This document shows positions 1 to 64,000 of a DNA stretch of 64,000 nucleotides, in pieces. The stretch comes from an uncultured Muribaculaceae bacterium (GTDB lineage: Bacteria > Bacillota_I > Bacilli_A > RF39 > UBA660). Position 1 is the first letter of the stretch. Each line of letters opens with the position of its first letter. The position numbers and the translations under genes were made by a program. The notes beneath the pieces were generated by a model. The model was not told the DNA's origin. It made no database searches and was given only the letters and a program-made list of their open reading frames with translations. Location: positions 5 through 64,004 of the forward strand of contig CAYJEO010000002.1 in assembly GCA_964369355.1 (NCBI GenBank), in the 5' to 3' direction.

Positions 1-19
1 GGTTAGTTTATCTTTAATT

Positions 20-46
20 AAAGATTAATTTATTAATCTTTTTTTA
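20..46 (+). terminator. Intrinsic-terminator-like hairpin, probably ending a gene upstream of the window
   Basis: aaagatta (20-27) pairs with taatcttt (34-41) across a 6-nt loop. The stem runs into a T-tract. Confidence 0.4.
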
Positions 47-230
47 TTTGATTTAATATATTATATTTGATAAAATATCTTTATAAAGTAAGTAGGTTTA
101 TGAATAAGTAAAATTTAGGTATAATGAAACTAATGTGTTTTTAATGAAAAATGTAAAATATTAAATTAATTAAATAATGTTGTTAAATAAAATTTTAATA
201 CCATTCAAAAAATAGAAGGGATAACATAAA

Positions 231-761
231 ATGAAAGAAATAATAACAAATATAGATAAATTAAAAGAAGAGGAAATGACAGAAATAAAACGAAAAGTAA
301 AACTTTTACTTATAAATTCTAATAAAGAAATTATGCTTGCTTATTCAAATAATGAATATCAATTTCCTGGTGGAACCAATGAAGAAAATGAAAAACTTAT
401 TGAAACAGTTAATAGAGAAATTGAAGAAGAGACAGGTATTATTTTAAATTTAGAAAAATTAGAACCGTTTGCATGTGCTAAAGGATATTATAAAAATTGG
501 CCTGAAAAAGGAAAAAACAGAAAAATCGAAATATATTACTATGAAATTATAACTGACGAACAACCGAAATTAGATAAACTGAAATTAACTGAAAAGGAAA
601 AAAATGGAGATTTTGAGTTAAGATTTGTTAGTTTAGATAAAGTAGAAGAAGAATTAATTAATAATGTAAAAATATTTGGTGATCCGCACAGTATTACAAA
701 AGAAATGTTAGAGTTATTTAAAATATATAAAAACAAGGATGCCGAAAATAGAAAACTTTAA
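231..761 (+). CDS. NUDIX hydrolase
   Basis: Nudix box GX5EX7REUXEEXGU is readable as GGTNEENEKLIETVNREIEEETGI. An SD-like aagggataa sits before the ATG. Confidence 0.8.
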   Translation: MKEIITNIDKLKEEEMTEIKRKVKLLLINSNKEIMLAYSNNEYQFPGGTNEENEKLIETVNREIEEETGIILNLEKLEPFACAKGYYKNWPEKGKNRKIEIYYYEIITDEQPKLDKLKLTEKEKNGDFELRFVSLDKVEEELINNVKIFGDPHSITKEMLELFKIYKNKDAENRKL

Positions 762-876
762 AATTTGAGATTAAAATGCCTAAATGGGATTGATGATGAA
801 GATTTAAATATTGTTATAAAGTAATCTAATGCATTGAAAAAAGTTGCAAATTACTATAAGAAGGAGAGAAAATAAT

Positions 877-1332
877 ATGAAATTTTACGATTTATTAATG
901 GAGAAAGCAAAAGAAGATGGAATAGAAAAAAATGTAGTAGGTGGCATTGTTATAAATAAAGAAAATCAAATACTGATTTTAACTAGAAAAAGCGATGATT
1001 TTATGGGCGGAATTGATGAACTACCTAGCGGTAATATGGAAAATAGGGAGAAAATCAAAGAAGCATTAATAAGAGAAGTTAAGGAAGAAACAAATTTAGA
1101 TGTGATTAATATAAAAAATTATATTAATACTTTTGATTATTTATCAGGTAGTGGGAAAAAAGCGAGACAGTATAATTTTGTTGTAGAAGTAGACAATAGT
1201 AGTAATGTTAAATTATCTGAACATGACGAATTTAAATGGTTAAGTATTGAAGATGCCAGAAATAACTGTAAAATTACAGATGAAGTAAAATATGCATTAG
1301 AAATATTTTATTTTAACAATATGGAGAAGTAA
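877..1332 (+). CDS. NUDIX hydrolase (second, divergent copy)
   Basis: Nudix box SGNMENREKIKEALIREVKEETNL. I prefer ATG 877 (MKFYDLL), 8 nt after SD aaggagag, over the TTG at 844 used in the ORF track. Confidence 0.8.
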   Translation: MKFYDLLMEKAKEDGIEKNVVGGIVINKENQILILTRKSDDFMGGIDELPSGNMENREKIKEALIREVKEETNLDVINIKNYINTFDYLSGSGKKARQYNFVVEVDNSSNVKLSEHDEFKWLSIEDARNNCKITDEVKYALEIFYFNNMEK

Positions 1333-1335
1333 GAT

Positions 1336-1434
1336 GAAACAACATTTTGTGCAACTGCTTGCATAGTGAATCCTTAAGAAGATAAAATTTTGTTTATTTT
1401 TCATAAAAAGTTACAAGAATGGCTATTTGCATGA
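1336..1434 (+). pseudogene. Decayed NUDIX gene fragment (N-terminal part only)
   Basis: The frame starting at 1336 reads ETTFCATACIVNP*EDKILFIFHKKLQEWLFA*. This is a typical Nudix N-terminus (xACIVNxEDKILxIxHKKLxxWLxxGGH) interrupted by TAA at 1375 and TGA at 1432. No Nudix box follows. Confidence 0.5.
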
Positions 1435-1853
1435 TGTCTAATCAATGAAAAGGAGTCTTCATAGATAATGATAAAACAGATGAAAGTCTTATGACAATGA
1501 TAAATAACGTACTAGATTCAAATGGAAAAATAAAAGATCAATTTCCTTAACTAGCAATATAAATTTTATTAGAAATCAAATTAAAATTGTACCAGAAGGA
1601 CTTTATAATGAAATGGTAATATATTTACAATTTGAAGAATATTTACTACGGAAAATATTGCTTTTATTAATTCTAAATTACAAACGAATTTTAAAATCAC
1701 TAGAAGAATATTATTATACTGAAATGTATGATTATTTATCACAGTACGGTATAGAATTTTCACAGAAATCTATAGACACAATGGAAATTATACTTGATAA
1801 AAATAAATATTATTCTAACTTTAAGAAGGAGAAAATATTAAGGAGGAAATAAA

Positions 1854-2396
1854 ATGAAAATATTGTTTATATCAGATATTCATGGTATAACTGAAAATTT
1901 AAATTATATTAAGGTATTAGAAGAAAAAGAAAATTTTGATAAAATTGTAGTATTAGGCGATTTATATTATGCTGGTCCAACTTATGATAATTCCTATCAA
2001 ATTAATAGCAATGAAGTCAAAAAGTTTCTTACGAAAAATCAAGATAAACTTATATGTATGAAAGGTAATTGTGACTCTGAAGTTGATATAAAGGCGAGTG
2101 ATTTTCCGATTTGCAGCACTATATCATTAATTTGTGTAGATGGATTAGATATTTATTTGACTCATGGCAATGAACACAATATAGAAAAAGATAGAAAGTT
2201 CAAGAGAAAAGGAATTCTTGTTTATGGCCATGATCATTATCCTTTTATAAAAAAGAAAAATGATATGATATTTATTAATGTTGGATCTATATCATTACCT
2301 AAAAAAGATATTGAAGCAAGTTTTGGGATATATGAAGAAAAAGTATTTACTATATATGGTATATCTGGGAATGAATTAGAGAAAATAGTGTTTTAA
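1854..2396 (+). CDS. YfcE/MJ0936-type metallophosphoesterase
   Basis: Calcineurin-like motifs appear in order: SDIHG, LGDLYY, GNCD, THGN, GHDH. Strong SD aaggagga. Confidence 0.8.
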   Translation: MKILFISDIHGITENLNYIKVLEEKENFDKIVVLGDLYYAGPTYDNSYQINSNEVKKFLTKNQDKLICMKGNCDSEVDIKASDFPICSTISLICVDGLDIYLTHGNEHNIEKDRKFKRKGILVYGHDHYPFIKKKNDMIFINVGSISLPKKDIEASFGIYEEKVFTIYGISGNELEKIVF

Positions 2397-2460
2397 AAAT
2401 AATGTAAAAAAAACATATAATAGATAGATTTAGTTCCAAAACATTTCTATCTTTTTTTAA

Positions 2461-2489
2461 TTGACTTAAAACAGTTTATTTGATAACAT
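2461..2489 (+). promoter_or_regulatory. Sigma-A-type promoter for the 2511 gene
   Basis: TTGACT (2461-2466), a 17-nt spacer, then extended -10 TGaTAACAT (2481-2489). Confidence 0.45.
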
Positions 2490-2510
2490 ATTCTAACCAG
2501 GAGGGATTAT

Positions 2511-3584
2511 ATGAAAAAAGTAATCGCTATAACTTTAGAAAATATAATAAGTAGTAAAAATGATTTTTGTGTAAATAATATTCCTAAGTATTTATTTAAT
2601 AAGTATAATATGAAAGTGACATTAGAAGATATTAATAAAGAAAGATATTCAGAAAAATTTAATTTAAACAGACATTTAATTATTAAAAGTATTTCAGATT
2701 TACAAGCACAAAAAATTTATAAAGAAGTTAATATAGATTTTATTAAAAATAACTATGCAAAATATTTGTTTTTTAAAATAGATACAAAAGTAATTGATTT
2801 TTTTAATAAAATAGACGGTGATATTGTTTTTATATTACCTGAGACTAATAAATCTAATATAGAGCAAGTTATAATTGAAAATTTATTTAAATCTTATTTA
2901 AAATTAAATAAAGTTAATTTTTCTAAAGTGATTTCTGCTTCTTCGATAAAAGAAAAATTAGAGTATTTAGAAAATATAAATCCAGATTTATTATTAACTT
3001 CGAATAAAGATTTAGTTTCTTCTTATAAAGGTAATAGTATGAAGTTAAATTATGAAATGATCAATAATGATTTAAATATATATCCTATATTAAATGAGAT
3101 AAAAGATATAAAAACTCATTTATATATAGATAAACTAAATGTATATAATTTAAAGTTTATTTCTATAAAACATAAGTTACTTAAAAATGATTTATATGAA
3201 ACTATTAATTATGAAAAAATAAATAAAAATATTTCTAAAATAAAAAGACCTATTATATATGTAAGTAATACATTATCTAATTTAGATAAATCTACATTAA
3301 TTGTTAATTCTAAACAACCTGTATATTTTTTTAAAGAAGAGTATTTAAAAAATACTACTGAAGGTCAAGTAAAATATGATATTAAAACTTTATTAGAAAA
3401 TCGTTTTAGTGTTGTTACTTTAGAAAATGAATATGTATTTGATTTAGCAGCTAAATTAAATATTCCTATTGTTCCAATAGAAACAAATAATAATACAATT
3501 CTATATGATTCTGTTAATAAATTAGATAAAATAGAGTTAAAAGAAGAGTATGAGAAAGTTAAAAATAAAAATAAGAGCATTTAA
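2511..3584 (+). CDS. Hypothetical protein; the C-terminal half resembles a lysophospholipid acyltransferase (PlsC/LPLAT) fold with degenerate catalytic motifs
   Basis: YVSNTLSNLD sits where LPLATs have NHxSxxD, with His replaced by Thr. LNIPIVPIE matches the LPLAT P(I/V)(I/V)P(I/V) block. N-terminal KVIAITLENI sits where HAD enzymes have DxDxT. Strong SD ggaggg. Family calls are tentative. Confidence 0.6.
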   Translation: MKKVIAITLENIISSKNDFCVNNIPKYLFNKYNMKVTLEDINKERYSEKFNLNRHLIIKSISDLQAQKIYKEVNIDFIKNNYAKYLFFKIDTKVIDFFNKIDGDIVFILPETNKSNIEQVIIENLFKSYLKLNKVNFSKVISASSIKEKLEYLENINPDLLLTSNKDLVSSYKGNSMKLNYEMINNDLNIYPILNEIKDIKTHLYIDKLNVYNLKFISIKHKLLKNDLYETINYEKINKNISKIKRPIIYVSNTLSNLDKSTLIVNSKQPVYFFKEEYLKNTTEGQVKYDIKTLLENRFSVVTLENEYVFDLAAKLNIPIVPIETNNNTILYDSVNKLDKIELKEEYEKVKNKNKSI

Positions 3585-3603
3585 GTGATTAAATGTTTTT
3601 TTA
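3578..3603 (+). terminator. Intrinsic terminator after the 2511-3584 gene
   Basis: catttaa/ttaaatg forms a 7-bp stem with a gtga loop and a T8 tract. The hairpin spans the stop codon. Confidence 0.6.
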
Positions 3604-3717
3604 TATCTAAATATAATTTTAATTTTTTTCGACAATTTCCTTATAAAATATTGAAAATATTGACCTTTTATGTTATTCTTATATAAGTAGTAGAATAGCC
3701 AAGAAAGAGGTTTGAGT

Positions 3718-6700
3718 ATGGAAAAATATAGATTATCTAAACCACAGATGAATATTTGGAACATGGATTTAACAAATCCTAATAGCCCTCTTACAAACAT
3801 TTGTGGTGAACTTATAATAGAAGAGCAAGAATTCGATTATGAATTACTAAATAAAGCTGTAAATCATGTTATAAGAATGAATGATGGATTACGAATTAAA
3901 CTTACAGAAACTGCTGATGGCGTTCAACAATATTTTGAAGAGTATAAGGAATCCAATATCGAATTTTTAGATTTTTCAATGAAAACAGACAAAGAAATAG
4001 AATTGTTTAGAAAAAATAAAGCAACTTCTAAATTACCAGATGGCGAATTGATTGAGTTTAAATTAATACAATATGGCACAAAAAAAGCAAGTGTATTTTT
4101 ATTAGCGAATCATATAGTAATAGATGCTTATTCAGTGGCTTTGTTAAGTGAGTTAATTTTGAATAATTATGAAAAATTAAAAAATAACGAAGAACTTGAT
4201 TTTGAAACTGGGAGTTCTTATAAAGTATTGCTTGAAAGAGAACAAAAATATTTTGAAAGTTCTAATTATCAAGAAGATAAAATTTTTTTTGATAATGAAT
4301 TTAAAGAAGAACCTAAAGTTGTGTCTGTTACGCACAAGCAAACTGATAATATTTCAGCTGCTAGAATTGATAAACTATTAACACAGGAAGAAACTCAAAA
4401 GTTAAAAGATTTTTGTGTTAAAAATGAAATTTTTGAGGCAGTATTCTTTGATACTTTAATATTTACTTATTTAAATAGAATTTCTGGAGAAGAAGAAATT
4501 ACTATTGGGTCACCTGTTATGAATAGGAAAGGACCTAAAGAAAGAAAAACACTTGGGATGTTTGTAAGCACTAATCATTTGAAAGTAGACATAGAAAAAG
4601 AAGATAGTTTTAGAACCTTATCAAAGAAAGTATCGAGCAAAAAGTTTGCTATGTTCAAAAGGCAAGCGTATCCTTTTATGGATCTTCAAAATGATTTGTA
4701 TGAAAAATTTGGATATTCTGGAAAATTATTTGATGTTGCAGTTTCTTATCAAAATGCAAAAATAACAGGTGCAAAAGAAAATAGTAATAGTCATGCTGAT
4801 TGGTATTTTTCAGAATCGCTGAATAACTCGTTCATGCTAAGTATTGATGATAGAAGTGATTCCAATGAATTAAGATTGAGTTTTGACTATCAAACATCAA
4901 TTTTGTCAAAGGATGATGTTAATAATATTATCGATAGACTTGGTTCTATGATGGATCAAATCATTGAAAATCCAGATATAAAATTAACTGAAATAGAAAT
5001 ATTAAGCGAAAAAGATAAGGAAATATATAATAATTACAATAATTCGCCATATCAAGAAATAGATAAGTCAGTTATTGAAATTTTTGAAGAGGAAGTTGAA
5101 AAGAATCCAAATAATATTGCATTAGAATTTGAAAATAAAAGTTTTACATATAAGCAATTAAACATGTTAGCTAATGAACTGGCTAATTACTTATTAACTC
5201 AGAACTTAAGTGAAAATGAGATAATTCCTATTGTTGGTAATAGGAGTCATTATACTATAATATCTCTACTAGCATTGAGAAAAATAAATAAAGCATATTT
5301 CATAATTGATGAAACTCAATATCCATTAGAACGAATAAATTATTTATTAGATGAAGTGAAAGCAGATAAAATTTTGACATTTGGAACATCATATAAAAAA
5401 GAAAATGTTGAAGCAATTGATATTAGAAATAGTAAAGAAAATGCAACCAGTGAATGGTATAACAATTTAAATATACCTACACATGCAGAGGATTCATTTG
5501 CTGCCATCCATACTTCTGGTTCTACAGGCAATCCCAAAGTAGCAGTTGTTAGTGATTCAGGCATCGTAAATATGGCAAAAAATAATGATTATTTATTAGA
5601 TACTAGTGATACTTCTATAAGTTTAATTACAATGTCATTTGATGCATTTCTAGTTGATACATTTTTGCCGTTACTAAATGGAAAAAAATTGTTATTAACT
5701 AATAATGAAGAAATTAATGATATAAATGCTATAGAAAATATGTTGGATAAAGAAAATTCAGTATATTTAACACTTACACCTACTAAACTAAAAATGCTTT
5801 TAAGCATGAGTGAAAATGAATCATGGAATAAAGTAAATAACATGGTTCTTGGTGGTGAAAAAATAGATGCGTCACTATTATCTTTAATTGAAGAAAAATG
5901 TGGCGACTTAAATTTATATAATTTATATGGTCCTACTGAAACAACCGTATTTAATAGTATGAAAAAAGTTGAAAATGGGGAAACGACAATAGGCCATCCA
6001 ACAAAGAATTTTAAGAATTATATAAAAGATAAAAATAATAATATTTTACCTCCTAATGTGCTTGGAGAAATTCATGTCTCTGGAACAGGTGTTGCAAAAG
6101 GGTATTATGGACGTGAAGAATTAACTAATGAAAAATTTTATGTTGATGATAATACGAATTTGAGAACTTATAAAACAGGGGATTTTGGTTATATTAATGA
6201 AAAAAATGAAATGGTTTTTATAGGAAGAATGGATAGCCAAATAAAAATTAATGGACTTAGAATAGAAATAGAAGAAATTGAAAGTGTTTTAAATAAATTT
6301 CCAGGCATTAAATTATCCGCTGTTGATGTACAAAAGACAAAAGAGGAAGGTTTTTTAGTTGCCTTTTATGAAGGTACTCCAGATTCTTCTGTTGAAGGTG
6401 ATTTTGCTAAACTTCTACAAAAACATTTAGAAATTTATTTACCTGCTTATATGGTGCCTCAAAGTTTTGTGAAACTTGATTCAATACCTAAAACTACATC
6501 AGGAAAAATCGATAGAAAAAAACTACCTAAAATTTCTATTAGTGACATATTGAAAGATAATTATACAGCACCAGAAACTATATTAGAGCGTAAAATTTGC
6601 AATATTTGGGAAGAAATATTAAAAGTTGCACCAATCGGTGTAGAAAATACATTTTCGTCGCTAGGAGGAAACTCTAAGTTATTGATAAATATGATTTTAA

Positions 6701-7905
6701 AAATAGAAAGAGAATTATCTGTTTCTTGTAAAACGAGCGAACTTCCAAAAAACCCTACTATAAAAGATATTGCTCAACTAATTGAAAAAGAAAAAAACTT
6801 TAATGATATCAATATTGAAAGTTACAATATTGATAGTATCTCAATAGGTGAAAAACAGAGTGATAAAGATATTTTGTTAACAGGAGCTGGAGGATATTTA
6901 GGTTCTCATATGTTGAAAAATATAATGGATACGACAGATAAAAATGTGTACTGCCTTGTGAGAAATCCAGAAAAATTTATCAAGACATTGAATTTTTATT
7001 TTGATGATTGTAATGAATTTTCAAATAGAGTATTCATTGTAAATGGTGATATCTCAAAAGAAAATTTAGGACTTAATGAATATGAATATTCAGAGTTAGC
7101 TAAGAGAGTTAGCGTGGTTATAAATAGTGCTGCAAATGTTAGTCATTTTTCTACTTTAGATGAAGCGAAACGTGATAATGTAGATGGTGTTTATAATACA
7201 GCGAAATTTGCTTTAGAAAATGGTTCTAAGTATGAACAAATGTCAACAATTACAATTTCTGGAATAGGGGTATCAAATCAAAAAATTGAAAATTTTGAAT
7301 TCAAAGAAAATAATTTAGATATAGGTCAAGACTATTCTCATGATAATTACATGCTTAGTAAATTTAAATCTGAAGAATTATTACATAAATTCAGAGAAAA
7401 AGGTCTAGATGCAAATATATACAGACTGGGTTATGTTAATAATCGAAGTTATGACAATAAATTTCAAATAAATGATGACACAAGTGCATTTAAAATGATA
7501 GTGGATACTATAAGAGAATTTGGTATTGTTCCTGAGTCAGCTGTGAACGTAAAAATCCAACATGGTCCTGTTGATAAATTGGCGGAAGCAATTGTAACTT
7601 TAATTAAAGATAAAGATTCTAATCATACCTATCATATGTACGATGAACGCATTGAAGATTTCTTTAGTTATTTAGATAGTCGAGGTGTAGATTATAAAAT
7701 AATTAATGACGAAGAATTTCGAAAAGTAGCAGAAGAAAAATTAAAAGATAGTCTTAGTTTAGAACACTCAATAGCTTATAAGTATCTAGAAAATTTCCTT
7801 AAAAATCCAACTCAAAATACTATTAGTAATAGGCAGACACAGGAAAAATTAAAAGAGTTAGGTTTTGACTACTCAAAGGGGTATCAAAATGGTGTATCTA
7901 TTTGA
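3718..7905 (+). CDS. Single-module nonribosomal peptide synthetase, domain order C-A-T-R (terminal thioester reductase)
   Basis: C domain: NHIVIDAYS, a variant of HHxxxDG. A domain: FTYKQLN (A1), HTSGSTGNPK (A3), FDAF (A4), NLYGPTE (A5), GEIHVSGTGVAKGY (A6), YKTGD (A7), GRMDSQIKINGLRIEIEEIE (A8), LPAYMVP (A9), SGKIDRK (A10). T domain: LGGNS. R domain: LTGAGGYLG Rossmann motif plus YMLSK (YxxxK). ATG 3718 follows SD agaggt; TTG 3712 is an alternative start. Confidence 0.9.
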   Translation: MEKYRLSKPQMNIWNMDLTNPNSPLTNICGELIIEEQEFDYELLNKAVNHVIRMNDGLRIKLTETADGVQQYFEEYKESNIEFLDFSMKTDKEIELFRKNKATSKLPDGELIEFKLIQYGTKKASVFLLANHIVIDAYSVALLSELILNNYEKLKNNEELDFETGSSYKVLLEREQKYFESSNYQEDKIFFDNEFKEEPKVVSVTHKQTDNISAARIDKLLTQEETQKLKDFCVKNEIFEAVFFDTLIFTYLNRISGEEEITIGSPVMNRKGPKERKTLGMFVSTNHLKVDIEKEDSFRTLSKKVSSKKFAMFKRQAYPFMDLQNDLYEKFGYSGKLFDVAVSYQNAKITGAKENSNSHADWYFSESLNNSFMLSIDDRSDSNELRLSFDYQTSILSKDDVNNIIDRLGSMMDQIIENPDIKLTEIEILSEKDKEIYNNYNNSPYQEIDKSVIEIFEEEVEKNPNNIALEFENKSFTYKQLNMLANELANYLLTQNLSENEIIPIVGNRSHYTIISLLALRKINKAYFIIDETQYPLERINYLLDEVKADKILTFGTSYKKENVEAIDIRNSKENATSEWYNNLNIPTHAEDSFAAIHTSGSTGNPKVAVVSDSGIVNMAKNNDYLLDTSDTSISLITMSFDAFLVDTFLPLLNGKKLLLTNNEEINDINAIENMLDKENSVYLTLTPTKLKMLLSMSENESWNKVNNMVLGGEKIDASLLSLIEEKCGDLNLYNLYGPTETTVFNSMKKVENGETTIGHPTKNFKNYIKDKNNNILPPNVLGEIHVSGTGVAKGYYGREELTNEKFYVDDNTNLRTYKTGDFGYINEKNEMVFIGRMDSQIKINGLRIEIEEIESVLNKFPGIKLSAVDVQKTKEEGFLVAFYEGTPDSSVEGDFAKLLQKHLEIYLPAYMVPQSFVKLDSIPKTTSGKIDRKKLPKISISDILKDNYTAPETILERKICNIWEEILKVAPIGVENTFSSLGGNSKLLINMILKIERELSVSCKTSELPKNPTIKDIAQLIEKEKNFNDINIESYNIDSISIGEKQSDKDILLTGAGGYLGSHMLKNIMDTTDKNVYCLVRNPEKFIKTLNFYFDDCNEFSNRVFIVNGDISKENLGLNEYEYSELAKRVSVVINSAANVSHFSTLDEAKRDNVDGVYNTAKFALENGSKYEQMSTITISGIGVSNQKIENFEFKENNLDIGQDYSHDNYMLSKFKSEELLHKFREKGLDANIYRLGYVNNRSYDNKFQINDDTSAFKMIVDTIREFGIVPESAVNVKIQHGPVDKLAEAIVTLIKDKDSNHTYHMYDERIEDFFSYLDSRGVDYKIINDEEFRKVAEEKLKDSLSLEHSIAYKYLENFLKNPTQNTISNRQTQEKLKELGFDYSKGYQNGVSI

Positions 7906-8515
7906 AGTAAAAAAAAAATATGAGCTAGAGAGCATTGCAAAAAAAGCACTTTCAATGCCAGTTGAAAGGTATTATAAATTTTTAAATTATAAGAATTATG
8001 AAGATAAACTTAATTGTGTAATAGCATACCTACTTTTAGAAAATCATCTTTCCAAAAGTAAATCTGAAGTAAATTTAATTAAGTTGGATTTTAATAAATT
8101 TGGTAAGCCAATAATTGAAAAATTAAATTTCAATATCAGCCATTCAGATAAAATTATTGGTGTTGCTGTTGATGAGATAAATGAGATTGGATTAGATATA
8201 GAACCAATTTCAAATTTCGATTCAGTGATGATAAACTATATGTTTGATGAACAAGATACTGAAAAATATAAAAAAGAAATTTCTAATAACGTTTTTGTTA
8301 GTAAAGTTTGGTCAATGAAAGAGGCATATCTTAAATTAAAAGGATATGGACTATCTGCAAACATGTCTAATGTAAAATTTCAGTATGAATACGATAAGAT
8401 TTTAATTAATGACATTTATATTCAAAGTTTTAAATATAACAATAATTGGATATCTATCGCATCGAAAAATATTGAAGAAAAAATTATTATAGTAGAAGAA
8501 AAAGATATTTTATAA
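7889..8515 (+). CDS. Sfp-type 4'-phosphopantetheinyl transferase
   Basis: Motifs FNISHSD, GLDIE and WSMKEAYLKLKG. ATG 7889 lies 7 nt after aaagggg and overlaps the NRPS stop by 17 nt. Confidence 0.8.
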   Translation: MVYLFEVKKKYELESIAKKALSMPVERYYKFLNYKNYEDKLNCVIAYLLLENHLSKSKSEVNLIKLDFNKFGKPIIEKLNFNISHSDKIIGVAVDEINEIGLDIEPISNFDSVMINYMFDEQDTEKYKKEISNNVFVSKVWSMKEAYLKLKGYGLSANMSNVKFQYEYDKILINDIYIQSFKYNNNWISIASKNIEEKIIIVEEKDIL

Positions 8516-8533
8516 TTACTAAAGGAGGATAAT

Positions 8534-10804
8534 ATGCCTAATTTACATTTTCCACTAGCAGGATTAATAATAATGTTAATGCTGATGCTAGTTTATTTTA
8601 CAAAAAATAGAGTTGATACATTCGAAACAAAAATATATTCTTATATAGTTTTTACTAGTTTTTTGATTTCGTTATTCACCACGGCTATTATATTTTTAAA
8701 TTATACATTACCAGATAGTTACCTAATTATATTGTTCAATCAAATAGATTTTATAGTATTATGGTTTTGGGTTTGGTTACTGTTTGTATATACTTATAAT
8801 ATCTCTTTTGAAGTTAAGGAAAAATATAATAATTGGGCTATTAAATCCACCTTTTATATAAATGTAGCCTTTGTTTTATGTTTTTGGTTTCTACCTGTTG
8901 AGTTAATAAATGAAAATAATGTAATGACTGCAACAGGACTTGGTGTCGATATAGCGTATGCCGGAGCAGCTTTCTATCTTATTATTTCTATTATTTGTTT
9001 GATAATGAATAAAAGTAAAATAGCAAACACAAAGTATTTTCCTGTTTATATGTTCCTTATTACCAGTATAATAAACTTGTATTTAAGAGTAGCAGATCCA
9101 ACTATTGTATTTATTTCATTCGGAATAGCTTTTACAACATTGCTAATGTACCACACTATAGAAAATCCAGATGTTAAAATGATAGAGCAAATTGCACAAG
9201 CAAAAGAATATGCAGAAAAAGCAAATAGAGCAAAAACAGACTTCTTATCAAGTATGTCACATGAAATAAGAACACCTTTAAATGCTATTATAGGGTTTTC
9301 TGAGTGTATTAAAGCAGAAGATGATACAGAAGAAATGAAAAGAGATGCTGATGATATTATAATGGCTTCTCAAAACTTACTTGAAATAGTAAATGGTATA
9401 TTAGATATATCTAAAATAGAAGCTAATAAAATGGAAATAGTTAATCAAAATTATCATTTAGAACATCATTTAAATAATATATCTAAATTAGTAATTCCAA
9501 GAATTGGAGAAAAACCAATTCAATTAAAAACACATTTTTCAGAAGATTTACCAGCAACTATGTACGGTGATATAGGAAAAATTAAACAAATAATTACTAA
9601 TATATTAACTAATGCAGTTAAATATACAGAATCAGGCTATGTAATATTTTCAGTTACTTGTATTAATGAAGGTGATAATTCATCATTAGTTATCACTATA
9701 GAAGATACAGGTAGAGGAATTAGAACTGAAAAAATACAAACATTGTTTACAAAGTTTAATAGATTAGACGAAGATAAAAATGGTACGATTGAAGGTACTG
9801 GATTAGGACTTGCTATTACTAAATCATTAGTAGAAATGCTAGGTGGTAAAATAGTAGTATCATCTAATTATGGTGAAGGTACTAAATTTAGTGTTTATTT
9901 ACAACAAAAAATAGTAAAATTACATGAAGGTGCAGAAGAAAAAAACATGAGAGAAATGTCTCATGATGTAGATTTTTCTGGAATGAAAGTATTATTAGTA
10001 GATGATAATAAATTAAACTTAAAAGTAGCAGACAAACTAATAAAAAAATATAATATCGAAACTGAATCAATTGACTCAGGTTTAGAATGTATAGATAAAA
10101 TAAAATTAGGATTTAATTATGATTTAATTTTATTAGATGATATGATGCCAATATTAAGTGGACAAGAAACTTTAGTTCATTTAAAAGAAATAAGTAACTT
10201 CAATATACCAGTAGTAGCATTAACAGCAAATGCTATATCTGGAATGAAAGAAATGTATATCGAAAAAGGTTTTGATGATTATTTAGCAAAACCTATAGAT
10301 AAAGAAGAATTATTAAAAGTATTTTATAGATTCTTAACACCAAGTCATTTAAATAAAACTGTTGAGGTATTAAGTTTAAATAAAGAAAAACAAGAAAAAA
10401 TAAAACAAGACTCTGTAGAACAATATTTAAGTAAAAATGATAATTACCTAAATGTTAATTATTTAGAAGATAATAATGTTAATTTAGAATATTCTTTAAG
10501 TTTATTAGGAGATATGGAAATGTATAATGAAACATTAACTGACTTCTTAGAAACTATAGAAGAAAAAAAATCAAACATTACTAAATTTAAAAATGAACTT
10601 GATATGAATAATTATGCAATATTAGTACATTCATTAAAAAGTGATTCTAAATATTTAGGATTACTAGATTTAGCAGATGTTGCATATGAACATGAATTAA
10701 AAAGTAAAGAAAACGATACAGAATTTGTAATAAATAACTTTGATAGTTTAATTAAAAAACTAGAAATAACTATTGAAATGTTAAATAAATATATAAAAAA
10801 GTAA
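8534..10804 (+). CDS. Hybrid sensor histidine kinase (multi-TM sensor, HisKA, HATPase_c, REC, HPt)
   Basis: About 6-7 N-terminal hydrophobic helices. H-box [10 protein letters not shown]-box NAVKYT, G-boxes DTGRGI and GTGLGL. REC domain VLLVDDN...LLDDMMP...ALTANA...AKP. C-terminal HPt [14 protein letters not shown] aaaggagg lies 18 nt after the PPTase stop with no terminator between them. Confidence 0.85.
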
Positions 10805-10807
10805 TTT

Positions 10808-10832
10808 AAAAGCAAATAAATTGCTTTTTTTA
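10808..10832 (+). terminator. Intrinsic terminator after the kinase gene
   Basis: aaaagcaa/ttgctttt stem with a 5-nt loop and a T-tract. Confidence 0.6.
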
Positions 10833-10878
10833 TTTACTATAATTTTAGATACTGTTATAATTTAAATAGGTGATATAT

Positions 10879-11862
10879 ATGAAAAAATCAATATTAACAG
10901 GACTACAACCAACAGGAGAATTAACCATTGGTAACTATTTAGGTTCAATAAGACAGATGGCAAAACTACAAGATGAATTTGAATCATTTTTATTTGTAGC
11001 TGATATGCACGCTTTAACAGTGCCACAAGATAAAGAACTATTACACTTTAGATTAAAAAGTACAATTGCATTATATTTAGCATGCGGAATTGACCCTTTG
11101 AAAAACACAATATACTTACAATCAGAAAATGAATACCATGCTAATATATCTTGGATTTTAGAATGTAATACACCATTTGGTGAATTATCAAGAATGACAC
11201 AATTTAAAGATAAAAGTAGTAAATCAAAAAACTTTTCAGCAGGGCTATTTACTTATCCAGTATTAATGGCAGCAGATATAATTACATATGATGTTGACTT
11301 TGTACCAGTAGGTCAAGACCAAAAACAACACTTAGAATTAGCAAGAAATATAGCTCAAAATTTTAATAAAAAATATGGTGAGTCATTTAAAGTACCAGAA
11401 CCATTTATTCCAAAACAAGGAACAAAAATAATGGACTTAATAGATCCTACTAAAAAAATGAGTAAATCATCTGATAATAAAAAAACAGTAATTTATTTAT
11501 TAGATGATGAGAAAACTATTAGAAAAAATATAATGGGAGCAACAACTGATAGTGAAATGATCGTAAAATATGATGTTGAAAACAAACCAGGAATATCTAA
11601 TTTACTTACAATCGTATCTTCATTTAATGATGAAACTATCGAAAGTATAGAACAAAAATTTGAAAATAAAACATACGGAGAATTTAAAAAATATGTTGCT
11701 GATGTATTAGTAGAAAAACTAACAGATATTCAAAATAAATATAATGAATACCTAAAAAGTGATATAATTGATAAAATATTAGACGAAGGAATAATTAAAT
11801 CAAGAAGTATAGCAAAAGCAAAATTAGACTTACTAAAACAAAGAATAGGACTTTATAGATAA
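10879..11862 (+). CDS. trpS: Tryptophan--tRNA ligase
   Basis: Class I motifs TIGN (HIGH-like) and KMSKS. The whole sequence has TrpRS character (GLQPTGELTIGNYLG, VPVGQDQKQHLEL). ATG 10879 follows aggtga. Confidence 0.9.
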   Translation: MKKSILTGLQPTGELTIGNYLGSIRQMAKLQDEFESFLFVADMHALTVPQDKELLHFRLKSTIALYLACGIDPLKNTIYLQSENEYHANISWILECNTPFGELSRMTQFKDKSSKSKNFSAGLFTYPVLMAADIITYDVDFVPVGQDQKQHLELARNIAQNFNKKYGESFKVPEPFIPKQGTKIMDLIDPTKKMSKSSDNKKTVIYLLDDEKTIRKNIMGATTDSEMIVKYDVENKPGISNLLTIVSSFNDETIESIEQKFENKTYGEFKKYVADVLVEKLTDIQNKYNEYLKSDIIDKILDEGIIKSRSIAKAKLDLLKQRIGLYR

Positions 11863-11888
11863 TAGATTATATCTATTATTTTTTTTAT
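11863..11888 (+). terminator. Intrinsic terminator after trpS
   Basis: atagat/atctat stem followed by a T-tract. Confidence 0.5.
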
Positions 11889-11975
11889 GGTATAATTAAT
11901 TTAGAAAGAATATTTCAAAAATTTAAATTTTTTTAATTTTTTTGCAACATTTATGCAATCTTAATTGTATTAGTA

Positions 11976-12461
11976 ATGAGAGGTGATTTGGTGAACACTA
12001 TGTCAAATAGTGAATTCATTGAAATTTATGAAAAAAATATAGATACTATATATCAAGTATGTTATATGTTTATGAAAAATAAACATGATACAGAAGATGC
12101 TGTTCAAACTACATTTTTAAAACTATTTAAATCAAATATGAAATTTGAAACAGAAGAACATGCTAAAGCTTGGTTAATAGTAACAGCAAGTAATACTTGT
12201 AAAAATAATTTAAAATATTGGTTTAAAAAACAAGTAACATCTTTAATAGAAGAAATTCCTGTAACTAAAAAAGAAGATAATACTTTAAATATAATTTTAA
12301 AACTTCCAGAAAAATATAAACTAATATTTTATATGTATTACTATCAAGGATACAAAACAAAAGAAATAGCCGAAATATTAAATATCAATGAATCAACAAT
12401 CCGATCTCATCTACATCGCGGAAGAGACTACTTAAAAGAAATTATAAAGGAGGGGTTTTAG
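11976..12461 (+). CDS. ECF-type sigma-70 family RNA polymerase sigma factor
   Basis: Region 2 (DTEDAVQTTFLKLF) and the region 4 HTH (YKTKEIAEILNINESTIRSHLHRGRDYL). The start is ambiguous: ATG 11976, GTG 11991 or ATG 12000, with SD gagaggtga at 11979-11987. Confidence 0.8.
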   Translation: MRGDLVNTMSNSEFIEIYEKNIDTIYQVCYMFMKNKHDTEDAVQTTFLKLFKSNMKFETEEHAKAWLIVTASNTCKNNLKYWFKKQVTSLIEEIPVTKKEDNTLNIILKLPEKYKLIFYMYYYQGYKTKEIAEILNINESTIRSHLHRGRDYLKEIIKEGF

Positions 12462-12841
12462 TGGATAAATTTAAAAACTCACTAAACAGTATTCTTCCAA
12501 GTACAAGCGAAAAAGAAATTATGCTTAATAATATATTAAGACATAAAAAAACTAGTTTTCACAAATATGCATTAACATTAGCAACTGCTTGCTTATCAAT
12601 ACTTGTATATCAAGTTGTAAATGTTGATCAAGTAATGAGTGTTAGAAATATTCAGGTAATTGAATATAATAATACGTGTTATGAACAAATTGGTATTTAT
12701 AATCAAACATCTGCCAATTTAATTTTAGAAGACTTTGTACTAGGGGGAAATTTGTACAAAATTAAAAACAGTGAAAACATAGTAGTTTATAATGAAAACT
12801 ACATGGAATTTAAGAAATGTGAAGGAGAAATTTATGAATAA
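12461..12841 (+). CDS. Putative anti-sigma factor (single-pass membrane protein)
   Basis: The GTG start overlaps the sigma-gene stop by 1 nt. There is one TM helix (YALTLATACLSILVYQV). The call rests on position only; no ZAS motif is present. Confidence 0.4.
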   Translation: MDKFKNSLNSILPSTSEKEIMLNNILRHKKTSFHKYALTLATACLSILVYQVVNVDQVMSVRNIQVIEYNNTCYEQIGIYNQTSANLILEDFVLGGNLYKIKNSENIVVYNENYMEFKKCEGEIYE

Positions 12842-13292
12842 TTTAAAAAAATTAGGACTAGCTTTATTAGCTATAACAGCAACGTTTATGTTAACAGGAT
12901 GTGGATCTTCAAATGTTGAAGGTGAATTAACAGATTTAATGACATCTGTATATGAAGGTGTATCAGAAGAAAACTTACCAGGAATGCTTGGAAATATTGA
13001 AGTAACTGATGAAATGATGCAATATTATATTGGAACAACTGAATTAGAAGTAAAAGAAATTTTAGCAAGTGAATCAGGAATTGGTTCAGTAGCACACTCA
13101 ATCGTATTATTAAGAGTTGAAGGTGATGTAGAAGAAGCTAAAACGAAAATAGAAGAAAACGTTGATCCAAGAAAATGGATTTGTGTAGAAGCAGAAGAAG
13201 TTATCGTTGATTCAAAAGGAGATTTAATTATCTTAATAATGACAAGTGCAGATAACGCAGAAACAATACATAATAATTTCAAAAATTTATAA
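12834..13292 (+). CDS. DUF4358-like lipoprotein
   Basis: Signal peptide plus lipobox LTGC|GSS. ATG 12834 follows SD aaggagaaa. The overall pattern (LPGMLG..VTDEMM..., VLLRVEGDVEEAKTKIEENV, GDLIILIMTS) resembles DUF4358 as I remember it. Confidence 0.6.
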   Translation: MNNLKKLGLALLAITATFMLTGCGSSNVEGELTDLMTSVYEGVSEENLPGMLGNIEVTDEMMQYYIGTTELEVKEILASESGIGSVAHSIVLLRVEGDVEEAKTKIEENVDPRKWICVEAEEVIVDSKGDLIILIMTSADNAETIHNNFKNL

Positions 13293-13296
13293 AATT

Positions 13297-13323
13297 AAGT
13301 CTTCATTTTGAAGACTTTTCTTT
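13297..13323 (+). terminator. Hairpin with T-tract between the lipoprotein and MBOAT genes
   Basis: aagtcttc/gaagactt forms an 8-bp stem with a 5-nt loop, followed by ttc ttt. Confidence 0.55.
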
Positions 13324-13338
13324 AAAAGGAGAGTAAAT

Positions 13339-14718
13339 ATGTTATTTTCAAGTATTACATTTTTATACTATTTTTTACCAATATTACTAATAATTTATTT
13401 TTTAGTTAAAAATAAATACAAAAATTTAATTTTATTTATATTTAGTTTACTATTTTACTTTTATGGTGAACCTAAATATATAATTATTTTATTACTATCT
13501 TGTTTTATAAACTATAAACTAGCTTTATTAATAGAAGAAAGTAATAATAAAAAACTATATTTAAATATAGCTATTGTCTATAATGTAGGACAATTATTAT
13601 ATTTTAAATATACAGACTTTTTTATAGAAAACATTAATAATATATTTAATTTAGATATTAACTTATTAAGAGTAATAATGCCTATCGGAATATCTTTTTT
13701 CACATTCCAAACACTATCTTACGTAATAGATGTATATAAAAAAGAAGTTAAAGCAAGTAAAAGTTTTTTAAACTTTGCAACATACGTATCTTTATTTCCA
13801 CAATTAGTTGCAGGACCAATTGTTAGATATACTACAATCGATGAGGAATTAAAGAGTAGAACTACTAATTACACCTTATTTTCAAAAGGTGTAAAACGTT
13901 TTATATCAGGATTAGCAAAGAAAGTATTAATAGCAAATATAATAGGCCAATTATGTAGTTTACTAACTAATATGACTACAATTACAGTAGTATCTTCTTG
14001 GTTAAATGCAATAGGATTTACACTACAAATATACTTTGATTTTTCAGGATATTCAGATATGGCCATAGGATTAGGATTAATGTTTGGATTTCACTTTTTA
14101 GAAAACTTTAATTATCCTTTTATTGCTTCATCAATTACAGACTTTTGGAGAAGATGGCATATATCATTATCAAGTTTTTTTAAAGACTATATATATATCC
14201 CGCTAGGTGGTAGTAAAGTATCTAAATTAAAGATGTTTAGAAATATTTTAATAGTATGGATGCTTACAGGATTTTGGCATGGAGCCGCTTGGAATTTTAT
14301 TTTCTGGGGATTATATTTTGCAATTATTTTAATAATAGAAAAAATATTCTTACTAAAAAAATTAGAAAAAACAAAAATTATAAAACACATATATACTTTA
14401 ATTATAGTAATAATAAGTTTTGTAATATTTAATTCAAACAGTATAGTAGAAATAACTAATACTTTACAAAATATGTTTTTAATAAATGATATACCATTAA
14501 TTAATTTAGAAACAATATATTATTTAAGAAGTTATGCAGTAATTATTTTAATTGCAATATTAGCATCAACACCTTTATTTAAAAATATATATGAAAAAAT
14601 AAAAGAAAATAAAATAATAAATGTATTAGAACCAATTTATTATATGACTTTATTTGTAATAATAACAGCATTTTTAATAGATTCATCATTTAATCCATTT
14701 TTATATTTTAGGTTTTAG
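13339..14718 (+). CDS. MBOAT-family membrane O-acyltransferase (AlgI/PatA/DltB-like)
   Basis: Polytopic membrane protein. Signature motifs FWRRWHISLSSFFKDYIYIPLGG and GFWHGAAWNFIFWG. Confidence 0.85.
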   Translation: MLFSSITFLYYFLPILLIIYFLVKNKYKNLILFIFSLLFYFYGEPKYIIILLLSCFINYKLALLIEESNNKKLYLNIAIVYNVGQLLYFKYTDFFIENINNIFNLDINLLRVIMPIGISFFTFQTLSYVIDVYKKEVKASKSFLNFATYVSLFPQLVAGPIVRYTTIDEELKSRTTNYTLFSKGVKRFISGLAKKVLIANIIGQLCSLLTNMTTITVVSSWLNAIGFTLQIYFDFSGYSDMAIGLGLMFGFHFLENFNYPFIASSITDFWRRWHISLSSFFKDYIYIPLGGSKVSKLKMFRNILIVWMLTGFWHGAAWNFIFWGLYFAIILIIEKIFLLKKLEKTKIIKHIYTLIIVIISFVIFNSNSIVEITNTLQNMFLINDIPLINLETIYYLRSYAVIILIAILASTPLFKNIYEKIKENKIINVLEPIYYMTLFVIITAFLIDSSFNPFLYFRF

Positions 14719-14726
14719 GAGGATTT

Positions 14727-15791
14727 ATGAGAGATAAAATAATTTCAATATCATTTGTACTTATAATTGCAACTTTTGGAATAATTAATATAATTGCTCC
14801 AGATATTTTAATAAGTGAATCCGAAAGAAGAAACTTAGAACAATTACCAGAAATAACATTTGATAGTGTAATGGATACATCATATATGGAAAAGCTAGAT
14901 AGTTACTTACTAGATCAATTTATATTAAGAGACACTTTCAGAAGTATTAAAGCAAATGTTAATTATAACTTATTATTACAACTAGATAATAACGATATAT
15001 ATATAAAAGATGACTATATATTTAAAACTGAATATCCAACTAATTATGATAGTATTAAAAACTTTAACAATAAAATAAATGATATAATATCTAATATTCC
15101 AAATGAAAATATATTTATTGGAATAATACCAGATAAAAATTATTACTTAAATGAACAATTATTTTTACAAATAGATTATGAATATTTATTTAATTACATA
15201 AAAGAAAATAATAATGCATCCTATATTGATTTAACATATCAATTAACATTAGATGATTACTATAAAACAGATACGCACTTCAAACAAGAATCATTAAAAC
15301 CTATAGTTGATACATTAAGTCAGAATTTAAACTTTAATTATAATTTTAATTACACATATAATCAAATAAATGATTTTTATGGAGTATATTATGGTCAGGC
15401 AGCTCTTAACTTAAAACCTGATGTTATTACATATTTAACATCCGAATCAATTAATACTGCCAAAGTAAATTATTTAGATGAAACAGGTTTAGTTTATACC
15501 CTTAATAAAGACACATTAGATAAATATGAAATATATTTAAATGGAGCACAGCCGTTTATAGAAATAATAAATGAAAATGCAAATTCAAATAAAGAATTAG
15601 TAATATTTAGAGATTCATTTTCTAGTAGTTTAACGCCTTTATTAATAGAATCATACACAAAAATAACTTTAATAGATACAAGATATATAACAAGTGATAT
15701 ATATAATGAATTAATTACTTTTGATAATCAAGATATACTATTTTTATACAGTACTTTAATAGTAAATAATTCATCTACTTTAAAAAATTAA
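14727..15791 (+). CDS. AlgX/AlgJ-like (DHHW-family) extracytoplasmic partner of the MBOAT
   Basis: N-terminal TM anchor. YYKTDTHFK matches the (K/R)TDTHW block of AlgX_N/DHHW proteins. It follows the MBOAT gene by 8 nt. Confidence 0.6.
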   Translation: MRDKIISISFVLIIATFGIINIIAPDILISESERRNLEQLPEITFDSVMDTSYMEKLDSYLLDQFILRDTFRSIKANVNYNLLLQLDNNDIYIKDDYIFKTEYPTNYDSIKNFNNKINDIISNIPNENIFIGIIPDKNYYLNEQLFLQIDYEYLFNYIKENNNASYIDLTYQLTLDDYYKTDTHFKQESLKPIVDTLSQNLNFNYNFNYTYNQINDFYGVYYGQAALNLKPDVITYLTSESINTAKVNYLDETGLVYTLNKDTLDKYEIYLNGAQPFIEIINENANSNKELVIFRDSFSSSLTPLLIESYTKITLIDTRYITSDIYNELITFDNQDILFLYSTLIVNNSSTLKN

Positions 15792-15843
15792 ATTCATTTT
15801 AGCAAAAAATTATGATATACTTTTAATGTAGAAAGAGGTGCTT

Positions 15844-16650
15844 ATGTTAGATTTTATAAAAGCAATAATATTTGGAATAGTAGAAGGTATAACAGAATGG
15901 TTACCAGTAAGTAGCACAGGGCATATGATTATATTAGATGAAGTAATTAAAATGGATATAACACCTGAATTTAAAGAATTATTTTTAGTAGTTATACAAC
16001 TAGGTGCAATACTTGCAGTAGCAATCCTTTATTTTAAAAAATTAAATCCTTTTTCAATATCAAAAACAAAAGAAGAAAAAAAAGATACTTGGACTTTATG
16101 GTTTAAAGTAGCTGTTGCATGTATACCAGCAGCGGTAATAGGATTATTATTTGATGATATAATTGATGAATTGTTTTATAATTATATAGTAGTAGCTGTA
16201 ATGTTAATTATTTATGGTGTTATATACGTTGTAATTGAAAGTAAGAACAAAACACCTATAACTAATACCTTAAAAGAAATTACCTTTAATACAGCCTTTT
16301 TAATAGGTATATTTCAAGTACTAGCACTAATACCTGGAACATCTAGATCAGGAGCTACTATAATTGGAGCAATTATATTAGGACTATCAAGAGAAGTAGC
16401 CGCAGAATTTACATTTTTCTTAGCAATACCAGTAATGATAGGTGCAAGTTTATTAAAAATAGTGAAATATGGTGTTGTATTTACACAAACTGAACTAATA
16501 ATAATGGTAATAGGAGTAGTAACTGCTTTTATTACAAGTATAATAGCAATTAAGTGTTTAATGTCATATATCAAGAAAAAAGACTTTAAAGTCTTTGGTT
16601 ATTATAGAATAATACTAGGTATATTAGTTTTATTAATATTTAATATATAA
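15844..16650 (+). CDS. uppP: Undecaprenyl-diphosphate phosphatase
   Basis: GIVEGITEWLPVSSTGH and PGTSRSGATI motifs. ATG 15844 is preferred; GTG 15838 is an alternative. Confidence 0.9.
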   Translation: MLDFIKAIIFGIVEGITEWLPVSSTGHMIILDEVIKMDITPEFKELFLVVIQLGAILAVAILYFKKLNPFSISKTKEEKKDTWTLWFKVAVACIPAAVIGLLFDDIIDELFYNYIVVAVMLIIYGVIYVVIESKNKTPITNTLKEITFNTAFLIGIFQVLALIPGTSRSGATIIGAIILGLSREVAAEFTFFLAIPVMIGASLLKIVKYGVVFTQTELIIMVIGVVTAFITSIIAIKCLMSYIKKKDFKVFGYYRIILGILVLLIFNI

Positions 16651-16672
16651 GAAGTGAAAACTTCTTTTTTTG
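16650..16672 (+). terminator. Intrinsic terminator after uppP
   Basis: agaagt/acttct stem with a gaaa loop and a T7 tract. Confidence 0.55.
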
Positions 16673-16717
16673 TTGAAATTAACTAAATTTTATGTTAGTA
16701 TATAGGCACAATGAGGG

Positions 16718-17944
16718 ATGTATATGCAAAATTTAAATTTAGAACAGCAAATAAATATTATAATGTATGAATTACCACAACAAAAACTAAGTGAAAAAAA
16801 TAAATCTCTTTTGCTTGGTAATAAAGAATTATTACTAAAAGTTATTAAATTAAACTTAAACGTAGTTAATTATCTAGAAGATAGTAAAATTTTAAACGAT
16901 ATAGATGTTATAATTACTATGCTAGAAGCAGAAACACTAAAAAATGAATCGATGCCAAAAAATATCTTTTTTAAAGAAATAATAAAATATGTGAAAAATC
17001 CGAATCATAAAATTAGCTTCAAATTAAAACGAAATATGAGTTTTTATCCTGAAATTCTTTTAAAATCAAGATATAATAATTTACATAAATTATATCCTAA
17101 TTTACTAAAAGAAGTAAAAGAACAATTATTGATAGATAGAAGAATGGAAACTACTAAAAATAGTTTTAATATGACAGAAGAAGAAATTGACGATTTAGTA
17201 AATTTATTTAAAGCATCAAAATTATCATCAACAAATTTTATAAAACAAAATGAAATAGCTAGTAAATTAACTAATCTTCAAACTTTTCTTGAAAGTTATT
17301 CTCCTAAAAAAGAAAATTTATATATAATGCAAGAAGAAGAAAAAAGAAAAAAACTAATTTTGGTTGCTAATAAAATAGTAAATAATCAATTAACAATAAA
17401 ACAATATTGTGATAATGAGGCAACAACATATCCATTGTCATATTTATTACATTATATAGAAGAAGATAGCATTTTAAGAGCTAAAGTAATTCAAAAAATA
17501 TATGAAGCTAAATTAAATAATGAAATAGATACAAAAGATATAATTAAACTACTTACAAGAAGAAAAGCTAATTTAGATTTTAAATATAATTATGATATAA
17601 ACAATGTCAAAACTGAAATTTTAAATTTTAGAAAATCTTTTCAATTAATTGGTGAAAGTAGTAAAAATTTTGATATATTTAAAAGTACAATAAATACTTT
17701 AGAATTATATCTAAAAACATATAATAGAGAAGAAAGTATTAATGAAAAACATGTATATCAAAAATATGATAAACAAACGAATAATATAATAAGAATAAAT
17801 ATTTTAGAACATCACTATGATGAAGCGTTTAATAACTTAAATGAAAACAACAGTATAATTTGTAAAAAAACAGTAACAGATGAAGCTTTAAGAATAGCAA
17901 TAAATGAATTTGTTAAAGATATAAAACAGAAGGAAATGAAGTAG
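16718..17944 (+). CDS. Hypothetical protein, tandem paralog A (DUF4116-like N-terminal repeat plus a conserved C-terminal module)
   Basis: Long ORF. The C-terminal 250 aa aligns with the next gene (LILVANKIVNNQLTIKQYCDNEATTYPLSYL..., AKLNNEIDTKDIIKLLTRRK). An alternative start at ATG 16724 is better spaced from gaggg. Confidence 0.75.
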   Translation: MYMQNLNLEQQINIIMYELPQQKLSEKNKSLLLGNKELLLKVIKLNLNVVNYLEDSKILNDIDVIITMLEAETLKNESMPKNIFFKEIIKYVKNPNHKISFKLKRNMSFYPEILLKSRYNNLHKLYPNLLKEVKEQLLIDRRMETTKNSFNMTEEEIDDLVNLFKASKLSSTNFIKQNEIASKLTNLQTFLESYSPKKENLYIMQEEEKRKKLILVANKIVNNQLTIKQYCDNEATTYPLSYLLHYIEEDSILRAKVIQKIYEAKLNNEIDTKDIIKLLTRRKANLDFKYNYDINNVKTEILNFRKSFQLIGESSKNFDIFKSTINTLELYLKTYNREESINEKHVYQKYDKQTNNIIRINILEHHYDEAFNNLNENNSIICKKTVTDEALRIAINEFVKDIKQKEMK

Positions 17945-17945
17945 T

Positions 17946-19541
17946 ATGAAAAGAGAATATTATATTGACGAATGTGGTCAATTATCAGAACAATCAGTAG
18001 TAGAATTGAAAAAAAATAAAAAAGCATTAATAGAACTAGTTAGAATGGATCATAATTTATTGAAATATTTTTGTGAAGAACCATTTGTTAGTGAAAAAGA
18101 AATATTGATAGCAGCTTTAAAAAATCAATCTAGTAAAATTAAATCAATAGAAACAAAAAAAGCATATAATTTTTTAATTTTCGCATTAGAAGCAGATAAT
18201 GCAGATGTAATAGAAGATGTATTTTTTAAAATTGAATTTGCAACTAACTCTTTAGAAAAAGTTTTAGAACATAAATATTTTAAATACTTTTTTGAAAAAC
18301 AAGAAATAACTAAAACCATAAATGAATTAATGAAAGAAAGAGAATTATTTGTTTTAAGTTTTAAAGAAAGCTTATCAAAAAAAGAACTAAAGTACATTTT
18401 TTCAAGTAAAGAAAATACACTATATATATCACTTAACAGAAACAATTTTAAAAAGTATATAGTTCAATCAAAATATAAAAATGATATAGATGTAGTATTA
18501 GCATTATTAAAAAATCAAATGAATAATATAGAAATTATTAAAGAATTAAATTTATATAAAAAAATATATGCAGCATTCAAAGGAAGCAATATAGATTTTG
18601 CAAATCTTTCTTCTGAAGAAAGACAATATGCAATACGTATAGTCGATAGATTAGAAAAAGAACCATTTGATTTATTAACTAAAATATATCCAGATGTTTT
18701 TAGTAAGATAAAATCTTCTTTAGAAGTAAAAACAAAAAATGAAGAAGATAACAAAATTAAGAAAACAGATATATATCAAAAATTAATAGCTTCTAAGTTA
18801 TCATTAATAAACTTTTCTGTTCAAAATAATTATAATGAAAAAGAAATATCACTAGTTAAAGAATTTGGGCAAAATAATAAAATCAAAGAAAACTTAGAAT
18901 ATGAAATTCAAGAAAAACAAAAAAGGGAAAAATTAATTTTAGTTGCTAAAAAAATAGCAAACGGTCAATTAACTATAAGACAATATTGTGATAATGAAGC
19001 AACGACATATCCATTGTCATATTTGATACATTATTTAGAAGATAATAAAATGTTAAAAGAAGAAATAGTAAAACTTTTATTTACTGCTAAATTAAATAAT
19101 GAAATAGATACAAAAGATATAATTAAATTACTTACAAGAAGAAAAGGAAATTTAGATTTTAAATTTTATTATGATTTAAACAATGTTAAATTAGAATTAT
19201 TAAAATTAAGACCGATGTTACACTCTTTAGATAATAATATTGAGTTTTATAAAATTTTAAATAGCATAATCAATTCATTAAGTGCATATAATGAATTGTA
19301 TAATAGAGAAGAATTAATTAATCAAAAATTTGTGTATCAAAAATATGATTCAAAAACAAATAATATAATCAAAGTAGAAGTATTAGACCATCATTATGAT
19401 AATGCTTCAAGTAATTTAATTACTAATAATAGTATAATTTGTAGGAAAACAGTTACAGATGAAGCTATAAAAGTAGCAATAACTGAATTTATGAAAGAAA
19501 ATTTAGATTTAAAAACTAAAACAATTGCAAAAAATGATTAA
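17946..19541 (+). CDS. Hypothetical protein, tandem paralog B
   Basis: Starts 1 nt after the paralog A stop. It shares the same C-terminal module and has a longer N-terminal region with DUF4116-like segments (ALIELVRMDHNLLKYFCEEPFVSEKEILIAALKNQ). Confidence 0.75.
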   Translation: MKREYYIDECGQLSEQSVVELKKNKKALIELVRMDHNLLKYFCEEPFVSEKEILIAALKNQSSKIKSIETKKAYNFLIFALEADNADVIEDVFFKIEFATNSLEKVLEHKYFKYFFEKQEITKTINELMKERELFVLSFKESLSKKELKYIFSSKENTLYISLNRNNFKKYIVQSKYKNDIDVVLALLKNQMNNIEIIKELNLYKKIYAAFKGSNIDFANLSSEERQYAIRIVDRLEKEPFDLLTKIYPDVFSKIKSSLEVKTKNEEDNKIKKTDIYQKLIASKLSLINFSVQNNYNEKEISLVKEFGQNNKIKENLEYEIQEKQKREKLILVAKKIANGQLTIRQYCDNEATTYPLSYLIHYLEDNKMLKEEIVKLLFTAKLNNEIDTKDIIKLLTRRKGNLDFKFYYDLNNVKLELLKLRPMLHSLDNNIEFYKILNSIINSLSAYNELYNREELINQKFVYQKYDSKTNNIIKVEVLDHHYDNASSNLITNNSIICRKTVTDEAIKVAITEFMKENLDLKTKTIAKND

Positions 19542-19625
19542 AAGGTATATAATAAAGAAGAATTAAATTTTTTATCTCTTTATAACAGATATTACTATTT
19601 AATGAAAACTATAAGGAGGTAAACT

Positions 19626-19790
19626 ATGCAAGCAACTGATAAAGTAATCGTTTGTAAAGATTGTGGTAAAGAATTCACTTTTACTGCTAATGAACAAGCA
19701 TTTTACGCTGAAAGAGATTTTTCAGATCCAAAAAGCTGTAAAGAATGCAGAGATGCAAAAAAAGCTGCAAGAGATAAAAGAGCTGCGTAA
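19626..19790 (+). CDS. Small zinc-ribbon protein, 54 aa (CxxC...CxxC; zf-trcl-like)
   Basis: Not in the supplied ORF track. SD aaggaggt lies 6 nt before the ATG. Translation: MQATDKVIVCKDCGKEFTFTANEQAFYAERDFSDPKSCKECRDAKKAARDKRAA. Confidence 0.7.
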   Translation: MQATDKVIVCKDCGKEFTFTANEQAFYAERDFSDPKSCKECRDAKKAARDKRAA

Positions 19791-19850
19791 GCTTTTTTTT
19801 CTTTGCAATAAAATATTTTTTTATGATATACTTATAATAGAGGTGAATAT

Positions 19851-21110
19851 ATGAAAAAGAATTTTATTTTTTTAATTTTGTTATTTATGTTATTTCCAAC
19901 TCAAATATTTGCTGATGTTGTAGTAACACCTAATAAAGAACAAGTAGAGTTAAATGATATATTAACTGTAGATGTAGATTTAACAAAATTAGATAACGGC
20001 TTTAGTAGTGGGGACTTAATTTTAACATTTGATGATAGTTTTTTAGAATATATAGATTTAGAAGTGTCACAAAGTATTGATAAGGCAAATGAAATTACGA
20101 TAATTCCTGGAATGGGCACTTTAACTATTAATTATAAAAAAGAAACTAGTAACATTACTAATGGAGATTTTTTAACTTTAACTTTTAGAGTAATAAATAC
20201 TGCAGAAGAAGATAGAACAACTTGGATTAATTTAGAAACAGCTTCGTTAAAAGATAACGACCAAACTGATATTTCTTTTGATACAGTATCTACTAAGATA
20301 GTAGTTTTAGGAAGAGAAATAGGTTATTTAACTTCATTGTCAGTAGATAATTTTGAATTGAATCCAGTATTTGATCAAACTGTTTATGGATATGATTTAG
20401 GTTCTACTCAAGGTAGTGAAATTGTAATTAATGCAGAGGTTATGGAAGGTTATGAAATAATTGGGACTGGGTTAAAAGTATTAGAATTCGGAGTAAATAT
20501 GTTTACTATTGAAGTTAAAAACAGTGAAAATGTTATTGAAAATACTTACTCAGTTAAAATATATAGGGAAGAAATTTCAACAGAACATTTAAAACTAATT
20601 ACTCTTGAAATAGAAGGTTATGAAATAACTTTTGATCCGGATACTTATGAGTATACAATCGATGTAGAAGAAGACTTGAAAGAGTTAACGGTAATAGCAA
20701 CTGCACAAGAAGGTTTAACTATCCAAGGTGCGACAACTTATACTATTACTGATAAAATAACTGAAATAAATGTAATAGTGTCAAATGAACTGCAAGATTT
20801 AACTTATGTAGTAAAATTAAATAGAATTAAAGATACTGATGTAGATGTAGATACTTCTACAACACCACCAATTGAAACTAAACCAGAAGAAACAAAAGAA
20901 TCTTCTAATTCATTAATATATATTATCATAGCGATATTATTTATTATATCTATAGTAGTTATTGTAATTATAAAAAAGAAAAAACAAATAATAGGTATAA
21001 AGGAAAATAATGAATTAAAAGAAGAAATAGCAATCCAATTAGATAATAGAGAAGAAATAGAAGAAGTTAATTTAGAAGAATCTCAAAGTGATACAGAAAA
21101 TAAAGAATAA
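19851..21110 (+). CDS. Membrane-anchored surface protein with a cohesin-like domain and two cadherin-like beta-sandwich repeats
   Basis: Signal peptide. Cohesin-like segment LTVDVDLTKL...GDLILTFDDSFLEYIDLE. Two LxSLSV/LEIEGYE...P.F.P.TY.Y repeats. A Thr/Pro linker and a C-terminal TM helix followed by KKKK. Confidence 0.6.
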   Translation: MKKNFIFLILLFMLFPTQIFADVVVTPNKEQVELNDILTVDVDLTKLDNGFSSGDLILTFDDSFLEYIDLEVSQSIDKANEITIIPGMGTLTINYKKETSNITNGDFLTLTFRVINTAEEDRTTWINLETASLKDNDQTDISFDTVSTKIVVLGREIGYLTSLSVDNFELNPVFDQTVYGYDLGSTQGSEIVINAEVMEGYEIIGTGLKVLEFGVNMFTIEVKNSENVIENTYSVKIYREEISTEHLKLITLEIEGYEITFDPDTYEYTIDVEEDLKELTVIATAQEGLTIQGATTYTITDKITEINVIVSNELQDLTYVVKLNRIKDTDVDVDTSTTPPIETKPEETKESSNSLIYIIIAILFIISIVVIVIIKKKKQIIGIKENNELKEEIAIQLDNREEIEEVNLEESQSDTENKE

Positions 21111-21117
21111 TAAAATA

Positions 21118-21143
21118 AAAAGATATCAAATTTGATATCTTTT
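21118..21143. terminator. Bidirectional terminator palindrome between convergent genes
   Basis: aaaagatatca (21118-21128), aatt loop, tgatatctttt (21133-21143). This is a perfect 11-bp stem with A/T-tract arms. Confidence 0.7.
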
Positions 21144-21573
21144 ATAATACACTAATTAATAAAGTAATTGAAAATAATAAAATAAATGAAATAATCATCA
21201 ATCTTAAAATATTTGAATAACCTTTAGGACTTATCATATTTTTCTTATCTAATTTAGTAATAATAGGTTGCAATCTAAAAAAGTAAGTTAATATAGAAAG
21301 TATTAACATACCCAAAGTATATACTTTTAAAATTTCATCTCCTAAAAATAAAATTACTACTAATAAAGAAATAAAAATTAATTTAGTCCCAGCAACCCAA
21401 TTTACTAAATAATCAGTAAATAACTTACTAGATTCATCTTTTCTAGATAAGTGGTAGTTGTTAAATACAGCAACTCCATTACCTAATTTAGAAGTAGGAA
21501 AGAAATATAATATTATTACATTAGAAAGTTCTAATATAATAAAAACTAAAATTGAAATATCTATAATATTCAT
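21142..21573 (-). CDS. Hypothetical integral membrane protein (about 4 TM helices)
   Basis: Hydrophobic helices throughout. It lies immediately downstream of the GGDEF gene on the same strand. No family recognised. Confidence 0.55.
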   Translation of the reverse strand: MNIIDISILVFIILELSNVIILYFFPTSKLGNGVAVFNNYHLSRKDESSKLFTDYLVNWVAGTKLIFISLLVVILFLGDEILKVYTLGMLILSILTYFFRLQPIITKLDKKNMISPKGYSNILRLMIISFILLFSITLLISVL

Positions 21574-21616
21574 ATAATCACCATAATAATTATAACAAAA
21601 AAAATTGCAAAAGCAA

Positions 21617-22477
21617 TTATTTTTTTAAACTATAACCATTATATGTAGTAACTTTATTTTTACCATTTCTTTTATTTTCATATAATAACTTATCAGTTAT
21701 TAGTAATGTATCATTTAAATCAGTAAAATTTACATTGTCATTATCTAAATTATTAGTTTTAAATTTATTATAACGTTGAATATCTTCATAAGAAGAATAT
21801 GAGGCTATACCAGCACTTAAAGATAAGCGATTACTTGGTTCAACACAAACTTTACTTTCATCATATAAAACTGTTATGAATTTATTTATATCTTCCATAA
21901 TAATTTTAACTCTTTTTTCAATTGAAACAACATCTTCTGTTTTAAAAAACAATTGAAATTCATCTCCACCAGAACGAACAGCAAAGTCATGATTAGCACG
22001 CATTGTATTTTCTTTGAAAATAGTAGCTATTTTTTTAAGTACAAGATCGCCTACATGATGTCCAAAAGTATCGTTTATATTTTTAAAATTATCTAAGTCA
22101 CAATCTACTAAAGTATAAATGCAACCTCTGTTTGCTATTAATTTATTATACATACCACGTCTATTATATAAATTAGTTAAAATATCAGTATTAGATATTT
22201 CTACTTGTTTAGTTAATTTAGTTGAAATATGTAAATTTTCATTTGCCAAAAACATTACAGTTTCTTTTAATTCTTTTGCTGAATTAACCAATGTTTTAAT
22301 ATGGTTATTAGCAGAATTGTTTTTTTCTTTTAAATGTATATTAGAATCTTTTAATAAAGCATTTTCACTAGCTAAATTAACATTTTTATTAGTTAAACAT
22401 GAATTAATATTTTTTAATTCATCGTACTCTTTTTTTAATATTTCAAATTCTAGTTGTAATTTTTCTAAATCATTCAT
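21617..22477 (-). CDS. Diguanylate cyclase (coiled-coil N-terminus plus GGDEF domain)
   Basis: DLDNFKNINDTFGHHVGD and RSGGDEF motifs. No RxxD I-site lies 5 residues upstream of GGDEF. Confidence 0.85.
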   Translation of the reverse strand: MNDLEKLQLEFEILKKEYDELKNINSCLTNKNVNLASENALLKDSNIHLKEKNNSANNHIKTLVNSAKELKETVMFLANENLHISTKLTKQVEISNTDILTNLYNRRGMYNKLIANRGCIYTLVDCDLDNFKNINDTFGHHVGDLVLKKIATIFKENTMRANHDFAVRSGGDEFQLFFKTEDVVSIEKRVKIIMEDINKFITVLYDESKVCVEPSNRLSLSAGIASYSSYEDIQRYNKFKTNNLDNDNVNFTDLNDTLLITDKLLYENKRNGKNKVTTYNGYSLKK

Positions 22478-22569
22478 GATGTAATCACTCCTTGTTAAGT
22501 GTATTATACCATAAAAGAAGAAAATAATCTAATTTAAATAAATATTAAAATATGGTAAAATAAGGATAG

Positions 22570-23100
22570 GTGATGAATATGTATTATACAAATTATAAAT
22601 CAGTTATTGGAAATCTTACTTTAATAAGTGATGGTAATTATTTATTAGAAATAACAGGAGAAGTATATAGATTTAATAGTTATAATGAATCATATATTAG
22701 AAAAGATAATTTAGAAGTATTTATTAAAGTAAAAAAATGGTTAGATAAATATTTTAATAAAGAATTAATAGAATATGAAGATATAAATATATTATTAATA
22801 GGAACCACTTTTCAAAAAGAAGTGTGGGAAGAAATAAAAAATATACCATATGGAACATTAATAACTTACAGCGATATAGCAAAAAAAATAGCAAAAAGAA
22901 GAAATATCAAAAGAATGTCAAGTCAAGCAGTAGGAAATGCTGTAGGGAAAAATCCAATATCAATACTAATACCATGTCACAGAGTAATAGGTGTAAATAA
23001 TAATTTAGTTGGGTATGGTGGTGGAATAGACACTAAAATAAAACTATTAAATTTAGAAAACATTGACACTACTAAATTAAAAAAACCAAAACAAAGATGA
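22570..23100 (+). CDS. ogt: Methylated-DNA--protein-cysteine methyltransferase
   Basis: Active-site IPCHRVIG. The start is one of GTG 22570, ATG 22573 or ATG 22579. Confidence 0.85.
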   Translation: MMNMYYTNYKSVIGNLTLISDGNYLLEITGEVYRFNSYNESYIRKDNLEVFIKVKKWLDKYFNKELIEYEDINILLIGTTFQKEVWEEIKNIPYGTLITYSDIAKKIAKRRNIKRMSSQAVGNAVGKNPISILIPCHRVIGVNNNLVGYGGGIDTKIKLLNLENIDTTKLKKPKQR

Positions 23101-23116
23101 ATTTCATCTTTTTTTT
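23095..23116 (+). terminator. Intrinsic terminator after ogt
   Basis: agatga/tcatct stem with a 3-nt loop and a T8 tract. Confidence 0.55.
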
Positions 23117-23178
23117 ATTGACTTAATATTCTTAATTTGATAAACTGCTAAAGCATGTAAAAAAAGGGAAGTGAAAAA

Positions 23179-25128
23179 ATGAATTTTGAAATAAACGAAA
23201 AAAACATATTAAAATTTACATTACCATGTATAATGACAATGATATTTACATCAATATTTGTCATGTCAGATGGAATAATAGTGTCAAATTATATCAATGA
23301 AACAGCACTAGCCGCTATTAATATAGTAATGCCTGTAACGTCTTTGTTCTTAGCAGTAGGATTAATGTTTGGAGCAGGAAGTAGTGCTATATGTAGCCAA
23401 TTATTAGGAGAAGGTAAAATAGATAAAGCCAAACAAACTTTATCGTCAGTATTAGTAGTATCTTTTATAATAGGTGTTATTTTTACTATATTAACACAAT
23501 TAAACATGGATAGTATTCTAAATTTCTTAGGAGCTAGTGAAGATACAATAGGGTATGCAAGTAGTTATTTAAGAGTACTATCAATATTTTTATCAATAAT
23601 AATGATTAAAACAATATTCCAAAGTATTATGGTTGTATCAGGAAAAGCATTTTTATTTTTTAAAGCAATGATAGTATCAGGAATACTTAAAGTAATATTA
23701 AGTTATTTATTTGTAGCAGTATTAAATTTAGGAACAACAGGTTTAGCTTTTGCTGGTGTTTTTGGATATTTAATACCAGTAATAGTATCAATAATAGCAT
23801 TATCAAAAAATAATGAACAAGGTTTATCATTAGTTAAACCAAAATTTGATAAAAAAATAATACTTGACTCTTGTTATAATGGTTCAAGTGAAATGGTAAC
23901 AAATATGTCATCTGCAGTAACAACATTTTTATTTAATTCAGCAATGTTAAAACTAGTAGGAGACTCAGGAGTTTCAGCAGTTACTGTAATTTTATATATT
24001 CAATTTTTATTAGGATCTATATTTATGGGATATGCTATAGGAATAGCTCCTTTAATAGGATTTAATTATGGTAAAAAAGATAGTAATAATTTACATAAAA
24101 TATTTAAATCAAGTTTAAAAATATTAAGCATTATGTCAATAGTTAGCTTTAGTATAGCGTTTATATTTTCTAGCAACTTAACCTCTTTCTTTGCAGAAAA
24201 AGGAAGCGAAATATATGAATTATCACATAATGGATTAAATATATTTGCCTTTGGATTTTTATTTATGGGATTTAATATATTTGCATCAGGATTATTTACA
24301 GCATACTCAAATGGTAAAGTATCTGCATTTATATCAGCGATAAGAACATTAGGTTTAATATCTACATCAATTATATTATTACCTAATATATTCGGGATAA
24401 ATGGTGTATGGATGGCTGTACCAGTAGCAGAGTTCATAACTTTATTTATATCGTTATACTTATTTAATAAATATAAAGATATTTATATGTATTCAGGTAA
24501 AAAAGTATTAGAAGAAAAAACATATGAAACTTCTACTTTAATTACCATTAATAGAATGTTTGGTTCAGGGGGAAGAGAAGTAGGAAAGCGTTTAGCAGAA
24601 CAATTAAACTTTGCTTACTATGATAAAGATATTATAAATGATATTTTAAATAACGATGGTTTAAGTGATGAATATTTAGAACAATATAACGATATTAATT
24701 TTAGTTCGAATTTCAAATTCCAGTTTGCTACATCATTTGTAAAATATAAAGATAGTCCTTCAGCAGATGTATTTGAAAAACAAGCTGAAGTAATAAAAAA
24801 ACTATCAAATAAAGATAGTGTCTTTGTAGGAAGATGTTCAAATCATATTTTAAAAGAAAAAAATCCTTTTAAAGTATTTATATATGCTAAGGATGAAGAT
24901 TATATAATTAATAGATTATATGAAAAAAACGAAGCAGATAAAAATAAAACGGAAAAACAATTAAAAAAATTAGTAAAAAAAATAAATGATAATAGACAAA
25001 ATTATTATAAATATTATACAGGTAGTGATGTACTAGACTTAGAAAACTATGATTTAGTTATAGATATATCTAAAGTAGGATTAAAAAATGCTGTTAATAT
25101 TATAAAATTAGCAATAGAAAAGAAGTAA
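23179..25128 (+). CDS. MATE-family efflux transporter fused in frame to a cytidylate-kinase-like (Cytidylate_kin2) domain
   Basis: Residues 1-435 are a 12-TM MATE-like protein. Residues from about 455 (nt 24541 onward) read LITINRMFGSGGREVGKRLAEQLNFAYYDKDII, a P-loop-like family signature. The frame is open with no stop between the two parts. Confidence 0.75.
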   Translation: MNFEINEKNILKFTLPCIMTMIFTSIFVMSDGIIVSNYINETALAAINIVMPVTSLFLAVGLMFGAGSSAICSQLLGEGKIDKAKQTLSSVLVVSFIIGVIFTILTQLNMDSILNFLGASEDTIGYASSYLRVLSIFLSIIMIKTIFQSIMVVSGKAFLFFKAMIVSGILKVILSYLFVAVLNLGTTGLAFAGVFGYLIPVIVSIIALSKNNEQGLSLVKPKFDKKIILDSCYNGSSEMVTNMSSAVTTFLFNSAMLKLVGDSGVSAVTVILYIQFLLGSIFMGYAIGIAPLIGFNYGKKDSNNLHKIFKSSLKILSIMSIVSFSIAFIFSSNLTSFFAEKGSEIYELSHNGLNIFAFGFLFMGFNIFASGLFTAYSNGKVSAFISAIRTLGLISTSIILLPNIFGINGVWMAVPVAEFITLFISLYLFNKYKDIYMYSGKKVLEEKTYETSTLITINRMFGSGGREVGKRLAEQLNFAYYDKDIINDILNNDGLSDEYLEQYNDINFSSNFKFQFATSFVKYKDSPSADVFEKQAEVIKKLSNKDSVFVGRCSNHILKEKNPFKVFIYAKDEDYIINRLYEKNEADKNKTEKQLKKLVKKINDNRQNYYKYYTGSDVLDLENYDLVIDISKVGLKNAVNIIKLAIEKK

Positions 25129-25144
25129 ATAATTACTTCTTTTT
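25121..25144. terminator. Bidirectional terminator between the MATE fusion gene and lexA
   Basis: agaagtaa/ttacttct forms an 8-bp stem with an ataa loop, followed by a T-tract. Confidence 0.6.
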
Positions 25145-25760
25145 ATATTTTTCTATATAAACCAATAGCTTTACCTAATATTTGAACATTAGGCAAAATA
25201 ATAGGTTCCATTGTATCATTTTCAGGCTGTAATCTAAAATAACCATTTTCTTTATAAAAAGTTTTTAATGTAACTTCAAATTCATCAGTCATTGCAACAA
25301 CAATCTCACCATTTTTAGCAGTATTAGTTCTTTCTACTATAACTATATCCCCATCTAAGATACCTGCATTAATCATTGATAGTCCACTTACATTTAAAGT
25401 GAAAACTTCTTTATTATTAGGAACTAAATAACTAGGTAATGAAAAATATTCATCTGGTTTTTCAATTGCTTCAATAGGCGACCCTGCTGTAATTTTACCT
25501 AATAAAGGAACTTCAATAACATCTTGGTTGGCAGTTACAAATTCGTTTTTAACTAAAACTTCAATAGCTCTGTTTTTAGAATCTTCTTTTTTAATAAATC
25601 CTTTAGCTTCTAAATTATTTAAGTGAGCATGAATAGTAGCAGGAGAAGAAACTCCTAAAGCTTTTCCAATTTCTCTAATAGTAGGTGGATATCCGTTTGA
25701 TACTATATATCCTTTAATGTATGTTAATATATCTGATTGTCTTTTTGTTAAGTCTTCCAT
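25143..25760 (-). CDS. lexA: LexA repressor
   Basis: Winged-helix N-terminus (PPTIREIGKALGVSSPATIHAHLNNLEAKGFI), Ala-Gly cleavage site (ITAGSP) and the S24 Ser/Lys pair (GLSMINAGI ... LGKAIGLYR). Confidence 0.92.
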   Translation of the reverse strand: MEDLTKRQSDILTYIKGYIVSNGYPPTIREIGKALGVSSPATIHAHLNNLEAKGFIKKEDSKNRAIEVLVKNEFVTANQDVIEVPLLGKITAGSPIEAIEKPDEYFSLPSYLVPNNKEVFTLNVSGLSMINAGILDGDIVIVERTNTAKNGEIVVAMTDEFEVTLKTFYKENGYFRLQPENDTMEPIILPNVQILGKAIGLYRKI

Positions 25761-25784
25761 AAAGCACCCCTTTACATTAAAATA

Positions 25785-25813
25785 ATTTTATCATGAAAGT
25801 GTAAAGATGTCAA
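25785..25813 (-). promoter_or_regulatory. lexA promoter
   Basis: On the minus strand: TTGACA (25813-25808), a 17-nt spacer, then TAAAAT (25790-25785). Confidence 0.6.
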
Positions 25814-25824
25814 ACAAATGTTTG
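25811..25824. promoter_or_regulatory. Degenerate SOS (Cheo-type) box overlapping the lexA -35
   Basis: Palindrome CAAAC-AAAT-GTTTG. The consensus is CGAAC-N4-GTTCG, so one symmetric position is changed. Confidence 0.5.
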
Positions 25825-25833
25825 CAAAAGATA

Positions 25834-25862
25834 TTGACACGAACGATTGTTCGTGGTAAACT
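25834..25862 (+). promoter_or_regulatory. Divergent promoter for the small membrane-protein gene
   Basis: TTGACA (25834-25839), a 17-nt spacer, then TGg-TAAACT (25854-25862). Confidence 0.6.
25840..25853. promoter_or_regulatory. Consensus SOS (Cheo) box / LexA operator
   Basis: Perfect CGAAC-GATT-GTTCG lying inside the spacer of the plus-strand promoter. Confidence 0.8.
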
Positions 25863-25888
25863 TGTTTTACAGTTAAGGAGGAGTAAGT

Positions 25889-26029
25889 ATGTTAGATATG
25901 ATGAAAAACAAAATGATTGGAGGTTTTATGATTTTTATAGTTTGTATACTATTACTTAACTCTTATAGTATACAATTAGAACAAGAAAATAAAATTCAAG
26001 ATTTAGCAATTTATCAAACAAATAACTAA
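25889..26029 (+). CDS. 46-aa single-pass membrane protein divergent from lexA; candidate SOS-induced cell-division inhibitor (functional analog of YneA/SosA)
   Basis: Not in the ORF track. SD aaggagga lies 7 nt before the ATG. Translation: MLDMMKNKMIGGFMIFIVCILLLNSYSIQLEQENKIQDLAIYQTNN, with one TM helix. Its promoter carries the perfect Cheo box. Confidence 0.6.
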   Translation: MLDMMKNKMIGGFMIFIVCILLLNSYSIQLEQENKIQDLAIYQTNN

Positions 26030-26078
26030 TCAAATAATCTAAAGTATGATATAATTATTATACTAGGGAGTGGTATTA

Positions 26079-27962
26079 GTGGATAAGAGAGTTGTTAATA
26101 ATTTAAAAACTTTAGGAATAGATATGATTTCAAAAGCAAACAGTGGTCATCCTGGCATTGTTTTAGGAGCAGCACCAATAATATATGCTTTATATAAAGA
26201 TCATATTCAAGTTAAACCAAATGATCCTACATGGGTTAATAGAGATAGATTTGTAATGTCAGCAGGACATGGTTCTGCTTTATTATATGCCAATTTATTT
26301 ATGGCAGGATTTGGAATAACAATAGAAGATTTACAAAAATTTAGAAGCCTACATTCGAAAACACCAGGACATCCAGAAGTTCATCAAACACCAGGTGTTG
26401 ATATGTCAACAGGTCCATTAGGTCAAGGTTTTTCTTCAGCGGTAGGTATGGCTATGGCTGAAAAAAGATTAAATGCATTGGATAGTGAAAAGTATAATTA
26501 TAATGTATATGCACTATGTGGTGATGGGGATTTAATGGAAGGTGTTGCTTTAGAATCAGCTGCAATAGCAGGAAAATTACAACTAGATAATTTAATTGTT
26601 TTATATGATTCTAACGACATTACATTAGATGCAGACTTTGAAACATCTTCAAGTGGTTATGTATTAGAAAAATTTTATGCAATGGGTTGGGATGTATTGT
26701 ATGTTAAAAATGGTAGTAACATTAAAGCAATATCAAAAGCAATTAAAAGAGCAAAGAAAAATTTAAGACCTACATTAATCGAAATAAAAACAAAAATTGG
26801 ACATGGATCACTTTTAGAAGGTAGTTCTAAAGTACATGGTAAAGTATTAACAGAAGAAGATGTAATACAGTTAAAAGAAAAATTAAAAATAAACAATACA
26901 CCGTTTTTTATAGATGAAGAAGCTAAAAAATACTTTATTGACAATATTTATAAAAACAGTTTTGAAAAATATAAGAATTGGAAAGAATTACATAATAATT
27001 TTGAAAAAACTGAACGAATTAATTTAATGAAATATGATTATGGATTTAAAGCATTTGAAGCAACAAGAGACTCAAATTATAAAGTAATGCAGCAACTTGA
27101 TTCATTAGTTCCTAATCTTTTTGGAGGTTCAGCAGACTTATCAAGTTCTACTAAAGCATATATTGAAAACGGTAATATCTTTTCAAAAGAAAACTATGCA
27201 GGAAAAAATATATTTTTTGGAGTAAGAGAACATGCAATGGGTGCTATTATGAATGGACTTTCATTATCTGGATTTATTTCATATGGTTCTACATTTTTAG
27301 TATTTTCAGATTATTTAAAACCTGCTATTAGATTAGCGGCCTTAATGAATTTAAACGTAGTTAATATATTTACACATGATTCTATAATGGTAGGTGAAGA
27401 TGGACCTACACATCAACCAATTGAACAATTAGGTTCATTAAGAGAAATACCTAATCACTTTGTATTTAGACCTGCAGATGGTAAAGAGTTAGTTGGATGT
27501 TGGGATTACATTATAAATAATAAAATATCTGCTTCATTAGCATTATCAAGAACAGAAACACCTTTATTAATTGAAACATTAGAAGATGCAGTTTATAAAG
27601 GCGGATATATAGTACATAAAGAAGAAGGTAAGTTAGATGCTATAATAGTAGCAACGGGAACTGAAGTATCATTAGCTTTAAAAGTAGCTAAAGCAATAAA
27701 TAAAAACATAAGAGTTGTTAGTATGCCTTGTGTAGAACTATTTAATAAGCAATTAAAAAAATATCAAAATGAAATATTACCTAAGACTAAAAAAACTATA
27801 GTAATAGAAGCATCATCTAGTCATATATGGTATAAATATGCCAAAGAAGAAAACATAATTAATGTATCAAATTTTGGAGTAAGTGCTACAAAAGAAGATG
27901 TATTAGCATATTTTAAATTAGATGATAAAGCAGTTTTAGAAAAAGTAAAGAAACTAATATAA
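26079..27962 (+). CDS. tkt: Transketolase
   Basis: SGHPG, GDGDLMEG and the TPP/pyrimidine-binding pattern throughout. GTG 26079 (8 nt after agggag) is preferred over GTG 26070. Confidence 0.92.
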   Translation: MDKRVVNNLKTLGIDMISKANSGHPGIVLGAAPIIYALYKDHIQVKPNDPTWVNRDRFVMSAGHGSALLYANLFMAGFGITIEDLQKFRSLHSKTPGHPEVHQTPGVDMSTGPLGQGFSSAVGMAMAEKRLNALDSEKYNYNVYALCGDGDLMEGVALESAAIAGKLQLDNLIVLYDSNDITLDADFETSSSGYVLEKFYAMGWDVLYVKNGSNIKAISKAIKRAKKNLRPTLIEIKTKIGHGSLLEGSSKVHGKVLTEEDVIQLKEKLKINNTPFFIDEEAKKYFIDNIYKNSFEKYKNWKELHNNFEKTERINLMKYDYGFKAFEATRDSNYKVMQQLDSLVPNLFGGSADLSSSTKAYIENGNIFSKENYAGKNIFFGVREHAMGAIMNGLSLSGFISYGSTFLVFSDYLKPAIRLAALMNLNVVNIFTHDSIMVGEDGPTHQPIEQLGSLREIPNHFVFRPADGKELVGCWDYIINNKISASLALSRTETPLLIETLEDAVYKGGYIVHKEEGKLDAIIVATGTEVSLALKVAKAINKNIRVVSMPCVELFNKQLKKYQNEILPKTKKTIVIEASSSHIWYKYAKEENIINVSNFGVSATKEDVLAYFKLDDKAVLEKVKKLI

Positions 27963-27975
27963 GTTTCTTTTTTTT
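27947..27975 (+). terminator. Intrinsic terminator after tkt
   Basis: aaagaaac/gtttcttt 8-bp stem and a T-tract. The hairpin spans the stop codon. Confidence 0.6.
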
Positions 27976-28023
27976 GACAAATTATAACAATTTAATAATT
28001 TATTATATAAATAGGTGATTTTA

Positions 28024-28446
28024 ATGCGAAAATATAATTTGTTTTTAATTAAAGATGAATATGTAAAATCTTATTCTAATAATAGAATAATACTTTTTAA
28101 AACTTTGAAAAATTTATATGAAATAAAGACCAATGTTAATTATAGTTTATCTATATATAATCAAATATGTAATGTATTTGATAAAAAATTATTGCTATAT
28201 TACTTTCATAATAAAAAAGCCTTTATAAATGATAACAACTTATTTTATTTAAATACTCAAAAAGAAGAAAGTGTTATTAAAATTAATTATTCAGCACTTA
28301 CATTAGCGACTAATAATAATTTTTCAGATATATTTAAAATACTTAAAATATATAATCAAAATATATTTGTATGTGATTTTTTAAATAATGACTACTTTTG
28401 GATAAAAGAATATAATCATATTAGTAATATAAATAAATATAATTAA
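28024..28446 (+). CDS. SirA-like (DUF2522) protein, tentative
   Basis: The N-terminus [18 protein letters not shown] resembles the SirA-family YxxYLIKEEFxxxYFG start. The position between tkt and yneF matches sirA (yneE) in B. subtilis. Confidence 0.45.
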
Positions 28447-28502
28447 GTATAGTCTTGTATTTTCAATCATTTTTTAGTAAAATTATTGTGGAGATGATAA
28501 TA

Positions 28503-28721
28503 ATGGAATTTTTAGTAGATGTACTACAAATAGTAGGTGGATTTATAGCAGGAGCAGTATTAGGATTTTTCTTAGCTCGTAACTATATGAAAAAATATAT
28601 GAAAAAAAACCCACCAATCAATGAACAAATGATTAGAGCAATGATGTCAGGCATGGGTAGAACTCCAAGCCAAAAACAAGTTAATCAAATGATGAAGACA
28701 ATGACTAAAAACTTTGAATAG
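28503..28721 (+). CDS. yneF: UPF0154 family small membrane protein
   Basis: One TM helix, then [43 protein letters not shown], which is close to B. subtilis YneF. ATG 28503 follows ggag. Confidence 0.85.
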
Positions 28722-28749
28722 TCATTGTTTTTTTGTTAGGAGGAATTTT

Positions 28750-29388
28750 ATTAAACCATTAATCGGTATTATTTTAAGACCTGATAAAAGTTTAGAAGGT
28801 CATGATATTCATTTGTTATATGATAAATTCTTATACATAAGTAAAAGATTAAACTTTACTTGTATCGGAATACCTTTAACTAATAGTATAAAAGAAAATA
28901 AAAAATTAATAGATTTATGTGATGGAATAATCGGGCAAGGTGGAGATGATTTTTTAAAAAAAGATATATCTTTAATAAAATATATTTATGATAAAAACAT
29001 TCCATTTTTAGGTATATGTTTAAGCATGCAAGCTATGGGGTATTTATTTTCAGGTGAATTAAAAGAAATAAAAACTTTAAAAAATAAACAAAATCATAAA
29101 GATAAAAAAGACTATGTTCATAAAATTAAAATCAAAAAAAATACTTTATTATATAAAATAGTAAAAAAAGAAGTTATAGAAGTAAATAGCAGGCATAAAA
29201 GCACAATAATAAACACTAAATTAAATATAAGTGCTATTAGTAAAGATAATATAGTAGAAGCAATTGAAGATACTAATAAATTATTTTTTCTAGGATTACA
29301 ATGGCACCCTGAATCTTTATTTGATAAAGATAAATTTAATTATAAAATATGTAGATATTTTGTTAAAGTAAGTGGAGGAAAAAAATGA
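28750..29388 (+). CDS. Peptidase C26 / class I glutamine amidotransferase-like hydrolase
   Basis: GICLSMQAMG (nucleophile Cys) and LQWHPE (His/Glu). The family N-terminus (M)KPLIGI begins at ATT 28750, 6 nt after the perfect SD AGGAGG. The track start at TTG 28714 has no SD. Confidence 0.7.
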   Translation: MKPLIGIILRPDKSLEGHDIHLLYDKFLYISKRLNFTCIGIPLTNSIKENKKLIDLCDGIIGQGGDDFLKKDISLIKYIYDKNIPFLGICLSMQAMGYLFSGELKEIKTLKNKQNHKDKKDYVHKIKIKKNTLLYKIVKKEVIEVNSRHKSTIINTKLNISAISKDNIVEAIEDTNKLFFLGLQWHPESLFDKDKFNYKICRYFVKVSGGKK

Positions 29389-30680
29389 CTTTAAAACAAT
29401 TATTAAAAGTAAGTAAAGGTAGTATAATAAACGAATATAAAGAAGTTAAAATAAAAAAACTATCAACAGATACAAGAACTATGAATAGCAAAGATTTTTT
29501 TGTAGCATTAACTGGTAAAAACTATAATGGGCACGGATTTATAAAAGAGGCAATTTCTAAAAAAGCATCAGCAATAATAATAGAAGAAGATATTGATATT
29601 AGTACTAATATACCTATAATAAAAGTAAATAACACATATGATTTTTTAATAGACTATGCTACTTATTTAAGAGAAAAATACAAAAAAATACCTTTAATTG
29701 CTATAACTGGAAGTGTTGGAAAAACTACAACTAAAGATTTAATATCACATATTTTAAGTGATAAATATAAAGTGTTATTTTCAAGTAAAAGCCAAAACAA
29801 TCATATAGGAATACCTATTACTTTATCTAAATTAAATAATACTCATGATTTAATAGTGTTAGAACTTGGGATGAATCATTTAAAAGAAATATCAAAACTA
29901 TCTAAAATAGTAAAACCTGATCTAGCAATAATAACGAATATAGGTACATCTCATATAGGTATTTTAAAAAATAAAAAAAATATACTAAAAGCTAAACTAG
30001 AAATATTAGATGGAATGAATAATAAAAAACTTTTAATAAATAACAATGATAAATATTTAAAAAAATTAAAAAACACTATTAAACATGATGAAGAGTTATA
30101 TATAAACAATTTAGAACAATCACTAGAAAAAACAACTTTTGATTTAACTTATAAAGATAATAAATATAAATGTATTTTAAATTTTCCAGCTATTCATTTA
30201 ATAGATAATATATTAATAGCTATAAAATGTGGTTTAATGTATGATATAGAAATTACCGATATTGTAAAACTATTAAAATCATTTGAAATGAATGAAAATA
30301 GATTAAATATATTTAAAAAAGAAAATAATGTAATAATAGATGATACTTATAATGCATCAAAAGAATCAATGATAGCTTTATTTAACATAGTGAAAAATGA
30401 AGATGTAAAAAATATATTCATATTAGCAGATATTTTAGAAACAGGCAAACATACCAAAAAAATACATAGAAGTATAAAAAAAGAATTAGATAAAATAGAA
30501 AATAAAGAAGTAATAACGATAGGTAATAACTTTAAAAAATTAAAATACAAAAACTTTAATACAATAGAAGAAATAAATAATTACTTATTAAATAAAAAAT
30601 ATGAAAATGTTATATATGCTATAAAAGGCTCTAATGCTTTCAATTTAAAACAAGTAGTAAATTTTTTAAAAAATAATTGA
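29385..30680 (+). CDS. murF: UDP-N-acetylmuramoyl-tripeptide--D-alanyl-D-alanine ligase
   Basis: DTRTMNSKDFFVALTGKNYNGHGF and the ITGSVGKTTTKD P-loop. Mur-ligase architecture. Confidence 0.85.
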   Translation: MTLKQLLKVSKGSIINEYKEVKIKKLSTDTRTMNSKDFFVALTGKNYNGHGFIKEAISKKASAIIIEEDIDISTNIPIIKVNNTYDFLIDYATYLREKYKKIPLIAITGSVGKTTTKDLISHILSDKYKVLFSSKSQNNHIGIPITLSKLNNTHDLIVLELGMNHLKEISKLSKIVKPDLAIITNIGTSHIGILKNKKNILKAKLEILDGMNNKKLLINNNDKYLKKLKNTIKHDEELYINNLEQSLEKTTFDLTYKDNKYKCILNFPAIHLIDNILIAIKCGLMYDIEITDIVKLLKSFEMNENRLNIFKKENNVIIDDTYNASKESMIALFNIVKNEDVKNIFILADILETGKHTKKIHRSIKKELDKIENKEVITIGNNFKKLKYKNFNTIEEINNYLLNKKYENVIYAIKGSNAFNLKQVVNFLKNN

Positions 30681-30734
30681 CAAAATTAAATAAAGATTAT
30701 ATATTAGTGTTCTAAGACAAGAAGGAGTAATCGT

Positions 30735-31241
30735 ATGAAAATTAAATTATTACAAGAACAATTAGAAGAACTAGAAAAACAATATCCAATGCTAGAGCAA
30801 CGTATTCAAAATTTAATAGGATCAACAAAAGATAATATTGAAATGTTTAAAGAAGAAAACTGTGGTATGATACCTGATACAAGTTTTATGTATGATTTAA
30901 ACACAACAACATTATTAAAAAAGAAAGCTGAATCTTATTTATCAGATTACGAAATAGTAGAGAGTAATAGTGATGTAATTACGTATGGTACAAGATTTAA
31001 TACTATATTTAATGGTAATTCATCTGAAGAATTAATATTTGTAGAAACTATTGATTTTTTACCAGAACATTTAAAATATATGGCAGTTACTAAAGAATCT
31101 CCAGTAGGAAATGCATTATTTGGTAAATCTTTAAATGATGAAATTAAAATACACGTAAATGGAAGAGAAATGAGTATTGTAATTACTGAAATATTAAAAG
31201 ATACTGTATTAGAAGAAAATAAAGTAAAAACATTAATTTAA
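30735..31241 (+). CDS. Protein with a GreA/GreB-type C-terminal domain (transcription-factor-like)
   Basis: The C-terminus ESPVGNALFGKSLNDEIKIHVNGREMSIVITEI matches the GreA C-terminal domain. The N-terminus is coiled-coil but lacks the canonical GreA finger motif. Confidence 0.45.
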   Translation: MKIKLLQEQLEELEKQYPMLEQRIQNLIGSTKDNIEMFKEENCGMIPDTSFMYDLNTTTLLKKKAESYLSDYEIVESNSDVITYGTRFNTIFNGNSSEELIFVETIDFLPEHLKYMAVTKESPVGNALFGKSLNDEIKIHVNGREMSIVITEILKDTVLEENKVKTLI

Positions 31242-31262
31242 AACCAATTTATTTGGTTTTTT
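31241..31262 (+). terminator. Intrinsic terminator
   Basis: aaaccaa/ttggttt stem with a 5-nt loop and a T-tract. Confidence 0.6.
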
Positions 31263-31297
31263 ATTTGTCTTATGATATACTTTTTAAGCAGAGGTGA

Positions 31298-32424
<1,127 letters not shown>

Positions 32425-32438
<14 letters not shown>

Positions 32439-32790
32439 TATTTATACCAATCATTCCACCTAACATCGAACTTATTAGTAAAATTATATAATATAATAAA
32501 TTTTTAAAATCATAAGTATAGTTAAATAACAAAATACTAATTAAAATAAAAACAAATAACAATATTAATCCGATTTTTAATCCTTCTAACCATCCTTTAG
32601 ATAATACTTTTTTTCCCATATAAATACCAGATACTAAAAAAGATATGCTAGGAATTATTATATCCATAAAAGAAGAAATACTAGAACTAATTATATTAAA
32701 ATAATAAAGGCTTGAGAATATAAAAGAAGTAATAACTATAAATCCTAACATAATTAGTGTACAAACACTTGCATTTTTTAAATATTTCAT
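32425..32790 (-). CDS. Small membrane protein, YrzE/TIGR04086-like
   Basis: 4 TM helices with KGWLEGLKIG and GGMIG segments. The position matches the B. subtilis tgt...spoVB neighbourhood. Confidence 0.5.
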
Positions 32791-32862
32791 AAAATCCTCC
32801 TATAAAATCTTATTCTATGAATACTTATTTATTACTTATTACATAATTAAATAGGTGATTTT

Positions 32863-33438
32863 ATGAACTTATTAATTTTTACTATTTTATTAATAGTTTT
32901 ATTTAAAACGAACAATAAAGAAATTTCTTTATTAACTACTTTAGAGTTAAGTTATTTGTTTATATATTTAATATTAATAACATTTTATTTAATAAATATT
33001 ATTAGTTTATATTATTTATTATTTATAATATTATTACTTATATTATTAAAAGTAATTAATATTAAAAAAGAAATTGTTAAACCTAGATTTATAATAAGTA
33101 ATGGTATCGTTAATTTTAATCAATTAGTAAAATCTAATATATCTTTAGATAATTTATTAAAAAAACTAGAAGAAAAAAATATAAAAGATATATCGAATAT
33201 AAACTTTGCCTATATAAATTCTCAAAATAAATTAATAGTTAATAACTATTTAGATGAATATCCTGTTATTTTAATGATTAATAATAAAATAAATAAAACT
33301 TTATTAAATTATTTAAATAAAAATGAATTATGGATTGAAAATATATTAAAAGAAAAAAATATAAAAATTAAAAGTGTTTTTTGTCTTTTATATACTAATG
33401 AAAAAATAATAGTAATACCTAAACATTTAAAAATTTAA
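32863..33438 (+). CDS. DUF421 (YrbG/YetF-like) membrane protein
   Basis: N-terminal TM helices, then ISNGIVNFNQLVKSNISLDNLLKKLEEKNIKDISNINFAYINSQNKLIV, which fits the DUF421 pattern. Confidence 0.5.
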   Translation: MNLLIFTILLIVLFKTNNKEISLLTTLELSYLFIYLILITFYLINIISLYYLLFIILLLILLKVINIKKEIVKPRFIISNGIVNFNQLVKSNISLDNLLKKLEEKNIKDISNINFAYINSQNKLIVNNYLDEYPVILMINNKINKTLLNYLNKNELWIENILKEKNIKIKSVFCLLYTNEKIIVIPKHLKI

Positions 33439-34708
33439 ATACATGTTTATATTGATAAAATGTAACAAATATTATATTAATAGTAGAAGCTATTATAATA
33501 CCTGAAAATCCAAATAAATAAGTAAATAAAATTAGAGAAATAGTTTTAATAATCATTCCATATAATGTACCTTTCATAGCAATAGATGCTTTTCCCATTG
33601 CCTGTAAACTAGAAGCTAAAGGCGACTGTATATAATGGATTAAAAATATAGGAGCAAGTATTTTAATATAGTTAATTCCTTCATTAGTATTATAAATTAA
33701 TTTTAATAAAATATCAGGGAATACCATGAAAATAAAAGTAGCAGGAATTCCTATTAATAATGAAATACCAATTCCTTGTTTAATTTTATTTTTAGTATAT
33801 AAATATAATTTATCACTATAATTTTTAGAAACAACAGGTATTAAGGCATGAGATATAGCAGATGAAAAAAATGATGGTAGTAATAATAAAGGCATTACGT
33901 AACCTGCTAAAATACCATAATTAGTTAAAATAAAATCGTTTGAATATCCTAAATATAATAAAATTGATGTTAATATAATAGGTTCAAAGAAATATCCAAT
34001 AGAACCTATTAATCTAGATCCAGTAGTAGGTAGGCTTATATCTAATACTTTTTTCATACTGTTTTTACTAACTTTTAAATCATCTTTAGTAATATTTTTT
34101 TTAGGTATTAAAAATAAGAAAACAATAATAGCAGATAATTCACTAAAAATATTTGTTAATATGACAAAGAAAATTGTTTGTTCTATACCTAATTTTAAAA
34201 AGTAAGGAACACCTATTACTATAAAAATAAGTTTTACGATATCTTCTAAAATGTTAGTTAAAACATGTACTAGCATTTTTTCTTTACCAAAGAAATATCC
34301 TCTTAACATACTAGAAATTGAAATAAAAGGTAATACAAAACCAATAGCGATTAAGGGGAGATAAGTTTTTTGTTCTTGTAATAAAACTGATGATATAAAA
34401 TCTGCTGATAATAACATAAAGATTAACATAATTAAATTTAATAATAAACAAAGAGGGATAACTGATATAAATAAAGATTTAGTATTGTGCTTTTGTTCTG
34501 CCACTAGTTTTGAAATAGCAGTAGGTAGTCCTAATTGTGCCAGTGCTATAAATAACATAAAAGTAGGCATAACCATCATATATATTCCCATACCAGTTGT
34601 TCCTAACATGCGCGTTACTATAATTCTTATTATCATTGAAAGTATTTTTGTAATAAAACCACCGATGATTAAAATAACTGTAGACTGTATAAATTTGCTT
34701 TTTTTCAT
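33419..34708 (-). CDS. MOP-superfamily flippase, SpoVB-like
   Basis: The N-terminus ILIIGGFITKILSMIIRIIVTRMLGTTGMGIYMMVMPTFMLFIALAQLGLPTAISKLVAE is close to SpoVB. It is polytopic and shorter (429 aa) than B. subtilis SpoVB. Confidence 0.7.
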   Translation of the reverse strand: MKKSKFIQSTVILIIGGFITKILSMIIRIIVTRMLGTTGMGIYMMVMPTFMLFIALAQLGLPTAISKLVAEQKHNTKSLFISVIPLCLLLNLIMLIFMLLSADFISSVLLQEQKTYLPLIAIGFVLPFISISSMLRGYFFGKEKMLVHVLTNILEDIVKLIFIVIGVPYFLKLGIEQTIFFVILTNIFSELSAIIVFLFLIPKKNITKDDLKVSKNSMKKVLDISLPTTGSRLIGSIGYFFEPIILTSILLYLGYSNDFILTNYGILAGYVMPLLLLPSFFSSAISHALIPVVSKNYSDKLYLYTKNKIKQGIGISLLIGIPATFIFMVFPDILLKLIYNTNEGINYIKILAPIFLIHYIQSPLASSLQAMGKASIAMKGTLYGMIIKTISLILFTYLFGFSGIIIASTINIIFVTFYQYKHVFKFLNV

Positions 34709-34807
34709 AATTCTCCTTTATTTATAATGTATTTTCATATATAATTAATATAGATACTTATTAAAACTATGACAAACTATAAAAAAATATACAAAGGAGG
34801 CTATATT

Positions 34808-35089
34808 ATGGATATACATTTCTCTACAATGCAAGAACTTTACACTAGAGTAACACCTGCTTTGCAAACTAAAGTAAATGATTCTGCAAGAGCAGGAATA
34901 ACATATATAAAAGAAGAAGATATATGGAATTACTTAAAAGAAAACAAATGGATTAAACAAAGTAATTTAGCTCTTTATGAAATGGTTAGTGATATTTTAA
35001 ATGTTGATATAATTTTAATTGAAAATTATTTACAACAAAAATTAAAAGTAGAAACAAGATCTCCTTTACTAGATGAGGTGAAATTATGA
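34808..35089 (+). CDS. ComN/YrzD-like post-transcriptional regulator
   Basis: The pattern VTPALQTKVND...YIKEEDIWNYLKENKWIK...LYEMVSDILNV resembles ComN. ATG 34808 follows aaaggagg. Confidence 0.6.
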   Translation: MDIHFSTMQELYTRVTPALQTKVNDSARAGITYIKEEDIWNYLKENKWIKQSNLALYEMVSDILNVDIILIENYLQQKLKVETRSPLLDEVKL

Positions 35090-37242
35090 AAAAAATACAA
35101 ATGACATATGAATTACTTTTTGACAAACTAAAAACGTATTTACCTGATGATACTGATTATTCTAAATTCATAGAAGCATATGAGTTAACTAAAGAACTTC
35201 ATTTAGGTAAAACAAGATTAACTGGTGAAGATTATATAATTCATCCTTTAACTACTGCTTATATATTAGCAAATATTAAAGCTGATTTAGCAACTATATG
35301 CGCAGCTTTATTACATGATTTATTAGAAAATAAATTAGCTACTAAAGAAGAGTTATTAGAAAAATTTGGTTTAGAAATAACTTCTTTAGTAGAAGGTATT
35401 ACTAAAATAAATAAATTAAATTTTGAAGGTAGTAATGAATCTGTTATAGCAAACCATAGAAAAATATTAGTTGGTATATCAGAAGATGTAAGAGTAATAA
35501 TTATAAAAATTGCAGATAGATTACACAACATGAGAACACTATGGGCAATACCTGAGAAAAAACAAAAAGAAAAAGCAAAAGAAACTTTGGATATAATTAT
35601 TCCTATAGCTTCTCGTTTAGGGCTTAATCAATTAAAAAGTGAATTAGAAGATTTATCTTTAAGATATTATAAACCAAATGTTTACTTTGATATAGTAGAA
35701 CAGTTAAATGCTACTAAAAAAGAGCGTGATGAGTCAGTTGAACACATGAAATCATCTATTGAAGAGTATTTAACTAAAAATAATATTAAACATAAAATTA
35801 AAGGTCGTTCTAAAAGTATTTATAGTATTTATAAAAAAATGGATGGCGGTAAAAAGTTTAGAGAAATTTATGATTTATATGCTTTAAGAGTATATGTTGA
35901 TACAGAATCTGATTGTTATCAAGCATTAGGTATAATTCATTCTAAATTTAAACCGATGCCAAAAAGATTTAAAGATTATGTAGCGATGCCTAAAGCAAAT
36001 ATGTATCAATCATTACATACAACTGTATTTGGTTCTGATTCACATTTGTTTGAAATACAAATTAGAACTTATGATATGGATATAATAGCAGAAAATGGAA
36101 TAGCTTCACACTGGTCTTATAAAGAACAAGGTAGTACTAAAGCAAATTTACAAAATGCTATGGAACAAAAATTACAATTTTTTAAAGCTGTAATGGAGTT
36201 AAAAGATCAAAGTGATAGTGAATTAATATCTTCGGTCAATGAAACAGTATTTAAAGAATCTATTTATGTATTTACACCAAAAGGTGATGTAATAGAATTA
36301 CCAACAGGAGCAACTCCAATAGACTTTGCTTATAGAGTACATAGTAGTGTTGGTGATAAAATGGTTGGAGCTATTGTAAATGATTCAATAGTACCGCTAG
36401 ATTATGAACTACAAGATAATGATATTATTAAAATAAATACAAATAAAAATTCTGTAGGTCCTTCTAAAGAATGGATCAATATGGCTAAAACTACACAAAC
36501 TAAAAATAAAATAAAATCATTTTTTAATAAAATAGATAAAGAAGAGTATAATAAAAATGGTTTAGATATGTTACAAAAAGATCTTAAAAAAAGAAAAATA
36601 TCTTATGCTGATTTCTTTACGAATGAAAATATAGAAAAAATATTAGATGAAACAAAATGTAAAACTTTAGAAGAATTATATATTAGTATTGGTAATAATA
36701 AATTATCAACAACAACAGTTATCAATACAATTGATAAAACAACAGATACTAAAGAAGATATTATTTTAAGAAGAATAGATAATAACAATATTAAAGAAAC
36801 TATTGTTAAAGGTGATATTATAGTACCTGGTATTGATAATATTAAAATAAATGTTGCATCTTGTTGTATGCCTATTCCAACTGATCAAATAATAGGGTAT
36901 ATTACTAAAGGAAATGGTATAACAGTTCATAGACTAAGTTGTCCAAATGTATCTGAAGTAGAAGAGAGATGTATTAATGTTGAATGGAATGAAAAAACTA
37001 CTAAAAGTTATCCAACTCAAATATTAGTGCATTCTGATGAATCTAAAAATATATTAATGGATATTATAGCTAAAACTAGTAAAACAGAAGTAACTGTCTT
37101 AAGTATTAATACAATTAATTCTAATCATGGATTTTTATTTGATGTAACTATTAGTGTACCTTCTAAAGAATTACTAGAAAAATTTATGATGGAACTTAAA
37201 AACATTAAATCTATTGTTTCAGTAGAAAGAATAATGAAATGA
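35086..37242 (+). CDS. relA: Bifunctional (p)ppGpp synthetase/hydrolase
   Basis: HD domain (HPL...LLHDLLEN), synthetase domain (RSKSIYSIYKKM, YQSLHTTV), and TGS and ACT regions. Confidence 0.93.
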   Translation: MKKIQMTYELLFDKLKTYLPDDTDYSKFIEAYELTKELHLGKTRLTGEDYIIHPLTTAYILANIKADLATICAALLHDLLENKLATKEELLEKFGLEITSLVEGITKINKLNFEGSNESVIANHRKILVGISEDVRVIIIKIADRLHNMRTLWAIPEKKQKEKAKETLDIIIPIASRLGLNQLKSELEDLSLRYYKPNVYFDIVEQLNATKKERDESVEHMKSSIEEYLTKNNIKHKIKGRSKSIYSIYKKMDGGKKFREIYDLYALRVYVDTESDCYQALGIIHSKFKPMPKRFKDYVAMPKANMYQSLHTTVFGSDSHLFEIQIRTYDMDIIAENGIASHWSYKEQGSTKANLQNAMEQKLQFFKAVMELKDQSDSELISSVNETVFKESIYVFTPKGDVIELPTGATPIDFAYRVHSSVGDKMVGAIVNDSIVPLDYELQDNDIIKINTNKNSVGPSKEWINMAKTTQTKNKIKSFFNKIDKEEYNKNGLDMLQKDLKKRKISYADFFTNENIEKILDETKCKTLEELYISIGNNKLSTTTVINTIDKTTDTKEDIILRRIDNNNIKETIVKGDIIVPGIDNIKINVASCCMPIPTDQIIGYITKGNGITVHRLSCPNVSEVEERCINVEWNEKTTKSYPTQILVHSDESKNILMDIIAKTSKTEVTVLSINTINSNHGFLFDVTISVPSKELLEKFMMELKNIKSIVSVERIMK

Positions 37243-37679
37243 GAATAGTAGTTCAAAGATGTAGTAAAGCTAGCGTTAGCGTAGAAGATAAAGTAGTTGG
37301 AGAAATAAATAAAGGTTTAGTTTTATTAGTAGGATTTACAAAAGGTGATAATATAGATGATATTAATTATTTAATTGATAAAGTAATTAACTTAAGAATA
37401 TTTGAAGATTTAGAAGGTAAAATGAATAAATCTTTATTAGATATTGAAGGTTCTATTTTATCTATTTCACAATTTACTTTATATGCAGATTGTAAAAAAG
37501 GTAGACGCCCATCTTTTGTAGATGCACTATCAGGTGATGAATCTATTATTTTATATGATAAATTCAATGATCTATTAAGTAAAATAGTAAATGTAAAAAC
37601 AGGGGTATTTGGAGCAAGTATGGATGTATCTTTAACAAATCAAGGACCTGTAACAATAATTTTAGAAAGTAGGAAGTAA
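37239..37679 (+). CDS. dtd: D-aminoacyl-tRNA deacylase
   Basis: MRIVVQR...SQFTLYAD...GRRPSF...NQGPVTI. Confidence 0.92.
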   Translation: MRIVVQRCSKASVSVEDKVVGEINKGLVLLVGFTKGDNIDDINYLIDKVINLRIFEDLEGKMNKSLLDIEGSILSISQFTLYADCKKGRRPSFVDALSGDESIILYDKFNDLLSKIVNVKTGVFGASMDVSLTNQGPVTIILESRK

Positions 37680-37680
37680 G

Positions 37681-38730
37681 ATGATTAAAAACAAATTAGA
37701 TTTTAAATTAGTAAATATAGCAATTATCTGTTTAATTGTATTTCTAATTTATCAAACAAGTACAGTATGGTTAGGATTTATAAATGATATTATATATATC
37801 GGATTACCATTTTTCTTTGCATTTGCAATTGCTTATGCACTATATCCATCAGTACAATTTTTAGAAAGAAAGAAATTACCTAAGGGGTTAAGTATAGCTA
37901 TAGTATTAGCATCAGTTGCTTTAATATTAGCATTAGTATTGGTATTAGTAGTGCCATTATTATTTGAACAATCTCAATCTTTATTTAATGGTATATTAAC
38001 ATTTATAACAGACTTATCAGTTAAATGGGATGTTAATTTAGGTGATTTATCAGCTACATTAGATGAGTCTTTTGATAAAATAATAGCAAGTATGAGTGAG
38101 TATGTTTCAAATGGAGCAATTTCTTTTCTAAATGCTTCATTAGCAGCTGTAACTAACTTTTTTATAGTGTTAGCAGCATCTATTTATTTTTTAATAGATA
38201 TGGATAAAATTAGAACTAGAGCTAAGAAGTTTTTCAAAAGAACGTCTTTGAAAACTTTTGAATATTTTAAAACATTAGATCATGAAATGAAACAATATTT
38301 AATTGGATTTATTAAAATATCTTTAATTTCTGTTGTTGAATATTTCTTAGTTTACCAAATTATTGGTCATCCAAATGCTTTATTAATTGGTTTCTTGGCT
38401 TTAATTGGTGGTTTAGTTCCATATTTTGGAGGTATGATTGTAAATGTAATCGCAGCAATAACTGCATCAGTAGTATCGCCACAATTACTTTTATATACAG
38501 TAATAGCATTTATTATATTAGCCCAAGTAGATGGTTATTTAATTAACCCTTTAGTATATGGTAAATCAAATAAAATTCATCCATTAGTTGGTATCGTCGC
38601 AGTATTTGCTTTCGGTTATTTAATGGGTATAGTAGGAGTTATTATTGCAATGCCTTTAGCAATAGCTATAATAGCAACTTATAGATTTTTCAAAGAAGAT
38701 ATTTTATATAAAATATCAGGTGTAAAATAA
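37681..38730 (+). CDS. AI-2E family transporter (PerM/UPF0118)
   Basis: 8-TM protein with family-typical PYFGG and INPLVYG segments. Confidence 0.75.
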   Translation: MIKNKLDFKLVNIAIICLIVFLIYQTSTVWLGFINDIIYIGLPFFFAFAIAYALYPSVQFLERKKLPKGLSIAIVLASVALILALVLVLVVPLLFEQSQSLFNGILTFITDLSVKWDVNLGDLSATLDESFDKIIASMSEYVSNGAISFLNASLAAVTNFFIVLAASIYFLIDMDKIRTRAKKFFKRTSLKTFEYFKTLDHEMKQYLIGFIKISLISVVEYFLVYQIIGHPNALLIGFLALIGGLVPYFGGMIVNVIAAITASVVSPQLLLYTVIAFIILAQVDGYLINPLVYGKSNKIHPLVGIVAVFAFGYLMGIVGVIIAMPLAIAIIATYRFFKEDILYKISGVK

Positions 38731-38755
38731 ATCAAATTTAATTTGATTTTTTTTA
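38730..38755 (+). terminator. Intrinsic terminator
   Basis: aatcaaa/tttgatt stem with a 5-nt loop and a T-tract. Confidence 0.6.
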
Positions 38756-38808
38756 TTTACTTTAAAATTAAATATGTTATAATAATCACTAATAAAAGAG
38801 GTGATTAT

Positions 38809-39282
38809 ATGCTTTATTATGTAGTTTTATCCAAAGTAACAAAATTAAGAGACAACCATGTAGTAATAACTCCTTATGATGTTGTAAAACTAGAGTATGA
38901 TGGTAATGTTTATAAAAAAGATAATTTAGTATATGAATCTATAACTGAAAACATATTTAAAAATGAAAATGATATAGTTAATTTTGTAATAGAAAAAGAA
39001 ATTATGAATAAGTTATTAATCAATTATACTTTTGAAGAAGCTAAAGACATTATCTTATCTGATTTAGATAATAACAGTCTTCTTTTTAAAAAAACAGAAA
39101 AAGAGATATATGCTTTATACATAGATAAAATAACTAGTCAAATGGATAAATATAAATTTAATTTACCACTAGTACTTTCCTATGATCCAGTAAATATTAG
39201 TGATTATTTAGAAGTAGAAGATATAGTTTATTCTACTCCTTCGCAAGATATTAATAGATATTATTATTATAAAAAAAATTAA
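38809..39282 (+). CDS. Hypothetical 157-aa protein, paralogous to the N-terminal domain of the following ATPase
   Basis: ATG 38809 follows aagaggtga. MLYYVVLSKV...VVITPYDVVKLEYDGNVYKK...FKNEND aligns with the ATPase N-terminus MKKYYVVCDTV...VKIFPVDVLCLEK..GKIVYKS...FKKNDY. Confidence 0.65.
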   Translation: MLYYVVLSKVTKLRDNHVVITPYDVVKLEYDGNVYKKDNLVYESITENIFKNENDIVNFVIEKEIMNKLLINYTFEEAKDIILSDLDNNSLLFKKTEKEIYALYIDKITSQMDKYKFNLPLVLSYDPVNISDYLEVEDIVYSTPSQDINRYYYYKKN

Positions 39283-39294
39283 GAGGTGTGTTTT

Positions 39295-40701
39295 ATGAAA
39301 AAATATTATGTTGTATGTGATACAGTAAAAATTAATAATTTAAAAGTTAAAATTTTTCCGGTTGATGTTTTATGTTTAGAAAAAATAGAAGAAAATGGTA
39401 AAATTGTATACAAATCTGGAAAAAAAGAGTATAAAGGGTTATCTGATGAATTATTTAAAAAAAATGATTATGTAGTTGCTTTAGAAATCAATAAAAATTT
39501 TATTGAAGCTTTAGAATCTGAAAGAATAGATTTTAGTGTTGAAGAAATTGAATATGTTATTGACACTTTAAAAAATTATGACTTTGAATTTAAAAAAATG
39601 AATAGTGGAAATACATTTACTTATTTGAATAAAACAACAAAAAAATTCAATGGGAAAAAATTAAAGCAAAATGAATCTCATGTTTCTTTTAAATTTGATG
39701 TAACTGATTATTTTGATAATGAATATAACAATTTAGTAAAAAAACATAATTTAATTAAGATAAAAACTGAAGAAAAAAGTATTGAAGAAGAACAACCCTT
39801 AACTAAAGAAGAACTATTTAAAAAGTTAGCACCTCATTTAAAAAAACTAGAAAAGTTAAAAGGTCTTGATAATATAATTGAGCAAATTGAAGAATTAGTT
39901 AGTTTAGCTATGTATGAAAGATATCACACTTCTAAAACAAAAGAAGAAATTAAAACTAGTTTATTAAGTAAAAATATAAACTTCGCATTTATAGGTGATG
40001 CTGGTACGGGTAAGACTACTGTAGCTTATACTTTAGCTAAAATATTATCTATTTTAGGTTATTCATCTTCTTCTAAAGTAACAAAATTAGTACCTTCTGA
40101 TTTTATAGGTGCGTATGTGGGACATACAGAAGAAAGAACAAAAGAAATTTTTACTCAAAATAAAGGTGGAATTATAATAATTGATGAAGCTTATCAATTT
40201 GCAGTAGGTGAGCAAAATTTTTCTCAAAAAGCTGTTACTGAAATTTTAAAAGAATTAGAAACTTCAACTGCTAGTGATTTAAGTTTAAAGCAATTAGAAA
40301 ATAAAATATCATTTTTCTTTTTAGGATATGAAAAAGAAATGAAAGAATTATTTAAAATGAATTCTGGTTTAAAATCTAGAATGGCTAAAGTATTAGAATT
40401 TAAAAACTATACAAATGAACAATTATTAGAAATAACTAAGTCTTTAATTGTAGAAGAAAAGTTTATTATTAGTGATCATTTATTAGATTTACTATTAAAA
40501 ATAATAAATGAAGAAAGTTGCAAACCTAACTTTGGTGCTGCAAGATTTGCTAAAAGTTTAGCTGATAAAGTATTAAATAAACATAAATGTAATATAGTGC
40601 TTAATGATTTAGAAGAAGATTTTATTATTAATAAAGAAGATATTGATTATTCAACTTTAACTAAGTTAGATGTAAAGAAAAAAGTAAAAGTAGGGTTTTA
40701 A
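39295..40701 (+). CDS. AAA+ ATPase of the CbbX/SpoVK/EccA type with a 200-aa N-terminal extension
   Basis: Walker A GDAGTGKTTVA, Walker B IIIIDEAY, and LGY..S..V......DFIGAYVGHTEERTKE as in CbbX-type ATPases. ATG 39295 follows aagaggtg. Confidence 0.8.
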   Translation: MKKYYVVCDTVKINNLKVKIFPVDVLCLEKIEENGKIVYKSGKKEYKGLSDELFKKNDYVVALEINKNFIEALESERIDFSVEEIEYVIDTLKNYDFEFKKMNSGNTFTYLNKTTKKFNGKKLKQNESHVSFKFDVTDYFDNEYNNLVKKHNLIKIKTEEKSIEEEQPLTKEELFKKLAPHLKKLEKLKGLDNIIEQIEELVSLAMYERYHTSKTKEEIKTSLLSKNINFAFIGDAGTGKTTVAYTLAKILSILGYSSSSKVTKLVPSDFIGAYVGHTEERTKEIFTQNKGGIIIIDEAYQFAVGEQNFSQKAVTEILKELETSTASDLSLKQLENKISFFFLGYEKEMKELFKMNSGLKSRMAKVLEFKNYTNEQLLEITKSLIVEEKFIISDHLLDLLLKIINEESCKPNFGAARFAKSLADKVLNKHKCNIVLNDLEEDFIINKEDIDYSTLTKLDVKKKVKVGF

Positions 40702-40704
40702 ATA

Positions 40705-40734
40705 TTGACTTTGTTACATAAAACAAAGTATAAT
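40705..40734 (+). promoter_or_regulatory. Promoter of the hisS-aspS leader
   Basis: TTGACT (40705-40710), an 18-nt spacer, then TATAAT (40729-40734). Confidence 0.65.
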
Positions 40735-40740
40735 TAATAC

Positions 40741-40939
40741 ATAATTATTGTTTAAGAGAAGTATTTATAAAATATTTAAAGAGAGCTTGTGGTTGGTGTA
40801 AACAAGTAATAGTTTATAAAGAAAGACACTTATACTAAAGATAATTCGCATATCTGCGTTAAAGATTTAAGTGTATAGCAAAGTCTATAAATTAAGGTGG
40901 TATCGCGGTAATTCGTCCTTAAATTTATAGGCTTTTTTT
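40741..40939 (+). promoter_or_regulatory. T-box riboswitch leader with terminator/antiterminator
   Basis: AGAGAG and GGTGTAA Stem I elements (40789-40800). Specifier region gaaaGACACtt (40821-40831). T-box sequence aattaaGGTGGTAtCGCGg (40890-40908). Terminator ctataaattaagg...ccttaaatttatag plus gcttttttt (40885-40939). Confidence 0.85.
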
Positions 40940-40959
40940 ATATAAAAGGAGAGATTAAT

Positions 40960-42237
40960 ATGATACAAAAACCAAAAGGAACTTATGATTTAAATGGAAT
41001 AAACGGTAAAAAAGTTTTATATTTACAAGGTATATTAGAAGCTTTAATGCAAAAATATAATTTTGAATATATTAGAACGCCTTTATTTGAAGCATCTTCA
41101 TTATTTAAAAGAGGAGTAGGAGATACAACGGATATTGTTTCTAAAGAAACTTATGATTTTATTGATAGAGGTAATAGAGAGATGACTCTACGCCCAGAAG
41201 GAACTGCAGGAGCTGTTAGATCATTTATAGAAAATAAAATACATGGGTTACCAAATATGCCTTATAAATGTTGGTATTTTGGTCCTATGTATAGATATGA
41301 AAGACCACAATCAGGACGTTTTAGAGAGTTTTATCAATTCGGTGTAGAAGCTTTTGGATCTAATGATCCTATGTTAGATGCAGAAATTATTAGTATTCCT
41401 GTAAATTTTTATAAAATTTTAGGATTAAAAGGATTAAAAGTAAATATAAATACATTAGGTGATGAAGAATCTAGATTAGCATATAAAAATGCTTTATTAG
41501 CTTATTTTAAACCTTATTTAAATGAAATGTGTGATGATTGTAAATCTAGATATGAAAAAAATCCATTAAGATTATTAGATTGTAAAATAGACTCTAAAAA
41601 AGAATTTTTTAAAGATGTACCTAAAATGTCAGATTATTTAAATGAAGAATCTAAAAAACATTTTGAAGATGTTTGTTCATATTTAGATATTTTAGATATT
41701 GAATACGTTGTTAATACTTCTTTAGTTAGAGGATTAGATTACTATACACATACAGTATTTGAAGTAGAAGCTTCTGTTGAAGGTTTTGGAGCACAAAATG
41801 TATTATGCGGTGGTGGAAGATATAATAAACTAGTAGAAATGCTTGATGGACCTAAAACTGCAGGTGTTGGTTTTGCTTTAGGTTTTGAAAGATTATTAAC
41901 TGCACTAGAATTTGAAAATATTGATTTAATTAAAGAAATAAGCATTGATGCTTATATAATACCTATGAATAATGATTACAAAGCGTATAGTTTTAGTTTA
42001 TTAAATACTTTAAGACTAAATGGATTTAATGTTGATATTGATTATATGGATAGAAATATAAAATCTAATTTTAAACAAGCTGATAGATTAAATAGTAAAA
42101 TGGTTATTTTAGTAGGTGAAGAAGAAGTTAGTACTAATATTTTAACTATTAAAAATAATAAAACTTTAGAAGAATATAAAGTAAGTACTGAAAATTTAAT
42201 TGAATTTTTAGATACTAATATAAGTGAGGTAGAATAA
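40960..42237 (+). CDS. hisS: Histidine--tRNA ligase
   Basis: Class II motifs (MTLRPEGT, FRYERPQSGRFREFYQ, GGGRY) and an anticodon-binding C-terminus. Confidence 0.93.
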   Translation: MIQKPKGTYDLNGINGKKVLYLQGILEALMQKYNFEYIRTPLFEASSLFKRGVGDTTDIVSKETYDFIDRGNREMTLRPEGTAGAVRSFIENKIHGLPNMPYKCWYFGPMYRYERPQSGRFREFYQFGVEAFGSNDPMLDAEIISIPVNFYKILGLKGLKVNINTLGDEESRLAYKNALLAYFKPYLNEMCDDCKSRYEKNPLRLLDCKIDSKKEFFKDVPKMSDYLNEESKKHFEDVCSYLDILDIEYVVNTSLVRGLDYYTHTVFEVEASVEGFGAQNVLCGGGRYNKLVEMLDGPKTAGVGFALGFERLLTALEFENIDLIKEISIDAYIIPMNNDYKAYSFSLLNTLRLNGFNVDIDYMDRNIKSNFKQADRLNSKMVILVGEEEVSTNILTIKNNKTLEEYKVSTENLIEFLDTNISEVE

Positions 42238-43979
42238 TGAAAAAACATATGAATGAATCTTTAAATATTAATAACTTATATCAAGAAGTAAACTTAAAAG
42301 GTTGGGTTTCTAAAAAAAGAGATTTAGGTGGATTAATATTTATAGATTTAAGAGATAGATCTGGTATTATTCAATTAGTAGTAAGACCTGATAATAAATT
42401 TTATGAATTAGCATCAACTTTAAAAAGTGAAGATGTTATTGAAGTAGAAGGTGTTATTTGTGCAAGAGAAAGTGTTAATAAAAATATAAAAACTGGAGAA
42501 ATAGAAGTAATAGTTAATAATTTAATTATTATAAATAAATCAATAGACACTCCTTTTGAAATAAATGATAATGCTAAAGTGTCTGAAGATACTAGATTAA
42601 AATATAGATATTTAGATATGAGAAGAAGTCAAATTAAAGATAGATTAATTGCAAGAAGTAAAATAACTTCAATAATTAGAAATTTCTTTATCGAAAATGA
42701 TTTTTTAGAAATAGAAACTCCTATTTTATGTAAATCTACTCCAGAAGGTGCAAGAGATTATTTAGTTCCTTCAAGAGTTAATAAAGGTAAATTTTATGCT
42801 TTACCACAATCTCCACAACAATACAAACAATTACTTATGATAGGCGGTTTAGAGCGTTACTTTCAAATTGCTAAATGTTTTAGAGATGAAGATTTAAGAG
42901 CTGATAGACAACCTGAATTTACTCAAGTAGATGTTGAAATGAGTTTTGTTAATGAAGAAGATGTAATGTCTACTATTGAAAACTTAATGTATAAATTATT
43001 TAAAGAATACAAAGGTATTGAAATTAATTTACCTTTAAATAAATTAAAATATGTTGATGCTATTAATTTTTATGGTTCTGATAAACCTGATTTAAGATTT
43101 GATATGAAAATTAATGATATTACAAATATTTTTAAAAATACAGAAATTACATTTTTTAAACAAAATATAGAAAACAATGGTATTATTAACTGTTTAGTTG
43201 TTAAAAATGCTGCTGATAAATTTAGTCGTAAAGATATAGATAAATTAACTGATTATGTTAAAACTTATAAAGCATCTGGTTTAGCTTTCTTAAAAGTAGA
43301 AGATAGTATTACTGGTTCTATTGCTAAAGTATTAACAGATACTGAAATTAATAATTTAAAACAACAATTATCTTTAGAAACTAATGATTTAGTTTTAATT
43401 ATTTCTGATAAAGAAAAAGTAGTAAAAACTGCTTTAGGTTCATTAAGATCTAAATTAGGATCTGATTTAGAATTATATGATAAATCTATTTATAATTTAT
43501 CTTGGGTAGTAGATTTCCCTGCATTTGAATGGGATGAAGAAGAACAAAGATTCTTTGCTTGTCATCATCCATTTACTTCTCCTAAAGATAGTGATATTGA
43601 AAAATTAGTTACTGATAAGGCTAATTGTTATTCTAAGGCTTATGACTTAGTTATTAATGGTTATGAAGCGGGTGGAGGTTCTATTCGTATTCATGATGCT
43701 GATGTTCAGAAAAAAATGTTTGATGCACTAGGTTTAGAAGAAGATGAAATAAAAGAAAAATTTGGTTTCTTTATTGAAGCATTTAAATATGGTGCTCCAA
43801 ACCATGGTGGACTTGCTTTAGGGTTAGATAGATTAGTTATGTTATTAACTAATACTGAAAACATTAGAGATGTTATTGCTTTCCCTAAAACTGCATCTGC
43901 GTCTGATTTAATGTGTGAATGTCCTAATGTAGTTGATGTAAAACAATTAAATGAATTAGGTTTAGAAATTAAAAAATAA
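42237..43979 (+). CDS. aspS: Aspartate--tRNA ligase
   Basis: OB-fold N-terminus, QSPQQYKQLLM, FRDEDLRADRQPEFTQ and GGLALGLDR. The ATG overlaps the hisS TAA. Confidence 0.93.
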   Translation: MKKHMNESLNINNLYQEVNLKGWVSKKRDLGGLIFIDLRDRSGIIQLVVRPDNKFYELASTLKSEDVIEVEGVICARESVNKNIKTGEIEVIVNNLIIINKSIDTPFEINDNAKVSEDTRLKYRYLDMRRSQIKDRLIARSKITSIIRNFFIENDFLEIETPILCKSTPEGARDYLVPSRVNKGKFYALPQSPQQYKQLLMIGGLERYFQIAKCFRDEDLRADRQPEFTQVDVEMSFVNEEDVMSTIENLMYKLFKEYKGIEINLPLNKLKYVDAINFYGSDKPDLRFDMKINDITNIFKNTEITFFKQNIENNGIINCLVVKNAADKFSRKDIDKLTDYVKTYKASGLAFLKVEDSITGSIAKVLTDTEINNLKQQLSLETNDLVLIISDKEKVVKTALGSLRSKLGSDLELYDKSIYNLSWVVDFPAFEWDEEEQRFFACHHPFTSPKDSDIEKLVTDKANCYSKAYDLVINGYEAGGGSIRIHDADVQKKMFDALGLEEDEIKEKFGFFIEAFKYGAPNHGGLALGLDRLVMLLTNTENIRDVIAFPKTASASDLMCECPNVVDVKQLNELGLEIKK

Positions 43980-43983
43980 GTAA

Positions 43984-44009
43984 AAAAGATATCATTTTTG
44001 ATATCTTTT
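43984..44009. terminator. Bidirectional terminator palindrome with the same 11-bp stem as at 21118
   Basis: aaaagatatca (43984-43994), tttt loop, tgatatctttt (43999-44009). Confidence 0.7.
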
Positions 44010-44313
44010 AAATTTGCTTAATTTTATTATTTAACTTATCTAATGTAGTAGATATTTTGTTTTTTTCAGCTTTTTCTAATACATACCATCCTTTACTAAA
44101 AGATAATTCATATAAACTTCTTTGTAAAGTTCTAATATCTTCGTAAAAGTTTTTTAGTTTAGAATATAATTGCTCATTACTTGCTTCATTTAATGCGATA
44201 TTTAAATTTGTTGACATGTTTTTTTCAATTATTAAAACACTAGTTAAATAATCTAATTCATTCATTAATTCATTTTCTAAAACTGCAACTTTAGGCATTG
44301 ATACATTATTCAT
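44008..44313 (-). CDS. CotF-like spore coat protein family member
   Basis: The Coat_F pattern LNEASNEQLYSKLKNFYEDIRTLQRSLYELSFSKGWY. Confidence 0.6.
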   Translation of the reverse strand: MNNVSMPKVAVLENELMNELDYLTSVLIIEKNMSTNLNIALNEASNEQLYSKLKNFYEDIRTLQRSLYELSFSKGWYVLEKAEKNKISTTLDKLNNKIKQI

Positions 44314-44509
44314 AATTACCTCCTAAAATATTAGTAATTTCTGTACATATATTTTTATGTGTATTACATACTTGATCTAGCATATTTAAAATGTCAATTT
44401 CTTTAATATCTTTTTTAATACTATTAACTTGTTTACAAGCATTAAAATTCCATTCAAATATATCTTCTAAATATGATAAATCTTTTGTTGAAATAATATT
44501 TGGTACCAT
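44306..44509 (-). CDS. Hypothetical 67-aa protein co-transcribed with the CotF-like gene
   Basis: Overlaps the downstream gene start by 8 nt. SD ggagaa on the minus strand. No family recognised. Confidence 0.5.
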   Translation of the reverse strand: MVPNIISTKDLSYLEDIFEWNFNACKQVNSIKKDIKEIDILNMLDQVCNTHKNICTEITNILGGNYE

Positions 44510-44610
44510 ATAATTCTCCTTTCATATATATATTGTTTTAATACATATAAATTTATACATTATTATAAAATAAATTGGATTATTTTTAATATTTGTGATA
44601 TACTATAAAT

Positions 44611-44820
44611 ACCTAGGGTAGTAAGCTTGTATGAAAAATCTATAATAAAACGATAAGGGAGTCAAAAGAGTAGATGGTGTTGAATACTTTAATTTATTAA
44701 GGGATCCTAAAATCTATTTCGGTGACACCCACCTTGGAAACATGGTTTTATCGTTATAGCCCTATCTTAGGTAATAATTAGTAATTTAAACAAATAAGTC
44801 TTAGATTTATTTGTTTTTTA
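44611..44820 (+). ncRNA. Structured about 200-nt sRNA; candidate 6S RNA (SsrS/BsrA-like)
   Basis: Own promoter: TTGGAT 44575-44580, 18 nt, then TGaTATACT 44596-44604. G+C is locally elevated. Long-range pairing: acctagg (44611-17) with cttaggt (44766-72), aacgataa (44649-56) with ttatcgtt (44748-55), ggtgt (44676-80) with acacc (44725-29). Own terminator: aaacaaataa/tttatttgtt plus Ts (44788-44820). No ORF. It lies upstream of tcdA, where I recall B. subtilis has bsrA. Confidence 0.45.
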
Positions 44821-44857
44821 ATACGTTTTTATGGTAAAATTATTATTAGGTGATTAT

Positions 44858-45553
44858 ATGCAGTATGAAAGATTAAAACTTTTAGTAGGATTAGACAATC
44901 TAAATAAAATTAAAGATACAACAGTACTTATAATAGGTTTAGGTGGAGTAGGGAGTTATGCTTTAGAATCTTTAGTTAGATCAGGAGTAAATAACTTAAT
45001 AATTGTTGATAACGATACAATAGATATTACTAATTTAAATAGACAATTAATGACTAATTTAAATAATGTAGGACTTAATAAAACTGATGTATGGGAAAAA
45101 CGAATTTTAGAAATTAATAAAGACTGCAATATAACTAAAATAACTAACTTTATAACAAAAGAAAATATAGACACTTTATTTTCTACAAAAATAGATTATA
45201 TAGTAGATGCTTGTGACACTATAGAAACTAAAAAAGAATTAATAAGACAAAGTATTAAAAGAGATATTAAATTAATATCATCTATGGGAACAGGTAATAA
45301 ATTAGACCCATCTAAATTAGAAATAATAGATATAAGAAAAACTAGTTATGATCCAATTGCTAAAATACTTAGAAAAATGGTAAAAGACGAAAGAATAAAT
45401 AAAAAAATAAATGTTATTTGTTCCAAAGAAGAATCAATTAAAACAAATAGCAAAACTATAGCATCTAACTCTTTTGTACCAGCAACAGCAGGATTATTAT
45501 GCACAAGTTATATAATAAATGATATAGTAGGTGAAACATGCAAAAACAATTAA
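44858..45553 (+). CDS. tcdA: tRNA threonylcarbamoyladenosine dehydratase (ThiF/E1-like)
   Basis: Rossmann motif GLGGVGSY, D.D....NLNRQ, and the YrvM/TcdA size and pattern. ATG 44858 follows aggtga. Confidence 0.8.
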   Translation: MQYERLKLLVGLDNLNKIKDTTVLIIGLGGVGSYALESLVRSGVNNLIIVDNDTIDITNLNRQLMTNLNNVGLNKTDVWEKRILEINKDCNITKITNFITKENIDTLFSTKIDYIVDACDTIETKKELIRQSIKRDIKLISSMGTGNKLDPSKLEIIDIRKTSYDPIAKILRKMVKDERINKKINVICSKEESIKTNSKTIASNSFVPATAGLLCTSYIINDIVGETCKNN

Positions 45554-46065
45554 AACAAATAATTAAAAATATGGATACAAGCCTACTTGGTATAGGTATT
45601 AAAGAAGAAGCTTTAATTAAAGAAATTGATAAAAATAAAAAAATTTTTACATGTGATTTAATTAATTCTTATACAAAAGAAGATAAAAAGCAAAAAAAAG
45701 GTAAAAAAGTAAAAAAAACATCATTTAAAAAAATGAAAAAACAATATAAGAAAAACAAAGTAAAATATGTATTATGTAATATAGAAGAAATAAGTGACTT
45801 AGCACGCGTATTTATTAGATTTAATATATATGTAAATAAAGGTGTTACTTATATATATGCTTCAAAAGATTATGATTTTGATAAATTAGTAAGAAGATAT
45901 AAAAGATATACAACTGATTATAAATTAGTACAATATAATGATTATTATATTTTAGAAATAAATACATTAAATACAAAAAATAAAAAAATAAAAGAATTTT
46001 TCTATTCAATAATAGATTTTTTAGAAGATATGATTGATCTATTAGGAGATGTTTTAGTAAATTAG
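45538..46065 (+). CDS. Hypothetical protein with a lysine-rich central segment
   Basis: Overlaps the tcdA end by 16 nt. The central segment reads KKQKKGKKVKKTSFKKMKKQYKKNK. No family recognised. Confidence 0.5.
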   Translation: MQKQLKQIIKNMDTSLLGIGIKEEALIKEIDKNKKIFTCDLINSYTKEDKKQKKGKKVKKTSFKKMKKQYKKNKVKYVLCNIEEISDLARVFIRFNIYVNKGVTYIYASKDYDFDKLVRRYKRYTTDYKLVQYNDYYILEINTLNTKNKKIKEFFYSIIDFLEDMIDLLGDVLVN

Positions 46066-46079
46066 TAAGGAAGATAGAT

Positions 46080-49022
46080 ATGTTTTTAAAAGAAATAAAA
46101 GCACATGGTTTTAAATCATTTGCTGATAAAATTAATATAGAATTGGATAATACTATTACTGGTATAGTAGGTCCAAATGGATCTGGTAAAAGTAATGTAG
46201 TAGATGCTATACGTTGGGTATTAGGAGAACAATCTGTAAAATCATTACGTGGAGATTCTCATATGACTGACGTAATCTTTTCAGGTTCAAAATCAAGAAA
46301 AGCTTTAAATGTAGCGTCAGTTACTTTAGTGTTTGATAATAAAGATTCATATTTATCACTAGACTTTGATGAAGTATCTATTACAAGAAGACTTTATAAA
46401 GATGGAACTAATGAATACTTAATAAACCAAGAAAAAGTACGTTTAAAAGATATAACTAACTTACTATTAGATACCGGTGTTGGGAAAGAATCTTTTAATA
46501 TTATTTCACAAGGTAAAATAGATGAAATTATATCTACTAAACCTAATGAAAGAAGAGTTATTTTTGAAGAAGCAGCCGGAGTATTAAAGTATAAAAAAAG
46601 AAAAGAAGAAGCTTTAAGAAAACTTGAAAAAACACATGATAATATGAGTAGAGTAAATGATATTATTAATGAATTAGAAGTTCAAGTATTACCTTTAAAA
46701 GAACAAAAAGAAAAAGCTTTAAAATATATAGATGCTACTGATGAATTAAAAAATATTGAAATTGCTTTAATAGCAGAAGATATAACTACTTTAAATAATA
46801 AATATCAAGAAACAAAAGAAAAAATAGATACAATTAATGCAGAAATAGTAAATATTTCTACATCTTCTACAGTATCATCAACTAAAATAATTGAACTTAA
46901 AAATAAAATAAATGCACTTGAGGTAGATATAAGAAGTAATCAACAACTTTTACTTACAATCACTTCTAATGTTGAAAAAATAAATAGTCAAAAACAAATT
47001 ATTTTAGAAAGAAAAAAATATGAATTAGAAGATTATAAATTACATGATAATTTAGTTAATTTAAAAGAACAAAAATTAAAATATGAAAATTCATTAGCTA
47101 GTATAGATACTACTATTAATTTTAAAAAAGAAGAAATTAAAACTTTAGAAGATACTTTAAGTAAATTAAATACTAATGTATCTAATTTAAAAAAAGAAAA
47201 AGAAAACCAAGAAAATTTATTAACTCAAACAATAAGAGAAAAAAATACAACTTCATTAGAAATAGAAAAGTTAAACTATTCAATTGAAAATTCATCTTTT
47301 TTACCATCTTCTGTAAGAAGTGTATTAAATAATCCTAAATTAAGTGGGGTAAAAGATATTTTAGGTAATGTTTTACAAATAGATGAATTATATAGTTTAG
47401 CAATCTCAACTACATTAGGTGCTAGTGCTTCTAATATAATAGTAGAAACAGAAACAAGTGCTAAAGAAGCTTTAATGTATTTAAAACAAAATAAATTAGG
47501 TAGAGCAACATTTTATCCTTTAACTGTAATGAAAGAAAGAAATGTTGATAGTACTACTTTAAATAGTATTAAAAATATAGAAGGTTTTATAGATATAGCA
47601 TCTTCTTTAGTACATGCTGAAAAAACTTATTTAAATGTTGTATTAAATCAATTAGGAAACGTTATTGTATGTAAAGATATTGATTCTGCTAATAAAATAA
47701 GTAAAGTAGTTAATAAAAGATATAAAATCGTAACACTAGATGGACAAGTTATTAATGTAGGTGGTTCTATTACTGGTGGTTCTGAATTAAAATATAAAAA
47801 CGTTATTAATGAAAAACTAGATTTAGAAATTAATTTAAAAAAATTATCTAAATTAGATAATCAAATTTCTATAATTGAAAATAAAATAAATGAAATAGAT
47901 TACCAATATAAAATAATAGAAGATAAATTATATTTAGAAAATAAATCTATATTTAATTTAAAAGAATTTATTGATAATAAAGTAAATACATATGAAGAAA
48001 TAAATACAGAATTAAATCGCATTAATTCAGAAATTAATGGTACTAATAATATATTACAAAATAGTTTATCAAAAGAAGAAGATGAAATTATAAGTAAGTA
48101 TTATGAAGCAATTAAACAAAAAGAGTTAATTGAATCAACTTATGAAAAAATTACTTTAGATAAACAAAAATTAGTAGATGAATTAAATATAATAGAGTTT
48201 GAATCAAGACAAGAATCAACTTTATTTAATAGTAAAAATAAAGAATTAAAAGATGCAGAAATATCTTTAAATAGATATGATGTAAGATTAGATAATTTAT
48301 TAGTGCAGTTAAATGAAACTTATAATATTACATATGAATTAGCAACTACTTATAAATTAACTATGGATATTGATTCAGCTCGTAATAAAGTAAATAATTT
48401 AAAACGTTTAATTAAAGAAATGGGAGTTGTTAATTTAGCAGCACCAGAAGAATATGATCGTGTAAGTCAAAGATATGAATTTTTAATTGAACAAAAAGAT
48501 GATTTAACTAATGCTGAAAATACGTTATTAGATATAATTAATAACTTAGATTCAGTTATGGAAAAAGAATTTATGGAAACTTTTAATGTAATTAAAGAAA
48601 ATTTTACACAAACATTTAAAGAATTATTTAAAGGTGGAAATGCTTACTTAAAATTAACTGATGAATCTAATTTATTAGAAACAGGAGTTGAAATAGTAGC
48701 ATCACCTCCAGGTAAAAAATTAAGTTCAATTTCTTTATTATCAGGTGGAGAAAAAACATTTACAGCAATATCTTTATTATTTGCAATACTTAAATCTAGA
48801 CCAGTACCATTTTGTATACTAGATGAAGTAGAAGCAGCATTAGATGAAGTAAACGTTGATAGTTTCGGATCTTATTTAAAAGAGTTAAATACTAAAACAC
48901 AGTTTATATTAATTACCCATAAGAAAAAAACTATGGAATATGTTAATACGTTATATGGAATTACTATGCAAGAATCAGGAGTTTCTAAATTAGTAAGTGT
49001 AAGATTAGAAGACTTAAAATAG
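46080..49022 (+). CDS. smc: Chromosome segregation protein SMC (short, 980 aa)
   Basis: Walker A GPNGSGKSN, a hinge region (LGRATFYPL), signature LSGGEKT and Walker B ILDEVEAALD. Confidence 0.9.
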   Translation: MFLKEIKAHGFKSFADKINIELDNTITGIVGPNGSGKSNVVDAIRWVLGEQSVKSLRGDSHMTDVIFSGSKSRKALNVASVTLVFDNKDSYLSLDFDEVSITRRLYKDGTNEYLINQEKVRLKDITNLLLDTGVGKESFNIISQGKIDEIISTKPNERRVIFEEAAGVLKYKKRKEEALRKLEKTHDNMSRVNDIINELEVQVLPLKEQKEKALKYIDATDELKNIEIALIAEDITTLNNKYQETKEKIDTINAEIVNISTSSTVSSTKIIELKNKINALEVDIRSNQQLLLTITSNVEKINSQKQIILERKKYELEDYKLHDNLVNLKEQKLKYENSLASIDTTINFKKEEIKTLEDTLSKLNTNVSNLKKEKENQENLLTQTIREKNTTSLEIEKLNYSIENSSFLPSSVRSVLNNPKLSGVKDILGNVLQIDELYSLAISTTLGASASNIIVETETSAKEALMYLKQNKLGRATFYPLTVMKERNVDSTTLNSIKNIEGFIDIASSLVHAEKTYLNVVLNQLGNVIVCKDIDSANKISKVVNKRYKIVTLDGQVINVGGSITGGSELKYKNVINEKLDLEINLKKLSKLDNQISIIENKINEIDYQYKIIEDKLYLENKSIFNLKEFIDNKVNTYEEINTELNRINSEINGTNNILQNSLSKEEDEIISKYYEAIKQKELIESTYEKITLDKQKLVDELNIIEFESRQESTLFNSKNKELKDAEISLNRYDVRLDNLLVQLNETYNITYELATTYKLTMDIDSARNKVNNLKRLIKEMGVVNLAAPEEYDRVSQRYEFLIEQKDDLTNAENTLLDIINNLDSVMEKEFMETFNVIKENFTQTFKELFKGGNAYLKLTDESNLLETGVEIVASPPGKKLSSISLLSGGEKTFTAISLLFAILKSRPVPFCILDEVEAALDEVNVDSFGSYLKELNTKTQFILITHKKKTMEYVNTLYGITMQESGVSKLVSVRLEDLK

Positions 49023-49031
49023 TCTTTTTTT
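49009..49031 (+). terminator. Intrinsic terminator after smc
   Basis: aagact/agtctt 6-bp stem and a T-tract. Confidence 0.45.
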
Positions 49032-49117
49032 CTTTACGATAATTTGACAAATTTCTTAATATTATATATACAAAAAAACTAATATTTGATATAATTTTAT
49101 ATGATAGGAGGGGTGCT

Positions 49118-52100
49118 ATGAAAAAAATATTTTATTTACTTATACTTTGTATTTTTTTAATCATCCCTGCTTACTTTATAGAAGGGCAAGATGAATATAA
49201 AGTAGTAGTAATTCATTCTGATGGTACAATAGAAAATATTGCTACATATTCTAACTATGATGAAGCTTACAATACTATGATAAATTATGATTCTACTTTA
49301 ACAAGTGTTTCTTCTATTTATAGAAATGGGCAATTAGTTAATGCTGAATATGGTGTATTTAGATTTAATACATCATCAACAGTTACTTTTGATACAGATT
49401 ATGGGACTAGATATGTAAGTGGTTCTTATAATAGTGAAGCTGCTTTAATTAATTATGATCCTAATACTAACAAAGTTGAAATTAAAATATCAGGTGTAGT
49501 TGGATGGGTAAATTTATCTCAAGGTCAAGTACAACCAATTAGTTATTTATCGTCTTCTAATTCATCACTTGGATATGATTCTAATAAATCATATGTAGAG
49601 GTAGTATCAACATCTAATTTAAGATTTAGAGAAGCTCCAGGAACTAGTTCAACTCAAATAGGATGTAGTGCAGGAGTTTCATCTTGTTCTACAGGTGTAA
49701 CTATTTCTAAGGGAAACATAGTAGAATGGGTTAATAAAGGAAATGTAGTAAATGTTGGTGGATATGACTGGTATCAAGTAGTTTATAATGGAACAACTGG
49801 TTATGTAGCAAGTGATCCGTCTAGCGTATATGTACAAGAATTTATTCCTGTATTATCAACTAAATTAGATTTTGAAACATATTACTATGTATATAAAAAT
49901 GGTAATTTAATACATCAATATTATGCAACAGCATCAGCTGGATCAGATTGGTATACTAATTTAGGACCAGCACCTACTTGGTTAAGTCAAGGAGTTAATT
50001 ATTATAGTTTTGATGGTAATTATTTTTATGATGATTTTACTAAAATGATTGATGATTATAGAAACAATACTTATGATAATGCAGTAAATGAATTACCATA
50101 TTATAATTATTATCAGTATTTACCTTCAAGAACACAAACTATTTATACAGCAGAAAATATAAATGCTTATATTGGAAGTAAATATACTTCTAAAATTAAT
50201 AGAAGTGATTATTATGTTGTTCAAAATGGAGAATACGTAAGATATAATAATAACGCTTTTCCATCTAATCAATCTATGTTATATGGAGAAGGACAAACTT
50301 TTATAGATACACAAAATACATATGGTGTAAATGCTGCTCAAACATTTGCTTTAGCGATTAATGAATCAGGTTGGGGTAGAAGTACTTATGCTGTAAGAGA
50401 ATATAATATGTTTGGACATAATGCCGTAGATTCAAATCCTGATTTAGCTAATTCTTATGAATCAGTAGCTCATGGTATCGAAGTTCATGCAAGAGATTAT
50501 ATAGTAGGGTCTTATTCTAATCCTATTAATGGAACTAACTATAATGGTGGACATTATGGTAATAAATTAAGTGGTAATAATGTTAAATATGCATCTGATG
50601 CCTATTGGGGAGAAAAGATGGCAGGTCAATATTTCTTACTTGATAATTACTATGGTAAACAAGAGTTTAGATCGACTACAACAGGTATTAAACAAGGTAG
50701 TGAAGCCGTTTTAGTTAAAAGTGAGCCTAATAATTCTTCTACTACATATTACTCTTTAAAAGCAATTCCAGATATAACTGTAGCTATATTAGATACTGTT
50801 ATTGGTGAAGAAATTAATGGAAATAATATTTGGTATAAAATTCAAAGTGATGTACCAATTGATCAAAATAGAAATGTTTATACAGATATAAAAAACGCTA
50901 TTTATAATTATGAATATAGTTATGCATATGTTCATTCTTCTAGCATTTATGTAGAACAAGCAGGACCTGTAATAACTGCTAGTGATATTGAAATTAATAA
51001 AGGTGATACTTTAGTAATTAATGCAACTGCTTTTGATGCATGGAATGGTTATTCAAATGTAGCAGTTAGTCATAATGTTGATGTTAATAAAGTAGGTATT
51101 TATCCAGTAACACTTACTTCAACTGATCTAGAAGGAAATACTTCAACTAAAGTTATTAATGTAACTGTTAAAGATAACGAAGATGTAGTAGATCCTGAAA
51201 TACCTATTATAAAAACAGAAGTAGAAAATGAATATTATTTTGATTCATTAACTGAAGATTCTGGTATTAAAGTAAAAGGATTTTTAACTATGTTAACTGT
51301 TGATAATAGTTTGGCAACTGATATTACTTATACATTACAATTTATAAATAATCAAACACTAGAAGTAATTGAAAAACCACTTTCAAGATTAACTGAAAAT
51401 ATTCCATTTTTTACAAGTGAAAATACTTATAACTGGTTTGAAGGAAATGTAGATATATCAGATATTTCAGCAGGCGATTATACATTATATATTAAAGCAG
51501 AAACGGCTACACATACTACGACTTCGGCTTTATCTAATGTATTTGGTGTAAGTATGGCAACTGTTATAAATACAGATACTAAATCAGCTTTTATTAGAAA
51601 TAATTATGAAACAAGAGAAGCTCCAATTGAAGTATTTATTAGAGATGAAAATATTGGAGAAAAAACAACTTCTTCTTTATATAACTTAATTACTGAATAT
51701 TCAACTATAAATTTTGTTGATAATAATTTAGTTATTAAAGGAGCAGCTCATACAATAGGTGGAGATTATTCTTTAACTACTGATGTTACAAGAACTCTAA
51801 CTTTTGAAAATATATCTACTTTTGATAGAACTACATTTGATATAGGTTCTATTACTACAGGAGATTATGGTATTGAATTAAGAGTTCCAGATGGATTTGA
51901 TAAAACAAAAGCATGGTTTGAAACATCAATTGATGTTAGTTCTTTAGAAAAAGGAACTTATAGTATTTATATTAATACAATTTCTAATGTATCTGATATT
52001 GGAGAATTACAAGATATATTTAGAAGAAATATTGCTTCTACTTTAGAATTAGATGGTAAAACTTATCGTTTAGAAGTAGATTTAGAAAATAGATTTAGAA

Positions 52101-52120
52101 TATTATTAATAGTAGAATAA
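49118..52120 (+). CDS. Large secreted cell-wall hydrolase: SH3b plus GH73 N-acetylglucosaminidase plus Ig-like domain
   Basis: Signal peptide. SH3b-like LRFREAPGTSS...YDWYQVVYNGTTGYVAS. GH73 block AQTFALAINESGWGRS...YNMFGHNA. Ig-like/DUF5011-like PVITASDIEINKGD...VGIYPVTLTSTDLEGNTS. Confidence 0.75.
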   Translation: MKKIFYLLILCIFLIIPAYFIEGQDEYKVVVIHSDGTIENIATYSNYDEAYNTMINYDSTLTSVSSIYRNGQLVNAEYGVFRFNTSSTVTFDTDYGTRYVSGSYNSEAALINYDPNTNKVEIKISGVVGWVNLSQGQVQPISYLSSSNSSLGYDSNKSYVEVVSTSNLRFREAPGTSSTQIGCSAGVSSCSTGVTISKGNIVEWVNKGNVVNVGGYDWYQVVYNGTTGYVASDPSSVYVQEFIPVLSTKLDFETYYYVYKNGNLIHQYYATASAGSDWYTNLGPAPTWLSQGVNYYSFDGNYFYDDFTKMIDDYRNNTYDNAVNELPYYNYYQYLPSRTQTIYTAENINAYIGSKYTSKINRSDYYVVQNGEYVRYNNNAFPSNQSMLYGEGQTFIDTQNTYGVNAAQTFALAINESGWGRSTYAVREYNMFGHNAVDSNPDLANSYESVAHGIEVHARDYIVGSYSNPINGTNYNGGHYGNKLSGNNVKYASDAYWGEKMAGQYFLLDNYYGKQEFRSTTTGIKQGSEAVLVKSEPNNSSTTYYSLKAIPDITVAILDTVIGEEINGNNIWYKIQSDVPIDQNRNVYTDIKNAIYNYEYSYAYVHSSSIYVEQAGPVITASDIEINKGDTLVINATAFDAWNGYSNVAVSHNVDVNKVGIYPVTLTSTDLEGNTSTKVINVTVKDNEDVVDPEIPIIKTEVENEYYFDSLTEDSGIKVKGFLTMLTVDNSLATDITYTLQFINNQTLEVIEKPLSRLTENIPFFTSENTYNWFEGNVDISDISAGDYTLYIKAETATHTTTSALSNVFGVSMATVINTDTKSAFIRNNYETREAPIEVFIRDENIGEKTTSSLYNLITEYSTINFVDNNLVIKGAAHTIGGDYSLTTDVTRTLTFENISTFDRTTFDIGSITTGDYGIELRVPDGFDKTKAWFETSIDVSSLEKGTYSIYINTISNVSDIGELQDIFRRNIASTLELDGKTYRLEVDLENRFRILLIVE

Positions 52121-52147
52121 ACTTACCTTTAATTGGTAAGTTTTTTT
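52120..52147 (+). terminator. Intrinsic terminator
   Basis: aacttacc/ggtaagtt 8-bp stem and a T7 tract. Confidence 0.65.
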
Positions 52148-52192
52148 AAAGGAAATTAATAAGTTTTCTTTTATAATATATTAGGTGATAAT

Positions 52193-52831
52193 ATGTTAGA
52201 TTTATTTGCACAACCAAAAAATAAAAAGAAATTTGCTATTTCTAAAAAATTAATAATATGTATTATTATAAGTATTATTATTTTATTAATATTATTTATT
52301 CCAGTAGAAGAAGAGACTGATATATTAGATAATGAAATTATTGGTGAAGAAATTATTAAAGAAGAGATTATTGATAATGAAGTAGATGAAGTTGAGTATA
52401 TTAAAGTAGATATTAAAGGAGCAGTTGTTAATCCTTCTGTATATGAAATAAAAAAAGGTAGTAGAGTAATTGATTTAGTAAGTTTAGCAGGTGGTTTTAA
52501 AGAAGAAGCTAATACGGCTAATGTGAATTTAAGTAAAATATTAGTAGATGAAATGGTAGTAGTAATTTGTACTAATGAAGAAATTGCTTCATTAGATATA
52601 AAAGTAGAAGAAGTATTTGTTTGTGAGTGTGAAGAAGATACTAGTCTTATAAATATTAATACAGCTTCAATTTCAGATTTAATGACTTTAACAGGCATAG
52701 GAGAGAAAACTGCTGAAGATATAATTGAATATAGGAATAATAATACATTTTTAACAATAGAAGATATTATGGAAGTATCTGGTATTGGAGAAGCAACTTT
52801 TGAAAATATTAAAGATTTTATTACTGTTTAG
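52193..52831 (+). CDS. comEA: Competence protein ComEA (DNA receptor)
   Basis: TM anchor, SLBB-like VDIKGAVVNPSVYEI, and tandem helix-hairpin-helix motifs ININTASISDLMTLTGIGEKTAEDII...VSGIGEATFENI. Confidence 0.88.
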   Translation: MLDLFAQPKNKKKFAISKKLIICIIISIIILLILFIPVEEETDILDNEIIGEEIIKEEIIDNEVDEVEYIKVDIKGAVVNPSVYEIKKGSRVIDLVSLAGGFKEEANTANVNLSKILVDEMVVVICTNEEIASLDIKVEEVFVCECEEDTSLININTASISDLMTLTGIGEKTAEDIIEYRNNNTFLTIEDIMEVSGIGEATFENIKDFITV

Positions 52832-54794
52832 TATTATTTATATAATATTTATTTTGTATAATAATCATTATGTTTCTAAATATGATATGTCGACTACTAG
52901 TATTACAGGTGTTATTATAAATGTTAATATTGATAGTAATAAAACAACTTTAGAAGTATTAGGTAAAGAAAAAATTATAATAAGGGATTATAATAATTTT
53001 GATTATAAAATAGGTGATACATATACTTTTTTTGGTAATATTATTGAGGTAAGTGATAATACTAATTTTAATTTATTTAATTATAAAACTTATTTATTGA
53101 GTAATAAAATATATTATACTTTTACAGCTTCTGCTAGAACTTTACTTGATACTAATACAAATATATTATATTCACTTAAACAAAGTGTAATAGACAGAAT
53201 AAATAGTTATAAATGTAGTAATTATTTACATACTTTCATATTGGGTGATTCTAGTTATTTATCTGATGAAATTATTAGTTCTTATCAAAAAAATGGTATT
53301 AGTCATTTATTTGCTGTTTCTGGTATGCATATTACTTTGTTATCAACTTGTTTATTTATTATCTTTAAAAAAATTTTTAGTATTAATTTTAGTTATATTT
53401 TAGTTTCTTTGTTTTTAATCTTTTATTTATTTTTAACTAGTTTTTCTCCTTCTGTTTTAAGAGCAGTTTTATTATTTTTGTTTCTTTATTTAAACAAATT
53501 ATTTAAATTTGATTTTTCTATTTTACAAATTTTATTTTTTATTTTTATTTTATTGTTAGTTTATAATCCTTTTTATATTTATAATTTAGGTTTTCAGTTT
53601 AGTTTTTTAATTAGCTTTGCACTAGTGTATTTTTCTAAAATTATAAATAATTTTAATAATTATTACTTAAAAATACTAATAACTTCTATTATTTCTTTTT
53701 TAAGTAGTATTCCTATATTAATAACTAATTTTTTTGAAATAAATTTAGTTACACCTTTTATTAATGTAGTATTTGTTCCAATAGTTTCGTTGTTTTTATT
53801 TCCTTTATCTTTAATTACTTTTATATTTAAACCATTAGATATTATAATGTATAATTTTTTATATTATTTTGAAAATTTATCTATATTTATATCTAATAAT
53901 TTTTATTTTTTAATTACTTTAAGTAAGAATAATATATTTATAATAATTTATATTTTTTTAATATTTTTTATATTAAAGAAAATGGAAGTTTTGAAGTATA
54001 AATATATGATATTATTATTTATTTTATTTATCATTCATAGTAATTTTATAAAATTAGATGATTCGATTACTTTTATTGATGTTTCACAAGGTGATAGTAC
54101 TTTGATAATAAAAGATGGAATTACTATTTTAGTTGATACAGGAGGATTAGATAATTATTCTACTAGTAAAAATATTATTATTCCTTATTTAAAAAGTATA
54201 GGTATTAAAAAAATAGATTATTTAATATTTACACATGGTGATTATGATCACGCTGGATCTGGTTATGATTTTGTTAGTAATTTTAAAGTAGGGCGTGTTT
54301 TTTTTAATTCTTATAATGATACAGAAATCGAAAAAGAAATAATGTCTTATTTAGATAGCAAAGATATTTCATATTATAAAATATCTAATGAATTAAAGTT
54401 AAAGCATTTTACAATACTTAACTATCCTAATGAAGATGAAAATGAAGATAGTCTTATAATAGTCACAAATATAAATAATAAGAATATATTATTAATGGGA
54501 GATGCAGGATTTGAGACTGAAGATAAAATTATGTTGGAATATTTATCTTTTGAAATGGATATACTAAAATTAGGACATCATGGTTCTAAAAATAGTACAT
54601 CAAGTTTATTTTTAAATTTTGTTGATCCTAAACTTGCTATATCAAGTGCGGGTAAAAATAATAAATTTAATCATCCTTCTATTGAAGTAATAAATAGATT
54701 GGATGATATCCCGCATTATAGCACTAGTGTATATGGTATGATTATTTATAACTTTGATAAGAAAACTTTATACACTTCTTTAGACCACGCTTAA
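52785..54794 (+). CDS. comEC: DNA internalization competence protein ComEC/Rec2
   Basis: Competence domain (GISHLFAVSGMHI). C-terminal metallo-beta-lactamase domain (FIDVSQGDS, THGDYDHAG, LGHHGS). The start is uncertain; the ORF overlaps comEA by 47 nt. Confidence 0.85.
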   Translation: MEKQLLKILKILLLFSIIYIIFILYNNHYVSKYDMSTTSITGVIINVNIDSNKTTLEVLGKEKIIIRDYNNFDYKIGDTYTFFGNIIEVSDNTNFNLFNYKTYLLSNKIYYTFTASARTLLDTNTNILYSLKQSVIDRINSYKCSNYLHTFILGDSSYLSDEIISSYQKNGISHLFAVSGMHITLLSTCLFIIFKKIFSINFSYILVSLFLIFYLFLTSFSPSVLRAVLLFLFLYLNKLFKFDFSILQILFFIFILLLVYNPFYIYNLGFQFSFLISFALVYFSKIINNFNNYYLKILITSIISFLSSIPILITNFFEINLVTPFINVVFVPIVSLFLFPLSLITFIFKPLDIIMYNFLYYFENLSIFISNNFYFLITLSKNNIFIIIYIFLIFFILKKMEVLKYKYMILLFILFIIHSNFIKLDDSITFIDVSQGDSTLIIKDGITILVDTGGLDNYSTSKNIIIPYLKSIGIKKIDYLIFTHGDYDHAGSGYDFVSNFKVGRVFFNSYNDTEIEKEIMSYLDSKDISYYKISNELKLKHFTILNYPNEDENEDSLIIVTNINNKNILLMGDAGFETEDKIMLEYLSFEMDILKLGHHGSKNSTSSLFLNFVDPKLAISSAGKNNKFNHPSIEVINRLDDIPHYSTSVYGMIIYNFDKKTLYTSLDHA

Positions 54795-54812
54795 AAAAGC
54801 GTTTATATAGAT

Positions 54813-54840
54813 AAAGAAACCTATAAAAGGTTTCTTTTTT
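54813..54840. terminator. Bidirectional terminator
   Basis: aaagaaacc/ggtttcttt 9-bp stem and a T-tract. Confidence 0.65.
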
Positions 54841-55333
54841 AATAATAAAATAATGTATTGTGAAGTGGATTATAAGTTAAATATCCATTTATTAAATAAG
54901 TAATAATAATTAAAATAAAACTTATTATTTCTAAATTTTTATTTTCTTTTTTTAATATATAATAACTAATAATTTCTATTATTATAATACTTATAAGCAT
55001 TAAAAATATAGTTACAAATAAGTTATGTTCAAAATTAAAATATATAGGTAAAAACATAGTTAAATAAATAGGGATTATACTTAGAGATGTAATAAAAGTT
55101 GATAATAAAAAATTATTATAATTTATATTGTATTTTTTTAATAATATATATTTTATTATATTACCAAAAACAACTGATGAAAAAAGCATTTTCATATGTT
55201 CGAATACTGATTCATTAATTGGAAATAATATAGAAAATATAAAATTAGGAAATAATTCATATATATAATGAAATAAAAAGTTAAGTAAAAAAATTACTAT
55301 TATTGATATAATGTTTATTTTTTTTAAATTCAT
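54839..55333 (-). CDS. Integral membrane protein (NESVFEH motif; possibly DUF6512-like)
   Basis: 5-6 TM helices. ATG 55333 follows aaagga on the minus strand. The family name is from memory only. Confidence 0.55.
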   Translation of the reverse strand: MNLKKINIISIIVIFLLNFLFHYIYELFPNFIFSILFPINESVFEHMKMLFSSVVFGNIIKYILLKKYNINYNNFLLSTFITSLSIIPIYLTMFLPIYFNFEHNLFVTIFLMLISIIIIEIISYYILKKENKNLEIISFILIIITYLINGYLTYNPLHNTLFYY

Positions 55334-55482
55334 AAATATTCCTTTCTTGTATACCAAAATATATGATATAATAATCAAAAATTTAATAATTTACTAATAT
55401 TTTTAACAATTTTAAAAAAAATATGATAAAAAAAAAGGAAAACTGTTTTTTTTGTCGTATATTATATTAGGGAGTGTGGTTT

Positions 55483-57213
55483 ATGATTAGTCAAGAAGAT
55501 ATAATGAAGTTAAGAAATCAAATAGATATCGTCGATGTCGTATCTAGTTATATACCACTAACTAGTAGAGGTAAAAACCATTTTGGGGTATGTCCTTTCC
55601 ATGATGATAATAATCCTTCAATGAGTGTTTCTAAAGATAAACAAATTTATACATGTTTCTCTTGTGGAGCTACAGGTAATGTTTTTAAATTTATTCAAGA
55701 CTATGAAAATATAAGTTTTGTTGAAGCTTTAAAAATGTGTGCTGATAAGGTAGGATTTAATTTAAATTTAGGTAATATTAAAACAAAAACAGTAACACAT
55801 TATGATAAACTATATGAAATATATGACTTATCTAATAAGTTTTATCAAAATAATATATTTACTAAATCTGGTGCTTTAGCAAAAGAATATTTAAATAAAA
55901 GAGATTTATCAGATGAAGTAATAAAAGAATTTGAAATAGGTTTATCTTTAAAGGATAGAACTTTATTAACTAAGTTATTAACTAAAAAAGAATATGATGG
56001 TAAAGATTTAGATGAAACAGGACTACTTTTAAAGGGAAGTTTAGGATATACAGATATGTATATTAATAGAATAATGTTTCCTTTATATGATTTAACAGGT
56101 AAGACAGTAGGTTTTTCTGGTCGTATATATGATCAAACAGATGAATCTAAATATATAAATACTCGTGAAACTAAAATATTTAAAAAAGGTGAATTATTAT
56201 ATAATTATCATAAAGCAAAAAATGAATCTCGAATTAAAAACAAAGTAATAATAATGGAAGGTTTTATGGATGTTATTAGAGCTTATACTATAGATATAAA
56301 AAATGCAGTAGCGTCTATGGGAACAGCAATAACTTCTACTCAAGCATTATTACTTAAGAAAATGGCCAAGGAAGTAATTTTGTGTTTTGACGGAGATCAG
56401 GCAGGAGCTAAAGCTACACTTGCTTGCTTAACTGAATTAGAAAAAATAGGAGTTACTCCTAAAATAGTTCGTTTAGAAGATAATTTAGACCCAGATGAAT
56501 ATATTAAAAAGTTTGGTAAAGATAAATTTTTAGATAAAATTAATAATCCAATGACAGCAATTGATTTTAAATTATCACATCATAAATCTAAATTAGATTT
56601 AAAAGACACTAAAGAAATGGCAATGTATGTTAATACTATGTTAGATGAAATTTCTAAAATAGAAGATGATGTATTAAAAGAAATTACAATTAATAAAATA
56701 GCAACAGAAGTTAATTTAGAAGTCGATTTTATTAAAAATAGAATTGCTAATAAAAAAAGTGTTGTTAAGATAGAACAAAAACCGAGTGTAAAATATAATA
56801 AATTTGAACAAGCAGAACAAAATTTATTATTTTATATGTTAAAGGATAAAGATGTAATAAAAACATATAATAAAAAAATAACCCGTATGTCTAATAAAGA
56901 TTATCAGACATTGGGAAACCAAATTAATTTGTTTTATAAACAATATGGATATATAAATACAGCAGACTTACTTATATTTGTTGATAATGATGAAACTATA
57001 TTAAAAACAATTAATTTAATAGAAAGTTTAGATTTGCAAATAGATTATACTCAAGATGCAATTGATGATTATTTAAAAACAATAAGAGAGTACAATGTAC
57101 AAGAAGAAATAAAAAAATTACATGAAAAAATAAAAAATGCAAGTAATACACAAGATAAAATTAAATATACAAATATGATATTAGATATTAAAAAAGGAGA
57201 AAGTAATGATTAA
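55483..57213 (+). CDS. dnaG: DNA primase
   Basis: Zinc ribbon [13 protein letters not shown]...CFSCGATG and [13 protein letters not shown]...DGDQAG. Confidence 0.93.
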
Positions 57214-58282
57214 CGAAATAAAAACATTTGAAGATAGAAAAAAAGATTTAGTAAAATTAGGTAAAGAAAAAGGATTTGTAACTTATGAACAATTAGCAAC
57301 AAATTTAAAAGGATTAGAACTTGATTCTGATTCATTAGATGAATTATATAATTTGTTTTCTGAAAACAGTATACTAATAGTAACTGATGAAGAAGAAGGA
57401 GATTCACAAGATAAATTAATTTTAGATGATACAACTTTAACGAAAGATTTAACAATTAATGATCCTGTTAGAATGTACTTAAAAGAAATTGGACAAATTA
57501 AGTTATTAACAATGGAAGAAGAACTACAATTAGCTGATAGAATTATAGCAGGGGATGATACTGCTAAAACTAGACTAGCAGAAGCGAATTTACGTTTAGT
57601 TGTTTCTATTGCTAAAAGATATGTAGGAAGAGGAATGCTTTTCTTAGATTTAATTCAAGAAGGTAATATCGGATTAATGAAAGCAGTAGATAAATTCGAT
57701 GTAGGAAAGGGATTTAAATTCTCAACATATGCAACTTGGTGGATTAGACAAGCTATAACTCGTGCTATAGCAGACCAAGCAAGAACTATACGTGTTCCTG
57801 TTCATATGGTTGAAACTATTAATAAATTAGCTCGTATTCAAAGACAATTAACATTAGAATTAAATAGAGAACCTTCTGAAGAAGAGTTAGCTAAAAAAAT
57901 GGGAATTAGTGTTGAAAAAATAAGAGAAATTTATAAAATTAGTCAAGAACCTGTTTCATTAGAAACACCAATTGGTGAAGAAGATGATTCTAATTTAGGT
58001 GATTTTGTTCCTGATGAAAGAAATATGTCTCCAGAAGATTATGCTACTAACGAAATGTTAAAAGATGAAATTTCTGAAGTATTATTAACATTGACTGAAA
58101 GAGAAGAAAAAGTAATTAGACTTCGTTTTGGTTTAGAAGATGGTAAGTCTAGAACATTAGAAGAAGTAGGTCAATTATTTGGCGTTACTAGAGAACGTAT
58201 TAGACAAATAGAAGCAAAAGCTTTAAGAAAATTAAGACATCCATCTCGTTCAAGAAAATTAAAAGATTACATGGATAATTAA
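57206..58282 (+). CDS. sigA: Primary RNA polymerase sigma factor
   Basis: Regions 1.2 through 4.2 are all readable ([62 protein letters not shown]). Confidence 0.95.
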
Positions 58283-58283
58283 T

Positions 58284-58940
58284 TTGAAATTATCAAATAG
58301 ATTAAAAGCTGTTAGTGAGTTAATAAAACCTAACAGTTTTATTTATGATGTTGGATGTGATCATGGTTTATTAGATATTTATTTAACTAAATATAAAGGT
58401 TGTAAATGTGTTGCAATTGATGTTAATAAGAAGTGTATTTCTAAGACTTTGGAAAATACTAAATTATATAATACAGATATAGAAGTTTTATTAAATGATG
58501 GTTTAAGCAATATTGATATTGTTAAAAATAGTACAGTTGTTATTTTAGGTATGGGTACTTTTACTATTAAACATATTTATGATAATTGTAATATTTCTAA
58601 TATCGATACATTTATAATACAAAGTAATAATGATTTATATAGTTTAAGAAAATTTATGTCTAAATCTTATTTTATTGAAGATGAAATAGTAGTTGTTGAT
58701 AAAAATAAAATATACGTTATCATAAAATTTAAAAAAGGATTTAAAAAATATAAATATAATGATTATTTATTAGGCCCTATTTTAAAGTTGAATAAAAATA
58801 GTGTTGTTTATTATGATGACTATATTAAAATATTAAATAAACAAATTAATAATTTACATAAAAGTAAAATATATGAAAAGATTAAATTAAAATATAAAAG
58901 AAACATAATAAAAAAACAAAGAAATTCTTTGTTAATTTAA
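58284..58940 (+). CDS. trmK: tRNA (adenine22-N1)-methyltransferase
   Basis: MKLSNRLKAV...DVGCDHGLLDIYL. TTG start 1 nt after the sigA stop. Confidence 0.75.
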   Translation: MKLSNRLKAVSELIKPNSFIYDVGCDHGLLDIYLTKYKGCKCVAIDVNKKCISKTLENTKLYNTDIEVLLNDGLSNIDIVKNSTVVILGMGTFTIKHIYDNCNISNIDTFIIQSNNDLYSLRKFMSKSYFIEDEIVVVDKNKIYVIIKFKKGFKKYKYNDYLLGPILKLNKNSVVYYDDYIKILNKQINNLHKSKIYEKIKLKYKRNIIKKQRNSLLI

Positions 58941-59252
58941 GAAAAATGTCGGTCCTTGTGATTCGATTTTTTTTATTTGTAAATCAGTTGCTATATTAGT
59001 TTTTGTAGGTGTACTTGTTTGTGGAGTATCTACTTTTTTAAATTCGTTCATTACTTGAAACATTGTTTTTGCATTTTTCCAAACAGGGCCTACTTGTTTT
59101 ACTAAAGGAATAGCTTGATTCATAAAATTAATAGTTTTTTGAGTACCACTTAATATTCCAGATAAAGTTATTCCGTTTCTTCCGAATAATCCTAATATTC
59201 CTTTACTTGCTGTTGAAGAAGATAAAGCAGAGTAGGGTAAATTGTAATTCAT
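58932..59252 (-). CDS. YqfQ/VrrA-like small protein
   Basis: ATG 59252 follows aaaggag on the minus strand. GILGLFGRNG...LSGTQKTINFMNQAIPLVKQVGPVWKN resembles YqfQ-family proteins. The 5' extension in the ORF track was rejected. Confidence 0.45.
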   Translation of the reverse strand: MNYNLPYSALSSSTASKGILGLFGRNGITLSGILSGTQKTINFMNQAIPLVKQVGPVWKNAKTMFQVMNEFKKVDTPQTSTPTKTNIATDLQIKKIESQGPTFFLN

Positions 59253-59278
59253 AAAAAATACTCCTTTCAAAATATTAT

Positions 59279-59304
59279 ATGTTTTACAAAAAAATGTTTT
59301 ACAA
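59279..59304. repeat. Direct repeat ATGTTTTACAA x2 in the pilC promoter region
   Basis: Identical 11-mers at 59279-59289 and 59294-59304 (15-nt period). The second copy overlaps the -35 region. Confidence 0.6.
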
Positions 59305-59325
59305 TTAAGTAAAATATGGTATAAT
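59297..59325 (+). promoter_or_regulatory. Promoter of the pilC-pilD operon
   Basis: Extended -10 TGgTATAAT (59317-59325) with a weak -35 TTTTAC 17 nt upstream. Confidence 0.5.
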
Positions 59326-59368
59326 TTTAATAGTGTAGAATAAAAAAATAGGGGTTTGGAGTGATATA

Positions 59369-61294
59369 GTGAATAGTCTTTTATTAGTATTAAAAGCACC
59401 GATAAAATTTGTACAACTAGTTTTATTAGGGTTTTATTTTTTTAGTTATTATGTTATAAGTACTATATTAAATATATTTAAGTATATTTTATTAGGATTT
59501 ATGGCTTTATGTTATGGAGTTTATTTAGGTTTCTGTAAGGTGTTTAAAATTATACATTATGACTTTACAGGGTTCTTAGTATTATCATATGGTGTATATA
59601 AATTATTTAAATATATATTATATGGTATGTTATTTACATTCTTAAGTATATTTACAGTTATATTTAAGTTCTTCTTTACGTCTAGTGAAAGAGCTAAACA
59701 AAAACGCGATATCAAACTTAGAAAAGAATTAGCACGTAAACAAGCTCGTGATAAAGCTATAGAAGATAGTAAACGCAAAAAAGAACAAGCAATTGAAGCT
59801 AGTAAGCGCAAAAAAGAAGATGCTGTCTTGCTTAAGAAAAAGAAAAAAGAAAAAGATGAGTATGTTAATGAAAATGTAAAAATTGAGAAGAAAACATTAG
59901 GAGATAAAATCAATGATGTTTTAGAAAGTGTCTTTAAAGTTCCAGGTAACATTAAAAAAAGTTTTAAAGATTACTACAATAATTTAGATTTTGTTAAAAA
60001 TTCTCGTAATCAAAAAGATATTAATCATCAGGCATTATTAATTGATTTTGAAGGTGCAGATGCTGTTAAATCTGAGAAAAAACAATTATATGAATATGTT
60101 GGTAAAAATGCTGAAGGTAAGACTATAAAAGGTTATTTTGCGGCTTTCTCTAAAGTAGAAGTTCATTCGTTCTTATTATCTGAAGGTATGGAAGTATATT
60201 CTATTAGAACGAATAAATGGATTGAAGCAATGCATAAACCAAGTGGTGGTTCTGGTAAAATTAAAGTTAAAGATTTGATTTTCTTTACTACTCAGTTATC
60301 AACTTATATTAAAGCAGGTATACCATTAGTAGACGCTTTAAAAATATTATCAAGACAATATAAAAATAAAAATTATCAAAGAATATTTAGATCAATGATT
60401 TATGACTTAACTATGGGTGAAAGCTTTTCTGATGCTATGGGTAAACAAGGGGATGCTTTCCCAAGACTATTAATAAACATGGTTAAGGCTGCTGAAATGA
60501 CAGGAGAGTTACCTGAGAGTTTAGATGATATGTCTAATTACTTTACTGAAACTGATGCAACAAGAAGACAAATGATTACTGCAATGATGTATCCCGCAAT
60601 CGTATCAGTGGTAGCAGTATGTGTTATTGCCTTTATCTTAATTTGGGTAATACCACAATTCGTTTCTATTTATGAAACTTTAGATGGTGGAATACCTGGA
60701 TATACTTTAGTAGTATTAGCAGCGTCTGATTTCTTACAGTCTTATATATTACATATTATCATTGGATTAATTATATTTGGATTTTTATGTTCTTATTTAT
60801 ATAAAAATGTTAAAATCTTACGTACAATGTCACAATGGATAATAATGCATATGCCAGTATTTGGTAAAGTTATTATTTATAATGAAGTTACGATGTTTAC
60901 AAAAACATTCGCATCTTTATTAAAACACAATGTATTTATTACAGACAGTATGGAAATATTAAATAAAATAACTTCGAATGAAGTTTATAGAATGTTAATA
61001 TTAGATACTATTACAAATTTAGCAAAAGGTGATAAAATTTCAACAGCCTTTAAAAATCACTGGGCTTTCCCAATTCCTGCTTATGAAATGTTAGTAACAG
61101 GAGAAAAAACAGGGGAGATGCCTGAGATGATGGAAAAAGTTGCTCAATTCTATCAAGGGTTACATAAGCAAGCCGTTGCTAATATCAAAACATTTATAGA
61201 ACCAGCCTTGTTATTATTCTTAACAGTTGTTGTTGGTGGAATATTACTTGCTGTAATTATACCGATGTTCGGAACATATCAGTCAGTATTATAG
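59369..61294 (+). CDS. pilC: Type IV pilus platform protein PilC/GspF family with a 230-aa N-terminal extension
   Basis: The C-terminal 400 aa is a typical GspF duplication (FTTQLSTYIKAGIPLVDAL...; FTKTFASLLKHNVFITDSM...). The N-terminus has 3-4 TM helices plus a Lys/Glu-rich segment. GTG 59369 lies 7 nt after ggag. No canonical start or SD lies closer to the PilC core. Confidence 0.8.
   Translation: MNSLLLVLKAPIKFVQLVLLGFYFFSYYVISTILNIFKYILLGFMALCYGVYLGFCKVFKIIHYDFTGFLVLSYGVYKLFKYILYGMLFTFLSIFTVIFKFFFTSSERAKQKRDIKLRKELARKQARDKAIEDSKRKKEQAIEASKRKKEDAVLLKKKKKEKDEYVNENVKIEKKTLGDKINDVLESVFKVPGNIKKSFKDYYNNLDFVKNSRNQKDINHQALLIDFEGADAVKSEKKQLYEYVGKNAEGKTIKGYFAAFSKVEVHSFLLSEGMEVYSIRTNKWIEAMHKPSGGSGKIKVKDLIFFTTQLSTYIKAGIPLVDALKILSRQYKNKNYQRIFRSMIYDLTMGESFSDAMGKQGDAFPRLLINMVKAAEMTGELPESLDDMSNYFTETDATRRQMITAMMYPAIVSVVAVCVIAFILIWVIPQFVSIYETLDGGIPGYTLVVLAASDFLQSYILHIIIGLIIFGFLCSYLYKNVKILRTMSQWIIMHMPVFGKVIIYNEVTMFTKTFASLLKHNVFITDSMEILNKITSNEVYRMLILDTITNLAKGDKISTAFKNHWAFPIPAYEMLVTGEKTGEMPEMMEKVAQFYQGLHKQAVANIKTFIEPALLLFLTVVVGGILLAVIIPMFGTYQSVL
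59756..59821 (+). repeat. Tandem 33-nt coding repeat (AIEDSKRKKEQ / AIEASKRKKED) inside the pilC extension
   Basis: Two adjacent 11-codon units at 59756-59788 and 59789-59821. Confidence 0.7.
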
Positions 61295-61307
61295 GAAGTA
61301 GGAGAAT

Positions 61308-62072
61308 ATGGAACTAGTATTTGTAATTTATTTTTTCATTATAGGTGCAGCTATGGGTTCTTTTTACAATGTTGTAGGTCATAGGATGCCAATTGGTAAA
61401 TCAGTTGTTCATCCTGCATCACATTGTGATACTTGTAACCATGTGTTAACGCCTTTAGAATTAGTTCCAATTTTTTCTTATTTATTTTTAGGAGGAAAGT
61501 GTAAAAACTGTAAAACTAAAATAGGTCCAATACATTTGTTTTTTGAAATATTTGTAGGAATCTTATTTGCTCTTTCTTTTTACATTTTTGGATTTAGTTT
61601 TGAATTTATTTTATCTTTAATATTTACTTCAGTGCTTGCTATAGTATTTGTAAGTGATTTTAATTACATGATTATTTTAGATGAAACATTAATAGTTGGT
61701 ATAATCTTTTTATCGATTGCTACAATTTTATTTAAGGATTTCTCTTATTTATTTAATATGATTTTATCTGGGGTATTTGCTTTTATAGTAATGTTTTTAA
61801 TAAAACAATTGGGTAATTTCTTATTTAAAAAAGAATCTATGGGTGATGGTGATATTAAGTTAATCGCTTATATAGGTTTTAATATAGGTTTTGTAAATGC
61901 TATTGCAACTATATTTTTAGGTAGTGTAATTGCTTTACCTATATCATTATTGATGATGAAAAAAGGAGCTAAAATAATTCCTTTTGGACCATTTTTAAGT
62001 ATGGCAGCAATGATTTTATTATTTACTCAAATTGATGTTATTCAATTTATATTAACTTTAACTAGCTTTTAG
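61308..62072 (+). CDS. pilD: Prepilin peptidase (A24 family)
   Basis: N-terminal Cys cluster CDTCNH...CKNCK, polytopic membrane domain, and the GDGDIKL aspartyl-protease motif. Confidence 0.88.
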   Translation: MELVFVIYFFIIGAAMGSFYNVVGHRMPIGKSVVHPASHCDTCNHVLTPLELVPIFSYLFLGGKCKNCKTKIGPIHLFFEIFVGILFALSFYIFGFSFEFILSLIFTSVLAIVFVSDFNYMIILDETLIVGIIFLSIATILFKDFSYLFNMILSGVFAFIVMFLIKQLGNFLFKKESMGDGDIKLIAYIGFNIGFVNAIATIFLGSVIALPISLLMMKKGAKIIPFGPFLSMAAMILLFTQIDVIQFILTLTSF

Positions 62073-62083
62073 CTAGTTTTTTT
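62060..62083 (+). terminator. Intrinsic terminator after pilD
   Basis: aactagc/gctagtt stem and a T-tract. The hairpin spans the stop codon. Confidence 0.6.
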
Positions 62084-62084
62084 G

Positions 62085-62117
62085 TATAAAAAAAACACTA
62101 TTTTTAGAATAGTGTTT
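62085..62117 (-). terminator. Intrinsic terminator after pilB (minus strand)
   Basis: aaacactatt/aatagtgttt 10-bp stem, followed on the minus strand by a T8 tract. Confidence 0.65.
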
Positions 62118-63561
62118 CAACATCTTGATTTATAAATACTGGAGCAGTTTCTACTGGTTGAACAATAGGTTGTTGCATTATTGGTTGCTCTAGTGTAGTT
62201 TCTGGAATTGTAACAGGTTGTTCTATAGTTGGTTGAACTTGTTGTATTGGTTCTACTGTTTGTTCCATAGTTGGTTGAACAGGTGTTTCTAAAACTTGTT
62301 CAGTAGTGTTTTGTGATTTTTTATTTATGCTAGCAAATGTAAGTGCTGCTTTTAAATCTGACTTACTTAATCTATCATCATCATCAAGTTCGATTAATTT
62401 AATTAATTCTTCAAAACTTGTAAGTCCTGATACAACTTTTTCTAAACCATCCTGTAGCATTGTAGTTACATCTGATTGATATACTAGTTTTCTTAAATCT
62501 TCTTTTCTCATATCACTTGATATAGCATCTCTTATTTCTTGAGAGATAACTAATACTTCATGTATAGCAATACGTCCTCTAAATCCGTTATTACATTCTT
62601 CGCATCCTTCTGGAATATATACTTGTTCAATGTCTTGATCTAAAACTTGTTTGATTAATTTTTTTTCATAGTCATTAGTAGGTCTTAATTTACGACACTT
62701 AGGACATAATTTACGAGCTAGTTTTTGAGATATAATTCCTTCTAAAGCAGAAGATAGTAAGTATCTTTCAACATCCATATCAATTAAACGTTCAATTGTA
62801 TTAAGTGAGTTGTTTGTATGGACTGTAGATAACACTAAGTGACCTGTAATAGATGCACGTACGGCAATTTTTGCTGTTTCTGTATCACGGATCTCCCCAA
62901 TCATTATGATATTCGGGTCTTGACGTAATATAGAACGTAGGGCAGTTGCGAATGTTAATCCGATTTCACTATTAGTTTGAACTTGGTTAATACCAGCAAC
63001 ATTCATCTCTATTGGATCTTCTACTGTAATAATATTAGTTTCTTCTTTATTAAGTCTTTGTAAAACAGAGTATACAGTAGTTGATTTACCTGAACCAGTT
63101 GCTCCGGTTACTAAGATAATACCATTTGGTACTGTAATCATTTTTAAAACCTTTTTAAAGTTATCTTCTGAGAATCCTAATTGGTCAATACCGCTTAAAC
63201 TCATAGTATAGTCTAAGATACGGACAACTATTTTTTCTCCTAAGTTAGTAGGTAAGCAAGATACACGTAAATCTAGATTCATATCTTGGATAGCTGCTTT
63301 AATAGCACCATCTTGAGGTAGTCTAGATTCAGTAATATTCATTCCAGAAATAATTTTAATACGTGTTACTAAGTTTTTCTTAATTGTATTAGGTACTTCT
63401 GCGTAATCTACTAATTCACCGTCTACACGGATTCTTACTTTCATATATTCATCTAATGGGTCAAAGTGAATATCACTGGCACCTCTTTTAGCTGAGTCAA
63501 CCATAATGTCGTTTACTATTTCAACAACAGGTATTTTTTCAAAATCAAATTTTTTAAGCAT
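62104..63561 (-). CDS. pilB: Type IV pilus / pseudopilus assembly ATPase (GspE/PilB/ComGA family) with a Pro/Gln-rich C-terminal tail
   Basis: Walker A GATGSGKST, Asp box, Walker B and His box (GHLVLSTVHTN), and the tetracysteine CPKC...CEEC motif. There is no N1 (GSPII_E_N) domain. The last 95 aa or so are low-complexity VQPTxEQ repeats. Confidence 0.88.
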   Translation of the reverse strand: MLKKFDFEKIPVVEIVNDIMVDSAKRGASDIHFDPLDEYMKVRIRVDGELVDYAEVPNTIKKNLVTRIKIISGMNITESRLPQDGAIKAAIQDMNLDLRVSCLPTNLGEKIVVRILDYTMSLSGIDQLGFSEDNFKKVLKMITVPNGIILVTGATGSGKSTTVYSVLQRLNKEETNIITVEDPIEMNVAGINQVQTNSEIGLTFATALRSILRQDPNIIMIGEIRDTETAKIAVRASITGHLVLSTVHTNNSLNTIERLIDMDVERYLLSSALEGIISQKLARKLCPKCRKLRPTNDYEKKLIKQVLDQDIEQVYIPEGCEECNNGFRGRIAIHEVLVISQEIRDAISSDMRKEDLRKLVYQSDVTTMLQDGLEKVVSGLTSFEELIKLIELDDDDRLSKSDLKAALTFASINKKSQNTTEQVLETPVQPTMEQTVEPIQQVQPTIEQPVTIPETTLEQPIMQQPIVQPVETAPVFINQDVETLF

Positions 63562-63720
63562 TCTAAAGTCATCCCCTTTTTTGAACTTTAATGAATTTTA
63601 ACTAGAAACATCTAGTATTTATTCTTAATATATTATATAATAGTTTTATGATAAATACAATATAAAACGGTAGTTATTAATAAAATAATTATTAGTTTAC
63701 ATATATATAGGAGAGTACAT

Positions 63721-64000
63721 ATGAAAAACAAGGGGTTTACAATAATTGAATTAATTGCAACTTTTTCTGTAGTTGCTATAATTTTAATTTTTTTATTTCA
63801 ATTAACTGTTTCTTTAAGAGAAACTTATACACAAACGACTTTAAAAGGGGATATATTGTCTCAAAAATCTATTATAGAAGATTATATGTCAACTGATTTT
63901 TTACAAATAGATCCAGTTAGTGTTACTGCAAGTGATGCGAATGTAGAAATTACTTTTACTAATGGAGAAACTAAAACTTTAAGTTTAGATAAAAATAACA
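63721..64000 (+). CDS. Prepilin-type N-terminal cleavage/methylation domain protein (pilin or pseudopilin), truncated by the window end
   Basis: Not in the ORF track because there is no stop in the window. SD aggagag precedes the ATG. MKNKG|FTIIELIATFSVVAIILIF has Glu at +5. Confidence 0.8.
   Translation, partial: MKNKGFTIIELIATFSVVAIILIFLFQLTVSLRETYTQTTLKGDILSQKSIIEDYMSTDFLQIDPVSVTASDANVEITFTNGETKTLSLDKNN

Follow-up and report, generated by a model that had tools for sequence, protein, structure and literature searches.

Organization of the locus

The window, which is the whole 64 kb stretch of DNA analyzed, carries an operon-like unit of three genes encoding an NRPS, a 4'-phosphopantetheinyl transferase (PPTase) and a hybrid sensor histidine kinase. 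The features of this unit and of its boundaries are as follows.

3573..3607, + strand: terminator-like hairpin, 12-bp stem and U-run (-8.7 kcal/mol, z -3.1)
3660..3687, + strand: putative promoter-like site TTGACC-16 nt-TATAAG, read by eye
3718..7905, + strand: NRPS gene, 1395 aa, order C-A-T-R (Pfam, NCBIfam, motifs, orthologues)
3721..5022, + strand: condensation (C) domain, residues 2-435, extreme N-terminus (Pfam; C3 motif NHIVIDA)
5083..6507, + strand: adenylation (A) domain, residues 456-930 (Pfam; specificity code DAVTVGLVFK)
6589..6783, + strand: thiolation (T, carrier) domain, residues 958-1022 (Pfam; LGGNS motif)
6871..7800, + strand: thioester-reductase (R) domain, residues 1052-1361 (Pfam, NCBIfam; TGAGGYLG, Y1211/K1215)
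7889..8515, + strand: Sfp-type PPTase gene, 208 aa (Pfam ACPS, motifs, orthologues)
8534..10804, + strand: hybrid sensor histidine kinase gene, 756 aa (Pfam, NCBIfam, motifs, orthologues)
8534..9178, + strand: predicted seven-helix membrane sensor, residues 1-215 (structure model; invariant ENPD motif at its end)
9230..10711, + strand: HisKA, HATPase_c, receiver and Hpt domains (His243, Asp535, His698 in HSLKS)
10808..10835, + strand: weak terminator-like hairpin, 8-bp stem and U7 (-5.9 kcal/mol, z -1.6)

The NRPS open reading frame, counted from its first TTG, extends over 3712-7905. Its ATG at 3718, located 7 nt past an AAGAGG ribosome-binding site, gives the protein of 1395 aa, and translation ends at the TGA in 7903-7905. 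The PPTase gene begins with the ATG at 7889, 8 nt past the motif AAAGGGG, and the overlap of 17 nt between the two genes described in an earlier sequence-only reading of this DNA was indeed found at 7889-7905. The same reading had ended the locus at 8515. This limit is too small, because the conserved cassette also includes the co-oriented kinase gene. The latter starts 18 nt past the PPTase stop codon and is preceded by the strong ribosome-binding site AAAGGAGGA; no terminator was found inside the three-gene unit, including the interval between the PPTase and kinase genes.

The 5' boundary of the unit is set by the hairpin at 3573..3607, which closes an upstream gene of 357 aa (2511-3584). 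This gene was considered as a possible member and left outside the unit because it matches no family and the other loci lack it. The weaker hairpin located 3' of the kinase gene constitutes the 3' boundary. A scan for consensus promoters carried no information in DNA so rich in AT (74 sites vs 81 expected). As previously stated, no tailoring, transporter or acyl-donor gene is adjacent to the unit, and the same is true of carrier protein and acyl ligase genes. In the whole 64 kb, neither a second carrier-protein motif nor an acyl-donor gene was detected, and no response regulator is encoded near the three genes. A tRNA ligase gene is found in the flank of the unit, and a T-box leader is among the features of the window.

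Domains and catalytic residues of the three proteins

The four NRPS domains are colinear in a single protein, in agreement with the sequence-only reading, their catalytic motifs are intact and each exceeds its curated Pfam threshold, with scores for C, A, T and R of 213, 184, 43.5 and 127 bits against cutoffs of 30.6, 29.9, 20.8 and 20.1 bits. The matches cover residues 2-435 (Condensation, E 9e-63), 456-797 (AMP-binding), 853-930 (AMP-binding_C), 958-1022 (PP-binding) and 1054-1292 (NAD_binding_4, E 7e-37), and the NCBIfam thioester-reductase domain TIGR01746 covers residues 1052-1361. The C3 motif reads NHxxxDA instead of HHxxxDG, the first His being replaced by Asn or Ser among the four orthologues. 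The catalytic His132 and Asp136 are invariant in all four and, since these orthologues are only 45-54% identical, this conservation points to selection for some catalytic job. Judged by position alone, as it begins at residue 2, the C domain would be a starter (lipo-initiation) domain rather than an LCL or DCL elongation domain. Compared with the PDB as a single sequence, it matches the C domain of LgrA (E 1e-14), RzmA-Cs (1.6e-11) and CDA-C1 (1.3e-10), while the family profile ranks BacC, a bacitracin synthetase chain (206 bits), TycC (178), RzmA-Cs (167) and CDA-C1 (105).

The A domain displays the core motifs SGSTGNPK, NLYGPTE, YKTGD, GRMDSQIKINGLRIE and SGKIDRK. Its pocket is hydrophobic. 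An alpha-amino acid substrate is indicated by Asp235 and Lys517, both of which all four orthologues retain. The phosphopantetheine attachment site of the T domain, Ser986 in LGGNS, and the GxxGxxG and YxxxK (Y1211-x3-K1215) motifs of the R domain are likewise invariant. The loss of either the R domain or the carrier serine would have refuted the sequence-only reading, and both are intact. The best solved relative of the R domain is 6VTJ, the Mru_0351 PCP-R didomain (E 1e-35).

These data bear directly on the possibility that the gene is a relic in decay and without function, or that it encodes a primary-metabolism reductase akin to alpha-aminoadipate reductase or carboxylic acid reductase. Partial NCBIfam matches to TIGR03443 and to carboxylic acid reductase go in this direction, but they remain far under the family cutoffs (220 vs 1030 bits for alpha-aminoadipate reductase, 88 vs 1300 for carboxylic acid reductase), and those enzymes are devoid of a C domain. 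The open reading frame is intact, with all catalytic motifs conserved, which argues against decay. The protein is also very rare: its close family comprises four proteins among 5.8 billion, only three relatives exceed 35% identity, and a scan of the JGI metagenomes returned no close relative. The widely conserved primary-metabolism enzyme evoked as a caveat by the sequence-only reading does not match this distribution. Domain and distribution data thus effectively refute such an enzyme or a relic, and we regard both as extremely improbable.

The PPTase was correctly assigned to the Sfp type, defined by a length of about 200-240 aa, the ACPS-superfamily fold and the motifs GxD and W/F-x-x-K-E-x-x-x-K: the protein has 208 aa, scores 33.5 bits with Pfam ACPS (cutoff 25) and contains GLDIE and WSMKEAYLK. 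Its best named NCBIfam match is AusB (E 3e-11), with a score far under the family cutoff.

The kinase possesses the sequence SHEIRTPLN with His243, the N-box Asn and the receiver Asp535 of hybrid histidine kinases. Its HSLKS motif is present, and the Pfam Hpt match is below the cutoff (21.6 vs 24.6 bits). The sensor domain was modeled as seven helices (pLDDT 79, pTM 0.75). No Pfam family, HisKA_7TM (PF16927) included, matched this sensor at E<=5, and none matched the sensors of 42 members of its family at E<=0.01. In a BLAST comparison with the HisKA_7TM sensor of the distant locus L020, the window sensor gave no match at E<=10 and the best family match reached E 0.16. A fold search with the model recovered only generic seven-helix (GPCR) bundles with TM-scores of 0.5-0.64, a resemblance reflecting topology and rejected as evidence of homology. 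The sensor family counts 626 cluster representatives, versus 4 proteins in the NRPS family, so most of its members must sense something else. A stand-alone AMP-binding enzyme found beside a kinase homologue (L014) was considered as a decayed NRPS and rejected, being instead a fatty-acyl-CoA-ligase-like protein.

Conservation of the gene cluster in close and distant relatives

A scan of the genome collection with the single NRPS sequence detected no related loci, and an alignment-based scan detected none beyond the three already known (L001, L002 and L003). The PPTase is 33-40% identical to the PPTases encoded 3' of the three orthologous NRPS genes, and the spacing between the two genes, -17 nt in the window, is -1, -4 and +9 nt in L001, L002 and L003, respectively. 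The order NRPS-PPTase-kinase is retained in both relatives with a visible downstream gene, hence in all three such close loci when the window is included, with PPTase-kinase gaps of 18 nt (window), 14 and 34 nt. The kinases are 46-52% identical, the membrane sensor included. The flanking regions vary while the cassette is conserved, as illustrated by L001, which is bordered by an integrase and a C39 peptidase. The three close loci form one clade and therefore represent one evolutionary event. In L001, a second kinase paralogue lies upstream.

More distant one-module C-A-T-R relatives (26-34% identity) were found at seven loci. At three of them, a polytopic kinase with an unrelated sensor domain is encoded directly downstream: L010 and L017 combine a kinase with a REC-HD-GYP regulator, and L020 has a HisKA_7TM kinase. 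A fourth, L012, is accompanied by STAS, SpoIIE and anti-sigma kinase genes, and the remaining three lack a signaling neighbor. Genes that could supply a donor in trans also occur in this set, as an acyl-CoA-ligase-like gene upstream in L010 and as a stand-alone adenylation enzyme with a carrier protein downstream in L018. It can be argued from these two cases that the C domain of the family really acylates.

Such a recurrent association can be read in two ways. The adjacency of the kinase could reflect regulation rather than reception, and the recurrence is explained equally well by either. The product might then be an effector directed against the host or competitors, for example a protease-reactive aldehyde, and the kinase might be a passenger or serve only as a regulator of the operon that answers to some unrelated cue; this alternative is on the unlikely side. 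The hundreds of sensor-family members unlinked to this NRPS are in its favor, as are the HtrA-like serine protease genes located upstream in L010 and L017. The next-best database matches to the NRPS point the same way, being two-module proteins of about 2400 aa with 29-33% identity. A single-residue N-acyl aldehyde is, however, a weaker protease ligand than a dipeptide, and kinases with three unrelated polytopic sensor types placed directly 3' of one-module C-A-T-R genes are hard to credit to chance. Gut NRPSs of the C-A-T-C-A-T-R type do produce protease-inhibiting dipeptide aldehydes (PMC10979478, PMC12327764). The gut peptide-aldehyde NRPSs evoked in the sequence-only reading differ in architecture, those characterized being two-module enzymes with dipeptide products (PMC10979478). 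They are about 30% identical to the one-module NRPS of the window, and a kinase linkage is not described for them. Together with AusA/AusB of S. aureus, the NRPSs of gut Clostridia nevertheless share with the window a low-GC, gut or host-associated origin, reductive release, and a small operon in which the NRPS has a dedicated PPTase. The AusA model itself reaches 539 bits against a cutoff of 2500 and aligns with NRPS residues 412-1027 only.

Proposed pathway and comparison with known systems

In the pathway that we propose, the PPTase would modify Ser986 and thereby turn the carrier domain of the NRPS into the holo form, and translational coupling would ensure co-expression of the two proteins. 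The A domain would activate a hydrophobic alpha-amino acid and load it on the carrier. The N-terminal C domain, which has no upstream carrier domain, would probably acylate the amino group with a donor provided in trans; the likeliest donors are fatty or short acyl groups carried on CoA or ACP and drawn from primary metabolism. Using NAD(P)H, the R domain would release the product, which can reasonably be inferred to be an N-acyl amino aldehyde, or an alcohol after a second reduction. The co-transcribed kinase, with its seven-helix, membrane-buried sensor, would be functionally tied to this product, its most likely role being that of a receptor whose signal would pass along a His-Asp-His phosphorelay to a response regulator with its gene elsewhere. 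Judged from gene content, the unit may pair the maker of a small-molecule signal with a candidate receptor, and the cassette would then amount to a self-contained pair of signal synthase and receptor. That the region 3718-10804 is a three-gene operon moving as one cassette and working by this mechanism has, in our estimation, about an even chance of being correct. The more ambitious view, put forward as speculative and rather doubtful, is that of a novel module for cell-cell signaling: the co-transcribed seven-helix hybrid kinase would read a lipid-like amino aldehyde, the corresponding alcohol or a pyrazinone, synthesized by a one-module NRPS that comes with its own PPTase.

The product could also arise without any external acyl donor. 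The free amino aldehyde would dimerize to a dihydropyrazine or pyrazine. Alternatively, the C domain would couple the amino acid on the carrier with an amino aldehyde already released, or with a second loaded unit, and the resulting dipeptide aldehyde would cyclize to a pyrazinone. This type of route has been proposed for PvfC, AsaC and ATRed, and one-module A-T-R enzymes produce both classes of compounds (PMC7586950, PMC10512218). Pyrazinones are reported as autoinducers (AI-3) (PMC8895600), AusB, the best named match of the PPTase, belongs to the aureusimine pyrazinone pathway, and a donor-supplying gene was not found in the window. On the other hand, the known one-module makers have no C domain, whereas the window enzyme has a full-length one in which the catalytic His and Asp do not vary among the four orthologues, and in-trans donor genes accompany relatives. 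We consider the pyrazine or pyrazinone route fairly improbable.

One-module C-A-T-R synthetases are already a known kind of enzyme. MxcG, the myxochelin NRPS, is the sole NCBIfam model aligned along the whole window protein (residues 3-1338, E 1e-130), and shares with it the C-A-T-R order, an N-terminal C domain with an in-trans donor and reductive release. The score of 437 bits, against a cutoff of 2300, shows that the two are not orthologues. MxcG requires aryl-carrier and DHB-activating partners; no such partner genes are found in the window, nor is a carrier gene in its 64 kb, and MxcG itself is not known to have a linked kinase. NpsB and TomB of the pyrrolobenzodiazepine pathways have the same one-module C-A-T-R architecture, and the C domain of TomB is recovered both by the single window sequence (E 5.5e-8) and by the family profile (114 bits). 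Both enzymes act with a separate A-T loading protein; the distant locus L018 shows this arrangement, the window does not.

Regarding function, the logic of the proposed pair is the same as in CqsA/CqsS and LqsA/LqsS, where the synthase gene adjoins that of a polytopic hybrid kinase for an amphipathic ligand. Gene adjacency and a six-helix sensor are characteristic of both systems. Their synthase is a PLP-dependent acyl-CoA transferase and not an NRPS, and no sequence similarity was detected between the window sensor domain and those of CqsS or LqsS. The sensing of small autoinducers by transmembrane kinases is known, CqsS being itself a hybrid kinase (PMC8895600). An enzymatic precedent is the Pvf system of Pseudomonas, in which PvfC, a one-module reductase-terminated A-T-R NRPS, gives rise to diffusible autoinducers (PMC10194917, PMC10512218). 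PvfC lacks a C domain and has PvfA, PvfB and PvfD as partners, whereas the window operon holds a candidate receptor gene; the receptor of the Pvf autoinducer is still sought (PMC10194917).

If the kinase is a receptor, the locus would provide the matched signal and receptor pair for an NRPS-derived autoinducer that is missing for Pvf (PMC10194917), and the pairing of such enzymes with membrane kinases across unrelated lineages would be a general rule worth mining. It would bring NRPS-based autoinduction with a genetically linked receptor to wall-bearing gut Mycoplasmatota-like bacteria, and other lineages may have evolved similar pairings several times, using different kinase sensors. If it is not, the locus would be one more orphan NRPS. 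The products and purpose of one-module C-A-T-R synthetases are known mainly from a few pathways. A full-text literature search combining NRPS, thioester reductase, histidine kinase and signaling molecule found no paper, and a search for NRPSs in RF39 found none either. With only three genes in 7.1 kb and a PPTase of its own, the unit lends itself unusually well to expression and testing.

The source is a streamlined, uncultured and very AT-rich gut lineage, in which secondary metabolism is unexpected. The sequence-only reading had drawn its parallel from gut Firmicutes. The genes of the window point to Mycoplasmatota-like relatives, and the host resembles a low-GC uncultured gut lineage of this type rather than a classical Firmicute. 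The labels 'Muribaculaceae' and 'Bacteroidales' carried by homologous contigs were set aside as unreliable because these contigs have 27-28% GC and carry the same cassette as the window. Base composition gives no clear signal of horizontal transfer, the NRPS gene having 27.5% GC versus 24.3% for the other coding sequence. Genetic code 11 fits the window, all 35 large open reading frames being intact, with 24 TAA, 8 TAG and 3 TGA stop codons.

A one-module NRPS in a probable three-gene operon

The sequence-only reading had interpreted this locus as an NRPS carrying condensation (C), adenylation (A), thiolation (T) and thioester-reductase (R) domains in a single protein. This interpretation is sound: the Pfam and NCBIfam models fall in that order and the catalytic residues are all present, and invariant in an alignment of the four orthologues.

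Features of the cassette (window coordinates unless stated)
3660-3687: promoter candidate TTGACC-16-TATAAG, spotted by eye
3712-7905, +: NRPS ORF of 4.19 kb, counted from the first TTG
NRPS residues 2-435: Condensation domain (Pfam)
NRPS residues 456-797 and 853-930: AMP-binding and AMP-binding_C (Pfam)
NRPS residues 958-1022: PP-binding (Pfam)
NRPS residues 1054-1292: NAD_binding_4 (Pfam)
NRPS residues 1052-1361: thioester-reductase domain (NCBIfam)
7889-8515, +: Sfp-type PPTase, 208 aa, start ATG 7889 after AAAGGGG; ACPS match, GLDIE, WSMKEAYLK
8534-10804, +: hybrid histidine kinase, 756 aa, 18 nt past the PPTase; ribosome-binding site AAAGGAGGA

The C3 motif (N-H-IVI-D-A) retains His132 and Asp136, the carrier motif LGGNS provides Ser986, and the R domain combines TGAGGYLG with Y1211-x3-K1215. 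MxcG alone among the NCBIfam models aligns over the full length. Among solved structures, the nearest relative of the R domain is 6VTJ (E 1e-35), a PCP-R didomain belonging to the rumen methanogen protein Mru_0351 (PMC8024701), followed by the MxaA and AusA reductases. Both the model scores and the C domain rule out an alpha-aminoadipate reductase-like enzyme of primary metabolism, the alternative raised initially, as well as a carboxylic acid reductase. No second carrier-protein motif occurs in the whole 64 kb. Genetic code 11 suits the window, where 35 large ORFs are unbroken and TGA is seldom used as a stop.

The probable NRPS start is ATG 3718, with AAGAGG 7 nt before it. The stop codon at 7903-7905 gives the 17-nt overlap with the PPTase noted earlier, but the limits then proposed, 3718-8515, are too small, since the kinase also belongs to the locus. 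No terminator-like site was found between the three genes. Hairpins with U-runs flank the unit, with a 12-bp stem on the upstream side and an 8-bp stem on the downstream side. With the sequence at 3660-3687, which could be a promoter, this arrangement makes 3718-10804 look like a single operon.

Conservation of the cassette and its host

A search of 5.8 billion clustered proteins yields no more than three relatives of the NRPS with over 35% identity: P0002 (54%), P0003 (47%) and P0004 (45%). All three are singletons that come from metagenome-assembled genomes, and scanning collections of genomes and metagenomes returned no further close relatives. The gene orders at their loci are as follows.

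L001: kinase - NRPS - PPTase - kinase
L002: NRPS - PPTase - kinase, the contig stopping within the kinase N-terminus
L003: NRPS - PPTase, the contig stopping within the PPTase

The kinases of these loci are 46-52% identical to that of the window, membrane sensor included, and the PPTases 33-40%. The surroundings vary: a tryptophan-tRNA ligase gene lies downstream in the window, and the 357-aa gene upstream of the window cassette was not found at the other close loci. The conserved order within differing flanks argues that NRPS, PPTase and kinase travel as one cassette. Taken alone, the NRPS belongs to a known kind of enzyme; the novelty resides in this conserved cassette, which stands out in a lineage not expected to carry NRPSs. 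At L001 (16927-18916), a tyrosine recombinase (integrase) and a C39-family peptidase directly follow the cassette of P0004, which hints that it may lie there on a mobile or bacteriocin-related island.

The window has a GC content of 24%, and the genes it carries for a Mur ligase, BacA and a MurJ-like protein point to a host with a cell wall. Its aspartate-tRNA ligase is 72-74% identical to enzymes of a "Mycoplasmatota bacterium" and Candidatus Faecisoma merdavium. The contigs L004-L006, which are the same as L002, L003 and L001 respectively, are labelled "Muribaculaceae" or "Bacteroidales"; we regard these labels as unreliable given a GC content of 27-28% and a cassette shared with a Mycoplasmatota-like genome, and the contigs were probably mis-binned or mis-named. 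A T-box leader at 40744-40923 (101 bits, exceeding the Rfam gathering threshold) directly precedes hisS (40960-42237) and aspS (42237-43979).

Predicted product and distant relatives

The C-A-T-R architecture is common to MxcG, NpsB and TomB, which require dedicated donor proteins. The A-domain code was derived by alignment to a GrsA-PheA fragment, for which the method returns DAWTIAAICK, as published. For the window it gives DAVTVGLVFK, a hydrophobic pocket that resembles the Leu code, DAFMLGMVFK. The orthologues show DAENVGLVFK, DAMIIGLVFK and DAMMIGSVFK, three pocket positions being variable. Asp235 and Lys517 indicate that the predicted substrate is an alpha-amino acid. A reductive release of a one-amino-acid product is very probable, whereas for its N-acylation the chances are about even. 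The NRPSs behind the gut dipeptide aldehydes are two-module enzymes, as is AusA (PMC10979478, PMC12327764), against one module here. Pyrazines or pyrazinones are made by the one-module reductase enzymes PvfC, AsaC and ATRed, and the autoinducer system Pvf has no known receptor (PMC10194917, PMC10512218, PMC7586950); these enzymes differ from the window NRPS in having no C domain.

One-module C-A-T-R proteins of 26-34% identity were inspected in seven further contexts, including the following.

L010 (P0025, 526 member sequences): acyl-CoA-ligase-like gene, NRPS, polytopic kinase, REC-HD-GYP regulator
L017 (P0016): NRPS, kinase, REC-HD-GYP regulator
L020 (P0029): NRPS, HisKA_7TM kinase
L012/L013 (P0038): STAS, NRPS, SpoIIE phosphatase, anti-sigma kinase
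L018 (P0020): NRPS, stand-alone adenylation enzyme, 76-aa carrier protein

Signalling genes are absent from the NRPS neighbours at L008 and L019. The in-trans donor genes at L010 and L018 argue that the N-terminal C domain of this family truly acylates. The codes of P0016 and P0029 are near the glycine code DILQLGLIWK, which would make their products N-acyl glycinal or lipids resembling N-acyl ethanolamine; that of P0025, DIFQMAGIFK, is not near it.

Polytopic kinases follow the distant NRPS genes at three loci (L010 7987-11117; L017 9778-12873; L020 4758-6563). For the three types of kinase, five to eight membrane helices are predicted, and no similarity is detectable among their sensor regions. 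The REC-HD-GYP regulator after the kinase at L010 and L017 is likely a c-di-GMP phosphodiesterase. We read the repeated NRPS-kinase pairing as a sign of functional coupling, in which the kinase could be a receptor for the NRPS product or a regulator of the operon; the pairing fits either. The signalling reading, inferred from gene order alone, is attractive, yet a receptor role for the kinase is somewhat less likely than not, and the combined best explanation of the cassette carries evenly divided confidence.

The sensor kinase and other window genes

The window kinase consists of a 215-residue hydrophobic N-terminus followed by HisKA, HATPase_c, receiver and weak Hpt domains, and retains His243, the N-box Asn and Asp535. 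No Pfam model matches its sensor (8534-9178). In a full HMMER scan the sensor family comprises 626 cluster representatives (proteins P0203-P0351 belong here), nearly all of them sensor-HisKA-HATPase-REC proteins of ~600 aa, with an invariant ENPD motif at the junction of the last membrane helix and the kinase. The AlphaFold model of the sensor (pLDDT 79, pTM 0.75) has seven membrane helices and a beta-hairpin within the helix 4-5 loop; Foldseek matched it to generic seven-helix receptors only. As modelled, this sizeable family, lacking a Pfam model, is defined by its seven-helix sensor. It is far larger than the NRPS family, so a receptor role for the window NRPS product is excluded for most members. 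The phospho-acceptor His is replaced in about half of 42 sampled members, by Gln in 17 and by Glu, Lys, Asp or Asn in others, which suggests a pseudo-kinase subfamily still carrying the receiver domain.

The contig L014 (2784-5584) shares part of its gene order with the window, with NUDIX-NUDIX on the upstream side, and has in place of the NRPS a stand-alone fatty-acyl-CoA-ligase-like gene, followed by an apparently truncated 311-aa homologue of the kinase sensor and an LRR protein.

Elsewhere in the window, competence/type IV pilus genes (52785-54794, 59369-62072; ComEC, a T2SS F-like platform protein, a prepilin peptidase) and an AI-2E family transporter (37681-38730) show no relation to the cassette as far as tested. 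A cohesin and cadherin-like surface protein (19851-21110) and, on the minus strand, a GGDEF diguanylate cyclase whose 95 N-terminal residues are unassigned (21617-22477) are also encoded. The 649-aa protein at 23179-25128 is an unusual fusion, in which a MatE/MurJ-like flippase domain is followed by a cytidylate-kinase-like domain at the C-terminus.

Follow-up and report, generated by a model that had tools for sequence, protein, structure and literature searches.

Which gene faces away from lexA in an uncultured gut bacterium with a small genome (950,171 bp), and could it serve as a checkpoint after DNA damage? Gram-positive bacteria usually halt division after DNA damage by means of small membrane peptides encoded divergently from lexA. 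Such peptides are too short and too variable for annotation, and whole lineages seem checkpoint-less for this reason. In the window, the 64,000-nt stretch of DNA that was analysed, a 46-codon ORF lies next to lexA. Position, regulation, topology and analogy make a division inhibitor the most likely reading, and we lean slightly towards the 46-aa peptide belonging to a new sequence family of SOS-induced division inhibitors. Division brakes of this design are already known; what is most likely new is the peptide family in the source group.

The features of the locus are compiled in Table 1. The lexA product carries a Peptidase_S24 domain (PF00717, E 1.7e-34) and a LexA_DNA_bind domain (PF01726, E 1.4e-23; Pfam). 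A first-pass annotation of this DNA had proposed a lexA promoter of the type TTGACA-17-TAAAAT with a palindrome over its -35 hexamer. This promoter was located as described and obtained the top promoter-scan score of the region (11/12); its layout is kept in about 30 relatives. The putative operator 1 covers three bases at the upstream edge of the lexA -35 hexamer, and its motif (GTCAAAC-N4-GTTYG) is found at the same place in relatives. The opposite promoter, given earlier as TTGACA-17-TGgTAAACT with a perfect Cheo box in its spacer, was likewise recovered and scores 10/12 with its extended -10 element (TGgTAAACT, 25854-25862), as was the 46-aa ORF with a strong Shine-Dalgarno sequence that it was said to drive. 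The promoters had been called face to face; they are in fact divergent and arranged back to back, with -35 hexamers 20 bp apart and the start codons of lexA and the small ORF separated by 129 bp. A length of 46 aa is below the usual gene-calling limits.

Table 1 Features of the lexA locus and its flanking genes (window coordinates)
Feature	Position	Strand	Description
lexA	25143-25760	minus	205-aa self-cleaving repressor (S24) that carries a LexA DNA-binding domain
lexA promoter	25785-25813	minus	-35 TTGACA 25813..25808, 17-nt spacer, -10 TAAAAT 25790..25785
LexA operator 1 (putative)	25811-25824		palindrome CAAACAAATGTTTG, type CAAAC-N4-GTTTG
Small-gene promoter	25834-25862	plus	TTGACA 25834-25839, 17-nt spacer, TAAACT 25857-25862, TG 25854-25855
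LexA operator 2 (putative)	25840-25853		perfect Cheo box CGAACGATTGTTCG, opens the promoter spacer
Shine-Dalgarno sequence	25875-25883	plus	AAGGAGGAG, GGAGG core 25877-25881
Small gene	25889-26029	plus	46 codons, ATG start, protein MLDMMKNKMIGGFMIFIVCILLLNSYSIQLEQENKIQDLAIYQTNN
tkt promoter, extended -10	26047-26055	plus	TGATATAAT, separate from the small-gene promoter
tkt, transketolase	26070-27962	plus	Pfam Transketolase_N, E 9.9e-106
sirA-like gene	28015-28446	plus	Pfam PF10747 SirA, E 1.6e-07
yneF/UPF0154 gene	28455-28721	plus	Pfam PF03672 UPF0154, E 5.3e-29

Operator 2 is the sole perfect CGAAC-N4-GTTCG box of the genome, with 0.03 such boxes expected in the window. The combined arrangement of promoter and box (TTGACA-CGAAC-N4-GTTCG-TGnTAnnAT) is kept across genera. 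In comparison with a same-genus relative, the block ATTGACACGAACGATTGTTCGTG is identical at 23 of 23 positions, and the full lexA-to-ORF intergenic alignment reaches 62% identity. The start codon is located 7 nt from the GGAGG core and 5 nt from the end of the Shine-Dalgarno span, and a comparable Shine-Dalgarno sequence precedes the small ORF in every relative.

The more general motif CRAAC-N4-GTTYG was observed twice in the window versus 0.04 expected occurrences. Genome-wide, it is present in six copies, all of them directly upstream of gene starts: lexA, the small ORF, ruvA, recX, recG and a KilA-N gene. At C36, the 3' end of a listed upstream ORF extends into the box, and recA is preceded by a box with one mismatch. 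From these motifs we infer that LexA control belongs to the small gene, together with LexA binding and induction. A putative LexA operator within the promoter, as is typical of Gram-positive SOS division inhibitors, is thus present by sequence.

Is the ORF translated? Although their DNA has diverged, 43 aligned genera-level relatives share the frame and its length (43-55 aa) as well as the Shine-Dalgarno sequence and the residue pattern. Codon position 2 is the most conserved (0.65 vs 0.50 and 0.45). In the comparison with the same-genus relative, pN is 0.37 and pS 0.60, and peptide identity within the source genus is 41%. The closest pairs show dN/dS values of 0.34-0.66; they alone are informative since synonymous sites are saturated, with several pairs above 1 across the family. 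Selection on the small gene is only moderately purifying. Judged by this pattern of conservation, the 46-codon ORF is a conserved, real protein-coding gene.

A six-frame search with a five-sequence profile yielded small frames at E <= 1e-4 in 40 of 201 family genomes. Looking for small TM ORFs divergent from lexA in relatives, as had been proposed along with the initial reading, proved positive: the small gene is divergent from lexA in 37 of the 39 relatives inspected. The best 29 loci all lie about 125-135 nt from lexA in divergent orientation, and 8 more also adjoin it. Both unlinked copies (G089 and G221) retain the LexA-box promoter, and so does a copy that is split from lexA by an inserted 290-aa gene (G160). 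The records of the relatives are labelled Tenericutes, Mycoplasmatota, Ca. Coprosoma, Ca. Pelethosoma or Ca. Faecisoma. More broadly, when 73 lexA loci from uncultured Bacilli related to the source were considered, about 57 had a single-TM ORF of 33-73 aa in the same slot.

With a 29-member profile, about 294 cluster representatives were found among 1.84 billion proteins. The best 150 of these 294 are 39-85 aa long, and the named members among the matches listed are all annotated as 'hypothetical'. The 46-aa peptide has no Pfam match at E <= 1, and the family matches neither NCBIfam nor PHROG entries. None of 29 family members is matched by the YneA model NF010723, even at E <= 10, with Lachnospiraceae genes divergent from lexA as a positive control (1.8e-16 and 2.7e-13). 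YneA proper was also sought in the family genomes: the NF010723 matches listed for 81 genomes include no bona fide YneA. The open frames that contain them measure 49-839 aa and, with few exceptions, exceed YneA by far; most of the matches span model positions ~25-87, which we take to be the LysM part, with several tandem matches within one frame. By these searches, the peptide is a member of an unnamed sequence family outside the YneA model and without LysM, in agreement with the new family that the first-pass annotation had suspected.

The gene order of the locus is lexA / small gene / tkt - sirA-like - yneF-like. It matches the B. subtilis order lexA / yneA-yneB-ynzC / tkt - sirA - yneF. As far as gene order tells, the small gene is in the yneA/sosA slot; like the genes of Gram-positive SOS division inhibitors (the class of YneA, SosA, ChiZ and DivS), it is adjacent to lexA and divergent from it. 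The likeness to YneA and SosA genes claimed at the outset thus extends from the lexA-divergent position to the matching tkt-sirA-yneF order, and the claim of equal regulation is borne out at the level of motifs, with a LexA-type box in the promoter that is kept in relatives and in unlinked copies. The likely start of tkt is the GTG at 26079. Four relatives were compared first, and the three of them with tkt downstream have a TGnTATAAT-like element ahead of it. No terminator is present between the small gene and tkt, so that read-through from the small-gene promoter into tkt is possible and part of the role of this promoter could be damage-induced tkt transcription. Across the family, tkt is located downstream of the small gene in 21 of 30 loci, and no conserved partner gene besides lexA accompanies it. 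A leader peptide or uORF for tkt was ruled out because loci that lack tkt still have the small gene beside lexA or a LexA box. A known RNA element was considered as well, and no Rfam match was obtained in 25600-26300.

The peptide consists of a short basic N-terminus, a hydrophobic core and a polar, acidic tail. The one TM helix with a short polar tail that had been noted before is reproduced by prediction, with the core at about residues 9-25 and a tail of about 22 residues. The mean net charge in the family is +1.7 for the N-terminus and -1.4 for the tail, and since this asymmetry fits, a single-pass membrane peptide with N-in/C-out topology is predicted, which is the topology of Gram-positive SOS division inhibitors. 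AlphaFold2 returned a single helix (residues 2-44, pLDDT 85) and no functional clue. The N-terminal octapeptide (MKEMLKSK), predicted to be cytoplasmic, is the best conserved part of the family: K8 is invariant, and K2, E3 and K6 are kept at about 80%. The conserved residues G12, F13, F16, G19 and Y22 lie on roughly one face of the helix, a pattern as expected for helix-helix packing. The predicted outer tail is weakly conserved, and that of the source genus lacks the terminal I-x-M-N-x-K motif of the family.

Paralogues of the small peptide are found in two prophage regions, within early operons, where they are flanked by an XRE repressor on one side and by replication, Erf and exonuclease genes on the other; in one prophage, an ImmA-type protease is encoded beside the repressor. 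An IMG/VR scan with the pattern MKEMLKS from a closer sub-alignment returned no relative, and phage-borne copies accordingly rest on these two regions. Early operons are where phages keep their host-takeover genes. The SPO1 protein gp56, part of the host-takeover module of a lytic phage, inhibits late division of B. subtilis via FtsL/DivIC (bioRxiv 10.1101/2020.02.06.938217). The prophage copies would fit other roles as well, e.g. superinfection exclusion. In these reduced-genome gut Bacilli, three lexA-divergent peptide families can be distinguished, A (described here), B and C. With respect to a joint ancestry, B and C are clearly related (a convincing profile-profile match, 95% probability) and A is weakly related to B (33% probability, E 4.6e-4); A versus C gave nothing useful (12%). 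A single A/B/C superfamily is possible at most, since the A-B match is weak and the A-C probability is 12%.

The locus would operate as an SOS switch. In undamaged cells, LexA is expected on both operators, which are 29 bp apart from centre to centre. Operator 1 over the lexA -35 hexamer would provide autoregulation, and operator 2, the best of the genome, would close a near-consensus divergent promoter by filling its spacer. Upon DNA damage, RecA-stimulated self-cleavage of LexA would free the small-gene promoter, and a burst of the 46-residue peptide would follow, aided by the short leader and its strong ribosome-binding site. After insertion into the membrane, the basic N-terminus of the peptide would face inwards and its tail outwards. 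By analogy, its TM helix may dock on a divisome SEDS/class-B PBP synthase of the FtsW-PBP2B type and block septal cell-wall synthesis, the mode of action of YneA, SidA and probably SosA, so that division would be held until repair is complete; later the peptide may be cleared, perhaps by an S41 (CtpA-like) protease. Candidate partners are encoded in the genome: there are three SEDS proteins and as many class-B PBPs, in addition to FtsZ and a single S41 protease (C26, 10038-10523).

Both the target and the division block are inferred by analogy. Gram-positive SOS division inhibitors are described as small, single-TM proteins that adjoin lexA and have no clear shared sequence homology (PMC6851548). 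YneA uses its TM helix to bind TM7 of FtsW, which AlphaFold 3 models also suggest as the target of several SOS inhibitors (PMC13396833). For YneA, however, inhibition depends on the LysM domain, and the TM helix by itself localises without inhibiting (PMC13396833); inhibition by a TM helix that carries just a 22-residue tail is thus not guaranteed. A conserved cytoplasmic head is not known from YneA or SosA, which also speaks against the division-inhibitor reading, as do the weak conservation of the outer tail, the only moderately purifying selection and the negative search with the YneA model. Only tentatively, we put forward the more specific picture of a minimal inhibitor without LysM that targets the septal SEDS/class-B PBP synthase through its G-x6-G TM face, makes use of its conserved cytoplasmic head, was captured by temperate phages of these bacteria for host take-over and derives, as do families B and C, from one ancestral checkpoint peptide.

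Other explanations have to be weighed against a division inhibitor. That the ORF is an untranslated chance frame or leader, and that the LexA-controlled promoter merely drives a damage-inducible tkt, would suit the terminator-less gap and the frequency of tkt as the next gene. This is highly improbable given that frame, length, Shine-Dalgarno sequence and residues persist in 43 relatives despite DNA divergence, that the gene is also found in prophages and where tkt is not downstream, that tkt has its own conserved extended -10 element, and that public protein sets contain the 294 cluster representatives. A different SOS-related membrane role, as a modulator of a transporter, sensor kinase or envelope enzyme or as a domesticated phage gene (superinfection exclusion), appears rather unlikely to us. 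The prophage paralogues, the lack of a family assignment in Pfam, NCBIfam and PHROG, and the conserved octapeptide, which hints at a cytoplasmic contact not known for YneA/SosA, would all be in line with such a role. Superinfection-exclusion genes are usually located on the lysogeny side, whereas the prophage copies here belong to the early lytic operon. Moreover, in dozens of genera the chromosomal gene has remained linked to lexA or to a LexA box, and lexA is its one conserved partner, with tkt absent downstream in about a quarter of loci.

We give still less weight to an SOS-controlled membrane toxin of the TisB/DinQ type, which would oligomerise, dissipate the proton-motive force and induce dormancy, with a target other than the divisome. 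The primary transcript of tisB must be processed before translation, and the strong Shine-Dalgarno sequence and short leader found here are unlike tisB. TisB itself is a 29-aa LexA-controlled membrane toxin (PMC8145889, PMC11449926). The peptide described here resembles it in being very small, hydrophobic and under LexA-type control, and the conserved G-x6-G face could equally serve self-association. TisB has little beyond its hydrophobic helix, however, whereas the present family has retained both a ~22-residue tail and a conserved head. A search for an antitoxin at the locus, a scope from which an RNA encoded in trans elsewhere would escape, revealed no promoter-like minus-strand site across or after the ORF and no Rfam match in 25600-26300. 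The lexA-divergent position, finally, is the hallmark of Gram-positive division inhibitors (PMC6851548).

If the division-inhibitor reading is correct, the family would supply the checkpoint that a large group of gut Bacilli, uncultured and with small genomes, appears to lack, and with 43-55 residues and no LysM its members would be among the smallest Gram-positive candidate inhibitors. If FtsW-PBP2B is bound, the peptide would be a compact, naturally occurring template from which SEDS-polymerase inhibitors could be developed. The prophage paralogues suggest a trade in division brakes between host and phage. For annotation, a simple rule emerges: a LexA box together with a single-TM ORF of ~33-75 aa next to lexA retrieves the gene in about four-fifths of related genomes.

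Among known systems, YneA of Bacillus subtilis and Listeria is similar in several respects. It is LexA-repressed and lexA-divergent with tkt, sirA and yneF downstream. The protein is small, has its C-terminus outside and docks on FtsW through its single N-terminal TM helix (PMC13396833). In contrast to the 46-residue peptide, YneA is about twice as long (NF010723 comprises 87 positions) and has an essential extracellular LysM domain. The LysM domain of the YneA family is lacking here, with no Pfam match at E <= 1 and a tail of ~22 residues, and yneB and ynzC do not follow the small gene.

SosA of Staphylococcus was compared by description and length (77 vs 46 aa). The MKEMLKSK head is a feature of the present family that is not described for SosA. 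SosA is reportedly reset by CtpA, a C-terminal processing protease of the S41 family, and an S41 protease is also encoded in the source genome. SosA is likewise lexA-divergent and LexA-controlled; its one TM helix lies close to the N-terminus, and its extracellular C-terminal part also has no LysM (PMC6851548). This outer part, in contrast, comprises ~47 residues, double the length found here, includes a conserved membrane-proximal motif and is indispensable for function. SosA also evolves fast, with 25-60% identity among staphylococci, comparable to the 41% within one genus here.

The type I toxins TisB and DinQ of E. coli are also LexA-controlled, membrane-inserted and shorter than 50 aa. 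They differ in their antisense RNA partners, translation-inhibited primary transcripts and depolarising activity, with no antisense element found at the present locus. The small membrane protein gp56 of SPO1 provides a precedent for a phage-borne division inhibitor, as might be the case for the prophage paralogues. SidA of Caulobacter crescentus (29 aa) belongs to a Gram-negative alphaproteobacterium and is unrelated in sequence, and its gene is, to our knowledge, not linked to lexA. It is SOS-induced, very small and single-TM, as is predicted for the candidate described here; SidA blocks late division by binding FtsW (PMC13396833, PMC6851548). The size of SidA indicates that a peptide of such length can suffice as an inhibitor.

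The intergenic region between lexA and the small ORF contains two promoters, both recovered by promoter scan. As described in the first-pass annotation, the lexA promoter carries a palindrome over its -35 element, the spacer of the opposite promoter is occupied by a perfect Cheo box, and the ORF is preceded by a strong Shine-Dalgarno sequence. The promoters had also been called face-to-face; they are instead divergent and arranged back to back, the -35 of the rightward promoter lying to the right of the lexA -35 and 20 bp from it. The ORF contains neither an Arg codon nor TGA, so that its translation is independent of the genetic code chosen. Just upstream of lexA lies a 649-aa ORF (window 23179-25128) with a multi-TM transporter-like part and a C-terminal soluble part, for which a MATE/cytidylate-kinase fusion was the candidate label.

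Features of the lexA/small-ORF region (window positions) and of related loci in the genome carrying the window (G000), in relatives' genomes (G) and in fetched loci (L); C, contig
Feature	Location	Strand	Remarks
lexA	25143-25760	minus	205 aa; Peptidase_S24 and LexA DNA-binding domains
lexA promoter	-35 25813..25808; -10 25790..25785	minus	TTGACA, 17-nt spacer, TAAAAT; 11/12 matches
Small-ORF promoter	-35 25834-25839; extended -10 25854-25862	plus	TTGACA, 17-nt spacer, TGgTAAACT; 10/12 matches with TG extension
Palindrome 1, Firmicute LexA type	25811-25824		CAAACAAATGTTTG; overlaps upstream edge of lexA -35
Palindrome 2, perfect Cheo box	25840-25853		CGAACGATTGTTCG; directly after rightward -35, fills spacer
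Shine-Dalgarno	25875-25883	plus	AAGGAGGAG; 7 nt from GGAGG core to ATG 25889
Small ORF	25889-26029	plus	ATG start; 46-aa product MLDMMKNKMIGGFMIFIVCILLLNSYSIQLEQENKIQDLAIYQTNN
tkt extended -10	26047-26055	plus	TGATATAAT; tkt's own promoter element, conserved in relatives
LexA-type boxes outside window	G000 C9:17597, C14:6189, C31:2486, C36:3898, C3:~48541		Upstream of ruvAB, recX, recG, KilA-N gene, recA
Best SEDS (FtsW/RodA) match	G000:C12:17505-18563		One TGA inside match
Prophage paralogues	L146:2475-2624 and 3394-3540 (G087:C12); L147:3027-3164 (G220:C1)
Slot ORFs, family f14	L167, L169		57-58 aa, small TM
Slot ORF, family f15	L173, L176, L179		57 aa, small TM; followed by DUF896/YnzC-like gene and tkt
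Slot genes, Lachnospiraceae	L134, L137-L139		TM and LysM; match NCBIfam YneA model

With the peptide as tblastn query, weak matches were obtained in a set of 60 relatives, and those in small frames sat between lexA and tkt. Using a five-sequence profile in a six-frame search (E <= 1e-4), small open frames were found in 40 of 201 same-family genomes. The best 29 loci are all divergent from lexA at a distance of about 125-135 nt; in one of them (genome G160), a 290-aa gene is inserted between lexA and the small gene. Ten more genomes were fetched, with the small gene beside lexA in eight and elsewhere in two. In all, 37 of 39 inspected family A loci, including G160, lie divergent from lexA, the arrangement that the first-pass annotation had suggested looking for in relatives.

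The proteins of this family, termed family A, comprise 43-55 aa in these genomes and share the consensus MKEMLKSK-x-MIGF-x-IF-x-LGITY-x-NS...KKMEE...I-x-MN-x-K. Conservation is highest at the second codon position (0.65), followed by the first (0.50) and the third (0.45). Together with dN/dS values of 0.34-0.66 in the closest pairs and a pN of 0.37 against a pS of 0.60 towards the same-genus relative, this points to a protein-coding gene. Identity to that relative is 41% for the peptide, 87% for LexA and 63% for Tkt; a comparably rapid drift is known for SosA (PMC6851548). A 29-member profile retrieved 294 cluster representatives from 1.84 billion proteins, with lengths of 39-85 aa among the best 150. 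All named members are annotated as 'hypothetical protein [Bacilli bacterium]' and no Pfam domains were found among them. No family matching the peptide was found in the Pfam, NCBIfam and PHROG libraries; across all databases and libraries searched, its sequence family carries neither a name nor an annotation.

The perfect Cheo box, expected 0.03 times in the window, is the sole copy in the whole assembly (950,171 bp, 25% G+C). The looser motif CRAAC-N4-GTTYG occurs twice in the window (0.04 expected) and six times genome-wide, in all six cases just upstream of a gene start, the box on contig C36 reaching into the 3' end of an upstream gene in the ORF list. The genes behind these boxes are lexA, the small ORF, ruvA-ruvB, recX, recG and a gene with a KilA-N domain (assigned by Pfam). 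A one-mismatch box, CGAACAAATTTTCG, is located just upstream of the recA -35, and no LexA-type box was seen at uvrA of this genome. Judged from the rarity and placement of the boxes, the whole predicted SOS regulon is tiny and coherent, and its best putative operator is that of the small ORF. The recG box may instead serve the unclassified 262-aa neighbour divergent from recG.

Small genes from different genera share the promoter block TTGACA-CGAAC-N4-GTTCG-TGnTAnnAT. Its footprint is identical to that of the same-genus relative at 23 of 23 positions, in a lexA-to-ORF intergenic region that aligns at 62% as a whole. In G160, the small gene is parted from lexA and retains its own promoter with two boxes. 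Genomes in which the small gene is unlinked from lexA retain TTGACA-CGAACAATTGTTCG-TAGTATGAT (G089) and TTGACATAAACAAATGTTCGTGGTAGAAT (G221); the predicted LexA control stays with the small gene even away from lexA. The linkage to tkt, found downstream in 21 of 30 loci, is looser than that to the box. No intrinsic terminator was found between the small gene and tkt (window 26030-26079), so that damage-time read-through is possible and may raise tkt transcription. In one sub-group of relatives (L045, L078-L082), the LexA-box operon opens with an extra ORF of 60-62 aa (MEYYTI.DIQ.LTGY...), which has no Pfam match and precedes the membrane-peptide gene.

From the family alignment, AlphaFold2 predicts a single helix spanning residues 2-44 (mean pLDDT 85, 60 in the tail). 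The mean net charge is +1.7 in the N-terminal nine residues and -1.4 in the tail, a difference that by the positive-inside rule gives a predicted N-in/C-out topology. The putatively cytoplasmic head is the best-conserved part, with K8 invariant and K2, E3 and K6 at ~80%. Within the helix, the conserved residues G12, F13, F16, G19 and Y22 lie on roughly one face and form a G-x6-G pattern, which fits a specific helix-helix packing. The copy of this genus is diverged: it has C19 for G19 and L22 for Y22 and does not end in the I-x-M-N-x-K motif.

A contig scan with LexA returned 80 loci, with records labeled as uncultured Tenericutes, Mycoplasmatota and Bacilli or as Candidatus Coprosoma, Pelethosoma (Mycoplasmatota incertae sedis in the NCBI taxonomy) and Faecisoma. 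The group of these uncultured Bacilli loci presumably corresponds to the GTDB order RF39. In about 57 of 73 loci of the group, a single-TM ORF of 33-73 aa with a Shine-Dalgarno sequence is divergent from lexA, starting about 90-200 nt (mostly 110-140) from it. The family A profile matched only 25 of the 80 loci. Two further families, B (...IY...DRIERLE...) and C (KKYSG-LFFYLVI...NARF), are related to each other (hhalign 95%); A and B are weakly similar and collinear (33% probability, E 4.6e-4), and hhalign of A and C gave nothing useful. The promoter element TTGACA-CGAAC is common to all three. Other Bacilli families encode different, unrelated small TM ORFs divergent from lexA. This pattern matches the published rule that Gram-positive SOS division inhibitors lie beside lexA and have one TM helix, without clear sequence homology (PMC6851548). 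At L075, the gene divergent from lexA starts with MMKVRCKWCNLQNPLYVNYHDKEWG and resembles a Tag-type 3-methyladenine glycosylase, not a membrane peptide.

The genome carrying the window is predicted to make peptidoglycan and to possess a divisome: three SEDS proteins, three class-B PBPs and FtsZ were found. A class-B PBP gene lies ~2.5 kb from the SEDS gene on contig C12, on the same strand; the TGA inside this best SEDS match may stem from misassembly, mark a disrupted gene or be read through. S41 (CtpA-type) proteases reset YneA and SosA, and one such protease is present. In 81 same-family genomes, no bona fide YneA was among the listed matches to the YneA model, which are mostly frames far longer than YneA that match chiefly via the part taken as LysM.

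Taken together, the genome comparisons show a conserved, lexA-linked gene with a predicted LexA-type operator in a strong promoter, and the small ORF is very probably a LexA-controlled membrane-peptide gene. That the frame is untranslated and the promoter serves only damage-induced tkt transcription is highly improbable, as the frame is conserved even where tkt is absent. A depolarising membrane toxin of the TisB type would share size and LexA control with the peptide. However, neither the promoter scan nor Rfam revealed an antisense partner, the ribosome-binding site is strong, and head and tail of the peptide are conserved, making such a toxin unlikely. A different task in the membrane, or a phage function taken over by the host, is slightly less unlikely.

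Prophages of G087 (two copies) and G220 also carry the peptide gene, within the early lytic operon. One flank is formed by an XRE repressor, joined in G220 by an ImmA-type metalloprotease, and the other by replication-initiation, Erf, Gam/RecE-like and exonuclease genes. PHROG holds no family containing the peptide. Host-takeover genes of phages sit in the early lytic operon and are themselves induced by DNA damage. Inhibition of B. subtilis division by a phage protein has a precedent in SPO1 gp56 (bioRxiv 10.1101/2020.02.06.938217).

For the job of the peptide, analogy somewhat favors division inhibition. According to established SOS biology, LexA would repress both promoters and its RecA-induced self-cleavage would free them. 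By analogy, the peptide would then enter the membrane N-in/C-out, its TM helix would dock on the septal SEDS-bPBP synthase, and septal wall synthesis would be paused until the peptide is degraded. Membership in the YneA family was rejected based on the missing LysM domain and the lack of a match to the YneA model. Of the SOS division inhibitor of a new family proposed in the first-pass annotation, the position, the LexA-type box, the predicted topology and the distinctness from YneA hold; the function is proposed by analogy.

SOS membrane division inhibitors are a well-known kind, and the layout found here is like that of YneA, SosA and SidA. The YneA TM helix binds TM7 of FtsW, and AlphaFold 3 models suggest FtsW as the target of several other SOS inhibitors, too (PMC13396833). 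The analogy is weakest in that inhibition by YneA requires its LysM domain (PMC13396833), whereas the peptide has none. In another phylum, a bare TM peptide is sufficient, namely the 29-aa SidA of Caulobacter, as cited in PMC6851548 and PMC13396833.
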